Part shown: positions 1-64,000 of the stretch, in pieces
Layout: each line of letters opens with the position of its first letter
How positions within the stretch are numbered: the first letter of the stretch is position 1
Translations under genes and position numbers: made by a program
Assembly (NCBI GenBank): GCA_965261735.1
Contig: OZ253470.1
Span: 4,768,001 to 4,832,000 of the forward strand
DNA length: 64,000 nt
Direction of reading: 5' to 3'
Source: Alphaproteobacteria bacterium
GTDB lineage: Bacteria > Pseudomonadota > Alphaproteobacteria > SHVV01
The notes under the pieces: model-generated
Seen by the model: only the letters and a program-made list of their open reading frames with translations
Told to the model about the DNA's origin: nothing
The model's database searches: none

Positions 1-365
1 TCGCCGAACAACTCGCCGCGGCCCGCGAATTGCTGGAGCCGGGCGCCCGCCTGCTCGTGGATGTCGACGCGAGCCTGGAGGGCGAGGTGCCTCGCTTCAC
101 CGCCCAGGCCATACGGGCGTTGGATGCGGTCGCAGGCAACCTCGACACCGGACTGGTGATCGCGCTCGACGATCGCGCGCCCGTTCCCGAGCTGGCCCGC
201 GTCTTGAGCGCGGCGCCGAGTGGCCGCGGACCGATCCGTCTCGCGTTGAGGGTCGACGACGAGACCGAGGTGGCGCTAGCCCTACCCGAGCGCTTCGTCA
301 TATCGCCGGAGCTTCGGGCGCGCATCAGCGAGCTACCGGGTGTGTTGGAGGTCGAGGAAGTCTAG
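1..365 (+). CDS. dnaE: DNA polymerase III alpha subunit, C-terminal fragment (gene starts before window)
   Basis: C-terminus ...GRGPIRL...EVALALPERFVISPELRARISELPGVLEVEEV resembles alphaproteobacterial DnaE; usual position upstream of rpsB. Confidence 0.8.
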   Translation, partial: AEQLAAARELLEPGARLLVDVDASLEGEVPRFTAQAIRALDAVAGNLDTGLVIALDDRAPVPELARVLSAAPSGRGPIRLALRVDDETEVALALPERFVISPELRARISELPGVLEVEEV

Positions 366-384
366 CTGGCCCGGCCCAAGACGC

Positions 385-413
385 TTGCAATGCAGGCAGG
401 GCGGGGCTATCAA
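385..413 (+). promoter_or_regulatory. sigma70-like promoter of rpsB-tsf
   Basis: TTGCAA (385-390), 17-nt spacer, TATCAA (408-413). Confidence 0.55.
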
Positions 414-419
414 CGCGAC

Positions 420-545
420 AATTCGAACCAACTTCGCACGCGGGCGTGGGCCGCCGGGATGAGCCGGAGGTTCCGTTCCGGTGCCCGTTCAGGCTCGCGC
501 GAGCCGTTCGGGCCGTAGCCCGCGGTGGCACAACCGGAAGAAACG
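420..545 (+). promoter_or_regulatory. Probable structured rpsB 5' leader (S2 autoregulation)
   Basis: About 125-nt GC-rich UTR with nested complementary segments (e.g. ggctcgcgcgagcc; gcgggc...gcccgc) between promoter and rpsB start. Confidence 0.45.
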
Positions 546-1532
546 ATGGCTCTACCAACCTTTACGATGCGTCGGCTCCTCGAAGCCGGCGTGCATTTCG
601 GCCACCAGACCCAGCGCTGGAATCCGAGAATGGCGCCCTACATCTTCGGCGCCCGCAACAAGATCCACATCATCGACCTGCAGCAAACCGTACCAATGCT
701 GTACGAGGCGCTGAAAGCCGTGCGCGACGTCGTCGCGGCGGGCGGCCGGGTGCTGCTCGTTGGGACCAAGCGCCAAGCCTCGGAACAGATCATGGATTCC
801 GCTAAGCGCTGCGGACAGTACTACGTCAATCACCGCTGGCTCGGGGGTACACTGACCAACTGGAACACGATCTCCATTTCGATCAAGCGGCTGCGCGAGC
901 TCGACCAGCAGCTCGCGGAGGAGAACGTCGGCCTGACCAAGAAGGAGCTCCTGCGCCTCAATCGCGAGCGCGACAAGCTCGAACGCTCGCTGGGCGGCAT
1001 CAAGGAAATGGGCGGGCTGCCGGACCTACTCTTCGTCATCGACACCAATCGCGAGGCCATCGCCGTCCAGGAAGCCAACAAGCTGGGTGTTCCGGTCGCC
1101 GCCGTCCTCGACAGCAACTCGGACCCCGCGGGGATTACCCACCCCATCCCGGGCAACGATGATGCCTTCCGCGCCATCCACCTCTATTGCGACCTGGTGG
1201 CGCGGGCCGTCCTCGACGGCCTCAAGGAGGAGCTCTCGGAGTCGGGTGCGGACATCGGCGAGGCCGAGGAGCTACCGGCGGAGGCGCTGCCGGACGAGGA
1301 CGCTACCGCGGAAGCCGCGGCGGCGCCGGAGCCGACCGTTGCTGGCAACATCGAGCCGGCTGCCGCTGAGGCCGCAGCACTGCTGGAGCCGACCGTTGCC
1401 GACGCCGAGCCGGCGGCCGCGGAAGCCGCCGATGTCGAGACGAGCACCGAGGCAGGGGAATCCGGCTCCGACGCGGCGGCGGAGGCGCCGGTGCCGACCG
1501 ATGAACCCAAGACGTCGCCCGCCGAAACCTAG
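546..1532 (+). CDS. rpsB: 30S ribosomal protein S2 with long acidic Ala/Glu/Pro tail
   Basis: [34 protein letters not shown] motifs. Confidence 0.98.
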
Positions 1533-1619
1533 TTCGATGCCGTCCGTGGACGCCGGTAGCGGAGAAAATCTAAGCGTTTTCCACAACTTGAAAATACTTT
1601 CTCCTAAATGAGCTGAATT

Positions 1620-2543
1620 ATGGCCGAGATATCCGCGTCCCTCGTCAAGGAACTCCGCGGCCGCACCGGCGCGGGCATGATGGACTGCAAGAAGGCGCTA
1701 ACCGAAACGGCGAGCGACCTCGACGCGGCGAATGATTGGCTCCGGGCCAAGGGCCTCGCGGCGGCGGCCAAGAAGGCCGGGCGCATCACCGCGCAGGGCC
1801 TTATCGCGGTCAGCACATCGGCGACCGCGGCGGCGATGGTGGAGGTCAACTCGGAAACCGATTTCGTCGCCCGCAACGAGCTGTTCCAATCCTTTGCTCG
1901 TACGGTAGCCGAGCTTGCGCTCGCCCGAGGGGGCGACCTGAACGATCTGCTCGGTTCCGACTACCCCGGCCAGTCGCACAGTGTCGCCGACCAGGTGGCC
2001 CAGGTCATTGCCATCGTCGGCGAAAATGTGAGCGTGCCGCGTGTCGCCACCGTGTCGGTCGAATCCGGGGTGGTCGCGAGCTACGTCCACGGGGCGCTCG
2101 CGCCCGGCTTGGGCCGTATCGGTACGCTGGTAGGTCTGCGCTCGAGCGGCAGTCCGGGCGAGCTCGCGGGGTTTGGCAAGCAGCTCGCCATGCACATCGC
2201 GGCGGCCGGCCCGCAGTCGGTCGGTATCGCCGAACTCAATCCGGTGCTGGTGGCGCGGGAACGCGACGTGCTGAAACAGCAGGCACTAGAATCGGGCAAG
2301 CCCGAGGCCATTGTCGACAAAATGGTCGAGGGGCGTTTGCGCAAGTACTACGAGGATGTCGTCCTCCTCGAGCAGACTTTCGTTATCGACGGGGAGAGCC
2401 GGGTTTCCGAGGCACTGGAAGCTGCCGCGGCCGCAGCCGGGGCGGCGATCGAAATTACCGGTTTCGAGCGCTTTGCGTTGGGCGAGGGCGTCGCATCGGG
2501 TGACGTTGAGGGCGCGGAGGCTGTGAGCGAGGCGAGCGCTTGA
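1620..2543 (+). CDS. tsf: Elongation factor Ts
   Basis: VKELRGRTGAGMMDCKKAL, EVNSETDFVARN. Confidence 0.98.
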   Translation: MAEISASLVKELRGRTGAGMMDCKKALTETASDLDAANDWLRAKGLAAAAKKAGRITAQGLIAVSTSATAAAMVEVNSETDFVARNELFQSFARTVAELALARGGDLNDLLGSDYPGQSHSVADQVAQVIAIVGENVSVPRVATVSVESGVVASYVHGALAPGLGRIGTLVGLRSSGSPGELAGFGKQLAMHIAAAGPQSVGIAELNPVLVARERDVLKQQALESGKPEAIVDKMVEGRLRKYYEDVVLLEQTFVIDGESRVSEALEAAAAAAGAAIEITGFERFALGEGVASGDVEGAEAVSEASA

Positions 2544-2666
2544 GGCGCGCGAAGCGCCGCATGCGGGGGGCCAGCGGGACCGGGGCTCGGAACAGACTAT
2601 GATTGGCGCCGTCGCGACCTCGCGCCCCCTCAATCGCACTCCTGGTCGATAAATACAAAACGCCCG

Positions 2667-3392
2667 ATGTCAGGCCCCGCGAATTACAGCCGTATTCTGC
2701 TGAAGGTTTCCGGCGAGGCGCTGATGGGCGACCTCGACTACGGCATCGACTGGGAGACGGTCGGCAAAATTGCGGCGCAGGTCCAAACCGTCCACAAGAT
2801 GGGAGTCGAAGTCTGCCTGGTGATCGGCGGCGGCAACATCTTTCGCGGCATGTCGGGGGCCGGCATCGGTATGGAGCGGGCCGGCGCCGACTACATAGGC
2901 ATGCTGGCGACGGTGATCAACGCGCTCGCGACCCAGCACACGCTCGAGGGACTGGGCGTGGCAACGCGCGTTCTCTCAGCCATTCCCATGGCCGCGGTGT
3001 GTGAACCATTCGTCCGCCGGCGCGCCATCCGACACCTCGAGAAGGGAAGGGTGGTGATCTTTGCTGGCGGTACCGGCAATCCGTTCTTCACGACCGACAC
3101 CGCCGCGGCGCTGAGGGCTGCCGAAATGGGCTGCGACGCCTTGCTCAAGGGCACGCAGGTCGATGGCGTCTACTCCGCTGACCCAAGAAAATCGCCGGAT
3201 GCGCAGCGCTATGATAGGCTCGGTTATCTCGAAGTCCTGTCCAAGGACCTCCAAGTCATGGACGCGGCCGCAATCACCCTGGCGAGGGAGAACAGGATTC
3301 CGATCATCGTGTTTTCCATTCACCAGCCTGACGCCCTGCCGGAGTTGATGGCGGGAAGGGGCGTATGTACCGTGATTGGCGCGGCGGATTGA
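2667..3392 (+). CDS. pyrH: UMP kinase
   Basis: [29 protein letters not shown]. Confidence 0.98.
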
Positions 3393-3396
3393 GGCG

Positions 3397-3954
3397 ATGG
3401 CGGATCCCGACCTATCGGATGTCCAGCGGCGCATGAACGGCGCGCTCGAGGTGCTGCGCCAGGAGTTGGCCGGCCTCAGGACCGGGCGCGCGTCGGTGAG
3501 TCTGCTCGAGCCGATCAGCGTGGAGGCCTATGACACGCAGATGCCGCTCAATCAAGTTGCCACCATCAACGCCCCCGAGCCGCGCCTTCTGACGGTCCAG
3601 GTGTGGGACCGCTCGATGACCAAGGCGGTCGAGAAGGCGATCCTGAAATCGGACCTTGGGCTCAACCCAACCACCGACGGATCGCTCATTCGCGTGCCGA
3701 TCCCGGAACTCAACGAAGAGCGGCGGCGCGATCTCGCCAAGATCGCGAGTAAATATACCGAGCAGGCCCGCGTCGCCGTGCGCAACGTGCGCCGCGACGG
3801 CATGGACATGCTCAAGCGGCTCGAAAAGGAAGGCGAGATTTCGCAGGACGACCAGCACTTGTGGGGCGAGGAAGTCCAGGAGATGACGGACGAACTGATC
3901 AAGCAGATTGACGCGCTGCTCGGGGCCAAAGACAAGGAGATCATGCAAGTCTGA
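3397..3954 (+). CDS. frr: Ribosome recycling factor
   Basis: [26 protein letters not shown]. Confidence 0.98.
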
Positions 3955-3957
3955 CCC

Positions 3958-4692
3958 ATGGAAGCCGCACCCCCCCACTTCCTAGGGCGGCCGCCGCCAA
4001 CCCACGTGGCCATTATCATGGACGGCAACGGCCGGTGGGCCAAGTCGCGCGGCCTGCCGCGAATCGCCGGTCATCAGCGCGGCGCGGACGCGGTGCGGAC
4101 CGTGGTCAGGGGTTGCCACGACCTCGGTGTCTCCTACCTGACGCTGTACGCGTTTTCGTCCGAGAACTGGAAGCGGCCGGCGGCGGAGGTCGACGATCTG
4201 ATGGGGCTCCTGCGCCTTTACCTGCGACGCGAGCTCAGCGATTTGCATCGCCGCCATGTCCGCATTCGCTTCATCGGCGCCCGCGAGGGATTGGCCGCCG
4301 ATATCGTCGATCTCATTAACGAGGCGGAGAGCAAGACGCGCGACAACGCCGACCTTACGCTGGTCATCGCCCTCAACTACGGCAGTCACGGAGAAATCGT
4401 CCGCGCCTGCCGCGCCCTGGCCAGCGAGGTCGCGGCCGGACACCTGGCCGTCGATGACATCACAGAGGAGCGCTTCGCGCGTAGCCTCGAAACCGCTGAC
4501 CTACCCGATCCCGATCTCGTTATCCGCACCAGCGGCGAACAGCGGCTCAGCAACTTCCTGCTGTGGCAGTCGGCTTACTCCGAGCTCGTCTTCACCGACA
4601 CCCTGTGGCCCGATTTCTCCAAGCAAACCCTTGAATACGCGATCAGCGAGTTCCACGGCCGGGAACGCCGCTACGGTGCCACGAATGGCTGA
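3958..4692 (+). CDS. uppS: Undecaprenyl diphosphate synthase
   Basis: [38 protein letters not shown]. Confidence 0.98.
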
Positions 4693-5500
4693 GGCGTCCG
4701 CGGATTCGCTGCGTTTGCGCACATTGTCCGCGACCGCGCTGCTGCCGGTGCCGCTCGCGGCGGCGTACGTCGGGGGATGGGTGTTCGCGGTCCTGATCCT
4801 TGTCGCCGCGCTGCTGGCGGGTCGCGAGTGGGATCGCCTGTGCCGCGGCAGCGGTGGGGGCGCGGTGGCCCTGTCACATGCCGCCATCGTTACCGGCGCG
4901 ATCGTCTTGGCCGCACGCGGCGAGTATAGCCTCGCGCTCGGCTTGGCGGCGGCGGGTGCAGTTGCGGTCGGCGCGATCGCTGCGCTCGCCCATCGCATGC
5001 CCGGCTGGCCAGCGACCGGGGTCGCCTATATTGCCCTGCCGGCGATCGCATGCATCTATTTGCGCGGAGACCCCGAATACGGCCGGACGCTGGTGCTGTG
5101 GATGTTCCTGGCCGTTTGGGCCGCCGATGTGGGCGGCTTCGTGGCTGGGCGTACCTTCGGAGGACCACGCCTCGCGCCGCGCATTAGCCCGGGCAAGACC
5201 TGGGCCGGCCTCGGCGGCGGCCTAGTATCGGCGATGCTCGTGGGCGCGGCCGCGGCCCTCGTCGCCGACCCATCGTCCATCGCGCTTCTTGTGTTGGCGA
5301 GCGCTGTGGTCGCCCTCGTCGCGCAATGTGGTGACCTCGCCGAATCGTGGGTCAAGCGCCGCTTCGACGCCAAGAACAGCGGCAGCCTCATACCGGGCCA
5401 CGGCGGTCTTCTCGACCGCCTCGACAGCATGATCTTCGCCGCGCCAGCCGTAGCCGGCGTCGTGCTCTTGGGGGCCGGGGACATGCTGGCATGGCGGTAG
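4685..5500 (+). CDS. cdsA: Phosphatidate cytidylyltransferase
   Basis: Hydrophobic; [31 protein letters not shown]; ATG 4685 overlaps the end of uppS. Confidence 0.95.
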
Positions 5501-6696
5501 TTTCGAGCCGGCGCACGGCGCCGAGACGCCGGGTGACTATTCTCGGGTCGACCGGATCCGTAGGCTGCAACACGGTCGATCTGATCGAGCGCAACCCCGA
5601 CGCCTACGTGGTCGAGGCACTGACCGCGCATCACAACGTCGCGCTCCTGGCGGAGCAGGCGCGACGGCTTAAACCGCGCCTAGCGGTGATCGCCGACGTG
5701 AGCTTGTTCGCGGGCCTCAAGGCGGCTCTGGCGGGCACCGGCGTGACGGCTGCGGCCGGACCCGAATCGGTGGTCGAGGCGGCGGCCGCTCCGGCCGAAT
5801 GGGTGATGGCCTCGATCGTCGGCGCCGCCGGGCTCGAGGCGACACTCGCGGCGGTGCGACGCGGAGCCATCGTTGCCCTCGCTAACAAGGAGTCTCTCGT
5901 CTGCGCCGGCCGACTGATCATGGACGAGGTCGCGCGAAGCGACGCCACCATGGTCCCCGTCGATTCGGAGCACAACGCCGTCTTTCAGATATTCGAGGCT
6001 GATCGCGAGGAAGCGGTCGAAAGGATCATCCTTACGGCCTCGGGCGGACCGTTCCGCACCCTCGATCTCAGTGCCATGAGAGATGTTACGCCCGAGCAGG
6101 CCGTCGCCCATCCCAACTGGTCGATGGGCGCCAAGATCTCCGTCGATTCGGCGACGATGATGAACAAGGGGCTCGAGCTGATCGAGGCCTGTCATCTATT
6201 TCCTATCGCCGAGGACCGGGTCGAGGTACTGGTTCACCCGCAGTCGGTGGTTCACAGCATGGTCGCTTACGTCGACGGATCGGTCCTCGCGCAGCTCGGT
6301 GCCCCCGATATGCGAACTCCCATCGCGTATGCCCTCGGGTGGCCGCACCGGATCGCGGCACCAGCGGCGCGCCTCGACCTCGCTCGGATCGGTCAGCTCA
6401 CGTTCGAGGCGCCCGATATCGAGCGCTTTCCGGCACTGCGCCTCGCGCGCGCGGCGCTGAAGAGCGGCGAAAGCGCGCCGGCCATCCTCAACGCCGCGAA
6501 CGAAGTCGCCGTACGCGGATTCCTCGAGCGGCGGATCGGTTTTCTCGATATTGCCCGTATCGTCGAGGAAACACTCGAGCGGCTCCCGCCCGAGCCGCTC
6601 GGCACCATTGACGATGTGTATGCGGTCGACGAGCGTGCGCGGGCCGTGGCGGCACAGCTCGCCGAAGTGCCGCACGGCGCGGCGGCGAGGCGCTGA
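5491..6696 (+). CDS. dxr: 1-deoxy-D-xylulose 5-phosphate reductoisomerase
   Basis: [46 protein letters not shown]. Confidence 0.98.
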
Positions 6697-6698
6697 TC

Positions 6699-7838
6699 AT
6701 GGCCGTGCTCGAAACGCTGTGGACTTACGTCATCCCGTTCATCCTCATTTTGACCCCCGTCGTTTACGTCCACGAGCTCGGCCACTACCTGGTCGCGCGC
6801 TACAACGACGTAAGGGTCGAGGTGTTCTCTGTGGGTTTCGGCCCGGAGATTACCGGATGGACGGACCGTAGCGGCACGCGGTGGAAGATCAGCGCGATCC
6901 CGCTCGGCGGGTACGTGAAGTTCTTCGGCGACGTCAATGCGGCGAGCATGCCGGGCGAGGACGCTCCCGGAATGACCGAGGCGGAGCGCGCCGTGTGTTT
7001 CAACTACAAGCGGCTCGGGCAGCGCGCCGCCATCGTCAGCGCGGGGCCGATCAGCAATTTCATCTTCGCCGTCATCGTCTACGCGGTCTTGTTCGCGACA
7101 TTCGGGCAGAACTATACGCCGCCCGTCGTCAGCGAGGTGCTGGCGGGAAGCGCGGCCGATGAGGCCGGGATACGCGCGGGCGACCGGATCGTCGAGATCG
7201 ACGGCAAGGCGACCGACAGCTTCCGGCAGGTGCAGCAGATCATCCGCTTCAACCCCGGGATCCGCCTCGACATGATCGTCCGTCGCGACGACAGCGAGGT
7301 GGCGCTCACGGTGACTCCGAGAGTGACGGAATTTACGGACAATTTCGGGCGCAGCCATCGTATCGGCATGCTTGGCGTCTCTCACCACGGCGCCGGGGAG
7401 ATCATTCGCCACGATCCGCTATCGGCGATGTGGCTGGCGGTGACGGAAACCGGGCGCATTACGGTGATGACGCTAGAATATGTCGGCCAGGTCGTGGTCG
7501 GCGCCCGCCCCGGCAACGAGATCGGCGGACCGATCGGCATCGCCAGACTCTCCGGCGAAGTCTTCAAGATCAGCTTTGCCGTGGTCCTCTCCTTTCTCGC
7601 CGTGCTCTCCATCAGCCTCGGATTGATCAACCTGTTTCCGATACCGGTTCTGGACGGCGGCCATCTCATGTTTTACGCGATCGAGGCGCTGCGCGGGAAA
7701 CCCCTCGGCGCGCGCTCCCAGGAATACGGCTTTCGCATCGGCTTTGCGCTGGTGCTCTCGCTCCTGGTATATGCGACCTGGAATGACCTCAACGGCATTC
7801 CGCAAGTCGTCAACTTCCTGAGCGGCCTGTTTTCCTGA
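6699..7838 (+). CDS. rseP: RIP metalloprotease RseP
   Basis: HELGH zinc motif, PDZ domain, NLFPIPVLDGGH. Confidence 0.97.
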   Translation: MAVLETLWTYVIPFILILTPVVYVHELGHYLVARYNDVRVEVFSVGFGPEITGWTDRSGTRWKISAIPLGGYVKFFGDVNAASMPGEDAPGMTEAERAVCFNYKRLGQRAAIVSAGPISNFIFAVIVYAVLFATFGQNYTPPVVSEVLAGSAADEAGIRAGDRIVEIDGKATDSFRQVQQIIRFNPGIRLDMIVRRDDSEVALTVTPRVTEFTDNFGRSHRIGMLGVSHHGAGEIIRHDPLSAMWLAVTETGRITVMTLEYVGQVVVGARPGNEIGGPIGIARLSGEVFKISFAVVLSFLAVLSISLGLINLFPIPVLDGGHLMFYAIEALRGKPLGARSQEYGFRIGFALVLSLLVYATWNDLNGIPQVVNFLSGLFS

Positions 7839-7855
7839 GCCCGACCACCCAGACG

Positions 7856-10177
7856 ATGCGAAGAATGATCTCGGTGTTGGCGCTGATGCACCTCATCGGC
7901 GCCGCGGTCTTCGGCGTAGGGCCGAGCCGCGAAGCGGCGGCCCAGACGGGGACTAGGGCAGGATTGCCTGTCATTTCCGACATTCGCGTTGAAGGCAACC
8001 AACGTATCGAGGCTGAGACGGTGCGCTCATCGATGGTCGTCGGAATCGGCGATCGAATGGATCCGGCACGCATCGACCAATCGCTCAAGACCCTCTTCGA
8101 AACGGGCCTGTTTGCCGACGTCACCATCCGCCGCGCCGGCGATGCCCTGGTCGTGACGGTGGTCGAGAATCCGATCATCAACCAGCGGGTCTTCGAGGGC
8201 AACCGAAGACTGTCCGACGAGGTGCTGCAGGCGGAAGTGCAGCTGCGCCCCCGCGTCGTGTACACGCGGGCGCGGATCAGCAACGACGTGCAGCGGATCC
8301 TGCAGCTCTATCGCCGCGCCGGGCGATTCTCGGCGCGGGTCGAGCCCAAGGTTATCCAGCTGCCGCAGAATCGTGTCGACCTGGTGTTCGAGATCGACGA
8401 GGGCGCGCTCACGAAGATCCGTAGGATCTCCTTTGTCGGCAATCGCAAGTTCAGCGACGGTCAGCTGCGCGATCAGCTGACGACAAAGGAATCATGCTTC
8501 AGCTTGTTTGTCGTCTGCGTCCCCCGCTTCCTTTCGGCCACCGATCACTACGACCCCGACCGTTTGACCTTCGACCGCGAGCAACTTCGCAGGTTCTACC
8601 TGTCGAAGGGATTTGCGGATTTCCGTGTGATCTCGGCCGTCGCCGAGTTGTCCCACGACCGCAAGGACTTCTTCATCACCTTTTCGATCGACGAAGGAGA
8701 GACCTATCGGTTCGGCGCCCTCGACGTCGATTCATCCTTGCCCGACCTTCAACCCGAGCAGCTGAGCGGCCTGATCACGGCGGAGAGCGGTGGTACCTAC
8801 AACGCCCAGCTCATAGAGGAGTCGATCCAGAGACTGACCTTCGAAACCGGTCGGCTGGGCTACGCTTTCGTCGAAATCAGCCCGCGCCCGAAGCGCGACC
8901 GTGAGGCGAGAACGATCGACGTGACGTTCGAAATACAGGAGAGCCCGCGCGTCTACGTCGAGAGGATCAATATCACCGGCAACGTCCGCACCCTCGACGA
9001 GGTCATCCGGCGCGAGTTCCGCCTCGCCGAGGGTGACGCGTTCAATACGGCCAAGCTGCGCCGTTCGCGGAGAGAGATCCGAGGACTCGGGTTCTTTGAC
9101 AGAGTCGAGATCAGCGAGCGCCAGGGACGGGTGCCCGACCGTACCGTGATAACGGCGGACGTCGAGGAGCGCTCGACGGGCGAACTCAGTATCGGCGCCG
9201 GCGTTTCCACGAACGAGGGATTCATCGGCGACCTCAGCATCCGTGAGCGCAATCTTCTCGGCAAGGGACAAGACCTGCGCCTGGGCTTCAACATTAGCCA
9301 GCGGCGGCAGGAGATTGACCTCTCCTTCACCGAGCCCTACTTCCTCGATCGCCGGCTCGCGGCCGGCTTCGACGTCTTCAACCGCCGCCGCGATTTTCAG
9401 GACGAGAGCTCGTTCGACGAGAGCAATATCGGTTTCGCCTTGCGCGCGGGCTTTCCCATTACCGAGAATCTCCGCCAGACGCTCAACTACACGCTGCGAC
9501 AGGACTCCATCGAGAACGTCGGCGCCGGCGCGTCCCGCTTCATCCGCGAGCAGGAGGGGGAGCGGATCAGCTCCTCGATCGGCTACCAGCTCGTCTATGA
9601 CATACGCGACGACCGGCTCGAGCCGACCTCGGGCTACATCGTGCGACTCAGCCAAGACGTGGCCGGACTGGGCGGACAAGTGAGGTACATCAAGACGGCC
9701 ATCGATTACAGCTACTATTATCCGCTCCCTGCGGGATGGATCGCTTCGGTTTCGCTTCGCGATGGCTATGTCTTTGGCATCGGCCAGGACGTGGGCATCG
9801 CCGACCGCTTCTTTCTCGGTGGATCCAGCTTTCGCGGCTTTCAGCCGGGCGGCGTCGGTCCCCGCGATCGCGCTACCGGCGATTCGCTCGGCGGCAAAGT
9901 CTTCTATGTGGGCACGGGGGAACTGACCTTTCCGCTGGGCTTGCCCAATGAGTATGGTATCCTCGGGCGAATGTTTGCTCTGGCTGGCAGCCTGGCTCAG
10001 GTCGACGAGGGGGGCAGCGGCCTTGCCGACATCGGGTCGGTCCGGGTTTCGTCCGGTTTCGGGTTGTCGTGGCGTTCCCCCCTTGGACCCGTGCGAGTCG
10101 ATTACAGCATTCCCCTTGTTAAGGAAGACTTCGACGAAACCGAGGCGTTCCGGTTCAGCTTTGGCACGCGGTTCTAG
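7856..10177 (+). CDS. bamA: Outer membrane protein assembly factor BamA
   Basis: Signal peptide, POTRA repeats ([14 protein letters not shown]), FRGF motif, C-terminal FSFGTRF. Confidence 0.97.
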
Positions 10178-10747
10178 ATGAGAGTCTCGCATGTCCGAGC
10201 GGGGATAGTCCTGGCCACCGCGCTGCACGGGATGGCCCTTGCGGACTTGGCGACCGCCGCCGAGCCGTTCTCGCCGGCAGTCATCGCCGTCGTCGATGCG
10301 CAGAGGGTGACGCAGACGTCAAAGGCGATGCAGCGCATCAAGGGGCAAATCGAAGAGCACCGGAGTGTCTTCCAGGTCAAGATCAACAAGCTCGACGAAG
10401 CGCTCAGACGCGAAGAACAGGACCTAAACAGGCAGCAGACGATCCTCACCCCCGAGGTGTTTACCGAAAAGAGACGCGATTTTCAGCAGAGGGTCGCCAG
10501 CGCCCAGCGCGAGGTCCAGGAGCGCATCCGAGCTCTGGATCGCGTTCTCGTCGATGCCACTCGCCAACTCCAGCGCGCCATGTTGCCGATCTTCATCGAG
10601 CTCGCCAGCGAGCGCGGCTTCAATATCGTGCTCCCAAGTCGGCAAGTCGTCTTCGCCACGCCGGATCTCGATGTTACCGACGACGTGCTGCGTCGGCTCG
10701 ACGAACGGCTTCCGAGCGTCGAGATCGCCCTTCCTTCGATCGACTAA
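10178..10747 (+). CDS. skp: OmpH/Skp periplasmic chaperone
   Basis: Signal peptide, IAVVD, coiled-coil, [11 protein letters not shown]; between bamA and lpxD. Confidence 0.9.
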
Positions 10748-11778
10748 TGGCGGATCCGCGGTTCCATTCACGCCGGGGCCCGCTCACACTCTCCGAACTC
10801 GCGGCCGTGTCCGGAACCGCGCTCGCGCCCGGCGTCGAGGGAGGCCAGGAAGTCGAGGATGTCGCACCCCTCGACACCGCCGGTCCTCGCGACCTGAGCT
10901 TTCTCGATAATCCGCGGTACGTCGAGGCCTTCAGCCGTAGTGACGCAGGCGCCTGCATCGTCCGGCCCGCCTTGGCCGCGCGCGCTCCCGCCGCGATGGC
11001 GCTCCTCCTCGGCGACGAGCCGTACAAGTCCTATGCCCTGGCTGCCCGGGCGTTCTACCCGGAGCGTGCCGCCGATCCTGGTGTCGACCCCTCGGCACGA
11101 GTGGACGCTACCGCCCACCTCGGCGCCGACTGTGCCATCGGCCCCGGCGTCGTTATCGGCAAGGGGGCCATTATCGGCGCGCGGTGCAGCGTCGGCGCCA
11201 ACACAGTGATCGGGCCCGCCGTCGAAGTCGGTGCGGACACCCGCATCGGGGCCGTGGTTTCGCTCAGCCATTGCCTGATCGGCCGCCGTGTCGCGATCTA
11301 CCCGGGTGTGCGCATCGGCCAAGATGGTTTCGGATTCGCCCCTGGCCCCGCGGGCTACGTCAAGGTGCCGCAGCTCGGTCGAGTCATCATTCACGACGAC
11401 GTGGAGATCGGCGCCAACACAACGATCGACCGCGGCGCGGGCCCCGATACCATCATCGGCGAAGGGTGCTGGATTGATAATCTCGTGCAGATCGGGCACA
11501 ACGTACAGCTCGGCCGCGCCTGCATCATCGTAGCCCAAGCCGGCATCTCTGGCAGCGTGATGCTCGGCGACGGTGTGGTGGTGGGCGGCCAAGCAGGGAT
11601 CGTAGGCCACCTGACGATCGGCCGCGGCGCGCAGATCGCCGGTAAGAGCGGCGTCACGAGCGACCTGCCGGACGGCGCACGCGTGGGCGGTTCTCCCGCG
11701 GTCCCGATCCGGGTGTGGCACCGCCAAACGGTGCTGCTCGCCGGGATGGCCAAGAAGAAGGGGTCTGCCGATGAATGA
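10747..11778 (+). CDS. lpxD: UDP-3-O-acylglucosamine N-acyltransferase
   Basis: Hexapeptide repeats, [28 protein letters not shown]. Confidence 0.97.
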
Positions 11779-12238
11779 GGTCACATCGGGCGTCGAAATG
11801 GGAACCGCCGACGTCCTCGACATCATGCAGATGATCCCGCACCGCTATCCCATGTTGATGATCGACAAGGTCGTCGACATGGTCGCCAACTCGAGAGCGA
11901 CCGGGATCAAGAACGTCACCATCGGCGAGCCCTTTTTCGTGGGTCACTTTCCGGTGCGCCCGGTCATGCCCGGGGTCATGATCGTTGAGTCGATGGCGCA
12001 GACCGCCGCCGTGCTGGTCGTTTACACTCTCGGGGCCGAGGCGCGGGGCAAGCTCGTCTACTTCATGACCATCGACAAGGCCCGTTTCCGCCGCCCCGTT
12101 ACGCCTGGCGACACAATGCGGATTTTCGTCTCAAAGGAGCATAGCCGCGGTAACGTTTGGCGCTTCAACGCCGAGGTCAAGGTCGACCGCACCCGGGTAG
12201 CACACGCCAATTTTTCCGCCATCATTCTCGACGACTAG
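11771..12238 (+). CDS. fabZ: 3-hydroxyacyl-ACP dehydratase
   Basis: [20 protein letters not shown]. Confidence 0.97.
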
Positions 12239-12246
12239 GAGCCTCG

Positions 12247-13050
12247 ATGTCGTCCATCCATCCCACAGCGATCATTGAGCCCGGCGCCCAAATCGGCGAC
12301 AACGTGAGCATCGGCGCCTACTGCTTCGTCGGTGCCGAGGTCGAACTCGGTGACGGCGTCGATTTGAAGTCCCACGCCGTGGTGGCGCGGCGGACACGGA
12401 TCGGCCCCAACACCCACATCTTTCCCTTCGCCTCGGTCGGCCATCAGCCCCAGGACCTCAAGTTCGCCGGCGAGTCCTCGGAACTCGTGATCGGGGCCAA
12501 TACCGTTATCCGCGAGCACGCCACCCTGAATCCCGGGACCGCGGGCGGCGGATTGATCACTCGGGTCGGCAACAATTGTCTCATCATGGTCGGCGCGCAT
12601 GTGGCCCACGACTGCCAGATCGGGAACCACGTCATCCTCACCAACAACGCCACCCTCGGCGGTCACGTCAACGTGGCTGAGCACGCCATCATCGGCGGCA
12701 TGTCGGCGGTCCATCAGTTCGTCCGGATTGGTGCCCACGCGATGGTCGGCGGCATGACGGGTGTCGAAAACGATGTGATCCCGTACGGCTCCGTCGTCGG
12801 CAATCGGGCCTACCTCAGCGGGCTCAATATCGTCGGTCTAAAGCGCCGCGGATTCTCGCGCGACGACATCCATCGGCTCCGCAATGCCTACCGCTTGTTG
12901 TTCGCGCAGGAGGGAACCCAGCAGGAGCGCATGGACGACGTCGCCGAGTTGTTCGCCGATAGCGCGGTGGTGATGGACATCATCGCTTTCATGCGCGCCG
13001 ATTCCTCGCGCGCGATGTGCCAGCCGAAATTGGGCAGTGCAACCGCCTAA
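12247..13050 (+). CDS. lpxA: UDP-N-acetylglucosamine O-acyltransferase
   Basis: IHPTAII, PQDLKF, HVAHDC, VHQFVRIG. Confidence 0.97.
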   Translation: MSSIHPTAIIEPGAQIGDNVSIGAYCFVGAEVELGDGVDLKSHAVVARRTRIGPNTHIFPFASVGHQPQDLKFAGESSELVIGANTVIREHATLNPGTAGGGLITRVGNNCLIMVGAHVAHDCQIGNHVILTNNATLGGHVNVAEHAIIGGMSAVHQFVRIGAHAMVGGMTGVENDVIPYGSVVGNRAYLSGLNIVGLKRRGFSRDDIHRLRNAYRLLFAQEGTQQERMDDVAELFADSAVVMDIIAFMRADSSRAMCQPKLGSATA

Positions 13051-13873
13051 GCTCGCCATCTTGGCGGGCGCGGGGCGCCTGCCGGGACAGCTGGCCGCGG
13101 CGTGTCAGGCGAGCGGTAGAGAGTGTTACATCGTCGCCTTCAAAGGCGAAAGCTACGCTCCAGACCTGTCCCCCGACACCTGGGTCGACTTGGCGGCCGT
13201 CGGTTCGACGCTCGCGCTGTTGCACGAGGCCGGGTGCGGCGAGGTCGTCCTCGCGGGCTCGATCCGGCGACCTTCGCTAGCAGCGCTGCGACCTGATCGC
13301 CGCGGGGCCAAGTTGATGGTCAAGCTGTTGCGCGCCCGCGGCGGCGACGACGCGCTGCTCTCCGCGGTTGTCGCCGAGCTCGAAGGCGAGGGACTTCGAG
13401 TGGTCGGAGCCGACGATGTCTTGGCCGACTTGGTGGCGCCATACGGCCCACTCGGCCAGCATCGGCCCGATGGCGCCCACGAGCGCGACATCGCGTTCGG
13501 CATTCGCGTGGTTCGCGCGCTCGGCGCTCTCGACGTGGGCCAGGCGGCGGTCGTGCAGCAGCAGCGCGTACTCGGGGTCGAGGCCGCCGAGGGCACGGAT
13601 GCTCTGCTGGCGCGCTGTGCCGCTCTGCGACTAGAGGGCGCCGGCGGTGTACTAGTCAAACTCAAGAAGCCGGGCCAGGACGCCCGCGTCGATCTGCCGG
13701 CAATCGGGCGTGCCACGATCGATGGGGCTGTTGCCGCCGGGCTCGCAGGCCTCGCCGTCGAGGCGGGAGGCGCTTTGGTGTTCCAGCGCGCGGACGTCGT
13801 CGCGGCCGCCGATCGTGCCGGCCTGTTCGTCGTTGGCGTCGAGGTCGAGGCGACCGTCGGCGAAGAGTCGTGA
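13037..13873 (+). CDS. lpxI: UDP-2,3-diacylglucosamine diphosphatase LpxI
   Basis: LAILAGAGRLP, DVGQAAVV, EAAEGTD, KPGQDARVDLPAIG. Confidence 0.93.
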   Translation: MQPPKLAILAGAGRLPGQLAAACQASGRECYIVAFKGESYAPDLSPDTWVDLAAVGSTLALLHEAGCGEVVLAGSIRRPSLAALRPDRRGAKLMVKLLRARGGDDALLSAVVAELEGEGLRVVGADDVLADLVAPYGPLGQHRPDGAHERDIAFGIRVVRALGALDVGQAAVVQQQRVLGVEAAEGTDALLARCAALRLEGAGGVLVKLKKPGQDARVDLPAIGRATIDGAVAAGLAGLAVEAGGALVFQRADVVAAADRAGLFVVGVEVEATVGEES

Positions 13874-15090
13874 CACCTTCGCCGGTCGGCGCGGCGATGC
13901 ACATTATGGTCGTCGCGGGCGAGCCGTCGGGGGACGCGCTGGGCGCCCGGCTGATGGCGGCGCTGGCCGAGCAGCGGCGAGGTAGGGTGCGGTTCTCGGG
14001 CGTGGGCGGCGAAGCCATGGCGGCCCAGGGCTTGGCCAGCCTCTTCCCCATGGCCGAGCTGTCCGTCATGGGGATCGCCGAGGTCGTGCCGCGCTTGCCC
14101 AAGCTGCTCGGGCGCGTCGAGCAGACGGCGGCCGCTGCCCTCGGCGGGCGGCCCGACGCCCTGGTGACCATCGATTCGCCGGGCTTCAACTTCCGGCTCG
14201 GGAGGCGGGTGCGCCACCGTGCCTTCCCGCACATCCACTATGGGGCTCCCACGGTGTGGGCGTGGCGCCCGGGGCGCGCCCGCACCATCGCGCAATTCCT
14301 CGACCACCTCATGGTCCTGCTGCCCTTCGAGCCGCCCTACTTCGAAGCCGTGGGCCTACCGGTGAGCTTCGTCGGTCATCCTGTGATCGAGAGCGTGTCG
14401 CGCGAGGCGGACGGCGCGTCATTCCGCGAACGCCATGGACTTTCCGCCGCGGCACGGCTCCTGGCCCTCCTACCCGGCAGTCGGCGCGGCGAAATCGAAC
14501 GGCTGCTGCCGGTGTTCGGCGAGGCCGTGCGGCAGCTCGCGCCCCGCGTCCCCGACCTCGCCGTCGTCGCGCCGACTCTGCCGCCCTTCGTCAATGCGAT
14601 GGTCACCGCGACCTCCGCCTGGCCCGTCCCGGTGCGCGTGACCAGCGACGAGGACGAGAAGTGGGCCGCCTTTGCCGCCTCGGACGCGGCCCTCGCGGCC
14701 TCGGGCACCGTGACGTTGGAGCTGGCGCTGGCCCATGTGCCTATGGTTGTCGCCTACCGTATGAATTCACTCACGGCCGCGCTCGCGAGGCGTTTGGTGC
14801 GCCTAGACCAAGTCAGCCTCGTCAATCTATTGCTCGATCGGCCGGTCGTGCCCGAGCTGTTGCAACAGGAGTGCACCGCCGATCGACTTGCGGCGGAAGT
14901 CGAAAGAGTCATGATGGATCGCGAGGTGCGGCAGGCACAACTGGCCGCCGCGGCCTCGATCGCGGCTCAGCTTGGTGCCGGCGAGGCGCCGCCGAGTCGG
15001 CGGGCGGCCGAGGTCGTACTCGAGGTCGCCGCCCAGGGCCCGCGCGCCGAACATCGCCATCGAGTGCCGCGCGGAACAGGAGGCTTGTAA
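13870..15090 (+). CDS. lpxB: Lipid A disaccharide synthase
   Basis: VAGEPSGDALG, IDSPGFN, VWAWR, LPGSR, SGTVTLE. Confidence 0.97.
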   Translation: MTPSPVGAAMHIMVVAGEPSGDALGARLMAALAEQRRGRVRFSGVGGEAMAAQGLASLFPMAELSVMGIAEVVPRLPKLLGRVEQTAAAALGGRPDALVTIDSPGFNFRLGRRVRHRAFPHIHYGAPTVWAWRPGRARTIAQFLDHLMVLLPFEPPYFEAVGLPVSFVGHPVIESVSREADGASFRERHGLSAAARLLALLPGSRRGEIERLLPVFGEAVRQLAPRVPDLAVVAPTLPPFVNAMVTATSAWPVPVRVTSDEDEKWAAFAASDAALAASGTVTLELALAHVPMVVAYRMNSLTAALARRLVRLDQVSLVNLLLDRPVVPELLQQECTADRLAAEVERVMMDREVRQAQLAAAASIAAQLGAGEAPPSRRAAEVVLEVAAQGPRAEHRHRVPRGTGGL

Positions 15091-15509
15091 TGAGCGATAC
15101 CGAGACGAGCCAGCGGGACAACATCCGGCTCCTGCACACCATGATCCGCGTGCGCGATCTCGATCGATCGATCGATTTCTACACGCGCTGCCTGGGCATG
15201 AAGCTGTTGCGAAAGGCAGATTTTCCGAGCGGGCGCTTTACGCTCGCCTTTGTTGGCTATGGCGGCGAGGCAACCACCGCGGTGATCGAGCTCACCCACA
15301 ATTGGGATCAGGAGGACGCCTACGATCTGGGTACGGGATTCGGCCACATCGCCATAGGCATGCGGGATATCGTCGCCGCCTGCGAGCGCCTCGCGGAGGC
15401 AGGGGTCCCGATTCCGCGGCCGCCCGGGCCGATGAAGCACGGCGGCAGCTCCATCGCCTTCGTCGAGGATCCCGACGGTTATCGAATCGAGTTGATCGAG
15501 CGGCGCTGA
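15090..15509 (+). CDS. gloA: Lactoylglutathione lyase (glyoxalase I)
   Basis: LLHTMIRV, ELTHNWD, GFGHIAI, FVEDPDGYRIELI; ATG overlaps lpxB stop. Confidence 0.95.
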   Translation: MSDTETSQRDNIRLLHTMIRVRDLDRSIDFYTRCLGMKLLRKADFPSGRFTLAFVGYGGEATTAVIELTHNWDQEDAYDLGTGFGHIAIGMRDIVAACERLAEAGVPIPRPPGPMKHGGSSIAFVEDPDGYRIELIERR

Positions 15510-15717
15510 GGTTTTCGCCTAGCGCGCCAGGACCCACAACAACGCGGCACCGAGCCCGCCGGCGAGCAGCCAGGGGAAAGCAAGGGCGGCCCAGCGACCA
15601 AGCGGCATGGTATTGTCGTTGACGGCGCGCGCGAGCGGCTTCTTGCCCGCATTCGATTCGCGTGCCGGGGCCGGCCCAGCCGGCCCAACCCCCGCGGGGA
15701 TTCCCTTCTTGGCGACC

Positions 15718-17040
15718 CTATCCACGTTGGTGCAACGGCAGGAAAGGCCGTTCCGTGGCGCCGGTGAAGAGCTGGCGCGGACGGCCAATCTTCTGAACCG
15801 GGTCTTCGACCATTTCGTTCCACTGCGCGACCCAGCCCACCGTGCGCGCGAGCGCGAACAGGACCGTGAACATGCTCACCGGGATTCCCATGGCACGAAG
15901 AATGATGCCTGAATAGAAATCCACGTTGGGGAACAGCTTCTTTTCGACGAAGTAGGGGTCCTCGAGAGCGATGCGCTCGAGCTCCATGGCGAGTTCGAGC
16001 AGCGGCTCCTTGTGAACCCCGAGCTCGTCGAGAACGTCGTGGCAGGTTTGACGCAGCACTGCGGCGCGCGGATCGTAGTTCTTATAGACGCGATGGCCGA
16101 ATCCCATCAGCCGGAAGCCGTCGTTCTTGTTTTTGGCGCGCTTGAGGAACTCGGGGACGCGATCGATGCTGCCGATTTCCTGAAGCATGTTCAACACCGC
16201 CTCGTTGGCGCCGCCGTGGGCTGGCCCCCACAGGCAGGCGATACCGGCGGCTATGCAGGCGAAGGGGTTGGCCCCGGACGACCCGGCCAGGCGCACCGTC
16301 GAGGTCGAGGCGTTCTGCTCGTGGTCGGCATGGAGGATGAAGATGCGTGCCATCGCTTTGGCGAGGACAGGGTTGACTTGGTAGTCCTCGCACGGCGTGG
16401 CGAACATCATGTGCAGGAAGTTTTCGGAGTACCGAAGATCGTTGCGGGGATAGATGAACGGCTGGCCGATCGAGTATTTGTAGGCCATCGCCGCAATCGT
16501 CGGAACCTTGGCGATGAGCCGGATCGACGCGACATTGCGCTGGTGCGGATCGCTGATGTCGAGGCTGTCGTGATAGAACGCCGACAGCGCGCCGACCACG
16601 CCGACCATGATCGCCATTGGATGGGCATCGCGCCGGAAGCCGGCGAAGAAGCGGGTCAGCTGCTCGTGCACCATGGTGTGGCGCGTGATGCGCCCGCGGA
16701 ATTCCTCTTTCTCCGTCACGCTCGGCAGTTCGCCGTAGAGAAGCAGGTAGCAGACCTCGGTGAAATCGCTGTGCTCCGCGAGCTCCTCGATACGATAGCC
16801 CCGGTACAGCAGGATGCCGTTTTCGCCATCGATGAAGGTTATTTTCGACTGGCAGCTTGCGGTCGCCATGAATCCGGGGTCGTAGGTGAAATAGCCGGTA
16901 TCGGCGTAGAGCCGGCGGATGTCGACGACGCTCGGCCCCATCGATCCCTTCACGATAGGCAGCTCTAGGGTCTGCCCGGTTTTTGGGTCGGTAAGGCTGA
17001 GGGCCGCGCCCGGATCGATCTCTCGCGCTCGCTCCGCCAT
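15718..17040 (-). CDS. gltA: Citrate synthase (type II)
   Basis: [43 protein letters not shown]. Confidence 0.98.
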
Positions 17041-17177
17041 GGCCAGTATTCCCTGCTTGAATCGATCGCCCACCGCCACGTCCGGTCCATCGACCGGCGC
17101 GGCTTGTTGTAGATCCGGAGTATAGACGATATTTGTCGCGACGGCGCAATCTGGCGTCGGGCCGGCGAGTACGTGAG

Positions 17178-18581
17178 CTACGTGATGTCTGCCCGCGAAA
17201 GACGGAAAAGCGCCGTTTCGCGCCCCAAAACCGTCAACACGTCGAAAATTGGGGGCGACGCGGTTCGCCCGGTGAGGGCCGCTCGCAGGGGCTGGGCGAT
17301 CTCGCCGAGCTTGAGGTGCTCGGTGCCGGCGAAGGCCCGCACTTCGGCCTCGAGCGAATCGATGTCCCAGGCCTCGAGGGCGGCCAGCCGATCCTTCAAC
17401 CTGGCGAGCCGCCCGAGGGCTTCCGCGTCCAATAGACGGCGCGCCTTGTCGGTGAGATCGGGGAAACCATCAATCACATAAAATCTCATACTTTCCGCGA
17501 GATCAACGATATTACTCACCCTCTGCTTCACCTCTGGGACAGCGCCGAGCAGGCGCGCGCGGGCGGGCTCGGCAAGCGGGTGGCCGAGCGTGGCCTCCAG
17601 GTAGGGTACGGCCATCTCGACGATGCGCCGCTCGTCGGCGGCCCTAAGGTAGTGGGCATTGAGGCTGTCGAGCCTCGCCTTGTCGAAGCGGGCCGGCGAT
17701 CTGCCGACCGCGCCCAGGTCGAACCAGGTAATCGCCTGCTCGGTCGCGATGATCTCGTCGTCCCCGTGGCTCCAACCGAGGCGCAGGAGGTAATTGTTGA
17801 GGGCTTCCGGCAGGTAGCCGTCGTCGCGGTAGGTTTCGACACCAAGCGCCCCATGGCGCTTGGACAGGCGCGCGCCATCGGCACCGTGGATGAGTGGGAC
17901 GTGGGCGAAGGTCGGCACCTCCCAGCCGAGGGCGGCGAACAGGTTCGTTTGCCGGGCCGCGTTGTTGAGATGATCGGTGCCGCGAATGACGTGGCTTATC
18001 CCCATGTCGTGATCGTCCACCACGACCGACAGCATGTACGTCGGTGTGCGATCCGCGCGCAGCAGCACCATGTCGTCGAGCTCGGTATTGGCGATACGGA
18101 CGTCGCCTTGGACCCGGTCGGCAATGACGGTGTCGCCCTCACGCGGTGCCTTGAAGCGAATGACGGGAGCAACCCCCGGCGGCGCGAGCGCTGCATCGCG
18201 GTCGCGCCAGCGGCCATCGTAGCGCACCGTCCGGCGCTGGCGCTGTGCCTCGGCGCGCATCTCGGCCAGCTCATCCGCGCTCGCATAGCAGTGATAGGCC
18301 TTGCCCGCCGCCAGCAGCTCCTCGGCCACCGCGACGTGCCGGTCCAAGCGTTGGGACTGGAAGACGGCATCGCCGTCCCAGTGCAACCCCAACCACTCGA
18401 GCCCGCCGATGATGGCGGCGACGGCAGCCTCGGTCGAGCGTGCCCGGTCGGTATCCTCGATCCGAAGCAGGAAGCGCCCGCCCTCATGGCGCGCGTAAAG
18501 CCAGTTGAACAGGGCGGTTCGCGCACCGCCGATATGCAGGAAACCGGTCGGGGAAGGCGCGAATCGGGTGACCACCGTCAT
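17178..18581 (-). CDS. gltX: Glutamate--tRNA ligase
   Basis: [27 protein letters not shown]. Confidence 0.97.
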
Positions 18582-18605
18582 GGTTTCGGGCGTTCGATGC
18601 GCACG

Positions 18606-19688
18606 CTAGTGGATTGATTCCAACGTTTGGAACCCTCTGTTTCGTGCGGCGATGATATGATCGGGGTCGGCTTTCCAGATGAAGGGTTTTGGGTTTGCGT
18701 CATTGTATTCGCGGACAAATCGGTTGATGGCGGCCTGAAGGTCGACGACGGATTGGAAGACGCCGTATTTGAGCCTGCGCCGCGTTAGTTTGGCGAAGAA
18801 GCCCTCGACGGCATTGAGCCACGAGCACGAGGTTGGCGTGAAGTGGAAGGTCCAGCGTGGATGGCGGGCGAGCCAGGCGCGGACCTTGTCCTTCTTGTGC
18901 GCGGCGTAGTTGTCGAGGATGACGTGGACGGCCTTGTCCGTCGGCACCTCGCGCTCGATGCGGTTGAGGAAGCGGATGAACTCCTGATGGCGGTGGCGCT
19001 GCATGTTCTGTGCGATGACCGTACCGTCCAGCACGTTGAGCGCGGCGAACAGCGTCGTCGTGCCATGCCGTTTGTAATCATAGGTCATCGTACCGGCGCG
19101 GCCCTTCTTCATCGGCAAGCCGGGTTGGGTGCGGTCGAGCGCCTGGATCTGTGATTTCTCATCAACCGACAGCACCACGGCATGGGCCGGCGGATCGACA
19201 TACAAGCCGACGATATCTGTGAGCTTCTCGGCGAAGGCGGGATCATTGGAGAGCTTGAAGTGCCGCCAGCGGTGCGGGCTGAGGCCATGGGCCTTCCAGA
19301 TCGCTTGGACCGTCGACGCCGCGACGCCAGCAACCTTCGCCATCGCGCGCAGCGTCCAGTGGGTCGCCTCGTGCGGCGGCGCTTGCTGGGTCAGGCGGAC
19401 GATCTCGGCGACGCGCTCCGGCGGGATCGGCGCTTTGCCAGGCGGACGGGACCTATCGCGAAGCAAGCCGTTGACACCCTCGTGCATGAACCGCTCCTGC
19501 CAGCGCCAGACACAGGTCTTGGACTTGCCGGTCTCGGCCATGATCGACGAGTTCCCGAGCCCCTCGTCGCTCTTCAGGATGATCCGCGCCCGCCAGACAT
19601 GTTTCTGCGAGCTCTTCGGGTCCGCGACGATAGCTTGCAATCGCTGACGGTCGCCAGACGTGACAGTAAAATGGATGCCGGTGCGCAT
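18606..19688 (-). CDS. IS630-family transposase
   Basis: HTH region, VDEKSQIQALDR, DYKRHGT, ILDNYAAHK, SWLNAVE; start codon uncertain (19688 or 19715). Confidence 0.95.
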   Translation of the reverse strand: MRTGIHFTVTSGDRQRLQAIVADPKSSQKHVWRARIILKSDEGLGNSSIMAETGKSKTCVWRWQERFMHEGVNGLLRDRSRPPGKAPIPPERVAEIVRLTQQAPPHEATHWTLRAMAKVAGVAASTVQAIWKAHGLSPHRWRHFKLSNDPAFAEKLTDIVGLYVDPPAHAVVLSVDEKSQIQALDRTQPGLPMKKGRAGTMTYDYKRHGTTTLFAALNVLDGTVIAQNMQRHRHQEFIRFLNRIEREVPTDKAVHVILDNYAAHKKDKVRAWLARHPRWTFHFTPTSCSWLNAVEGFFAKLTRRRLKYGVFQSVVDLQAAINRFVREYNDANPKPFIWKADPDHIIAARNRGFQTLESIH

Positions 19689-19760
19689 AGCACAGACTCG
19701 CATGACACCGCACAATACGGAATCTCAAATCGGACTCTTTCGTTCCGATCAATCCACTAG
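18606..19760 (-). mobile_element. IS630-family insertion sequence
   Basis: Perfect inverted ends ctagtggattgat (18606-18618) / atcaatccactag (19748-19760), both at CTAG (TA-type target); single transposase inside. Confidence 0.95.
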
Positions 19761-19855
19761 AATTGCCAGGAACGAGCCCTGTTTATCACATTCGAACACC
19801 TGATTCAGTAGCTGGCCGGCGGCCGGCCGACGACTCTCCTGAGGGGGGATGAAGC

Positions 19856-22020
19856 GTGACGGGCAGACTTGCGGGCGCGCCCCTCGATCTCGGCGCTCCG
19901 GGCTTCGAGGCCCGCGCACCGGCGTGGCGCCGAGCGAGTGAGGCGCTCGCTCGTGCCCTCCTCGCCGAACGCGAACGCTGGGTGTTGTGGCTCCCGGTGG
20001 CCCTCGGCGCCGGGACGAGCTTCTATTTCGCGCTGCGCATCGAGCCCGCCGGCTGGATCGGCCCGACCGCGCTCGCGGCCGCCGCCGCGGCCGCACTCGT
20101 CGTGCGACGCCACGCGCCCTACCTGGTCGCCTCGATCGCCCTCGCCGCGGCCGCTCTCGGATTGACGCTCGCTCAGGCGTCGGCCGTGATCGCGCGCGCT
20201 CCGCCGCTGGACAAGAGGATCGGCCCGGCCAGTATCGAAGGCCGCGTGGTCGCAGCCAGCGCGCTGCCGTTCGGGATCCGCCTGTTGCTCGAGGATGTCG
20301 CCATTAGGGGCCGCGACGAGCGCGCTCTTCCCCGGCGCGTACGCATCACGGTGCGGGCGTCGGGAGCGACGGCAGCGCCCGGCGATCAGGTCCGCCGGGC
20401 GCCTTCGATTTCCAGCGCAAGGCCTTTTTCGACGGCCTCGGCGCGGTGGGGTATGCGGTCGGCCGAATCCAGCTTGTCGAGGCGCGAAGCCAGTCGACGA
20501 TAGGCGATCGAGTGGCGCGGTTGCGCCAGGCTATCAGCGCTCGCGTGCGCGCCAGCCTGCCAGGCTCGGCCGGCGCGATCGCGGCAACGCTGATGACCGG
20601 TGACCGCGGCGCCATCGCCGCCCGCGACCTCGCGGCCATGCGTGATTCCGGACTCGCCCACCTGCTCGCGATCTCGGGCCTGCACATCGGCCTCATCGCC
20701 GCCATCCTGTTCTTCACCGTGCGCGGGCTCCTCGCGCTGGCGCCCCGTGTCGCCCTCAACTACCCGATCAAAAAATGGGCAGCCGCCGCCGCCATGCTCG
20801 GCGCCTTCGCCTACCTCCTGATAACCGGCCTGACGATACCGACCCAACGCGCGTTCCTGATGACGAGTATCGTGCTGCTGGCGGTGATCCTCGACCGCTC
20901 GGTGATCTCGATGGGGCTCGTCGCGTGGGCGGCGGCCGTGGCCCTGTTGCTCAGCCCTGAAAGCCTGCTCGGCCCCAGCTTCCAGATGTCGTTTGCCGCC
21001 GTGGTCGCGCTCATTGCGGCCTATGAGGTCTGCCGCGCGCCCATGATTGATTGGCTTGGCGGCGGCGGCATCGGGCGCCGGGTGCTGCTCTATTTCATGG
21101 GAATCGGACTGACCACATTAGTCGCCGGGCTGGCGACCACGCCCTTCGCCATATTCCACTTCAATCGCTTCGTGGCCTTTGGCCTCGCCGCCAACCTCGT
21201 CGCGGTCCCCGTTATGGCACTGTGGATCATGCCCTGGGCCATGCTCGCCTACGTCCTGATGCCCTTCGGCCTCGAGCGCCTAGCCCTCGTCCCCATGGGC
21301 ACCGGCATCGATCTCGTCCTCGGCGTCGCCCACACCGTCGCCGCATGGCCGGGCGCGGTGTGGCTGCTACCGCCGATGCCGACCGTCGGCCTGGTGCTTG
21401 TCGCTTTGGGCGGACTCTGGCTGTGCCTATGGCGCCGCGCCTGGCGTCTCGCGGGGATCGCGGGCATTGCCATGGGCTTTGCCACCATCGCCTTGGAGCG
21501 GCCGCCGGACGTGTTGGTGGATGGCGCGGGTCGGCTGCTGGGCGTGCGCGCAGACGGCGGGTTGATGATCTCGTCGTCACGGGCGGCCCGCATCACCGCT
21601 TCGCAGTGGCTGCGCCACACCGGGTATGCCGCGGCCGCCGCTTGGCCAGCAAATGGACGCGCGATCGGCGGCCTGCGCTGCGATGCCGTGGGATGCATTT
21701 ATCGCAGCGGTAGCCACGTGGTCGCCCTGGTCAAGGACCCGCGAGCGTTGGCGGAGGATTGCGGCGCCGCGACGGTCGTGGTGAGCATCGTACCGGTGCG
21801 CGGCCGCTGCCCGTCGGCGCAAACAGTGATCGATCGCTTCGACCTATGGCGTGAGGGCGCTCATGCCATTTGGCTGGGCGCGGACGGCGTGCGTACACGC
21901 TCGGTCGCGGCCCACCAAGGCAAGCGCCCGTGGGCTCCCCGCCGCCCGGCAAAGGGCGCGATGAACCTCGAACCTGGTGCCGCTCAGTACTTGCGAATCA
22001 GAGCTGTGAGGCGCCCTTGA
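19856..22020 (+). pseudogene. comEC: ComEC/Rec2 competence protein, split by an internal deletion with frameshift near 20394
   Basis: N-part ERERWVLWLPV...PGDQVR; in a different frame PGAFDFQRKAFF...SGLAHLLAISGLH, PTQRA, SFQMSF. Confidence 0.85.
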
Positions 22021-22682
22021 ACCTTGACCCGATCGGGTCCAAAGATGTGCGTCTCGAACTCGGGATTCGCGGCCTCGAGGGCGACCGAGTTGCCCTTCCG
22101 ACGAAGCCGCTTCAGCGTGACTTCCTCATTGTCGATCAGGGCGACGACGATGGCCCCGTTTTCGGCGACATCGGAGCGCTCGATAATCGCGGTGTCACCG
22201 TCGTGGATTCCCGCGTCGATCATCGATTCACCAGCGACCTCGAGCGCGTAGTACTCGCCGCGACCGAGCATCCATGTCGGCACCGGCGCCGTCGTCGTAT
22301 CACGAATCGCCTCTATGGGCGTACCCGCGGCGATACGCCCATAGAGCGGCAGCTCCACCGTCCCGCCGGTTGCGTCCACCGCCACGCCCGCGAGGGGCCC
22401 GCCGAAATCGCGGCGAATAACGTTGGAGCGCGGGCGCAAAGACTTGTCCGGCATCGGCGCAGCGCTCGACTCAGGCAAGCGGAGCACCTCGAGCGCACGG
22501 GCGCGATGCGGCAGGCGGTTGATGAATCCGCGCTCCTCGAGCGCCGTGATCAGCCGGTGGATGCCCGATTTCGACTTGAGCTTCAGCGCGTCCTTCATCT
22601 CGTCGAATGACGGCGACACGCCACTATCCATCAGTCGGTGATGCACAAACAGCAGGAGTTCGTGTTGTTTTTTCGTCAGCAT
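21984..22682 (-). CDS. lexA: SOS repressor LexA
   Basis: [23 protein letters not shown] cleavage site, GESM catalytic Ser, TLKR Lys. Confidence 0.98.
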
Positions 22683-22716
22683 CCTTGGAGATGCCCCGGA
22701 TAGGAAGAAGTGTTAG

Positions 22717-22756
22717 GTTCACCACATGTTCTAGTTTGGTTCTCCCTTGGCGTCAA
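22717..22756 (-). promoter_or_regulatory. lexA promoter with alphaproteobacterial SOS box
   Basis: GTTC-accacat-GTTC at 22717-22731; on the minus strand TTGACG (22756-22751), 17 nt, TAGAAC overlapping the box. Confidence 0.85.
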
Positions 22757-22777
22757 GCCTATTGTGGCCCCCGGCAC

Positions 22778-23992
22778 TCAGACCAGCGTTCCTGGACCAC
22801 CGAGAGGAATGATGTCGACGATCTCGCCTGCGTGCGCGGCCGGCGCGTGCGGTGCGCGTACGACCAGGCAGTCGGCCTGGGCGAGCAGCCGGAGCATGCT
22901 GCTGTCCTGGCGCGCGAAAGGCGTGGCGGTGAGGTTGCCGGTCTCGTCCTCGGACAGTTCGGCGCGCAGATAGTCTTCGCGGTGATCGTTCTCCGCGAGG
23001 TCACCGCCGAGTACGGCGCGCCGGCGCGCCGGGCCGGCCGCGTCGATTCCCAACATCGCCGCGAGCGCGGGAGCGAGGAAGACGAGGCCGCACACCAGCG
23101 ACGACACCGGGTTGCCGGGAAATCCCAGCAGCGGCGTTCCGGCGATCTTGCCGTAGAGTAAAGGCTTTCCCGGCCGCATGGCGATCTGCCAGAAGTCGAC
23201 CTCGAGCCCGTGGTCGGCGAGCGCGCTCTGGACGACATCGTGATCGCCGACCGACACCCCGCCCATGGTGACCAGCATATCGGCACCGCGCGCGCCGGCG
23301 GCCATCGCCGCAACCGACTCGCGGCGGTCGGCGGCGATGCCGAGATCGATGGGCTCGCCACCATAGCGCTCGATCATCGCCGCCAGGGCGAGTGCGTTGG
23401 AGCTCACGATTTGGTTGGGCCCTAGCGCATCACCGGGGCGCACGATCTCATCGCCGGTCGCGAGAAGCGCGATGCGCGGTCGGCGGCGCACTTCGAGCCA
23501 GGGCACGTTCATGGCCGCGGCGAGCCCGATGTCGCGCGGCGTCAGTACCCGCCGCGCGGCGATGCCGACATCGCCCACCTTGAAGTCGAGCCCAGCTTCG
23601 CGGACGTAGCGGCCCTTGCGCGCGCCGGTGCGGACCGTGATCGAGCCCGCGCTGACCGCCGTGTCCTCCTGGATGACGATGGCGTCGGCCCCAGCGGGGA
23701 CCGGTGCGCCGGTAAAGATGCGAACCGTTTCGCCCTTGCCGACCCGGCCGTGGTAGGCGCCTCCCGCCGGCGCCTCGCCGACCTGGCGCAGAACCACCGG
23801 GACGCGGGCGATGTCGGCGGCACGCGCGGCGTAGCCGTCCATTGCCGACACCGCGGCCGGCGGTTGCGATACGCGGGCGACCACGTCTACCGCCAGGACC
23901 CGACCCACCGCGGCGCCGAGGCCGACCGTCTCGGCGGGCAGAAGGGTCTGGCCGGCAACGATCCGGGCGCGCGCCTCGGCGACGGAAATCAT
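22778..23992 (-). CDS. moeA: Molybdopterin molybdotransferase
   Basis: SAMDGYA, RIFTGAP, TGDE, GGVSVGDHD, PGKP, PGNPVS. Confidence 0.97.
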   Translation of the reverse strand: MISVAEARARIVAGQTLLPAETVGLGAAVGRVLAVDVVARVSQPPAAVSAMDGYAARAADIARVPVVLRQVGEAPAGGAYHGRVGKGETVRIFTGAPVPAGADAIVIQEDTAVSAGSITVRTGARKGRYVREAGLDFKVGDVGIAARRVLTPRDIGLAAAMNVPWLEVRRRPRIALLATGDEIVRPGDALGPNQIVSSNALALAAMIERYGGEPIDLGIAADRRESVAAMAAGARGADMLVTMGGVSVGDHDVVQSALADHGLEVDFWQIAMRPGKPLLYGKIAGTPLLGFPGNPVSSLVCGLVFLAPALAAMLGIDAAGPARRRAVLGGDLAENDHREDYLRAELSEDETGNLTATPFARQDSSMLRLLAQADCLVVRAPHAPAAHAGEIVDIIPLGGPGTLV

Positions 23993-23998
23993 GCGCCG

Positions 23999-24502
23999 CT
24001 AGCTTGGCTCGCGCCTGTAGATGCCGGAACGACCGCCCGACTTGGCGGTGAGTTTCACCTCGGTGATCACCATCGCGCGATCGACGGCCTTGCACATGTC
24101 ATAGACGGTGAGCGCCGCCACCGAGGCTGCGGTCAACGCTTCCATCTCTACTCCGGTGCGTCCGGAGACGCGACAGGTCGCGCTCACGTCGACCGCCCCG
24201 GTCGTCTCGTTGCAGGCGAGATCGACGGCCACGGACTCGAGCGGCAGCGGATGACACAGCGGAATGAGGTCCGGGGTTCGCTTCGCCGCCATGATGCCGG
24301 CGAGACGGGCGACCGCGAGTACGTCGCCCTTCATCATGCCGCCCTCCATCACGAGCCGCAGCGTGGCGGGCTGCATGCGAACGCTGGCGGTGGCCGTGGC
24401 CTCGCGCGCCGTCACTCTCTTGCCCGACACATCGACCATGCGGGCTCGGCCGGCCTCATCAAGGTGCGTCAGGGTCCGCGCGGCTTTGGACCGGCCGGTC
24501 AT
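23999..24502 (-). CDS. moaC: Cyclic pyranopterin monophosphate synthase
   Basis: [33 protein letters not shown]. Confidence 0.98.
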
Positions 24503-25314
24503 AGGGGAGCCGCACCGACCGGCGCTTGCGCCAACAGCACTGCCGTCGCTGCGGCCACGTCAGGCGCGCGCATCAGCGCATCGCCGACGAGAAAGCACGA
24601 GATGCCGGCAGCGCGCAGCCGGGCAATGTCGGCCGCATCCGTGATGCCGCTCTCGCTCACGGTAAGCACATCCGCCGGCACGCGCCCCGCCAGCCGCTCG
24701 GTCGTCGACAGGTCCACCTCGAGGGTCGCGAGATTGCGATTGTTGATCCCGATCAGACGACTCTCGAGGGCGGCGGCCCGTTCGAGCTCTTCTTCGTTGT
24801 GGACCTCGACCAACACGTCCATCCCGCGTTCGCGGGCCGCCGCCTCGATTTCGCCGGCCTGCCGGTCCGACAGCGCGGCCATGATGAGGAGGACGCTATC
24901 GGCTCCAAGCGCCCGCGCCTCGATCGCCTGATAGGGATCGACGAAGAAATCCTTGCGCAGGATGGGCAGATCGACGGCCTCGTGGGTGGCCCGCAAGTGG
25001 CTGTCCTCTCCCTGGAAGTGCGGACCTTGTGTCAGCACCGAGAGACAGGCCGCGCCGCCGTCGCGGTAGGCACGGGCCAACGCCGGCGGATCGAAGTCGG
25101 CCCTAATGAGCCCCCGGCTCGGCGAGGCGCGCTTGATCTCACCGATGAGCGCGGTTCGTCCCGAAGCCTGCACCTCGCGCAGACGAGCCTCGAAGCCGCG
25201 CGGCGGCGGCGCGACACGGGACGCCGCCATCACGTCCCGGGTCGAACGGATCGCCATGCGTCGGACGACCTCGACGCGCTTGTCGGCGCAGATGAGTTCG
25301 AGGAGGCCGCTCAT
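24499..25314 (-). CDS. trpC: Indole-3-glycerol phosphate synthase
   Basis: [28 protein letters not shown]. Confidence 0.97.
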
Positions 25315-26357
25315 TCTTCGGCGACTCCCCTTGTCGTGACGTCCACGAGGCGCTCCAGAGTGGCGCGCGCCGCACCCGAATCGATCGCCGCAGCCGCGAG
25401 CGCGACTCCGGCCTTCAGATCGTCCGCCCTGTCGGCGACGATCATCGCCGCCGCGCAGTTGAACAAGACGATGTCCCGGAAGGGGCCCTTATGCCCGTCG
25501 AGCAGGGCGCCGAGGGCGAGCGCATTCGTTTCCGCATCCGCGCCCCTGAAGTCGTCGAGCGTAGCGACGGGGAGCCCTGCCTCGGAGGGCGACACCTCGA
25601 AGGTCTCGACGGCACCGTCCTTGAGTTCGGCCACGACGGAGGGGCCGGTCGTCGTCAACTCATCGATGCCATCGTTGCCGTGGACGACCCAGACGCGCTC
25701 CGAGCCCAGATTGGCGAGGACCCGAGCCATCGGCTCGACCCATTCGCGGGCAAATACCCCCAGGAGCTGGCGCTTGGCGCCGGCCGGATTGGACAGCGGG
25801 CCGAGCAGGTTGAAGATCGTTCGCGTCCCCAGCTCCACGCGGGTGCCGGCGACGTGCCGCATCGCACCGTGGTGGCGTGGTGCCATGAGAAAGCAGATGC
25901 CAGCCTCGTTCAAGGACTGCTGCACGAGTGCCATGTCGGCTTCGATATTGACGCCCAGCGCCGCGAGGACGTCCGCCGCGCCCGAGCGCGACGACTGTGC
26001 CCGGTTGCCATGCTTGGCCACCGGCACGCCGCACGCCGCGGCCACCAGGCTCGTGGCCGTCGAGATATTGAGTGTCCCCTTGGCGTCGCCGCCGGTGCCA
26101 CAGGTGTCAATGGTGCCGGAGGGCGCCTCGATGGTCACCGCCTTTTCGCGCATGGCCATGGCGCCGCCTGTTATCTCCTCGACGGTCTCGCCGCGCACGC
26201 GCAGTCCCACAAGGAATCCGCCCATCTGTGCCGGCGTGGCGTCGCCCGACATCATGATGTCGAACGCGGCGTGAGCCTGGTCGATCGACAAATGGGCGCC
26301 CGAGGCGACGCGCGCGATGATCTGCTTGAAAGCACTCATGTCCCTTGCCATCGCCAT
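25311..26357 (-). CDS. trpD: Anthranilate phosphoribosyltransferase
   Basis: DTCGTGGD, NIST, KHGNR, RTIFNLLGPL; start may be 26339-26357. Confidence 0.97.
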   Translation of the reverse strand: MAMARDMSAFKQIIARVASGAHLSIDQAHAAFDIMMSGDATPAQMGGFLVGLRVRGETVEEITGGAMAMREKAVTIEAPSGTIDTCGTGGDAKGTLNISTATSLVAAACGVPVAKHGNRAQSSRSGAADVLAALGVNIEADMALVQQSLNEAGICFLMAPRHHGAMRHVAGTRVELGTRTIFNLLGPLSNPAGAKRQLLGVFAREWVEPMARVLANLGSERVWVVHGNDGIDELTTTGPSVVAELKDGAVETFEVSPSEAGLPVATLDDFRGADAETNALALGALLDGHKGPFRDIVLFNCAAAMIVADRADDLKAGVALAAAAIDSGAARATLERLVDVTTRGVAEE

Positions 26358-26597
26358 ACCGATTGATCACCCAGACCTCGTCGATGTAATAGCGTAATCG
26401 CAATACCTTGCATTCCGTTGTTCATAATCTCGTTTACTTGATTGGCAAGGCTTTGAAGCTGCGTGAACAAAGCAGGGCAGCCGCCACGGCGTCAAGGGAA
26501 ACGACAGCCGGCCCGCGCCTGTTGGCCGCCGCGCTGGCATTGAGCTATATGTTGGCGCCAGGCGCGCTCACCTCTGCTGGCATAAGGATCGGAAACT

Positions 26598-27704
26598 CTG
26601 GCAACCTCAAGCAGCGCGAAAAAGACGGGCGGCCCTCGCCGGCCCCGGGCTAGGCGCCGCAAGGCAGCCGGGGCTCGGGGAGGTGGGCGCTTCGGGCACA
26701 GCGGCTTCACCCTGGCGCTCGGCTTCGTGGCCGGAATCGCGATCGGCGGCGCCGGGGCTTACATCGCGTTCAATTCGCCAACATCGCGTGCGCCGGCCTC
26801 ATCGACCACCGAGGTTGCCGCCGTGCCGCCACCCGCAGCAGCCGCGCGGTCCGCGCCACAACCCGAGCCCGAGGCGGCCGTCGCTAGCCCACCCGGGCCG
26901 CGACCCGTCCGCCGCACCCAGAGACCAGCACCGACGAACCCGTCCGTGGCCGCGCCTCGCGCGACCCATCGACGCGCCTGGCAGCGCTTTGCGGTGGCTG
27001 TCGATGTGGCACCGGGTGTGCCGATGATTGCCATCGTCATTGACGACGTCGGCGTCGATCGCACCCAGTCGGCGCGGGCGGCGGCGCTCGCGGGACCCTT
27101 GACGCTCTCGTTCCTCACCTACGCCGATGGCCTGGCCGGGCAGGTGCGCGGCGCGCGGGCGGCGGGCCACGAGATCATGCTGCATGTGCCGATGGAGCCG
27201 CTAGGTGCCAACGAAAACCCGGGTCCCAATGCGCTGCTGACCGGTCTGGATGCCGACGAAATGAAGCGGCGGCTGCTGTGGGGGCTCGATCGCTTCGAAG
27301 GCTACGTCGCTCTCAACAACCATATGGGAAGCCGCTTTACGAAGTCGGAAAGCGGCATGGCGGTGGTCATGGCCGAACTCGCAGCGCGCGGGCTCGCGTT
27401 CCTCGATTCACGGACCACCGGCGATACCGTGGGTGAGGGAATGGCGCGGCGCTATGGCGTACCGTTCGCGGGTCGCGACGTTTTTCTCGACAACGACACC
27501 GATGTGGTGAAGGTGCGGGCGCAGTTAGCCGTGGTCGAGGACACGGCGCGCCGCCAGGGTTACGCCGTGGCGATTGGCCATCCCCATCGGGGGACGATCG
27601 AGGCCCTGAAGGCATGGCTGCCGGAGGTGCGGGCGCGTGGTTTCGCGCTCGTGCCGATGAGCGCGATCTTCGCCTTTGGCCACACCGCCGACCAAGCTGG
27701 CTAG
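26598..27704 (+). CDS. Divergent polysaccharide deacetylase family protein (YibQ-like), membrane anchored
   Basis: IAIVIDDVG, HEIMLHVPMEP, NNHMGSRFT, FLDSRT, RDVFLDN, AIGHP; frame is open back to CTG 26598 behind an AAGGA. Confidence 0.88.
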   Translation: MATSSSAKKTGGPRRPRARRRKAAGARGGGRFGHSGFTLALGFVAGIAIGGAGAYIAFNSPTSRAPASSTTEVAAVPPPAAAARSAPQPEPEAAVASPPGPRPVRRTQRPAPTNPSVAAPRATHRRAWQRFAVAVDVAPGVPMIAIVIDDVGVDRTQSARAAALAGPLTLSFLTYADGLAGQVRGARAAGHEIMLHVPMEPLGANENPGPNALLTGLDADEMKRRLLWGLDRFEGYVALNNHMGSRFTKSESGMAVVMAELAARGLAFLDSRTTGDTVGEGMARRYGVPFAGRDVFLDNDTDVVKVRAQLAVVEDTARRQGYAVAIGHPHRGTIEALKAWLPEVRARGFALVPMSAIFAFGHTADQAG

Positions 27705-29581
27705 AAGAGGCTGTCGAGCGCCACGCGGTTGATGTCGACTCCGAGATCGGCTTCGAGGCTGGCCCGGTATTGGGCCAGGACATCCCTGGCCACGGCTTCG
27801 CTCAGCGCCGCAGCAAAGCGTTCTCTGTTTTCGTCCGACGGCGAAGCGGCCTGGATTTCGGTGAGGCGCGCTATCCCATAACCATCTCGCCCCGGTGTCG
27901 CGGCCATCGCGGCTTCGCCGACCCGTAGCGCAAAGAGCTCGGCCAGGAGCTCTCTCGATACCTGCCGCTCTCGGTCCGGCGCATTCCGGGTTTGGGGCTC
28001 GGTCGTCTGCACGCTCAGCCCGTGCGACTCGGCGACGGCCGCGAAATCTTCGCCAAGCTTGAGGCGCTCGAGGATCGCCTTGGCGACCTCGCGTGCGGCG
28101 TCGTCCTTGCGCGCGGCGGTCCAGTGAAGGTGAACCTCGTCACGGATGTCCGAGAGCGGGCGCAACGCCGGGGGCGTGACGGCTTCGACCTCAATCATGA
28201 AGTACGTACCATCGCTCGATTCGCGCAGCACGGGCTCTTCGCCGGGAGCCGTCTCGAACACCGCACGCACAAACTCAACGGAGACCGGCAGGTCAGGCAT
28301 CGGTTTGCCGTCCGCTCCCTGGCCGCGCGCGTCCACCGCGGCGATGCGCTTGAGCTCGAGATCGAGACGCGCGGCCGCCTCACTGAGGCTGGCACCGCCC
28401 GCAAACTCGTCCTCGATACGGGTGGTGAGGTCGAACAGAGCCTCCTCGGCCCGCCCCAGGGCGATGTCGCGGGCGAGTTCGTCGCGCACCTCGTCGAGGC
28501 CGCGGGTGCCGCCCTGTGCGACGTCGGTAACGCGGAACACATGCCAACCGAAGGGGCTTTGCAGCGGCTGGCTGTGGCCGCCACGGGCGAGAGCGAACAC
28601 GGCGTCCGCAGCGTCGATGGGCAGTCGAGCGTGGGTCACCTCGCCGAGCGAGACATTGTCCGCGTTCAGGCTGTCGGTCTGCGCAGCCGTATCGGCGAAC
28701 GTGGCACCCTCGCCCAGGAGCGCGTGGGCCTCCTCGGCGCGCTCGCGGCTGTCATAAAGCAGCTGCTCGACCGTGCGGCGCTCGGCGACGACGAACTCGT
28801 CGAGCCGATCCTCGTACGCTTCCTCGATCTCCGTGTTGTCGACTCTGATCTCCGCCACGAGGTCATCAGGGCGCAGCGTGACATATGTGATCCTGCGGTA
28901 TTCCGGGGCGGTAAATCGCTCGGCGTTCTCCTCGTGGAACGCCGCCAGGGCGGCTTCGTCGGGCGAATCGATCGTCGTGATCGATTCGCTCGCGACCACC
29001 AGCACCTTGGCCACGCGGCGCTCGGCGCGATAGGAGAACAACCGATCTACCAGGGCCGTGGGTGCCGCGCTACCGGCGGCCACGGCGTCGATCAGCTGCC
29101 CGCGTATGGCGTCGCGGCGCAGGCTATGAATGAACGCTTCCTCGCTAAATCCGTTTGTCGCCAGCGCCTGGCGAAAAATAGCGGGATCGAACACCCCGGT
29201 GACGTTGCGGAATACCGGGTCGCGCCTGATCTGCTCTGCGATGTCGCTGTCCGAGCGGGCGAGACCCATGTCGCGCGCGGCGATGTCGAGCAGCGTACGG
29301 GCGACGATGTCGGCCAGTGTCGCCTCGACCAGCCCGAGCTCGCGGCCGGTCTCGGCGTCGAGTTGTCTGCCGAGTCCCTGCGATGCACCCTGCAGCGTGC
29401 GCTGAAAGGCGTTGCTGAATTCAATGTCGGAAATCTCTACATCGCCAACGGTCGCGACCGTCGAGGTCACCCCGCCGCGAAAGACATCGCCGACACCCCA
29501 AACCGCGAAACTTGCGACGAGCAGGGCAAGCAGTCCCTTGAAGGCCCAGGACTGGGTCCCTTTACGCATCGATTGGAGCAT
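27701..29581 (-). CDS. ppiD: PpiD-like chaperone (SurA N-terminal domain plus rotamase)
   Basis: MLQSMRK, SFAVWGVGD TM segment, SPFGWHV; divergent from tpiA. Confidence 0.88.
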   Translation of the reverse strand: MLQSMRKGTQSWAFKGLLALLVASFAVWGVGDVFRGGVTSTVATVGDVEISDIEFSNAFQRTLQGASQGLGRQLDAETGRELGLVEATLADIVARTLLDIAARDMGLARSDSDIAEQIRRDPVFRNVTGVFDPAIFRQALATNGFSEEAFIHSLRRDAIRGQLIDAVAAGSAAPTALVDRLFSYRAERRVAKVLVVASESITTIDSPDEAALAAFHEENAERFTAPEYRRITYVTLRPDDLVAEIRVDNTEIEEAYEDRLDEFVVAERRTVEQLLYDSRERAEEAHALLGEGATFADTAAQTDSLNADNVSLGEVTHARLPIDAADAVFALARGGHSQPLQSPFGWHVFRVTDVAQGGTRGLDEVRDELARDIALGRAEEALFDLTTRIEDEFAGGASLSEAAARLDLELKRIAAVDARGQGADGKPMPDLPVSVEFVRAVFETAPGEEPVLRESSDGTYFMIEVEAVTPPALRPLSDIRDEVHLHWTAARKDDAAREVAKAILERLKLGEDFAAVAESHGLSVQTTEPQTRNAPDRERQVSRELLAELFALRVGEAAMAATPGRDGYGIARLTEIQAASPSDENRERFAAALSEAVARDVLAQYRASLEADLGVDINRVALDSLF

Positions 29582-29772
29582 GGCGGTACCGTCTCACCGA
29601 AATCGCCCGAGGCGCCAGCCGGCATGATAGGAGGGCGCCAGAAACGCCGCAACCTCCTCGGCGAGGGGTCGCACCGCCGCGCGAAGGCTGGCCAGCGTTC
29701 CTGCATTCTGCTAATCGAAGCGACGCCATCACCCGCCCGCGTCGGGCGTCAATCGGGCGTGCCGCACTCTCG

Positions 29773-30552
29773 ATGTCAGCGAAACCAACCCCCTTCATCG
29801 CCGGCAACTGGAAGATGAACGGCGGCCCCGGTGAAGCACGCGCCCTGGCCGGCGCCATCGGCGCCCGCGCCAAGGCGGCCTTACCGCCCGGCGTCGAGGT
29901 CGCCGTCTTCCCGCCGGCCCTTTGGCTCGGTCTCGTCCGGGACGCCCTCGACGGGGCGCCGACGGCGTTGGGCGGGCAGGACTGCCACGCCGAGCCCAAA
30001 GGCGCCCACACAGGCGATATGAGCGCCGAGATGTTGGCAGCAGCCGGCTGCGCCTACATCATCGTCGGGCACTCCGAGCGCCGCGCCGACCATGGGGAAG
30101 GCGACACCGACGTGTGTGCGAAGGCGCGGGCGACGCATCGCGCGGGGCTCGCGACGATCATCTGTGTCGGCGAGAGCGCGGACGAGCGCGCTGCCGGCAC
30201 CACCATTGAGGTGATCACGCGCCAGCTCGAAGGCTCGCTGCCCGAAGCGGGCGGGGCCGCGAACACCGTTATCGCCTACGAGCCGGTGTGGGCGATCGGC
30301 AGTGGCCTAACCCCGACGGCCGTGGAAATCGAGGCCGTACACGCGCACGTGCGCGAACGGATCGAGGCGCGCTGGGACGCCGAGGCCGGGCGCGTGCGCA
30401 TCCTCTACGGCGGCTCGGTCAACGCGGGCAATGCGCGCGACATTCTCGCCATCGCCAACGTCGATGGCGCGCTCGTCGGTGGCGCGAGCCTGATCGCCGA
30501 GGATTTCTGGGCCATCGTCGAGGCCGCGGCCCCCGTCGCCAACGCGGGCTAG
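29773..30552 (+). CDS. tpiA: Triosephosphate isomerase
   Basis: AGNWKMN, GHSERR, AYEPVWAIG, LVGGASL. Confidence 0.98.
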   Translation: MSAKPTPFIAGNWKMNGGPGEARALAGAIGARAKAALPPGVEVAVFPPALWLGLVRDALDGAPTALGGQDCHAEPKGAHTGDMSAEMLAAAGCAYIIVGHSERRADHGEGDTDVCAKARATHRAGLATIICVGESADERAAGTTIEVITRQLEGSLPEAGGAANTVIAYEPVWAIGSGLTPTAVEIEAVHAHVRERIEARWDAEAGRVRILYGGSVNAGNARDILAIANVDGALVGGASLIAEDFWAIVEAAAPVANAG

Positions 30553-30585
30553 CCTCGTCGGCGACAGTTGGTGTAAAAGCCAGCC

Positions 30586-30897
30586 ATGCAAACCATCGTG
30601 CTCGTCATTCACATCCTGATCGCGGTGTCGCTGATCGTCGTGATACTCCTCCAGCGCAGCGAAGGTGGCGCTCTCGGAATCGGCGGCGGCGGCGGGCTCA
30701 TGACGGGACGGGCAGCGTCCAATCTATTGACGCGCACGACCGCCATCCTGGCGGCCGGCTTTTTCGCGACCAGCATCCTGCTCGCGATTGTCGCCAACCG
30801 AACGTCCGAGCCGACCTCCATCCTCGACGAGGCGCCGGCACCTGCGCCGACCACGCCGGCGGAGCCGACGACCCCGACCGCGCCCATCTCCAACTAG
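30586..30897 (+). CDS. secG: Preprotein translocase subunit SecG
   Basis: ILLQRSEGGALG, LTRTTAILA. Confidence 0.96.
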   Translation: MQTIVLVIHILIAVSLIVVILLQRSEGGALGIGGGGGLMTGRAASNLLTRTTAILAAGFFATSILLAIVANRTSEPTSILDEAPAPAPTTPAEPTTPTAPISN

Positions 30898-30970
30898 AGC
30901 GAGGCCGCGTGCGCAACGACTCGAGCCCACAGGTTTGTGCGGCCGCCGAAGCGGTGTAGGGTAGGGGCCC

Positions 30971-32602
30971 ATGACGCGCTTCATCTTCGTAACCGGCGGC
31001 GTCGTGTCTTCCCTCGGAAAAGGTCTCGCTTCCGCCGCGCTCGGCGCCGTGCTGCAGGCGCGCGGCTTCAAGGTGCGGCTGCGCAAGCTCGATCCTTACC
31101 TCAACGTCGATCCAGGGACGATGAGCCCCTACCAGCACGGCGAGGTCTATGTCACCGACGACGGCTCGGAGACCGACCTCGACCTGGGCCACTACGAGCG
31201 CTTTACGGGCGTGCCGACGCGCCACAGCGACAACATCGCGACGGGGCGTATCTACCAGGCAATCATCGGCGGGGAGCGTCGCGGCGACTACCTCGGCAGT
31301 ACCGTTCAGGTGATTCCCCACGTCACCGATGCGATCAAGGCATTCGTGCGCAACGGCACGGAGGACGCCGACTTTACCCTGATCGAGATCGGCGGGACGG
31401 TCGGCGACATCGAAAGCCTCCCGTTCCTCGAGGCGATTCGCCAGCTCGGCAACGAGCTCGGCCATGAGCGGGCCGCGTTCGTGCACCTCACGCTGGTGCC
31501 CTTTATCTCCTCGGCCGGGGAGCTCAAGACCAAGCCGACCCAGCACTCGGTCAAGGAGCTACGCAGCATCGGCATCCAGCCCGACGTGCTGCTATGCCGT
31601 TGCGACCGTGAGATCCCGGACGGCGTGCGCGGCAAGATCGCCCTGTTCTGCAACGTGCCCGAGGAGGCGGTGATCCCGGCCCTCGACGTCGCGTCCATCT
31701 ACGAGGTGCCGCTCCGCTATCACGAGGCCGGCCTCGATTCCCAGGTGTTGCGCGTGTTCGGCGTCGACGATGCACCGGCCCCGGACCTCAGCCGCTGGAC
31801 CGAAATCGTCGAGCGCATCGAGGCGCCGGAAGGTGACGTCAAGATTGCCGTCGTCGGCAAGTACACGGCGCTGCAGGATGCCTACAAGTCACTGATCGAG
31901 GCACTGGCCCATGGCGGCATCGCCAACCGCGTGCGCGTCGATCTCACCTGGTGCGACTCCGAGGTCTTCGAAAGCGGCGAGGTCGGACCGGACCTCGAGG
32001 GCGTCAACGGCATCCTCGTGCCGGGCGGCTTCGGCGAGCGCGGCGCCGAGGGTAAGATCGCCGCGGTCACGTACGCGCGCGAGCGCCAGGTTCCCTACTT
32101 CGGCATTTGCTTTGGGATGCAGCTCGCCGTCCTCGAGGCCGCGCGCAATCTCGCGCGCATCGACGGCGCCGGATCGACCGAGTTCGGCCCCTGCGCAGTG
32201 CCCGTGGTCGGATTGATGACTGAGTGGATGCGCGGCAACGAGCAGGTGCCGCGACCCGGAGACGGCGACCTCGGCGGGACCATGCGGCTCGGCGCCTACG
32301 ACTGCGATCTTTTGCCGGGCAGCAAGGCGTGGAAGATCTACGACGAGGCCGGCAGCATCAGCGAGCGTCATCGCCACCGCTACGAGGTCAACATCAACAT
32401 GAGGGAGCAGCTCGAGCAGGTCGGCCTGGTCTTCTCGGGCCTGTCGCCGGACGGCCTGTTGCCCGAGATCATGGAACTTTCCGACCACCCGTGGTTCGTC
32501 GGCGTGCAGTTCCATCCGGAGCTCAAGTCGCTCCCCTTTGCGCCACACCCGCTGTTCGAATCGTTCGTACGCGCGGCGGTCGAACAGTCGCGGCTGGTAT
32601 GA
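30971..32602 (+). CDS. pyrG: CTP synthase
   Basis: [31 protein letters not shown]. Confidence 0.98.
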
Positions 32603-32618
32603 TCACGGTCGTGCCGCC

Positions 32619-34756
<2,138 letters not shown>

Positions 34757-34789
34757 AGTCTCGCCATCGACCGCGCGGTCAAATTCCTG

Positions 34790-34821
34790 TTGACGTTGCC
34801 GAATCGCATGTGATTCGATTC
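34790..34821 (+). promoter_or_regulatory. Putative ftsB promoter with three GANTC sites
   Basis: TTGACG at 34790 followed by GAATC (34801), GATTC (34812), GATTC (34817). Confidence 0.5.
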
Positions 34822-34841
34822 CGTCGTGGGGACGGTAGCAC

Positions 34842-35276
34842 TTGAGACATAACGGCCGTTGGCGACACGCGGTGACGCCGGTGCTGTGCGTGGCGGCGGT
34901 CGTCTATTTCGGCTACCACGCGATTCAAGGTGACCGCGGGCTGTTGGCCTGGCTCCACCTGACCCAGCAGATCACCCGCGCCGAGGCTATCGTCAACACC
35001 GCCGCCGCCGAGCGCCATCGTCTCGAGCGCATGACGCGGCGACTACGGCCCGAAAGCCTCGATGCCGATCTCCTCGACGAGCGCGCCCGCCGCACCCTCG
35101 GGTTGGCCAAACCGGCCGAGGTGATCATTCCTTGCCTATCCGGTTTACACCCACACCCACTAGGGCTAGAATGGGCGCAACCCGGATATAGGGGAGCGCG
35201 CCATGGATGTTCTCGACCGCGCCGATCTCCCATTCCCGCATTCGCTACCCGAGTTCCAGCGACTTTTCCCCGATGA
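34842..35276 (+). CDS. ftsB: Septum formation initiator FtsB/DivIC; last 3 native codons replaced by 48 IS-derived codons
   Basis: YFGYHAIQGDRGL, LRPESLDADLLDERAR..LG....EVII; conserved position between eno and pdhA; native end LLP* lies after the IS at 36243-36254. Confidence 0.9.
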   Translation: MRHNGRWRHAVTPVLCVAAVVYFGYHAIQGDRGLLAWLHLTQQITRAEAIVNTAAAERHRLERMTRRLRPESLDADLLDERARRTLGLAKPAEVIIPCLSGLHPHPLGLEWAQPGYRGARHGCSRPRRSPIPAFATRVPATFPR

Positions 35277-36235
35277 TGCGGCCTGCGCCGCCTACCTGGA
35301 GAAAGCCCGCTGGGGAGACGGCTTTGCCTGCCCGCACTGCGGCACGGCGGGAGAGCCGTTCCACTTTGAAAACCGCCCTGGCGTCCTGCGCTGCCGCAAG
35401 TGCCGCCAGAACACCGGGCTGACGGTGGGAACAGTGATGGAGCGTAGCCACACTCCGCTGAACGTCTGGTTCTGGGCCGCTTATCTGGTCGCCAGTTAGA
35501 CGCCCGGCATGTCCGCCGTGCAGTTTCAGCGGCAACTTGGTCTTTCGCGCTACGAGACGGCCTTTCAAATTCTCCACAAGCTCCGCTCGGGCATGGTGCG
35601 GCCCAACCAAGACAGGATCGGTGGACAGCCCAAGAACCATGTTGAGGTGGACGAAACCTGGGTTGGCGGGCGAACGCGTAGGGAAGGCCGTGGTGTTCAC
35701 CACAAGGTTCCCGTCTCCTGTGCCATCGAGGTGCGTCATCGAAAGCCGGGCACCAAGCTCGACAACCGGAAAGACGGACGCTATGCCGGACGCGTTCGGC
35801 TCGCCGTCGTGCTCGACCGTAGCGCCGAGTCGCTCTGTGGGTTCGTCGAGAGCACCGTCGCGCCGGGATCGCTGATCGTTACTGACGATTGGAGCGGCTA
35901 CGCTGGCCTCGGTAAGCGCGGCTATGAGCACTTCGCTGTTGCCGAGTGTGGTGATCCAGAGGTTGCCGAGCAATACCTGCCGATCATCCATCTGGTTTTC
36001 GCCAACCTGAAGACGTGGCTGATCGGTATCCACCACGGCGTTAGCCACCAGCACCTACAAGCCTACCTCAACGAGTTCACCTTCCGCTTCAACAGGCGGT
36101 TCTACCCGTTCAACGCCTTCCGCTCATTGCTCGGCATCGCGGGCGACACCTCTGCTCCAACTTATGCCGAGCTTTACTCGGGAGAGTGGCGGCACCCTAC
36201 ATGTAGCGGTCATGGGCGTTAACCGGATAGGCAAG
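35131..36235 (+). mobile_element. IS1595-family insertion sequence, copy 1
   Basis: 15-bp IRs cttgcctatccggtt / aaccggataggcaag; 8-bp target duplication gatcattc at 35123-35130 and 36236-36243. Confidence 0.96.
35203..36222 (+). pseudogene. IS1595-family transposase with in-frame TAG at 35497-35499
   Basis: Zn ribbon CPHC...CRKC, VEVDETWVGG, TDDW, YLNEFTFRFNRR; both ORF halves are in the same frame, separated by one stop. Confidence 0.92.
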
Positions 36236-36447
36236 GATCATTCTTTTGCCGTGAGCGCCGTGCGCGGCACCACCGGAAATTAACGCGATATCAATTAAAC
36301 TGTTCTTTTGTGATAAGAATCAAGCTTCTAACGCAATAATCTGCAAAGCAATAGGGATCGCCTCAAGGGCTGCGTCGGCGTATCATCGGCGGCCGAAGAG
36401 GCGGTCGTACCGCCCGTCAAGGGAGCGGCGCCGGGGGAGAGGGGACC

Positions 36448-37473
36448 ATGGCGACAGCGAAACGAAAGCGCAAGCTGAACGCAGGCGAGCCGGAGCCTGC
36501 GGTGGCGGCCGAGGACGGCGCCTGGCTTCTCGGGGCCTACCGGATGATGCTGCTGATCCGCCGCTTCGAGGAGAAGGCGGGGCAGCTCTACGGCACCGGC
36601 GCGATCGGCGGGTTTTGCCATCTCTACATCGGCCAGGAAGCGGTCGTGGTCGGCATGCAGGCATCGATCACCGACGGCGATACGGTGATCACCGGCTACC
36701 GCGATCACGGCCATATGCTCGCCTGCGGTATGGCGCCGCGCGGCGTCATGGCGGAGTTGACGGGGCGCGCCACCGGCTACTCCAGGGGCAAGGGCGGGTC
36801 GATGCACATGTTCTCGCGCGAGAGGAATTTCTACGGCGGGCACGGCATTGTCGGCTCGATGGTGCCGCTCGGTACCGGTATCGCGCTCGCCCACCGCTAC
36901 CGCGGCGCGCGCCAGGTTTCGCTGACCTACTTTGGCGACGGCGCGACCAACCAGGGGCAGGTTTACGAGGCCTTCAACATGGCCGCCCTATGGAAGCTGC
37001 CGATCATCTACATCATCGAGAACAACAAGTACGCCATGGGCACCTCGCTCGAGCGCTCCGCGGCCCAAACCGACCTCTATCGGCGCGGCGAGAGCATGGG
37101 CATTGCCGGTAAGCGCATCGACGGCATGGACGTGCGCGCGGTCAAAGCGGCGGGCGAGCAAGCTCTGGCTCACTGCCGTTCAGGCAAGGGCCCGGCGCTC
37201 CTGGAGATGCAGACCTACCGCTACCGCGGCCACTCGATGTCCGATCCGGCGAAGTACCGTACCCGGGCCGAGGTCGACCAGATCCGCCACGAGAGGGATC
37301 CGATCGACCACGCCAAGGCACTGCTCCTCGATTCCGACCTCTCCAGCGAGGCCGACCTCAAGGCCATCGACAAAGAGATCAAGGACGTCATCGCCGAGGC
37401 CGCCGATTTCGCCCAAACGAGCCCCGAACCGGATCCTTCCGAGCTCTACACCGACATCTATGCCGCAGCTTGA
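36448..37473 (+). CDS. pdhA: Pyruvate dehydrogenase E1 alpha
   Basis: GFCHLYIGQEA, GKGGSMH, GDGATNQGQ, YRYRGHSMSDP. Confidence 0.98.
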   Translation: MATAKRKRKLNAGEPEPAVAAEDGAWLLGAYRMMLLIRRFEEKAGQLYGTGAIGGFCHLYIGQEAVVVGMQASITDGDTVITGYRDHGHMLACGMAPRGVMAELTGRATGYSRGKGGSMHMFSRERNFYGGHGIVGSMVPLGTGIALAHRYRGARQVSLTYFGDGATNQGQVYEAFNMAALWKLPIIYIIENNKYAMGTSLERSAAQTDLYRRGESMGIAGKRIDGMDVRAVKAAGEQALAHCRSGKGPALLEMQTYRYRGHSMSDPAKYRTRAEVDQIRHERDPIDHAKALLLDSDLSSEADLKAIDKEIKDVIAEAADFAQTSPEPDPSELYTDIYAAA

Positions 37474-37502
37474 TCCCGCGCCCGCGTAGCATGGAGTGAG
37501 GC

Positions 37503-38885
37503 ATGGCTATTTCAATCCTGATGCCCGCGCTGTCCCCGACCATGACGGAGGGGACCCTCGCGAGGTGGCTCAAGGGGGAGGGCGACCCGGTCGCCGCCGG
37601 CGATGTCATCGCCGAGATCGAAACCGACAAGGCGACGATGGAGATCGAGGCCGCCGACGAGGGGGTCTTGGGGCGTATCGTCGTTGCCGAGGGCACAGAG
37701 TCGGTGCCGGTCAACACCGTGATCGCGCTGCTGGTGGAGGAGGGCGAGGACGCCTCGTCCATCGAGGCACCGGCCACGCCGGCGGCCGCCGCGAGCGCGC
37801 CGCCGCCCGAGCCGCAAGCCGAGGCGCCACCAGCGGTTGCCGCTCCGCCGCCGCCCGCGCCCGCCGCCGTCACCGACAGCGCCATACCGGTGGGCACGGA
37901 GATGGCGACAATGACCGTACGCGAGGCGTTGCGCGACGCCATGGCCGAGGAAATGCGTCGCGATCCGGACGTGCTGCTGATCGGCGAGGAGGTTGCCGAA
38001 TACCAGGGCGCCTACAAGGTGAGCCAAGGGTTACTCGAGGAGTTCGGCGATCGGCGGGTCGTTGACACGCCGATCAGCGAGCAGGGCTTTGCCGGCATCG
38101 GTGTCGGCGCCGCTTTTGTTGGCCTCAAGCCCGTGGTCGAGTTCATGACCTTCAATTTCGCCATGCAGGCGGTCGACCAGATCGTCAATTCGGCGGCCAA
38201 GACGCGCTACATGTCGGGCGGGCAGCTCGATTGCCCGATAGTGTTTCGTGGCCCCAACGGTGCGGCCTCGCGAGTCGGCGCCCAGCATTCCCAGGCCTAC
38301 GGGAGCTGGTATGCCCAAGTTCCCGGACTCAAAGTCGTCGCACCCTATTCCGCGGCCGACGCTAAGGGGCTGCTGAAGTCCGCGATCCGAGATCCCAATC
38401 CGGTCATTTTCCTCGAAAACGAGATTCTCTACGGCCAATCCTTCGAGGTGCCGGTGCTCGACGACTACACGGTACCGCTCGGCAAGGCCCACGTCGTCCG
38501 GCCTGGTTCCGACGCGACCCTCGTTACCTTCTCGATCAGCGTCGGCGTAGCACTCGCGGCGGCGCAGCAGCTCGCGGGCGAGAACATCGACGTCGAGGTC
38601 ATCGACCTTAGGACATTGCGCCCGCTCGACATCGAAACGGTACTCGTCTCGCTGCGGAAGACGAACCGCGTGGTGGTGCTCGAGGAGGGCTGGCCCATTT
38701 GCAGCATCAGCTCCGAGGTCTCGGCCCAGCTCATGGAGCAAGGCTTCGACGATCTCGATGCGCCGGTGCAGCGGATCACCAGCAAGGACGTGCCGATGCC
38801 CTATGCCGCCAACCTCGAGTTGCTGGCGTTGCCGAGCCTGGAAGACGTGATCGCGGCGGTGCGCGCGGTCTGTTATCGGAACTAG
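37503..38885 (+). CDS. pdhB: Pyruvate dehydrogenase E1 beta with N-terminal lipoyl domain
   Basis: ETDKATME lipoyl motif, DTPISE, GAQHSQ. Confidence 0.97.
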
Positions 38886-38912
38886 CCGTTTCCGGCGCCA
38901 AGGGGAGACGCC

Positions 38913-40214
38913 ATGCCGATACCGATCACCATGCCGGCGCTGTCGCCGACCATGACCGAGGGCAATCTCGCCAAGTGGGTGAAGGCCGAGGGCGACACGG
39001 TCTCGGCAGGCGACGTGATCGCCGAAATCGAGACCGACAAGGCCACAATGGAGGTCGAGGCCGTGGACGAGGGCAAGCTCGCCAAGATCCTCGTCCCCGA
39101 GGGCAGTGAAAGCGTTGCCGTGAATACCGTCATTGGGCTGCTGCTCGAGGAAGACGAGGACGAATCGTCGCTCGGCGACTATCAGGCAGCGGCGCCCGCG
39201 GCGGCTGCGGCGGCGGCACCTGCCCCGCAACCGAGTGAGCCCGCACCGACCGCGCAAGCCGTGCCACCGTCGGCGGCGCCGGCGGTGCCGGCGGCCGCAG
39301 CGGCACCGCCACCACCGGCGCCGCAGCCGTCCGCGGCCGGCGAACGGATCAAGGCGAGCCCGTTAGCCCGGCGCATGGCGCAGCAGGCCGGCCTCGACAT
39401 TGCCCCGCTGACGGGCACCGGCCCGCACGGCCGTATCGTCAAAGCCGACATCGACGCGGCGCTGGGCAAGGCCGCGCTCGCCCCTCCCGCCGCGCCGGCC
39501 CCGGCGCCCGCGGCTGCGGTTGCCGAGGCGGCGACCGAGGTTCCGCACAATGCGATGCGCAAGGTCATCGCACGCCGGCTCGTCGAAGCCAAGCAGACGA
39601 TCCCGCACATCTATCTCACGATCGATTGCGAGATCGACGAGCTGCTCAAGCTGCGCAAGACCCTCAACGACCGGGCCGCCGACGGCGCCTACAAGCTCTC
39701 GGTCAACGATTTCATCGTCCGCGCGGCCGCGCTGGCGCTGCGCAAGGTGCCGCGGGTCAATGCCTCGTGGACCGACACCGCGATCCTCCTTCATGACAGC
39801 GCGGACGTCGCGATCGCCGTCGCCCTCGAGGACGGGCTCATCACCCCGATCATCCGCAATGCCGACGGCAAGGGCCTGGCCGCGATCTCGAACGAGACCA
39901 AGGAGCTGGCGGGCCGCGCGCGATCCGGCAAGCTCATGCCCGACGAATATCAGGGCGGCACGTTCTCGGTGTCCAATCTCGGCATGTTTGGGACGAAGTC
40001 CTTCAGCGCCGTGATCAACCCGCCGCACGCCGCGATCCTGGCGGTCGGCGTAGGCGCCCAACAGGCGGTGGTGAAGGACGGCGCGCTCGCCGTGGCGACG
40101 GTCATGAGCTGCACCATCAGCGCCGACCATCGGGTCATCGACGGCGCCGTGGCGGCCGAGTTCCTGGCCGTCTTCAAGAGCCTGATCGACGACCCCTTGA
40201 GCATGTTGCTGTAA
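38913..40214 (+). CDS. pdhC: Pyruvate dehydrogenase E2 dihydrolipoamide acetyltransferase
   Basis: Lipoyl domain, ASPLARR subunit-binding domain, DHRVIDG. Confidence 0.97.
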
Positions 40215-41620
<1,406 letters not shown>

Positions 41621-41623
41621 CTC

Positions 41624-42541
41624 ATGACGGACGCCGCCACGCTTCGCCCGCCGGCGGGCCTGCGCAAGCCCGACTGGATCCGCGTCCGGGCGCCGACCTC
41701 GGCCGGTTATCGCGCGACGCAAGCGCTGATGCGCGACCTCAGCCTCAACACCGTGTGCGAGGAGGCGGCCTGTCCCAACATCGGCGAATGCTGGTCCCAG
41801 GGCCACGCCACGGTGATGATCCTGGGCAGCGTGTGCACACGCGCCTGCGCCTTTTGCAACGTGGCCACCGGGCGGCCCGATCGGGTCGACCCACACGAGC
41901 CCGCGCACCTCGCCCTCGCCATCGCCTCGCTCGGGCTCTCCCACGTGGTCGTCACATCCGTCGATCGCGACGATTTGGACGACGGCGGCGCCGGCCAATT
42001 CGCGGCCTGTATTGCGCGCCTGCGCGAGACCTCGCCCGAGACCACGATCGAGGTCCTGACGCCGGACTTCCTGCGCAAGGACGGCGCGATCGAGACGGTC
42101 GTCGCGGCGCGGCCCGACGTCTACAACCACAATCTCGAGACCGTGCCCCGGCTTTATGCCGAGATTCGCCCCGGCGCCCGCTACTACCATTCGCTGCGGC
42201 TGCTCGACCGGGTCAAGCAGCTCGATCCCACGCAATTCACGAAATCTGGGCTCATGGTCGGGCTCGGCGAGGAGCGGCGCGAGGTGCTGCAGGTGATGGA
42301 TGATCTGCGCTCGGCCGACGTCGATTTCCTCACCATAGGCCAGTACCTGCAGCCGACGCCAAAGCACGCGCCGGTCGACCGGTTCGTCACACCCGAGGAG
42401 TTCGACGGCTACGCCAAGGCGGCCCGCGCCAAGGGCTTCCTGCTCGTCTCGGCATCGCCGCTCACGCGCTCTTCGTATCACGCGGGCGATGACTTCGAGA
42501 GGCTGCGCGAGGCGCGCGTGGCGCACGTCGCGGCGAGCTAG
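41624..42541 (+). CDS. lipA: Lipoyl synthase
   Basis: [24 protein letters not shown]. Confidence 0.98.
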
Positions 42542-42549
42542 CGCCACCC

Positions 42550-43032
42550 ATGCCGACGCACGCCGAGCAGCGCAGGCTGCCGTATACGCCGGAGGAGCTG
42601 TTCGACCTCGTCGCCGACATCGAGCGCTACCCCGAGTTCCTGCCCTGGTGCGTGGGCGCCCGCATCAAGGAGCGAGACGGCGATGTCATCATCGCCGACC
42701 TGGTCATCGGCATCAGGATGCTGCGCGAGCGCTTCACCTCGAGGGTGACGCTCGATCGTGCGCGTCGCATCGACGTCGAATATGCCGACGGCCCGTTCCA
42801 CCATCTCGACAATCACTGGGTGTTCCTGCCGGCCGAGGACGGCGGCTGCATCATCGACTTCTACGTCGATTTCGCTTTTCGCTCGCGCCTGTTTCAAGTG
42901 CTGATCACGACGCTCTTTCACGAGGCGATACGGCGCATGGTGAGGGCGTTCGAGTTGCGCGCCCGAGCCCTCTACGGCGAGCGCAATCCGCTCGCCGGCA
43001 CGCCGCCCGGCGCGGCCGCGGACCGGGCCTAG
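42550..43032 (+). CDS. ratA: RatA/Coq10 START-domain protein
   Basis: LVADIERYPEFLPWC, GPFHHLDNHW, AFELRA; usual position after lipA. Confidence 0.9.
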   Translation: MPTHAEQRRLPYTPEELFDLVADIERYPEFLPWCVGARIKERDGDVIIADLVIGIRMLRERFTSRVTLDRARRIDVEYADGPFHHLDNHWVFLPAEDGGCIIDFYVDFAFRSRLFQVLITTLFHEAIRRMVRAFELRARALYGERNPLAGTPPGAAADRA

Positions 43033-43370
43033 GGCTATAAGTTACAGGAATAAATAAATGCGGTTGGGTTTGAAAAACGTCCGCTGCTTTCACAGCGTTA
43101 GACCTCGTTTACATCGCGCCTCTTACAACCTTAGTCGGCGAAAATAGCACGGGAAAGTCTTCATTTCTCGCGCTTCAAAGAATCGCTCTGGAATTAATTA
43201 CGGGAGACTGGGGTCCCAACTTCAACAAAGAACCCTTCTTTCTCGGCGCGTACGATCAAATAGCACATTTTCGCGCGGGTCGTTTTGGCCGCGCTAGTTC
43301 ATTTGAAATCGCGATTATCAACTTGACACGTCACGTCTCAATCCCCATATGCAGGGGACAGGAGGAAATA

Positions 43371-44225
43371 ATGACGACTTTCTACGATTTTCAGCAGCAG
43401 TTTCCCGATGACGAGGCGTGCCTTCACCACATAATGGTGAAGCGTTACGGCGGCACCGAGATTGACTGCCCGAAGTGCGGGGCGCATGGGAAGTTCTACC
43501 GCCTGGCACGTGATCGCGCGTATCTCTGCCAGCACTGCAAACACCACATTTATCCGTGCGCAGGCACATTCATGCACCGCACGCATCTGCCGCTTCACAA
43601 GTGGTTCTACGCCATATTCCTGTTCACCACATCGCGCCACGGCGTCCCCGCGAAGGAACTGGAGCGCCAACTTGACGTGTCCTATCCCACGGCTTGGCGC
43701 ATGGGTCATTTGATCCGCAAACACATGGCTAATACTGACGGAGAGTGGCCGCTGGACGGCGATATTGAAGCCGACGAGACCTATGTTGGTGGCCGTACGA
43801 CCGGTGGCAAGCGCGGTCGCGGCGCTCCGAACAAGACCGTGGTGTTCGGGATGCTGGAGCGCGACGGCGACGTGATGGCGAACGTTGTCCCGAACGTTCG
43901 AAAGCGGACTTTGCAGGCGTTTATCTCCGAGAACGTCGAGCCGGGTAGCACCGTTCATACTGACGAACTCAAGTCTTACAGCGGATTGGCGACGATTGGG
44001 TATACGCACCAGACCGTCAACCACAGCGCGGGCCAGTACGCGCGCGGCTCTAGCCATGTGAACTCGATTGAGGGCTTTTGGGCGCGGTTGAAGCTGTCGA
44101 TTCGCGGGACGCACGTTCATGTGTCCGGGAAGCACCTTCAGAAGTATGTGAAGGAGTTTGAGTATCGCTATAACCGCCGGAAGCGGCCTGGAACGATGTT
44201 TGGCGATCTGGTGGCCCGCTTCTAA
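43371..44225 (+). CDS. IS1595-family transposase (different subgroup from the 35.1-kb copy)
   Basis: GGAGG SD; CPKC...CQHC, IEADETYVGG, HTDE, HVNSIEGFW, EFEYRYNRR. Confidence 0.95.
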   Translation: MTTFYDFQQQFPDDEACLHHIMVKRYGGTEIDCPKCGAHGKFYRLARDRAYLCQHCKHHIYPCAGTFMHRTHLPLHKWFYAIFLFTTSRHGVPAKELERQLDVSYPTAWRMGHLIRKHMANTDGEWPLDGDIEADETYVGGRTTGGKRGRGAPNKTVVFGMLERDGDVMANVVPNVRKRTLQAFISENVEPGSTVHTDELKSYSGLATIGYTHQTVNHSAGQYARGSSHVNSIEGFWARLKLSIRGTHVHVSGKHLQKYVKEFEYRYNRRKRPGTMFGDLVARF

Positions 44226-44295
44226 GCATCCGGTCCAAGAGCGCATCGAAGCGTTGCCATGCGATCTCGGGCGGATAGGCATTGTCTTTATTCAC
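44050..44295 (-). CDS. Possible small ORF antisense to the transposase 3' end
   Basis: GTG start overlaps the passenger gene's last codons; MNKDNAYPPEIAWQRFDALLDRMLRSGPP. Confidence 0.3.
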   Translation of the reverse strand: MNKDNAYPPEIAWQRFDALLDRMLRSGPPDRQTSFQAASGGYSDTQTPSHTSEGASRTHERASRESTASTAPKSPQSSSHG

Positions 44296-44803
44296 CGCCC
44301 GCCTCCGATTGCATCTTTCCCCATAGGCGCCGAGCGCCGCGTATGTTCCGAACTCTCGCTTCAGCACCAAGGCGGACGAGAAATCTGTGCCAGCCCGCAG
44401 TGATCCCCTTCCCTGTCACAGGTGGATGGGGAATACGTAATCCGTCTAAAGCTCTCGCTAGTTTGCGAACGTTTTCCTCATCACGCCCTTCTATTTCTAC
44501 CTGCCCAATTCGGCCGGGGTTCACATACCATTCAAGACTGACCCGCACGCTGGTGAATTCATCGGTCATACCTCCCAAGCGATTGGATGGGCGGAAAGGC
44601 TGGTGCAGATGCCAGCTCATATGAATGAACGCCACACTGAACATGGCAGTGAAGGCGGCATATTCCGGTGTGCTCAACTCCTTCAAGCCTCCGCCCCAAA
44701 TCCATGAGACGACGCTCCATACGAGACCTCCGAAGAACAACAACCAGCCCAGAAGCCGCACCACGTACAGGGCCTTGCCCAGGAGAATCTTGCTCTGGTC
44801 CAT
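44288..44803 (-). CDS. Hypothetical two-TM membrane protein, IS passenger
   Basis: 171-aa ORF wholly between the IRs, lower GC, two hydrophobic helices then a soluble domain. Confidence 0.7.
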   Translation of the reverse strand: MDQSKILLGKALYVVRLLGWLLFFGGLVWSVVSWIWGGGLKELSTPEYAAFTAMFSVAFIHMSWHLHQPFRPSNRLGGMTDEFTSVRVSLEWYVNPGRIGQVEIEGRDEENVRKLARALDGLRIPHPPVTGKGITAGWHRFLVRLGAEARVRNIRGARRLWGKMQSEAGGE

Positions 44804-44850
44804 GCCCGAAGCGTACTCGCCCGCCGTGACGTGTCAAGTTAATAATCGCG

Positions 44851-45261
44851 TTTTCTTTTCTGCTACCACAGGACCGCGACCTTCTATTGGAAATAGGGGT
44901 GACGGTTCGATATGCGAAGAAGGATCTCATCGTTGAAGAAGGCGATTCGAGGCAGGCGATATTCCTGATCAACGAGGGGCGAGTTCGGATCGAGCGCAAT
45001 CAAATGGGCAACCAGATTCGCGTCGCGACGCTCGGCCCCAACGAAGTCTTCGGCGAAATGGCCTTCGTTCAGCGCAAGCTGGCGTCGGCCACGGTCATTG
45101 CCGACACCGCCGTCAAGGCCGTCGTGATCGAGGCGCCCGACGTGTACGCCGTGCTGTCCTCGGTCCCCGGCTTCGCGACGCGCTTTTACCTGTGCCTAGC
45201 CAGAACCCTCGCGGAGCGGTTGGACGAGACCACCGCCGCGCTGATCCATAGCGGGCGCTAG
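44851..45261 (+). pseudogene. Cyclic-nucleotide-binding domain protein, 5' end apparently cut by the IS
   Basis: IVEEGD, FLINEGRVRI, LGPNEVFGEMAF, SATVIA; frame open (FSFLLPQDRDLLLEIG) right up to the IR with no ATG. Confidence 0.7.
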
Positions 45262-45312
45262 CGGCGCTCGCCGGTCCGGCTGCGGCTTCTCGAAGGCCCA
45301 ACCAAGAAGCGA

Positions 45313-45617
45313 TCAGGCCTCGGCGCCCAATACCCGGACCGGCGCCGGTGGTAGCAGCCGCACCGCGCCCGCGAGCATGGCGACCACGAAAACGAGGCTC
45401 TGCGGCAGGAGATAGGCCAGCGATGAAATCGCAGGTCCCGGGCAGAAGCCGACCATCCCCCAACCGACGCCGAACACGGCGGACCCGCCGATCAGCCGGA
45501 GATCGAGCGTGCGCGCACCCGCGAGGTCGAACCGCCCTTCCAGAACCGGAGGAGCGTTGCCGCGGCCCCGATGAGCGCGCCGCCGGCGAGCGCCGAATAG
45601 GGGGTGAATGATTCCAT
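45313..45617 (-). pseudogene. Deletion-fused remnant of a YeeE/YedE (PmpAB-like) sulfur-transporter gene pair
   Basis: MESFTPYSALAGGALIGAAATLL joined out of frame near 45549 to PVLEGRFDL...LDLRLIGGSAVFGVGWGMVGFCPGPAISSL...*. Confidence 0.8.
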
Positions 45618-45661
45618 GTCCACGTGCTCCCTTCAGGTTGAGCCGCTCGGAGCCGCGCGAG

Positions 45662-46054
45662 TCAACGGCCGCCGAGGTCGGCGACGCCCTCGATCTCGAG
45701 CAGCCACTCGGGGCTCGCCAAACCGGCCACGACGACGCCGGTCGACGCCCAATCCGTGTTCTTGAGGTAGCGCTTGCGAACCTTACGGAAGCCTTCGAGG
45801 TGGCGGCCGTCGGTGAGGTAGATGTTGAGCTTCACCAAGTCGCGGAAGCTGCCGCCAGCCTCCTTCAGGATCGCGCCGATGTTCTCGAAGACCTGCTCGG
45901 CCTGGGCGGTGATATCTGCGAGGCCGACGGTCTTGTCCTTCTTGTTCTTGGCCACTTGACCGGAGATGAAGAGGAGCCCGCCGCTCGTCAGTACGCCGTG
46001 GGTGTAGTTGTTGGTGGGGTGAACGGATTTAGGCTTGATCAGACGTTTTGCCAT
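45662..46054 (-). CDS. RidA/YjgF-family protein
   Basis: LFISGQVA, QAEQVFENI..IL..AG, WLLEIEGVA. Confidence 0.92.
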   Translation of the reverse strand: MAKRLIKPKSVHPTNNYTHGVLTSGGLLFISGQVAKNKKDKTVGLADITAQAEQVFENIGAILKEAGGSFRDLVKLNIYLTDGRHLEGFRKVRKRYLKNTDWASTGVVVAGLASPEWLLEIEGVADLGGR

Positions 46055-46138
46055 ATCGGGTTCTCCTGTCGCGGCCGGGCGAGCGTTACTTCTAACACAG
46101 CCGGGCGGGACCTGGCATGGCCGCGGTGACCGGCGCCA

Positions 46139-47254
46139 CTACGGGCCACCGCCGGAAGCGATGGTGCTGTAGCGGTCGAGTGCCACGGTCTTGATGAGCG
46201 CGTAGACCTCGCGGCCGGGCGCCACGCCGAGTTCATCGGCCGAGCGCCGGGTGATGCGCGCCCACAGCATGCAGCCGATGTCGATCAGGACATCCCTTTG
46301 CGGGCCGGTATCGCCCGTTACCTCGCGAACGGTCCCATGAAAGACATTCAGGGTGCTGATTCGGGTTGGCGCCTCGATGGCGATCGCTACGTCGCGGGCG
46401 AAGACGCGAACGCGCTGGCGCGTCCCCACCGGCACATTCAGCCGGGAGACCAACAGCGTGCCCCCGGCGAACGCTAGTTTTGTGAGCTCGTAGGTCGAGT
46501 CGTGGCCCGTCACCGTAACCGGCACCACCGCTCCGGCGTCGACGCCACCGGTCAGCTGGCCGAGATCGGGGCGCGCCATCATTTCCTCGACCGGGCCGAC
46601 GGCGACCGCGCGACCCTCGGCCACCAGCACGACCGTGTCCGCAAGGCGTATGATCTCGTCCGCGTTGTGGCTGACGTAAACGATCGGAATCCCGAGTTCG
46701 TCGCGTAGGCCCTCGATGAAGGGGAGTATTTCCGAACGCCGGGCCACGTCGATCCCGGCGAGCGGCTCGTCCATCAGCAGGAGACGAGGGCTCGTGAGCA
46801 GCGCACGGCCGATGGCCACGCGCTGCTTTTCACCGCCCGACAGATGATGGGGCCGGCGTTCGGTGAGGTGGCCGATGCCGAGGAGCTCGATGACCCGATC
46901 GCGATCGACACGTCGTTCGGCCGCGGGCAGCCGGCGCATGCCGTAGCTCAAATTGGCGCCGACGCTCAGGTGAGGGAAGAGACGGCTTTCCTGGAAGACG
47001 TAGCCGATGCGCCGCCGCTCGGGGCGCAGATCGACGCCGGCATCGGAGTCGAAGAGGATGCGACCGCCGACGGCGATCCGCCCTGCATTGGGTCGGGTCA
47101 GGCCCGCCATCATGTCGACGAGTGTGGTCTTGCCGGCGCCGGACGGGCCGAACAGGGCGGTCACGCCGCCGCGCTCGCTCGTGAAGGAGACTTCGAGGCT
47201 GAAGCCGGGGAACTCATGCCGGACGTCGACCTCGATGACCGTGCTGGGGATCAC
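46139..47254 (-). CDS. modC: Molybdate ABC transporter ATPase
   Basis: GPSGAGKTT, LSGGEKQRVAIGRALL, C-terminal TOBE; GTG overlaps modB stop. Confidence 0.96.
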   Translation of the reverse strand: MIPSTVIEVDVRHEFPGFSLEVSFTSERGGVTALFGPSGAGKTTLVDMMAGLTRPNAGRIAVGGRILFDSDAGVDLRPERRRIGYVFQESRLFPHLSVGANLSYGMRRLPAAERRVDRDRVIELLGIGHLTERRPHHLSGGEKQRVAIGRALLTSPRLLLMDEPLAGIDVARRSEILPFIEGLRDELGIPIVYVSHNADEIIRLADTVVLVAEGRAVAVGPVEEMMARPDLGQLTGGVDAGAVVPVTVTGHDSTYELTKLAFAGGTLLVSRLNVPVGTRQRVRVFARDVAIAIEAPTRISTLNVFHGTVREVTGDTGPQRDVLIDIGCMLWARITRRSADELGVAPGREVYALIKTVALDRYSTIASGGGP

Positions 47255-47946
47255 GTGGGGCCTCCGAGTCGCTTGGCCACGCGCCGGGCCAGATATTCGG
47301 ATGCGATCAGCGCCGTCAGCGCCAGGGCCAGCGAGATGACGACCAGGCGAAGGGCGCCGGCCTCGCCGCCGACCGTCTGCGTGAGGGAGTACAGGGCCAG
47401 CGGCAAGGTTCGCGTTTCGCCGGGGACGTTGGAGACAAAGGTGATGGTGGCCCCGAATTCCCCGAGCGAGCGAGCGAAGGCGAGCACGGCGCCGGTGAGT
47501 AGGCCGGACGCGATCAGCGGCAGGGTGACGGTCGCAAACGCCTCGAGAGGTCCCGCTCCGAGCGTACGCGCCGCGACCTCCAGGCGGCGGTCGACGCCCT
47601 CGAGCGACAGCCGGATCGCCCGCACCATGAGCGGAAACGCCATGATCGCCGATGCGATCGCGGCCCCCTGCCACGTGAACACGAGGGTGATATCGAACAC
47701 GTCGTGAAGCCATGCGCCGACAAAGCCGCGCCGGCCGAGCAGGAGGAGCAGGACGTAGCCGACGACGACCGGAGGCAGCACCAGCGGCAGGTGGACGAGC
47801 GCGTTGAGCAGGGTCTTGCCGGGAAAGTCGCGCCGCACCAGCAGCCAGGCGACGAGGAGCCCGAGCGGCAGGGTTACCAGGACGCACCAGAACGCAACCC
47901 TCAGCGACAGCAGGAGGGCCCCCAGTTCGGACGGGCTCAGCGCCAT
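47251..47946 (-). CDS. modB: Molybdate ABC transporter permease
   Basis: HLPLVLPPVVVG, FARSLGEFGATI. Confidence 0.97.
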   Translation of the reverse strand: MALSPSELGALLLSLRVAFWCVLVTLPLGLLVAWLLVRRDFPGKTLLNALVHLPLVLPPVVVGYVLLLLLGRRGFVGAWLHDVFDITLVFTWQGAAIASAIMAFPLMVRAIRLSLEGVDRRLEVAARTLGAGPLEAFATVTLPLIASGLLTGAVLAFARSLGEFGATITFVSNVPGETRTLPLALYSLTQTVGGEAGALRLVVISLALALTALIASEYLARRVAKRLGGPT

Positions 47947-47947
47947 G

Positions 47948-48760
47948 TCAGGACCCGGACGGCGGGCTCGCGGCCAGCGTAAAGCCATGCCGACGAAACA
48001 CCTCGGCGGCCTGCGCCGAGCGCAGGAATTGGGCAAAGCGGCCGGCGAGCGAGCCGCTAGGGCCGGTGACCAGCGCGAAGGGGTAAGAGATCGGCGTGTG
48101 CGAATCGGGCGGGAACTCGGCCACGATCCGCACGCGCGGCTCGATCAGGGCGTCGGTCGCGTAGACGATGCCTGCCGGCGCCTCCCCGCGCGCGATGAGG
48201 AGCAGTGCCGCGCGCACGTCCTGGGTGCCGACGACCCGAGGCGCGACGGCCTCCCACACGCCGAGGCTCTCGAGCGCCTCGCGGGCGTACCTGCCGGCCG
48301 GTACATGGCTCGGATCACCGATGACGAGGCGGCCACCGCCGAGGGCGGCGGCGAGCGGGAACCCGGCTTCGATGGTGAGCGCCAGGGGGCTGTCGCCGGG
48401 CGCGATCAGAACCAGCGTGTTGGAGAGCAGGTCGATCCTGCTCGCGGCCTCGATCCTGCCGCGATCGACCAGATAGTCCATCCAATCCCGGTTCGCCGAC
48501 AGGTAGGCATCGGCGGGCGCACCCTGGGCGATCTGCTTGGCCAGGGTCGAGCTCGATGCGGCCGAAATTCGTATGGCGCCGTGCCCCCCTCGTCGGAAGA
48601 GGTCGCCGATCTCCTCGACCGCGGTGCCAGCGCTCGCCGCGACAAACACCATGGCGGCCCCCTCGGATCCCGCGAGCGACGGGCCGCCGAGCGCCAGCGC
48701 GAAGGTAAAGGCGCCAGCGCGCAGCGCGGCGGTCGCGCTGGCTCGCCTCGTCGCACCCAT
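47948..48760 (-). CDS. modA: Molybdate-binding periplasmic protein
   Basis: AASSSTLAKQI..GAPAD, VPAGRYA, GIVYATDA. Confidence 0.96.
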   Translation of the reverse strand: MGATRRASATAALRAGAFTFALALGGPSLAGSEGAAMVFVAASAGTAVEEIGDLFRRGGHGAIRISAASSSTLAKQIAQGAPADAYLSANRDWMDYLVDRGRIEAASRIDLLSNTLVLIAPGDSPLALTIEAGFPLAAALGGGRLVIGDPSHVPAGRYAREALESLGVWEAVAPRVVGTQDVRAALLLIARGEAPAGIVYATDALIEPRVRIVAEFPPDSHTPISYPFALVTGPSGSLAGRFAQFLRSAQAAEVFRRHGFTLAASPPSGS

Positions 48761-48947
48761 TAGCCGGCTCCCCGCCGCTTGCCCGTGTACCTCGGCATCT
48801 AAATAGCGCGCCGCATCCGATTGGACAGGCCGCCCGGGTCCTCCGGGAAACTGGCGGTCCTGCGCCCGTGATGCATAATGGCTGCCCGCCAAGGGCACTT
48901 GTTTCCCGCGCTGCCCGGGATACATGCCTCAGGGAAGGGAGGGGACC

Positions 48948-49250
48948 ATGCGCTACGTGGTGCGCGACGAGAATGGGAACATCATCACCGTGTTCGCAGA
49001 GCCCCACGACGATGCCGATCCCATCGCATCCGACGATCCCGAGCTCCTCGCCTTCGTGACCGGCGGCGAATCGGAGTCGGCCATGCGCGCCTACCTCGCC
49101 GGCAGCGACGCCGACCTGCTGCGTATCGCCGAGGATCTCGTTTCCGTGCTTATCGACCAGAATCTGATCCTGCTCACCGATTTTCCAGCGGGCGCCCAGC
49201 GCAAGCTGCTCCGTCGCCAGGGCATTCGCCAGAAACTTCAGGCGTTCTAA
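48948..49250 (+). CDS. Conserved hypothetical protein (small family often mislabelled 'tryptophan synthase beta-like')
   Basis: Strong SD; YVVRDENGNI...SDADLLRIAEDLVSVLIDQNLILLTDFPAGAQRKL. Confidence 0.8.
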   Translation: MRYVVRDENGNIITVFAEPHDDADPIASDDPELLAFVTGGESESAMRAYLAGSDADLLRIAEDLVSVLIDQNLILLTDFPAGAQRKLLRRQGIRQKLQAF

Positions 49251-49289
49251 GGGGCAATACGCACCCGCGCTACCGGGTCGCTCGCGCCG

Positions 49290-49718
49290 CTACCCGGGGT
49301 ACAGCTCCTTCGGGTCAATCTCCACATCGGCGACGATCGCGAACTGGCCGTCGCGCACGGCGCGAAAGAAGCAGGATCGCCGCCCCGTGTGGCAGGCGAC
49401 GCCGGTTTGGTCGACGAGCAGAAGCACCGTATCGCCATCGCAATCGATGCGGAACTCGACGAGCCTTTGATGCTGCCCCGAGGTTTCGCCTTTGCGCCAC
49501 AAGGTGCCGCGCGAACGCGACCAATAGCATACGCGACCCGTGCGTAGCGTCTCGGTCACGGCCTCGCGATTCATCCACGCCGTCATCAGCACTTCGCCGC
49601 TGTCGTGCTGTTGGGCGATCGCGGTAACCAGCCCGCGCTCGTCAAAGACGACGGTATCGAGAACGTTAGCGACGACATCTTCGCCTGGCGCCGTGGATGC
49701 GGTCTTCCCTTTGCTCAT
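49290..49718 (-). CDS. hisI: Phosphoribosyl-AMP cyclohydrolase
   Basis: [30 protein letters not shown]. Confidence 0.97.
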
Positions 49719-49792
49719 GTGTCACCTTACCGACGAGCGGACTCGCGTGCCCGGCTCGCATCATAGCGCGCGCGCCGGGCGCCGCCAGCGCC

Positions 49793-50959
49793 CTAGTCGG
49801 TCGCGCGAAGGCGGGCGAAGCCCTGATCCAGGTCGACGATGAGGTCGTCCAGGTCCTCGAGCCCGGCGTGGATGCGCAGGCTCGGCCCGGGCGCGTCCCA
49901 GGCTGTCGCCGTCCGACTCGACGCCGGGTCGGTCGGCACCATGAGGCTCTCATAGCCACCCCACGAATATCCCAATCCGAACAGCTCGGACGCGTCGATC
50001 AAGGCCGTGCGCGCCGCCTGCGAGCAGGGTTCGAGAACGACGCCGAACAGCCCGGAGGCACCCGAGAAGTCCCGCTGCCACAGCGTGTGGCCCGGATCAT
50101 CGTCGAGCGCCGGATACATCACCCGGGCGACCTCCGGCCGGTCGATGAGCCATCTCGCCAAGCCGAGCGCGTTGGCGTGATGGCGTTCGAGGCGGACCGA
50201 GAGAGTGCGCAGCCCGCGTTGGGCGAGATAGAGATCGTCAGGCCCCGCGCATAGGCCGAGCGTCTGCGTCGTCTCCTGCAGCGCCGGCCAGCACTCGGTG
50301 GTGGTGGTAACCGTCCCGAGCATCGCGTCCGAGTGGCCAACGATGTATTTGGTCGCCGCCTGGATCGACACGTCGACGCCCTTGGCGAAGGGCTCGAAAT
50401 AGAGCGGCGAGGCCCAGGTGTTGTCCATCATCACGCACGCGCCGCGTTCGTGGACAGCCGCCGCGATGGCTGGGATGTCCTGCACCTCGAAGGTCAGCGA
50501 GCCCGGCGATTCGGTGAACACGACCGTGGTGTTGTCGCGCATGAGCGCGGCGATATCGCTCCCGACCAGGGGGTCGTAGTACGTGGTCTCGACGCCGAGG
50601 CGGGCGAGCATCGTGTCGCAGAATCGCCGGGTCGGGCCATAGACCGCGTCGGCGATGAGCACGTGGTCGCCCACTTTCACGAACGCGAGCAGGGCGGCGG
50701 TGATGGCGGCTAGGCCGGAAGGGTAGGTCGCGCAGGCGTGGCCGCCCTCGAGGGTCGCGACCGCCTCCTCCAGCGTCACCGAGGTCGGCGTGCCGCGGCG
50801 GCCATAGATGACGCCCTCGTCGGGGTTTTCGCGCGCCCGGTGTAGGGCTTCGACCGTGGGGAAGAGCACCGTCGAGGCATGGTAGACCGGCGGGTTGACG
50901 ATGCCGTGCTGGTCGAAGGGGTGGCGGCCGGAAATGACGACGGTCGTGTCTCGTTTCAT
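49793..50959 (-). CDS. metC: Cystathionine beta-lyase
   Basis: VNPPVYHASTV, YGRRGTPT, DNTW, ATKYIVGHSD, SWGGYESL. Confidence 0.95.
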   Translation of the reverse strand: MKRDTTVVISGRHPFDQHGIVNPPVYHASTVLFPTVEALHRARENPDEGVIYGRRGTPTSVTLEEAVATLEGGHACATYPSGLAAITAALLAFVKVGDHVLIADAVYGPTRRFCDTMLARLGVETTYYDPLVGSDIAALMRDNTTVVFTESPGSLTFEVQDIPAIAAAVHERGACVMMDNTWASPLYFEPFAKGVDVSIQAATKYIVGHSDAMLGTVTTTTECWPALQETTQTLGLCAGPDDLYLAQRGLRTLSVRLERHHANALGLARWLIDRPEVARVMYPALDDDPGHTLWQRDFSGASGLFGVVLEPCSQAARTALIDASELFGLGYSWGGYESLMVPTDPASSRTATAWDAPGPSLRIHAGLEDLDDLIVDLDQGFARLRATD

Positions 50960-51059
50960 GACGCTACGCTCGACATGGGAGCAGGGGCGGACCGGATCAT
51001 CGCATTCCCGGACCGCTCAAGCCAGGAGGCAGGACTAGGGATGTGGCGGATCGGGATCG

Positions 51060-51166
51060 GGGTCGACGTAGAGACCGTGCGCCGGTTGCGCGGAACGAAG
51101 CCCATGCGTTGGTAGAGGGACAGGGCGCGCGGGTGATCGAAGGTGTTGGTGTAGACGCGCAGCCGC
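51060..51166 (-). pseudogene. C-terminal remnant of a GNAT acetyltransferase fused to sseA
   Basis: RLRVYTNTFDHPRALSLYQRMGF resembles the GNAT C-terminal motif (..T...DHP.AL.LYQ+.GF). Confidence 0.7.
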
Positions 51167-51911
51167 GACGCCGTGACGCCCGAGCCGCAGGTGGTGACGA
51201 CGGCCCGGCCAAGGTCGCCGCGGCGGCCTCGAACGCAGCTCTCAGCGCGGCCTCGTCTCGGAGAAGTCCAGTCTCGGCGTCGATCAGGCGATCGAAGGGC
51301 AAGTTGAGGCTGCCGGGGATATGGCCCGCGCTTATCCCGGGCCTAATTTCCGGTGCGGTGCCCGCGAAGCGCTCGGCCGAGCGCGCGTCGAGTACCTGCT
51401 CGTGCCGGCCGTCGAGATTCGCGCGGATGTCCTCGAGGCCGCGTACCAGCGCCGGATTAAGGCTCGCCTCGAACTCGCGCGGCTCGATAACCGGCGTGCT
51501 GCCTTTGATCGGCCTTCGCTCCGCCCGCCATTTGGGGAGCCCACCGTCGAGCACGGCGACGTTTCCATGGCCAAAGGCGCGAAACGTCCACCAGACCCGC
51601 GCCGCGCTATACAGGCCGCTGCCGTCATAGACCACGACCTGATCGTCGTTTCCGATGCCGAGAGCCGAGACCTCGCGCGCGAACTGCGCGGCGTCGGGGA
51701 GCATGTGCGGGAGCGGATTGGCCGTGTCCTTGATCTCGTCGATATCGAAGAAGCGGGCGCCCGGAATGTGGCCGGCGGCAAACTCCTCGCGCGCGTTGCG
51801 TCCCGAGGCCGGCAGATACCAGGAGCCGTCCAGGACGCGAATGTGGGGATGCGCGAACCGCGACCCTAGCCAGTCGGTTGAAACGACCGTGGTATTGTCA
51901 TACGACATCAA
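51167..51911 (-). pseudogene. sseA: 3-mercaptopyruvate sulfurtransferase, frameshifted near 51220 and truncated after CGSGVTA
   Basis: VSTDWL, GHIPGARFFDID, RVWWTF, LDARS, GHIPGS; VVTTCGSGVTA is out of frame and YDGSW is absent. Confidence 0.85.
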
Positions 51912-51940
51912 TAAGCTCCCTTATCTCATTGATGTGATGG

Positions 51941-52657
51941 TTAAACAAAAGAAACAGTGACTCTTCGATTGCGCCGCCCCTTGCTCTCGATTTTGCTCAC
52001 GGCGACGGCGCCGATTTCCCCGGTTCGCGCCACATGAGTGCCGCCGCAAGCCTGGAGATCGAGGCCCTCGACGCGCACCAGCCGCACCTCGCCGGCGCCG
52101 GCCGGAGGCTTTACCGATAGGGTCTTAACCAGATCCGGCCGGCGCGCGAGATCCGCCTCGGCGATCAACTCGGCGCTGACCGCGGCGTCGTCGCCCACGA
52201 GCCTATTGAGTTCGGCCGTGATTGCCGCCTTGTCGAGCGCGGCGTCGGCCACGTCCAGGTCGAGGCGACCCTTGCCTTCACCGACCTGGCCGCCGGTGAC
52301 GGGATAGGGGAGCACCGCCGACAGCAGGTGAAGGCAGGTGTGCATGCGCATCAGCCTGTGGCGGCGCGACCAGTCGATCTCGGCCGTGACCGTATCGCCG
52401 GGCGCAAGACCCCGCCACGCGGAGTCCGTGGCGGCGAGATGCACGATCGTGCCGGGCTCCTCGCCCTTGACCGCGCTCTCGATGGCGACGTCGCCGTCGG
52501 CGAAGGTGAGCCGCCCGCTGTCTCCAGGCTGCCCGCCGCCGGTGGGATAGAACACCGTGCGGTCGAGTTCGATACGACCGTCGGCGACCGAGATCAGGCG
52601 GGCCTCGCAACGCTTGGCATAGGCATCGGCCTGGAACACGGCTTCGGTGCGCGCCAC
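51941..52657 (-). CDS. AlaX-type alanyl-tRNA editing protein
   Basis: FYPTGGGQPGD, MRMHTCLHLL, CGGTH. Confidence 0.93.
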   Translation of the reverse strand: MARTEAVFQADAYAKRCEARLISVADGRIELDRTVFYPTGGGQPGDSGRLTFADGDVAIESAVKGEEPGTIVHLAATDSAWRGLAPGDTVTAEIDWSRRHRLMRMHTCLHLLSAVLPYPVTGGQVGEGKGRLDLDVADAALDKAAITAELNRLVGDDAAVSAELIAEADLARRPDLVKTLSVKPPAGAGEVRLVRVEGLDLQACGGTHVARTGEIGAVAVSKIESKGRRNRRVTVSFV

Positions 52658-52660
52658 GGC

Positions 52661-53665
52661 TCAGTCCTCCAGCCAGTCCGGCGTCGGCAGCCCCTTTTCG
52701 CGCAGGAACGCCGGGTTGAACAGCCTGCTTTGATAGCGGGTCCCGTAGTCGGCGAGGATCGTGACGATGGTGTGACCGGGCCCTAGCTCCCGGGCCATGC
52801 GTACGGCCCCGGCCACATTGATGCCCGTCGATCCGCCCAGGCACAGCCCCTCCTGGCGCAGTAGGTCGAAAATGTAGGGCAGCGCCTCCGTGTCCGGGAT
52901 CTGGAAGGCCGTGTCGACGGGTGCTCCTTGGAGATTCTCGGTAACGCGGCCCTGGCCGATGCCTTCGGTGATGGAGCTGCCCTCCGCCTTGAGCTCGCCG
53001 TGCGTATAGTAGTTGTACAGGGCGGCCCCCATCGGGTCGGCGAGCGCGATCGTCACATCGGGCTTGCGTTCCTTGAGTGCCATTCCGACGCCGGCAAGGG
53101 TCCCGCCGGTGCCGACCGAGGACACGAAAGCATCGATCTTGCCGTCAGTCTGGCGCCAGATTTCGGGGCCGGTGCCCTCGTAGTGGGCGCGCCGGTTGGC
53201 GACGTTGTCGAACTGATTGGCCCAGATCGCCCCATTGGGCTCCGAGCGCGCGAACTCCTCGGCGAGGCGTCCCGAGATCTTCACGTAGTTGTTGTCGTCG
53301 GCATAGGGCACCGCCGGCACCGGCCGCAGATCGGCTCCGCACAGGCGAAGCATGTCCATCTTCTCCTGGCTCTGCGTGTCGGGAATGACGATCACGCTGC
53401 GGTAGCCGCGCGCATTGCCGACGAGTGCGAGGCCAATACCGGTGTTGCCGGCCGTGCCCTCGACGATGACGCCGCCGGGTCGCAGCAGACCGCGCTCCTC
53501 GGCGTCGCGGATGATGTAGAGGGCGGCCCGGTCCTTGACCGAGTTCCCGGGGTTGAGAAACTCGGCCTTGCCGAGAATCTCGCAGCCGGTGGCCTCGGAG
53601 ACCCGATCCAGGCGAACGAGTGGCGTGTTGCCGATCAGGTCGATGAAGCCGTCTGCGAGTTGCAC
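52661..53665 (-). CDS. cysK: Cysteine synthase A
   Basis: IGNTPL, NPGNSVKDR, EGTAGNTG, GTGGT, EGIG. Confidence 0.93.
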   Translation of the reverse strand: MQLADGFIDLIGNTPLVRLDRVSEATGCEILGKAEFLNPGNSVKDRAALYIIRDAEERGLLRPGGVIVEGTAGNTGIGLALVGNARGYRSVIVIPDTQSQEKMDMLRLCGADLRPVPAVPYADDNNYVKISGRLAEEFARSEPNGAIWANQFDNVANRRAHYEGTGPEIWRQTDGKIDAFVSSVGTGGTLAGVGMALKERKPDVTIALADPMGAALYNYYTHGELKAEGSSITEGIGQGRVTENLQGAPVDTAFQIPDTEALPYIFDLLRQEGLCLGGSTGINVAGAVRMARELGPGHTIVTILADYGTRYQSRLFNPAFLREKGLPTPDWLED

Positions 53666-53747
53666 GGTGGGGAAGGAGCTGGGGAGGCGAGGGCGGTGCA
53701 ATCTAGCGGTCCGCCGGGGCCCGTTCAAGGGCGAGCAAGCCCGGGAG

Positions 53748-54353
53748 CTAGCGCCAGCGCTGGTGAACGCTATCGTGATTGAGCGCGAGCCACTGCAGGC
53801 CAATGACGGCGGCCGCGGTGTTGATGCGACCGGACGCCACGGCTGCGAACGCCTCCTCGCTCGTCATGACCAGGGCGCGGATGTCCTCGTCCTCGTCGTC
53901 CTTGCCGTGGACGCCGCCCGCCGATTCGGCATCGACGCGGCCGAGGAACAGCGTGACGTATTCCGACGATCCGCCGGGGCTCGCAAAGAATCCGCCGATG
54001 GGTTCGAGCGCTTCGAGCGTGAGGCCAGTCTCCTCCTGGGTCTCCTGTCGCGCCACCTCCGCCGGCGCCTCGTCCGCTCCGACGATGCCCGCGACCAGCT
54101 CGATCGGCCGCAGCGGGCCGCCTCCCGCGTGGGAGGCGATGCGGACCTGTTCGATCAACACCACGCGGTCCCGCGCTGGATCGTAGAGCAGAATGGCCGC
54201 GGCGTGGCCGCGCTCGAACACCTCGCGCACCACCACGCGGCTCCAGCCGCCGTCGTAGAGCCGATGGCGAAATCGATATCGGTCGACGCGGAAGAAGCCC
54301 TTGAACGGCGTCTCGATTTCAAGAATTTCGAGGTCCGCGTCGGCACCGGTCAT
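53748..54353 (-). CDS. nudF: ADP-ribose pyrophosphatase (Nudix)
   Basis: REVFERGHAA, Nudix box AG....E....ARQETQEETG, SPGGSSE, EDEDI. Confidence 0.85.
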   Translation of the reverse strand: MTGADADLEILEIETPFKGFFRVDRYRFRHRLYDGGWSRVVVREVFERGHAAAILLYDPARDRVVLIEQVRIASHAGGGPLRPIELVAGIVGADEAPAEVARQETQEETGLTLEALEPIGGFFASPGGSSEYVTLFLGRVDAESAGGVHGKDDEDEDIRALVMTSEEAFAAVASGRINTAAAVIGLQWLALNHDSVHQRWR

Positions 54354-54413
54354 GGCTCTAACGCGGGACAACGGCGCGACGCAAGACGAGCGTCGATGTG
54401 GCGCCCGCCTCGC

Positions 54414-55121
54414 CTAGTAGTAGCGCCAGACGTTGTACTGGTTGTAGTACATGTCGCCGGTGTGGAGCACGGCGAAGCGGACCTCGTCCTGGGTACGCGG
54501 GGTTGTGGCATAGCGCGCCATGGCCGTGGGTCCGAGCGTGCCATGCTCTTCCTCGACGTCCGAGGCGTGTACGGAGAACGACATCAGGCCCTCGTCAGAC
54601 AGGTCGTAGTGCTCGCGCAAGCCCTTTTCCAGCTTGCCGAACACCAGGGGGTTGATGCGCTCGGCCGCGAACGAGACCGACGATATCGACTCGACAAACG
54701 GGCGGTTGCGGATGACGACCTCGAACCAGTGCCGCAGCGCCCAGGACTCGATGCGGATCGGGTCCTGCGCCCGGCGCTCCTCATCCCAGCCGAGCTCGGT
54801 GAGTGAGGTTTCGATCAGCTTCATGTGACCCGCCGTCTGCGAGCTCTCGCCGTGCTCCTCCTCGAGCATGTTCTCGAGGATGCCCTCGCGCAGGTCGTCG
54901 TCGGGGCACTTCGCCCAGAGCACGCCAAACAGCTTGTTCGACGGGTCCGCCCACAGCGAGAACTGATGGAGCCAGCCGGCGATCTGGTCCTTGGTTGCTT
55001 CGCCCTTCTCGACCGCCGCCACGAAAGGATGCTCAAGCCGGTTGCGCACCGGATCGAACAGCCCGTGTTCGAGTTCCTTCAGGAGTTTGTCGTTGCTGGT
55101 CGGCTGTTGTGCGGCAGTCAT
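54414..55121 (-). CDS. Heme-oxygenase-like (PqqC/TenA/CADD-fold) putative diiron enzyme, paralog 2
   Basis: LEHPF, ENMLEEEHG......H, AAE, HASDVEEEH match the E/H/E/H/(D,E)/H ligand layout. Confidence 0.85.
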   Translation of the reverse strand: MTAAQQPTSNDKLLKELEHGLFDPVRNRLEHPFVAAVEKGEATKDQIAGWLHQFSLWADPSNKLFGVLWAKCPDDDLREGILENMLEEEHGESSQTAGHMKLIETSLTELGWDEERRAQDPIRIESWALRHWFEVVIRNRPFVESISSVSFAAERINPLVFGKLEKGLREHYDLSDEGLMSFSVHASDVEEEHGTLGPTAMARYATTPRTQDEVRFAVLHTGDMYYNQYNVWRYY

Positions 55122-55156
55122 GGGGTTCTCCGGTTCGCCGCGCCCGAACGGCGCGC

Positions 55157-55885
55157 CTAGTAGTGCTTCCAGACGTCGTACTGGCGGTAATACATCATCG
55201 CGGTGTGGTCGACGACGAAGCGGATTTGCTCCTGGTCGCGGGCCGTCGTCGCGTAGCGCTCGATCGCGATGGGGCCGAGCGTTGCATGCTCCTCCTCGAT
55301 GTGGGAGGCGTGGACGGAGACCGACATCATCGCCTTCTCGCTGAGGTCGTAATGGGCGAGCAGGCCCTTTTCGATCTTGCCGAACACGAAGGTGTTCATG
55401 CGCTCAGCCGTGAACGAGGTCGCGCAGATCGCCTCGACGAACGGGCGCTGGCGCATGATGACCTCGAGCCAGTGCCGGAAGGCCCAGGATTCGTACTGGG
55501 TGATGTCGGTCGCGCGGCGCTCTTCGCTCCAGCCGAGCTCCCGGATCGTGGCGTCGATCAGCCGCATGTGGCCGGCCGTCTCGGAGCTCTTGCCATACTC
55601 CTCTTCGAGCATGTTCTCGAGCAACCCCTCGCGCAGGTCGTCATCCGGGCAGTTCGACCACATGTCGCCGATGAACTTGTTGCACGGGTCGGCCCACAGC
55701 GAGAACTGATTGAGCCACCCAGCGATCTGATCCTTCGTCGCCGTGCCGTTGAGGACCGCGAGTACGAAGGGGTGTTCGAGGCGGTTGCGCCCGGGGCTGT
55801 CGACGATCCCCAAAAGCTCCTCAACGAACGCCTCGGTGCTCAGGGGTTGTGTTTGGGTTTCCTGCCGCTCCGCCGCAACTGACAT
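55157..55885 (-). CDS. Heme-oxygenase-like putative diiron enzyme, paralog 1
   Basis: SD gaggagga; LEHPF, ENMLEEEYG......H, TAE, HASHIEEEH; clearly homologous to 54414-55121. Confidence 0.85.
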   Translation of the reverse strand: MSVAAERQETQTQPLSTEAFVEELLGIVDSPGRNRLEHPFVLAVLNGTATKDQIAGWLNQFSLWADPCNKFIGDMWSNCPDDDLREGLLENMLEEEYGKSSETAGHMRLIDATIRELGWSEERRATDITQYESWAFRHWLEVIMRQRPFVEAICATSFTAERMNTFVFGKIEKGLLAHYDLSEKAMMSVSVHASHIEEEHATLGPIAIERYATTARDQEQIRFVVDHTAMMYYRQYDVWKHY

Positions 55886-55978
55886 CGCATCATCCTCCTC
55901 TTGAAGGACCGCCATCCTACGCGCTCGCATCGCCGTAGCCAAGAGGATGGCGCGACGAATCGGCCAGTCAAGTGGCGG

Positions 55979-56335
55979 CTAATTGGTGCTGTGGCGGGCC
56001 ACGTAGGTGCCGCCCACGGCGGCGCTGAAAAAGCGCTGGAGATCGGGATAGCGTATCGGCTCGCCGCTGTCGTCCGAGTCGAGGTTGCGCTCGGCCACGT
56101 AGGTCCAGTGCGCCGCGTCGTGGACCAGCACGTGGTCCCACGGTCGATCCTTCGGCGGCCGGCTGCGGGCCATGCGCTCGTACCACTCGTCGGAGCCGCT
56201 GAACACCGAGTCGACGTCGACGACGACGCCGCGATAGCCGAATAGGCGGTGGCAAACGACCTGGCCGACGCCGAACTTGGCCTCGCCGCCGAGCGCTCCG
56301 CCATCACCACCGCCCGGTGTTTCCGTGCCTCCCAT
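55979..56335 (-). CDS. hspQ: HspQ/YccV-like protein
   Basis: AKFGVGQVVCHRLFGYRGVVVDVD, PPKDRPW, TYVAERNL. Confidence 0.9.
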   Translation of the reverse strand: MGGTETPGGGDGGALGGEAKFGVGQVVCHRLFGYRGVVVDVDSVFSGSDEWYERMARSRPPKDRPWDHVLVHDAAHWTYVAERNLDSDDSGEPIRYPDLQRFFSAAVGGTYVARHSTN

Positions 56336-56336
56336 C

Positions 56337-57161
56337 CTACGCTCCGGCGCCGTCGAGAAAGTCGATAACCGTGCGGTTGAACAGGTCGGGAACCTCCAGG
56401 TACGAGACGTGCCCGGCGTCGGGGATCGCGACAAGTTCGGCGCTCGCTATCTTCTCGCGGGCCCTGACGCCTATCGCCAGCGGGACCGCCGCGTCCTCCT
56501 CGCCCCAGATCAGGAGCAGCGGCTTGGAGGCGGCGAGATCGGCCAGGCGGTCGCCGATATTGTCCTCATCAATCCGCTCGGCGATGTAGTCGCCGAGGCT
56601 GTCGAACGCGGCGACCGCACCGGGCGAGTTGTTGATGCGGAACTCTTCGTCGATCAGCGCCTCGGTGATCAGCGCTTTCTTGGCGAAGACGAGCTGCAGC
56701 TTGCCCGCGATCCCCTCGCGGGTCGTGTTCTTCACGTTGTCGCGGACAATGGCGCTGGCCTCGGGGCCGATCGGGATGATGCCGACGCTGCCGACGAGCG
56801 CGACGGCACTCACGCGGTCGGGGTGGTCGCACGCGAACATGCCGCAAACGTGGCCGCCGAGCGAGGTGCCAACGACCGCCGCGCGGGCGAGGCCGGCCGC
56901 ATCGGCGAAGTCCTTGACGAAACCCGCGAACGCGGGCACGCCGTACGCATAGTCCGTGTTCTTGTCGGCGAATCCGTGACCGGGGAGGTCGATCGCGTAG
57001 CAGTGATAGCCGGCCGCCGCGATCGCTTCCAGGTTGGCGATCCAGCGGTCGGCGCGCGCGCCCAGGCCGTGGACGAAGATGACTGCCCGGTCGCCGCTCC
57101 CGGCCTCGATGACGCGCGTCAGCGCTTCGCCGGCGGCAAAGGGATAGCTGATGATGGCCAT
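56337..57161 (-). CDS. Alpha/beta-fold hydrolase
   Basis: FVHGLG, IDLPGHG, nucleophile elbow GTSLGG, WGEEDAAVP, AGH. Confidence 0.93.
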   Translation of the reverse strand: MAIISYPFAAGEALTRVIEAGSGDRAVIFVHGLGARADRWIANLEAIAAAGYHCYAIDLPGHGFADKNTDYAYGVPAFAGFVKDFADAAGLARAAVVGTSLGGHVCGMFACDHPDRVSAVALVGSVGIIPIGPEASAIVRDNVKNTTREGIAGKLQLVFAKKALITEALIDEEFRINNSPGAVAAFDSLGDYIAERIDEDNIGDRLADLAASKPLLLIWGEEDAAVPLAIGVRAREKIASAELVAIPDAGHVSYLEVPDLFNRTVIDFLDGAGA

Positions 57162-57214
57162 GGTCTCTCCTCGTCTCGGTGGGCGATCACGTTGCGCGGA
57201 CCCCGATACGGAGG

Positions 57215-57302
57215 CTAACCGCCGAGGTAGGACCGCTGGACCTCGTCATTGTCGAGGAAGGTCCCGGCCCGGGCCTTCGAAGGCGATCTCGCCGGTCGAG
57301 AA
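57215..57302 (-). pseudogene. C-terminal remnant of a LivF-type ABC transporter ATPase
   Basis: STGEIAFEGPGRDL (+1 frameshift) LDNDEVQRSYLGG* resembles the LivF C-terminus (G.I..EG...EL..N.EV..AYLG). Confidence 0.7.
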
Positions 57303-57315
57303 CCTCGCCGTCGTA

Positions 57316-58497
57316 CTACGAAAACTTACGCGGCCCAGGATCGCGCAGGATCTGCATGGTGCCGCAGTGCATGCCGCCGCCGAACCGGTTGTACTCGTCG
57401 TACTCGATCGGTATCACCTCGACGCCGGCGGCCCGCACGCGCTTGATCGTCTCCTTGGCCCCGGCGTGCATGATCACCAGGCCGGGCTCGATCGTGACCG
57501 CGTTGCACGCGCACGCCTCGACCTGTTCCTCCACCGGTGCCTCGATGATCTTGTAGCCGTTGCCCCACAGGAACCTGTTGGTATCGACGTCGAGCGCTGC
57601 CGGGTAGCAGATCACCTTGTCGACGTCGACCGGCGAGATGATCATGTCGGTGTGTGCGGAGATACCCGAGCCGTGGTCGAAATAGCCCATGCCCGGCGTG
57701 TAGATGCGCTGAATGTGGACGTCTTCGCCGCACGCCCTCTTGAGCACGGGAAGGAACTGCTCCATGCCGGCCTCGTTGGTCTCGACGCTGATGGCGTGGA
57801 CGTAGACGTCGTCGGCCAGGAACAGGCCCTGTACCCACACGGCCTTGCCGACGACGGTGAGCAAAGGCGCGATGCCGAGGTTCCAGAAGGCCCAGCGCGC
57901 GAGGTGCTCGGTCCGGCCGAAGCCCGACAGGGGCGCGAGCGCGTAGCCCTTCTTGGGGATGATCGAGCCCCCCGGCAGGATGGTCAGCTCGCCCGCTGAG
58001 TGCTGATTGGTCATCGGACCGAAGGCCGCCATCGGCCTTTCCGGATACTCGATCCAATAGATCTTGACGCCGCACGAGGTCAGTGCCTCCGCGTACATCA
58101 GCTGCTGCTCGCGCAGCTTGCCGATATCCATCTTGCGCTCTTCGAGCATGCCGTCGCGGACGATGTAGTCGGGGTCTTCCTTCATGTACGGGTGTTCGGC
58201 GTAGTTGTCGTCGTCGGAGACACGCACGAGGCCGACCTCGCGCAGCTTGCCGATCCCGGCCGAGCCGCATTTGCGGCCGAAGACCTCGTCGTAATAATTG
58301 AGGTAGTCATAATCGTGCCAGTCGAAGGGGTTCTGCTCGAGGCTCTTGCCCTTGCCCTTGTAGAAGGGGACGTCGTTGAGGGTCCAGTTGCGCCGGCGCT
58401 GGCGCTCCTGGTGCGCGTCGTACTCGGTCAGCGCGAACTCCTGACTCCGGCGCCCTTCGGGCAGCTGGGTCCCCTCCTTGCCGCTGATCTGGGTCAT
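57316..58497 (-). CDS. Pentein-superfamily (amidinotransferase/arginine deiminase/DDAH fold) protein, paralog 3
   Basis: GKLREV first strand, HTD, CN.V.IEPG, C-terminal GGGMHCGTMQILRD. Confidence 0.88.
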   Translation of the reverse strand: MTQISGKEGTQLPEGRRSQEFALTEYDAHQERQRRRNWTLNDVPFYKGKGKSLEQNPFDWHDYDYLNYYDEVFGRKCGSAGIGKLREVGLVRVSDDDNYAEHPYMKEDPDYIVRDGMLEERKMDIGKLREQQLMYAEALTSCGVKIYWIEYPERPMAAFGPMTNQHSAGELTILPGGSIIPKKGYALAPLSGFGRTEHLARWAFWNLGIAPLLTVVGKAVWVQGLFLADDVYVHAISVETNEAGMEQFLPVLKRACGEDVHIQRIYTPGMGYFDHGSGISAHTDMIISPVDVDKVICYPAALDVDTNRFLWGNGYKIIEAPVEEQVEACACNAVTIEPGLVIMHAGAKETIKRVRAAGVEVIPIEYDEYNRFGGGMHCGTMQILRDPGPRKFS

Positions 58498-58534
58498 CTC
58501 AAAGGCCTTTCCCTGCTCTTCGGTGGGCGTCTTA

Positions 58535-59716
58535 TCAGCTGAACTTGCGCGGCCCGGGATCGCGCAATATCTGCATCGAGGCGCAATGTAGGCCGGCGCC
58601 GAACAGGTTGTACTCGTCGTAGTCGACAGCGATCACCTCGACGCCTGCCTGGCGCACCTTGTCGATCGTCTTGCGCGCGCCGGCGTGCATGATGACGCGC
58701 CCCGGCTCGAGCGGAATGAGGTTGCAGGCAAGGGCCCCCGACTGCTCCTCGGGCTCGGCCTCGATGACCTGGTAGCCGTTGTTCCACAGCCACCTGTTGG
58801 TATCGACGTCGATGCCGGGCGCGTGGACCAGCACCTTGTGCAGGTCGAGGGGGGCGATCACCATGTCGGTGTGGGCGCTGATCCCGGTGGCGCGGTCGAA
58901 ATAGTCGTGACCCGGCGTGTAGATGCGCTGGATGTGCAGGTCCTCGCCGACGACGCGGCGCATCACCGGCTCGACCTGGCTCATGCCCTCTTCGTTGGTT
59001 TCCACCGCCATGGTCTGGCAGTAGACGTCGTCAGCGAGAAACACCCCGGTCACCCACATGCCCGTCCCGACGACCGTAATCAGCGGCGGGATGCCGAGGT
59101 TCCAGAACGCCCATCGCGCCAAATACTCGGTCCGTCCGAAGCCCGAAGTCGGCGCCAGCGCATAGCCTTTCTTGGCGATGATCGAGCCGCCCGGCAACAC
59201 CGTAAGCTCGGCGGCTGACATCTGGTTGGTCATCGGCCCGAAGGCCGCCATTGGGCGCTCCGGGTACTTGATCCAGTAGACCTTGACCCCCTGTTCCTGG
59301 AGGACATCGGCATAGCGCGCTTGTTGGTCGCGCATTTTGGGGATGTCCATCTTCTTCTCGGCCAGGAAGCCGTCGCGGTCCATGTAGCCGGGGTCTTCCT
59401 TGACGTAGGGGTGCTCGGCGTAGTTGTCGTCCTCGCTGACCTCGAGGAGGCCGACCTCGCGCAGCTTGCCGATCCCGGCCGAGCCGCATTTGCGGCCGAA
59501 GACCTCGTCGTAATAGTTGAGGTAGTCGTAATCGTGCCAGTCGAAGGGGTTCTGCTCGAGGCTCTTGCCCTTGCCCTTGTAAAAGGGGACGTCGTTAAGG
59601 GTCCAGTTGCGCCGGCGTTGACGCTCCTGGTGCGCGTCGTACTCGGTGAGCGCGAACTCCTGGCTCCGGCGCCCTACCGGCAGCGGGGTCCCCTCTTTGC
59701 CGCTAATCTGTGTCAT
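58535..59716 (-). CDS. Pentein-superfamily protein, paralog 2
   Basis: HTD, CNLIPLEPG, GAGLHCASMQILRD; N-terminus nearly identical to paralog 3. Confidence 0.88.
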   Translation of the reverse strand: MTQISGKEGTPLPVGRRSQEFALTEYDAHQERQRRRNWTLNDVPFYKGKGKSLEQNPFDWHDYDYLNYYDEVFGRKCGSAGIGKLREVGLLEVSEDDNYAEHPYVKEDPGYMDRDGFLAEKKMDIPKMRDQQARYADVLQEQGVKVYWIKYPERPMAAFGPMTNQMSAAELTVLPGGSIIAKKGYALAPTSGFGRTEYLARWAFWNLGIPPLITVVGTGMWVTGVFLADDVYCQTMAVETNEEGMSQVEPVMRRVVGEDLHIQRIYTPGHDYFDRATGISAHTDMVIAPLDLHKVLVHAPGIDVDTNRWLWNNGYQVIEAEPEEQSGALACNLIPLEPGRVIMHAGARKTIDKVRQAGVEVIAVDYDEYNLFGAGLHCASMQILRDPGPRKFS

Positions 59717-59826
59717 GTCTTTCCCTGTCAGGCGATAGATGGATCGCTGGAGTTGCGGCCGGCGACCGCGCTGCGCTGCCGCCCGCGCCGGTACCCGACC
59801 CCTGTCCTTAGGCTGCCAGAGCCGAT

Positions 59827-61005
59827 CTACGAGAACTTGCGCGGCCCTGGATCCCTGAGGATCAGCATGGTCGCGCAAGTAATGGCCGCCCCGTATTTGT
59901 TGTACTCGTCGTAATCAATGGAGACCACCTCGACGCCGGCCTTGCGCACCGCCGCGATCGTCTTTTCGGCGCGCGCGTGCATCATCACATGGCCTGGTTC
60001 GAGGTTGACGATGGCCGCGGCCGAATGCTGGATCTGCTCGTTTAGGTCGGCCTCGATCACCGTATAGCCGTTCTTGCGCAGCCAGACGTGGGTGTTGATG
60101 TCGACGCCCGCTGTGTGCACGAGCACCTTGTCCACGTCGAGCCCGCTGATGACCATGCCGCCGTGGGTGTTGGCGCCGGTGTACTTGTCAAAGTACTTCC
60201 ACCCGGGCGTCCTTATCGGCTGGATGTGGATGTCTTCGCCGCACACGTGCCTGAGCACCGGCGTGACCTGATTGAGGCCATCCCAATTCGTCTCGACTCC
60301 CATGCCCTGCATGTAGACGTCATCGGCGAGGAAGGTACCGGTGACCCATACGCCCTTGCCGGTGACGGTCAACAGGGGCGGGATGCCGAGGTTCCAGAAC
60401 GCCCAGCGCGCCAAGTATTCCGCTCGCCCGAGCCCCGCGGTCGGCGCCAGGGCGTAGCCTTTTTTGGGGATGATCGAGCCGCCCGGCCAGATTGCGAGTT
60501 CGGCCGCCGAATGCATGTTCATCATCGGCCCGAAGGCCGCCATGGGCTTTTCCGGGTACTCGACCCAGTACACCTTGACGCCGGCCTTCTCGAACGCTTC
60601 GGCGAACGCCTCGGCCTCGTCGTTGAGCCTGCTGACATCCACCTTGTCGCTCAGGAGGAAGAAGCCGTCTCGGTTCATGTACTCCTTGTCTTCGTGAAAG
60701 TAGGGGTGATTGGAGTACTCGTCGTCGGGGGTCGGGCGGACGATGCCGACTTCGCGCAGCTTGCCGATCCCGGCCGACCCGCACTTGCGGCCGTAGATCT
60801 TGTCGTAGGCCTCCATGTAGTCGTAGTTGGCCCAATCGAAGGGATCGTGTTCCTGGCCCTTGCCCTTGTAGAAGGGCACATCCTTGAGCTTCCAGTCGTG
60901 CTGGCGCAGCTTTTCCTGATGGAGGTCGTATTCGGTGACCGCGAAGCTCTGGCTCCGCCTCTTTTCCGGCAGAGGCTCGTTCTCGTCGCCCTTGATCTCT
61001 GCCAT
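59827..61005 (-). CDS. Pentein-superfamily protein, paralog 1 (most divergent)
   Basis: SD gggagg; GKLREV, HGG in place of HTD, GAAITCATMLILRD. Confidence 0.86.
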   Translation of the reverse strand: MAEIKGDENEPLPEKRRSQSFAVTEYDLHQEKLRQHDWKLKDVPFYKGKGQEHDPFDWANYDYMEAYDKIYGRKCGSAGIGKLREVGIVRPTPDDEYSNHPYFHEDKEYMNRDGFFLLSDKVDVSRLNDEAEAFAEAFEKAGVKVYWVEYPEKPMAAFGPMMNMHSAAELAIWPGGSIIPKKGYALAPTAGLGRAEYLARWAFWNLGIPPLLTVTGKGVWVTGTFLADDVYMQGMGVETNWDGLNQVTPVLRHVCGEDIHIQPIRTPGWKYFDKYTGANTHGGMVISGLDVDKVLVHTAGVDINTHVWLRKNGYTVIEADLNEQIQHSAAAIVNLEPGHVMMHARAEKTIAAVRKAGVEVVSIDYDEYNKYGAAITCATMLILRDPGPRKFS

Positions 61006-61235
61006 CTTCATCCTCCCTAGGTACCACGATATTTGTTGGGCGAGATTATGGTACGCCCAGCCGCGGCGAGGCAACCGGAAACGGGCGGCGTCCGCGCACG
61101 CCGGGCGGCCGTGCCCCCGGCGCGCGGGGCACCATATTGAAATCGCTGGATTTCAGGTATGATGGGGATGTCGTGGGGTCCTCGGCGCAAAGGCTTGGTT
61201 CGCGTTCGGGGCGAAGCGGTTGAGGAGAAGCGGCA

Positions 61236-62250
61236 GTGAGCGAAACCCAGATTCACGACCTGACCGGCCCGCAAAAAGGCGGCGACCCTGATGCTCGCCC
61301 TGAGCGAGCAACAGTCGGCGGTGATGTTCGCCAAGATGGATGACGACGACATCCGCGAACTCTCCCAGGCGATGGCCAATCTCGGCGTGATGAACGCCTC
61401 TGCGGTCGAGCAGGTCTTCATCGAGTTCGCCAGCCAGATTGGCACGGGCGCGCTGCGCGGCAGCTTTGAGACGACCGAGCGGGCGCTGCTTGCCGGGGGA
61501 CTCGATGCCGAGCGCGTCGAGTACCTCATGGAGGAGATGCGCGGCCCGGCCGGGCGAACGCTTTGGGACAAGCTCGGCAATGTGAACGAGGAGACGCTCG
61601 CTACCTATCTCAAGAACGAATACCCGCAGACGGTCGCGGTGGTACTGTCGAAATTGCTGCCGGACAACGCTGCGCGGGTGCTGGGTGCGCTGCCCGAGGA
61701 CCTGGCGATGGAAGTCGTCACGCGCATGCTGGGCATGGAGCCGGTGCGTAAGGAGGTTCTGGAGAGCGTCGAGCAAACCTTGCGCAAGGAGTTCATGAGC
61801 AACCTGGCGCGTACCACTCAGCGTGACAGTCACGAGATGATGGCCGACATCTTCAACAACTTCGACCGTGCCACGGAGGGCCGTTTCATGGCGGCGCTCG
61901 ATGAGCGCGATCGCGACGGCGCCGAGCGCATCAAGGCGATGATGTTCACCTTCGAGGATTTGGTGAAGCTCGACCCAAACGGCGTGCAGGCTCTCTTGCG
62001 CGGCGTCGAAAAGACCAAGCTCGCGTTGGCCATAAAGGGCGCGTCAGAGACGCTGAGGGACCTGTTCTTCAGCAACATGTCCGAGCGCGCCGGCAAGATC
62101 CTGCGCGAGGACATGGACTCGATGGGGCCGGTACGGGTGAGCGACGTGGACGAGGCGCAGACCGCGATGGTGGCGGTCGCCAAGGAACTTGCCGACCGCG
62201 GCGAGATCATTCTCGCCGACTCCAAGGGCGCCGACGAGCTCATCTACTGA
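61236..62250 (+). pseudogene. fliG: Orphan flagellar motor switch protein FliG with +1 frameshift in an A5 run (61273-61277); may restart at ATG 61291
   Basis: [24 protein letters not shown]; GTG 61236 with SD gives [13 protein letters not shown], out of frame with KAATLML. Confidence 0.85.
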
Positions 62251-62325
62251 CGTTGCGACGCGAGCGTGGCGTAGGGGGGCTGGACGGGCTGTCCGCCCCA
62301 CGCGTCTAGGATTGGCTCGGCGGGA

Positions 62326-62637
62326 TCACTCTATCGTGGGCGCGGCGTCCACGAGCACCGCACCCTCGGTGTTCGCACCGGCGAGGTTGGTCCGGTACAA
62401 ATCGGCATCCGTGAGATCGGCACCGCTCAGGTTGGTGGGCCACATCTGCCCGGTCTTTTTGCCGTCCGCATCTTTGAGTTCAACGGGTCCGAGATCGGCG
62501 TGGGCCAGCTTCGCGCCCTGTAAGTTGGCGTTGTTCAGGTTGACGCCCTTAAGGTCGGAATAGCTGAGATCGGCACCGGCCAGGTTTGAGTCATGAAGAT
62601 CGCACAGGACGAACCAGCCCGACGACAGGTTGGTACC
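62326..62637 (-). pseudogene. Pentapeptide-repeat protein, 3' remnant
   Basis: NLSSG...DLHDS NLAGA DLSYS DLKGV NLNNA NLQGA...NLSGA DLTDA DLYRT NLAGA; no start codon, abuts IS30 fragment. Confidence 0.85.
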
Positions 62638-63346
62638 GGTCGGATCTCGGCACCGGATGGAACGGTGATCGAGGGGCCACGCGTCGTCTGGAACGGTCGT
62701 CGGCATGGGCCGCGGCAGCGCAGGCGATGGGCCAGGGCCTGGAGTCCTGAGCAGATCGCGCACCGTCTTCGGATCGACTATCCTGGGGACGGGCCCGAGG
62801 ATCAAGCGATGCGGATCAGTCATGAGGCGATCTATCAGGCGCTCTACGTACAGGGCCGCGGCGCACTCCGTCGTGAGCTGACCGCCTGCCTTCGCACGGG
62901 AAGGGCACTGCGCGTGCCTCGGGCACGTAGCCGCCGGCGGGGAAAATCCTTCGTCACGCCTGAGATCATGATCAGTGAACGATCGGCGGAAGCAGCTGAT
63001 CGGGCCGTACCCGGACACTGGGAAGGTGACCTGATCATCGGCTTGGGCAGATCGGCGATCGGCACTCTGGTGGAACGCACCACGCGGTTCACAATGCTGC
63101 TGCATCTTCCCCGAATGGAAGGCCACGGCACCGTCCCGCGCGTGAAGAACGGGCCTGCGCTTGCCGGTCATGGGGCTGAAGCGGTTCGCGATGCCATCGC
63201 CCGGACGATCACGACATTGCCAGCGCAGCCGCTCGCTGACCTGGGACCAGGGAGCAGAGATGGCCAAGCATGCGGATCTGCGGATCGCAACCGGCCTTCC
63301 CGTCTACTTCTGCGAACCGCACAGCCCTTGGCAACGCGGAACGAAC
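62638..63346 (+). mobile_element. IS30-family transposase fragment (5'-truncated, frameshifted near 63230, interrupted by IS1595)
   Basis: WSPEQIA, ISHEAIYQ, PGHWEGDL, LVERTTRF; then [20 protein letters not shown] in another frame. Confidence 0.92.
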
Positions 63347-64000
63347 CTTGCCTATCCGGTTAACGCCCATGACCGCTACATGTAGGGTGCCGCCACTCTC
63401 CCGAGTAAAGCTCGGCATAGGTTGGAGCAGAGGTGTCGCCCGCGATGCCGAGCAATGAGCGGAAGGCGTTGAACGGGTAGAACCGCCTGTTGAAGCGGAA
63501 GGTGAACTCGTTGAGGTAGGCTTGTAGGTGCTGGTGGCTAACGCCGTGATGGATACCGATCAGCCACGTCTTCAGGTTGGCGAAAACCAGATGGATGATC
63601 GGCAGGTATTGCTCGGCAACCTCTGGATCACCACACTCGGCAACAGCGAAGTGCTCATAGCCGCGCTTACCGAGGCCAGCATAGCCGCTCCAATCGTCAG
63701 TAACGATCAGCGATCGCGGCGCGACGGTGCTCTCGACGAACCCACAGAGCGACTCGGCGCTACGGTCGAGCACGACGGCGAGCCGAACGCGTCCGGCATA
63801 GCGTCCGTCTTTCCGGTTGTCGAGCTTGGTGCCCGGCTTTCGATGACGCACCTCGATGGCACAGGAGACGGGAACCTTGTGGTGAACACCACGGCCTTCC
63901 CCACGCGTTCGCCCGCCAACCCAGGTTTCGTCCACCTCAACATGGTTCTTGGGCTGTCCACCGATCCTGTCTTGGTTGGGCCGCACCATGCCCGAGCGGA
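63347..64000 (-). mobile_element. IS1595-family element, copy 2 (near-identical to 35131-36235; runs off window)
   Basis: Starts with IR cttgcctatccggtt; translated region differs from copy 1 at only two residues (TRR/TRG, APG/APR). Confidence 0.96.

Follow-up and report, generated by a model that had tools for sequence, protein, structure and literature searches.

NnhA-like penteins beside an alpha/beta hydrolase and heme-oxygenase-like dimetal oxidases: a candidate catabolic locus with a deleted amino-acid importer

Do three penteins, an alpha/beta-fold serine hydrolase (ABH) and two heme-oxygenase-like dimetal oxidases (HDOs) encoded side by side in an alphaproteobacterium act in one pathway, or do they merely share a location? 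In the window, by which we mean the whole 64,000-nucleotide stretch of DNA that was analysed, the minus strand from 54414 to 61005 carries seven uninterrupted, co-directional genes, taken from the open reading frame list, with families assigned by Pfam and NCBIfam and starts adjusted using the pentein and HDO alignments together with the underlying sequence. Read in order from PenC to HDO1, the intergenic gaps are 110, 37, 154, 1, 93 and 35 bp. An earlier sequence-only reading had described seven intact, closely spaced minus-strand genes here; all were found, with 54414 falling exactly on the stop of HDO1 and 61005 on the start of PenC, and its gene identities (three penteins, an ABH, two heme-oxygenase-like proteins and a lost Liv-type importer) are correct in outline. 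The explanation that we favour, at a probability of about one half, is that the locus serves the O2-dependent catabolism of an amino acid bearing a guanidino or amidino group and has now lost its importer; the stretch combines two accessory sets of genes, which probably work together.

Judged from alignment and phylogeny, the penteins belong to an uncharacterised alphaproteobacterial clade of two old paralog types, C (support 100/100) and A/B (95/93). PenC (59827–61005, 392 aa) is of the C type and matches PF02274 (25.8 bits; cut-off 22.8), while PenB (58535–59716, 393 aa, placed by Pfam and the tree) and PenA (57316–58497, 393 aa) are of the A/B type and share 76% identity. The closest solved relative of PenA is the 2-nitroimidazole nitrohydrolase NnhA of Mycobacterium sp. 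JS330 (PDB 9azg/9b01; PMC11659421), matched through 9azg over residues 34–390 with E 5.2e-56 and having the long N-terminal arm in common, at an identity of roughly one third as estimated by eye from the alignment; below 50% identity function is not predictable (PMC11659421). Assignment of the three penteins to ADI or DDAH was rejected, the arcA model scoring 33.7 against a cut-off of 489 and the DDAH model 31.6 against 450. DDAH/ADI PDB matches to PenA are weak (∼1e-5, with ∼60 residues covered); what is common to both is the pentein/GME superfamily, the Pfam ADI model matching the Cys-bearing C-terminal 70–80 residues of the penteins here.

PenA and PenB retain Cys357, His260, Asp262 and Asn311 of NnhA, whose catalytic roles have been described (PMC11659421). 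PenC has the active-site Cys and His as in NnhA, with Gly replacing Asp262 and Ala replacing Asn311; the Cys and His are present in 12/12 C-type rows of the residue table, and the C-type alignment has a mean column identity of 82%. Glu197, of the His-Glu base in NnhA, is absent from the entire alphaproteobacterial clade (in the window penteins via a 3-residue deletion), and the position of Lys356, which holds the nitro group in NnhA simulations (PMC11659421), is His or Thr (His, His or Thr in the three window penteins), so that NnhA-type chemistry is not assured.

Unlike NnhA, penteins of the window type occur as heterotypic pairs tied to an amino-acid-type importer. Each tandem pair in the tree consists of one C and one A/B member; in relatives of genus g2 the partner gene is orthologous to PenB (80–82% in G001 and G004, 76% in G006), and in those of genus g4 to PenA (79–80% identity in G005 and G007). 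The predicted complex of PenC with PenA scored 0.94 (best control 0.00), with at least 85% contact agreement between runs and partner pLDDT of at least 89; in calibration, 116 of the 157 solved complexes reached the mark, as did 2 of the 215 mismatched pairs. The predicted contacts involve the N-terminal arm and a conserved ARWAFWNLG segment, in line with the domain-swapped dimers of NnhA (PMC11659421). These predictions suggest that PenC may form heteromers with PenA or PenB in the cell; the score does not separate a heteromer from homomers, and might owe its pass solely to the solved, domain-swapped homo-oligomer of NnhA. Both the likeness to NnhA and the C + A/B pairing had escaped the sequence-only reading, as had the strong expansion of the pentein and HDO families in the window's bacterial family.

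The 154-bp spacer between PenA and ABH encodes, on the minus strand at 57215–57280, a 22-codon tail ending in FLDNDEVQRSYLGG before the stop, and the LivF C-termini of the relatives' pentein-linked importers are LLDNEEVQRSYLGS, LLGNEEVQRSYLGS and VLNDPEVQRSYLGA, each likewise followed by a stop. The livF remnant proposed earlier is real by this comparison, and it is the scar of a deletion that took out the cognate SBP-LivHM-LivG-LivF importer. By tblastn (E<=1e-3), no further Liv pieces were found near the cluster, the sole match being an unrelated ABC ATPase at 46562–47206, and a close ortholog of the lost importer is absent from the window's genome, where the best LivHM reaches 30% identity and no SBP was found at E<=1e-20. 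SBP and Liv genes lie downstream of the pair in 8/8 C1- or G041-lineage pair loci with readable downstream DNA (G001, G004, G005, G006, G007, G041, L127 and L128). The relatives' SBP is closest to amino-acid binders (3ip5, E 2.6e-42; LivJ/LivK, ∼1e-33), those of the Atu2422 and LivJ/K types being nearest. The arrangement resembles LivJ/LivHMGF of the HAAT family, the pair being followed by SBP, LivHM, LivG and LivF, but differs in that the permease halves are fused in one protein of ∼640–650 aa and in that the window keeps only the last 22 codons of livF. This importer linkage of the pentein pairs favours the catabolic leaning of the sequence-only reading.

ABH (56337–57161, 274 aa, GTSLG motif; PF00561, E 3.2e-31) finds its best solved matches among meta-cleavage-product hydrolases (E 7e-30 to 7e-24; HsaD 7zjt, E 7.4e-30). 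Its likeness to HsaD, BphD and MhpC is generic, with the GxSxG nucleophile motif in common, but the extradiol dioxygenase partner of such hydrolases is absent from the window. No specific NCBIfam equivalog could be assigned, all models scoring under their cut-offs (HsaD, for example, 108.6 against 400). Among the relatives examined, ABH orthologs at 61–63% adjoin the HDO array only in G001 and G004, as does HspQ. The ATG of the small HspQ/YccV-like gene (55979–56335; TIGR02097, 88.4 bits against a cut-off of 38.05) starts one base beyond the ABH stop. In G002, HspQ lies between fliG and nudix-cysK with no ABH or HDO match there, and it is probably a conserved backbone gene and a bystander to the cluster.

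In the alignment of HDO1 (54414–55121, 235 aa; PF14518, E 5e-17), the six positions that provide dimetal ligands (E88/E89, H99, E154, H185, E190 and H193) are invariant, and both window HDOs keep them. HDO2 (55157–55885; PF14518, E 5.8e-11) falls in the HDO1 clade by alignment and tree, within the array orthogroup at the fliG/HspQ end. Of 401 genomes sampled from the class, 3 carry the HDO1 clade at E<=1e-40, each of them a member of the window's family. By sequence and by fold, HDO1 best matches CADD, the self-sacrificing p-aminobenzoate synthase (1rcw, 8va9, 9pj4), and PqqC, with profile E 1.4e-09 to 1.6e-09 and the aligned ligand positions kept; Foldseek places 8va9 first (TM 0.82/0.90) for an AF2 model of pLDDT 93.6. 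Scores against the corresponding models fall far below cut-off (TIGR04305, 52.8 against 200; PqqC, 30.9 against 240), and CADD Tyr27, which we take to be the sacrificial residue, aligns with Val in HDO1. The 19 HDO-family matches in the window's genome are a poor fit to a single cofactor-synthesis role, and more distant HDO paralogs there sit amid ABC importer, ABH and extradiol-type dioxygenase genes, a catabolic setting. A chemical precedent is suggestive: the HDO N-oxygenase RohS converts 2-aminoimidazole, which is a cyclic guanidine, to 2-nitroimidazole, the substrate of NnhA (PMC13133933), and the HDO SznF acts on the guanidine of its substrate (PMC13108848). RohS and SznF are not among the PDB sequence or fold matches of HDO1, in which the ‘seventh’ Glu ligand common to RohS/SznF was looked for and not located.

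The company that HDOs and ABH keep in other genomes bears on whether they share the pentein substrate. The HDO1-clade array and the pentein pair are both present in G000, G001, G004, G005, G006 and G007, but in G001, G004, G005 and G007 one contig carries the pair and its importer, and another the HDO array by fliG and cysK. At those array sites no pentein is found, fliG being followed directly by ABH-HspQ-HDO array-cysK in G001/G004 and by HDO array-nudix-cysK in G005/G007; the fragmented G006 likewise has an orthologous pair plus importer. The relatives' pentein-Liv unit adjoins GbcA-like Rieske oxygenases, an amidohydrolase and an HpcH-type aldolase, with an HDO match at 0/10 loci (L009–L018, tblastn E<=1e-5) and at 0/6 of those scanned with Pfam. 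Such separation is what would be expected if the pentein-Liv unit had landed by chance between fliG and an existing ABH-HspQ-HDO block, with loss of the importer afterwards and unrelated substrates for the two enzyme sets; with 19 HDO-family matches in the genome, proximity is not very improbable (we estimate 1–4%). We nevertheless hold this juxtaposition to be doubtful, though a possibility of some weight. Among 58 pentein loci across phyla (from a collection with one genome per species), one has an HDO profile match, L049 of the metagenome-assembled genome G041, where HDO-PenC-PenA-SBP-LivHM-LivG-LivF all run in one direction and an ABH ortholog (48%) follows 3.3 kb beyond. As binned, this 7.9-Mb genome holds one HDO, two pentein and one ABH match (ABH at E<=1e-20), together within ∼12 kb and in an order unlike the window's, a placement whose chance is near 1e-5 by our own arithmetic; its HDO has HDO1 (62%) and HDO2 (57%) as best matches in the window's genome. 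In the A-type pentein of G041, Arg replaces the catalytic His and Ser the Cys, and a TAA interrupts the frame; the SBP gene there also has an internal stop, and this copy may be decaying. Also against juxtaposition, G002 (97% complete), the sole complete family genome without the pair, has neither ABH nor the HDO array in its syntenic fliG-HspQ-nudix-cysK segment, and the livF tail abuts ABH, which implies that a complete Pen-Liv-ABH-HspQ-HDO array was formerly contiguous and co-directional. With pentein and HDO loci apart in relatives and 57 of 58 pentein loci lacking an HDO-profile hit, support for linkage amounts to about two independent lineages. The earlier claim of a single pathway is only partly supported: it gains from the G041 co-localisation and the joint absence in G002, and loses from the separate contigs, the restriction of array-linked ABH to G001 and G004 and the backbone nature of HspQ; the co-occurrence in other genomes by which it was to be judged is seen in G041, but at only 1/58 pentein loci.

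The HDO array, with or without ABH, could instead belong with the downstream sulfur/amino-acid genes (nudix, a cysteine-synthase-like PALP enzyme, AlaX, rhodanese and a Cys/Met PLP enzyme), with which it shares direction and close spacing in all relatives examined (last HDO to PALP: 22 bp in G004, 6 bp in G001). This is unlikely, since G002 retains all of those genes with no HDO match at the site, which marks them as backbone that does not need the array, and the G041 HDO has none of them within 10 kb. Biosynthesis of an N-oxidised small molecule, with N-oxygenation by the HDOs and transfer or modification of an amidino group by the penteins, is most improbable. HDOs have to date been presented as natural-product biosynthetic enzymes (PMC13108848), and the RohS route to 2-nitroimidazole points the same way; what is conserved beside the pentein pair, however, is an importer and not an exporter. 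In 11 Pfam-annotated loci the neighbours are hydrolases, Rieske oxygenases, RidA and GntR/IclR regulators, with no NRPS, PKS, ATP-grasp or exporter core (five of the loci by picked ORFs only).

In the favoured catabolic system, one set would comprise an NnhA-like pentein hydrolase, a heteromer of PenC with PenA, PenB or both, and the deleted LivJ-type amino-acid ABC importer, and the other ABH and the two HDOs. A guanidino- or amidino-bearing amino acid would be taken up via the cognate importer in relatives; the diiron enzymes would then use O2 to oxidise it, the pentein heteromer, with its Cys nucleophile and His, would cut the C-N bond at the amidine carbon, and the serine hydrolase would take off a further acyl, ester or C-C linked fragment, freeing nitrogen for assimilation. 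The substrate class, its sharing by HDO and ABH and the order of steps are what the gene content suggests to us. Because the importer is lost from the window's genome, the system may be idle there; the same partnership in the distant G041 hints at an unstudied breakdown route for a nitrogen-rich amino acid.

Metatranscriptome contigs from two studies contain parts of all six enzyme genes at 95–100% likeness, one crossing the HDO1/HDO2 junction and another the PenB/PenA junction; these are RNA-library contigs and no proof of transcription. Elsewhere in the window, an IS1595 copy lies at 43323–44225 and a second runs from 63360 past the window end, the GC3-filtered ORFs being otherwise densely packed.

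The cluster at 54414–61005 on the minus strand is real yet composite. It holds seven uninterrupted genes in the order PenC–PenB–PenA–ABH–HspQ–HDO2–HDO1 (three penteins, an alpha/beta hydrolase, HspQ and two heme-oxygenase-like proteins; ORF calls, with families from Pfam and NCBIfam), and the successive gaps from PenC to HDO1 are 110, 37, 154, 1, 93 and 35 bp when starts are refined from alignments and sequence. The seven genes and the LivF remnant described in the sequence-only reading are borne out, the latter by a livF tail in the PenA–ABH spacer. All three penteins belong to the pentein superfamily, scoring 39.6, 31.7 and 25.8 bits with PF02274 (Pfam cut-off 22.8), the Pfam ADI model covering just the final 70–80 residues of PenC, PenB and PenA. 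HspQ is the sole cluster protein above a curated NCBIfam equivalog cut-off (HspQ/YccV, TIGR02097, 88.4 bits against 38.05). ABH has the general alpha/beta fold in Pfam and a GTSLG motif, but lies below equivalog level for the meta-cleavage-product (C–C) hydrolases (HsaD 108.6 against 400; BphD 87.4 against 462), and HDO2 and HDO1 match 'iron-containing redox enzyme' and heme-oxygenase-like families (Pfam, NCBIfam). A promoter scan gave one promoter-like site (61074–61045, just upstream of PenC; 1.1 expected) and a terminator scan three sites, all on the plus strand (4.3 expected); these counts carry no signal beyond expectation and are uninformative. What can be stated firmly is that the cluster holds a conserved NnhA-like pentein pair (C + A/B), itself uncharacterised, tied to an amino-acid-type importer that has been deleted here.

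The closest solved relative of PenA is the 2-nitroimidazole nitrohydrolase NnhA (E 5.2e-56 across nearly the full length), whereas DDAH and ADI structures match only at ~1e-5 over ~60 residues and the arcA and DDAH equivalog levels of NCBIfam are not reached (TIGR01078, 33.7 against 489.1; NF045658, 31.6 against 450). The NnhA paper (PMC11659421) assigns the enzyme to a cluster whose proteins are uncharacterised, and its section 6 holds that function is not predictable below 50% identity. A word-index search of ~5.8 billion protein clusters returned 244 relatives, the nearest being alphaproteobacterial metagenome proteins, with proteins of Acidimicrobiia, Thermoleophilaceae/Solirubrobacteraceae and Binatia at ~45% identity.

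The nucleophile Cys357 and His260 of NnhA are both kept in PenA, PenB and PenC. PenA, PenB and their orthologs retain the whole set His260, Asp262, Asn311 and Cys357, whereas in PenC Asp262 and Asn311 are replaced by Gly and Ala; section 10 of PMC11659421 describes the NnhA variants D262N and N311D as inactive. The loss of these two residues prompted the reading of PenC as a dead subunit, which we dropped as a firm claim because the Cys and His are kept in 12/12 C-type rows (position 262 being Gly or Ala and position 311 Ala, in NnhA numbering) and, of the two partners, the C type is the more conserved. Simulations of NnhA in PMC11659421 have Lys356 holding the nitro group; this residue is His in PenA and PenB and Thr in PenC. 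Glu197 of the NnhA His–Glu base is absent from the whole alphaproteobacterial clade through a 3-residue deletion, the segment reading GKAVWVQG-LF here, GKGVCEAGPC in actinobacterial relatives and 'gamepgac' in NnhA, with Trp in the aligned column of the window penteins. The Glu of a 'VETNE' motif, present in the clade and missing from the Cys-less A2 proteins, may stand in for Glu197.

In a maximum-likelihood tree the alphaproteobacterial pentein clade comprises a C type (support 100/100) and an A/B type (95/93), and each tandem pair consists of one member of each. PenC is the C member here; the partner gene of genus g2 is the ortholog of PenB and that of genus g4 the ortholog of PenA, both genera being family relatives of the window's genome, G000. 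The A2 partner type has lost the Cys, and the A-type partner of the lineage of locus L127 and of G041, a distant 7.9-Mb metagenome-assembled genome, has lost both His and Cys. Second pairs in G001 and G004 of genus g2 (L015, L016) and G005 of genus g4 (L009) have A2 partners that look like pseudo-enzymes, since Ser replaces the nucleophile Cys and Asn replaces Asp262; each of the three has a LigXa-like Rieske gene and an ABH gene on its downstream side, and those of G001 and G004 have a binding protein and an SDR upstream.

PenC and PenA are predicted to form a heterodimer through an N-terminal arm and the invariant ARWAFWNLG segment, with a score of 0.94 (best control 0.00), at least 85% of contacts agreeing between runs and partner pLDDT of at least 89; in calibration the same mark was reached by 116 of 157 solved complexes and by 2 of 215 mismatched pairs. 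As NnhA has itself been solved as a homo-oligomer built from domain-swapped dimers, however, the modelled pass shows likeness to the NnhA dimer rather than a preference for a heteromer, and is compatible with homomers as well.

In the C1 and G041 lineages the pentein pair is tied to the importer by gene order. A binding protein (SBP), fused LivHM, LivG and/or LivF follow the pair in all 8 pair loci with readable downstream DNA (G001, G004, G005, G006, G007, G041, L127 and L128, of the C1 or G041 lineage); in G005 a second pentein pair and genes for a Rieske protein and an ABH come before the importer, and in L127 the contig ends after the SBP. The nearest matches of the SBP are amino-acid binders, led by 3ip5 (E 2.6e-42) and followed by LivJ and LivK. 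In the window the 154-bp PenA–ABH spacer encodes ...FLDNDEVQRSYLGG*, the C-terminus of the pentein-linked LivF, so that livF survives as a 22-codon C-terminal tail and not as an intact ATPase gene, 10 of its last 12 residues being identical to the cognate LivF of locus L013. No close ortholog of the pentein-linked importer was found in the window's genome, the best LivHM match being 30% identical, and together with the tail this indicates that an importer of ~4.7 kb was deleted. A tblastn search of the window with the relatives' SBP, LivHM, LivG and LivF (E<=1e-3) found no other Liv remnants near the cluster, and a permissive rerun gave mainly noise, the livF tail excepted.

HDO1 is predicted to adopt the seven-helix heme-oxygenase-like fold: its AF2 model (pLDDT 93.6) is closest to CADD (TM 0.82/0.90), followed by PqqC, TenA, UndA, BesC, FlcD and HrmI. 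E88/E89, H99, E154, H185, E190 and H193 do not vary across 21 clade sequences and are candidate metal ligands, their aligned counterparts being E81 and H88 in CADD and the corresponding E, H, D and H in 9pj4; the six-ligand rule given in PMC13133933 for HDOs, RohS among them, is E, H, E, H, D/E, H. Neither HDO protein reaches the level of a CADD-type pABA synthase (TIGR04305, 52.8 and 36.0 bits against 200) or of PqqC (TIGR02111, 30.9 and 26.2 bits against 240). HDO-family matches number 19 in the window's genome and 5–30 across seven relatives (14–30 in 6/7), while elsewhere in the class they occur in 5/33 other sampled genomes, all weak. The HDO1 clade itself (E<=1e-40) was found in 3/401 sampled genomes of the class, all within the window's bacterial family. 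In a 15-kb array of G000 (G000:C1:4196000-4215999, L040) five distant HDO paralogs are interspersed with genes for two NMT1-type binding proteins, ABC permease and ATPase components, two ABH proteins, a FAD_binding_2 flavoprotein and an extradiol-type VOC dioxygenase; this setting looks catabolic. HDOs are presented as natural-product biosynthetic enzymes in a 2026 review (PMC13108848).

On whether the seven genes serve one pathway, as the sequence-only reading proposed, the evidence from other genomes is mixed. In G001 and G004 fliG is followed by ABH–HspQ–HDO array–cysK–alaX, and in G005 and G007 by HDO array–nudix–cysK; no pentein was found at this site in any of the four, where the pentein–Liv unit lies on contigs other than that of the HDO array. 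Its neighbours there are GbcA-like Rieske oxygenases, an arginine-carboxypeptidase-like amidohydrolase and an HpcH-type aldolase, none of the relatives' neighbour genes reaching NCBIfam equivalog level (the GbcA-like Rieske, a Xaa-Pro-dipeptidase-like amidohydrolase and others are sub-cut-off). The expected co-occurrence of pentein and HDO neighbourhoods likewise held at one locus and failed at the other 57, an HDO profile matching 1/58 pentein loci in a one-genome-per-species collection. A metagenome scan for pentein pairs gave 8 loci, upstream of whose C-type gene the DNA was readable only in copies of known loci, and is neutral, neither for nor against the HDO link.

The one pentein locus with an HDO-profile match, L049, argues for a single function. 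It lies in G041 (labelled uncultured alphaproteobacterium, 57% GC), which is absent from the set of 8 genomes belonging to the window's order and probably lies outside that order, and it runs HDO, C-type pentein, A-type pentein, SBP, LivHM, LivG, LivF, RidA, transposase, inverted ABH. Identity to the window proteins is 62% for the HDO (to HDO1), 70% for the C-type pentein, 60% for the A-type and 48% for ABH, and at E<=1e-20 the 7.9 Mb of G041 hold one HDO, two pentein and one ABH match, all inside ~12 kb. In the HDO tree the G041 protein sits in a basal polytomy within the HDO1 clade and falls outside the dispersed-paralog clade. The A-type pentein of this locus (L049:10001-11149) has an internal TAA, its catalytic His and Cys are replaced by Arg and Ser, and the adjoining binding-protein gene (L049:11159-12319) has one internal stop; these stops reflect either decay or assembly errors. 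The converse case is G002, a relative 97% complete, which has no pentein match and whose syntenic site reads fliG–HspQ–nudix–cysK–alaX, without ABH or HDO match. As HspQ is kept there, it belongs to the backbone, while ABH and the HDO array are accessory, their presence tracking the penteins in the genomes examined. Co-location in G041 and joint absence from G002 thus favour the one-pathway claim, and separate contigs in the relatives and the 57/58 loci without an HDO count against it. Because the genomes are kin, they count as about two independent lineages of support, and with few independent genomes behind it a functional link of ABH and the HDO genes with the penteins is plausible (probability about 0.5). 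A literature search, with subscription journals outside its cover, found no paper describing a pentein–HDO cluster.

Our best guess for the substrate class is a guanidino or amidino amino acid, because of the SBP relatives, the chemistry of the superfamily, and the arginine-carboxypeptidase-like and RidA neighbours in other genomes. In a more specific and unlikely scheme, guanidine-type amino acids would undergo oxidative denitrogenation: a catabolic HDO would N-oxygenate a guanidino or cyclic-guanidine nitrogen, by analogy with RohS and SznF in biosynthesis, and a heteromeric NnhA-like pentein, made of a conserved Cys/His subunit and a variable, at times catalytically dead partner, would then release the oxidised nitrogen as nitrite or hydroxylamine. 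If true, it would give HDOs their first catabolic pathway and penteins their first heteromer, and would help account for the 5–30 HDO-family matches per genome beside importer genes. The occurrence of these matches near nutrient importers points to unexplored catabolic HDO roles. To our knowledge, a single member of the pentein superfamily's NnhA branch has been characterised; heterotypic pairs tied to an amino-acid-type importer offer a handle on the natural substrates of this branch and bear on whether penteins work as heteromers with a pseudo-enzyme subunit. The HDO–pentein link, if real, would represent a new bacterial means of extracting nitrogen from guanidine-type compounds.

Of the words sampled from the stretch, 86% or more are present in each of 16 runs from nine studies. 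Contigs of four metatranscriptomic runs (two studies) contain parts of HDO1, HDO2, ABH, PenA, PenB and PenC at 95–100% likeness, with single contigs bridging the HDO1/HDO2 junction (54546–55383) and the PenB/PenA junction (58350–58595) and one over the livF-tail spacer (57175–57329), although, by the tool's own warning, such cover is not proof of transcription.

Downstream of HDO1, the window at 49793–54371 holds a conserved backbone of NUDIX, a PALP (cysteine-synthase-like) enzyme, AlaX, a rhodanese-domain protein and a Cys/Met-metabolism PLP enzyme, an order kept, NUDIX excepted, in all examined relatives whose contigs extend that far; no match to the NUDIX gene was found in G001 and G004. 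IS1595 (ISXO2-like) transposase genes lie at 43323–44225 and at 63360–63998, the latter running past the window end, and a pentapeptide-repeat gene (62326–63267), overlapped by a 256-aa ORF with no Pfam match, lies between fliG and this second copy. A 582-aa ORF at 46139–47887, in which ABC ATPase and TOBE domains begin at residue 232, may be a mis-start or a fusion, since its long N-terminal part has no family match. In G002 fliG is matched as two overlapping pieces (L143:9332-10268; residues 1–112 and 108–319), which suggests a frameshift or an assembly error.

Two further pentein loci occur in G000. A truncated C-type pseudogene with one internal TAA (G000:C1:1693578-1694477; L020, 8576–9427) is 74% identical to the G041 C-type protein over 282 residues and adjoins Mutator-family and IS1595 transposase genes. 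Five tandem ADI/DDAH-like penteins and a sixth, divergent one, 28–31% identical to PenA (G000:C1:2186332-2195778; L019, 7327–16785), neighbour an NMT1-type binding protein, a creatinase/prolidase-like M24 enzyme, an ABC permease and a Rieske oxygenase, and this locus is a second, larger expansion of putative guanidino-modifying enzymes in the same genome.
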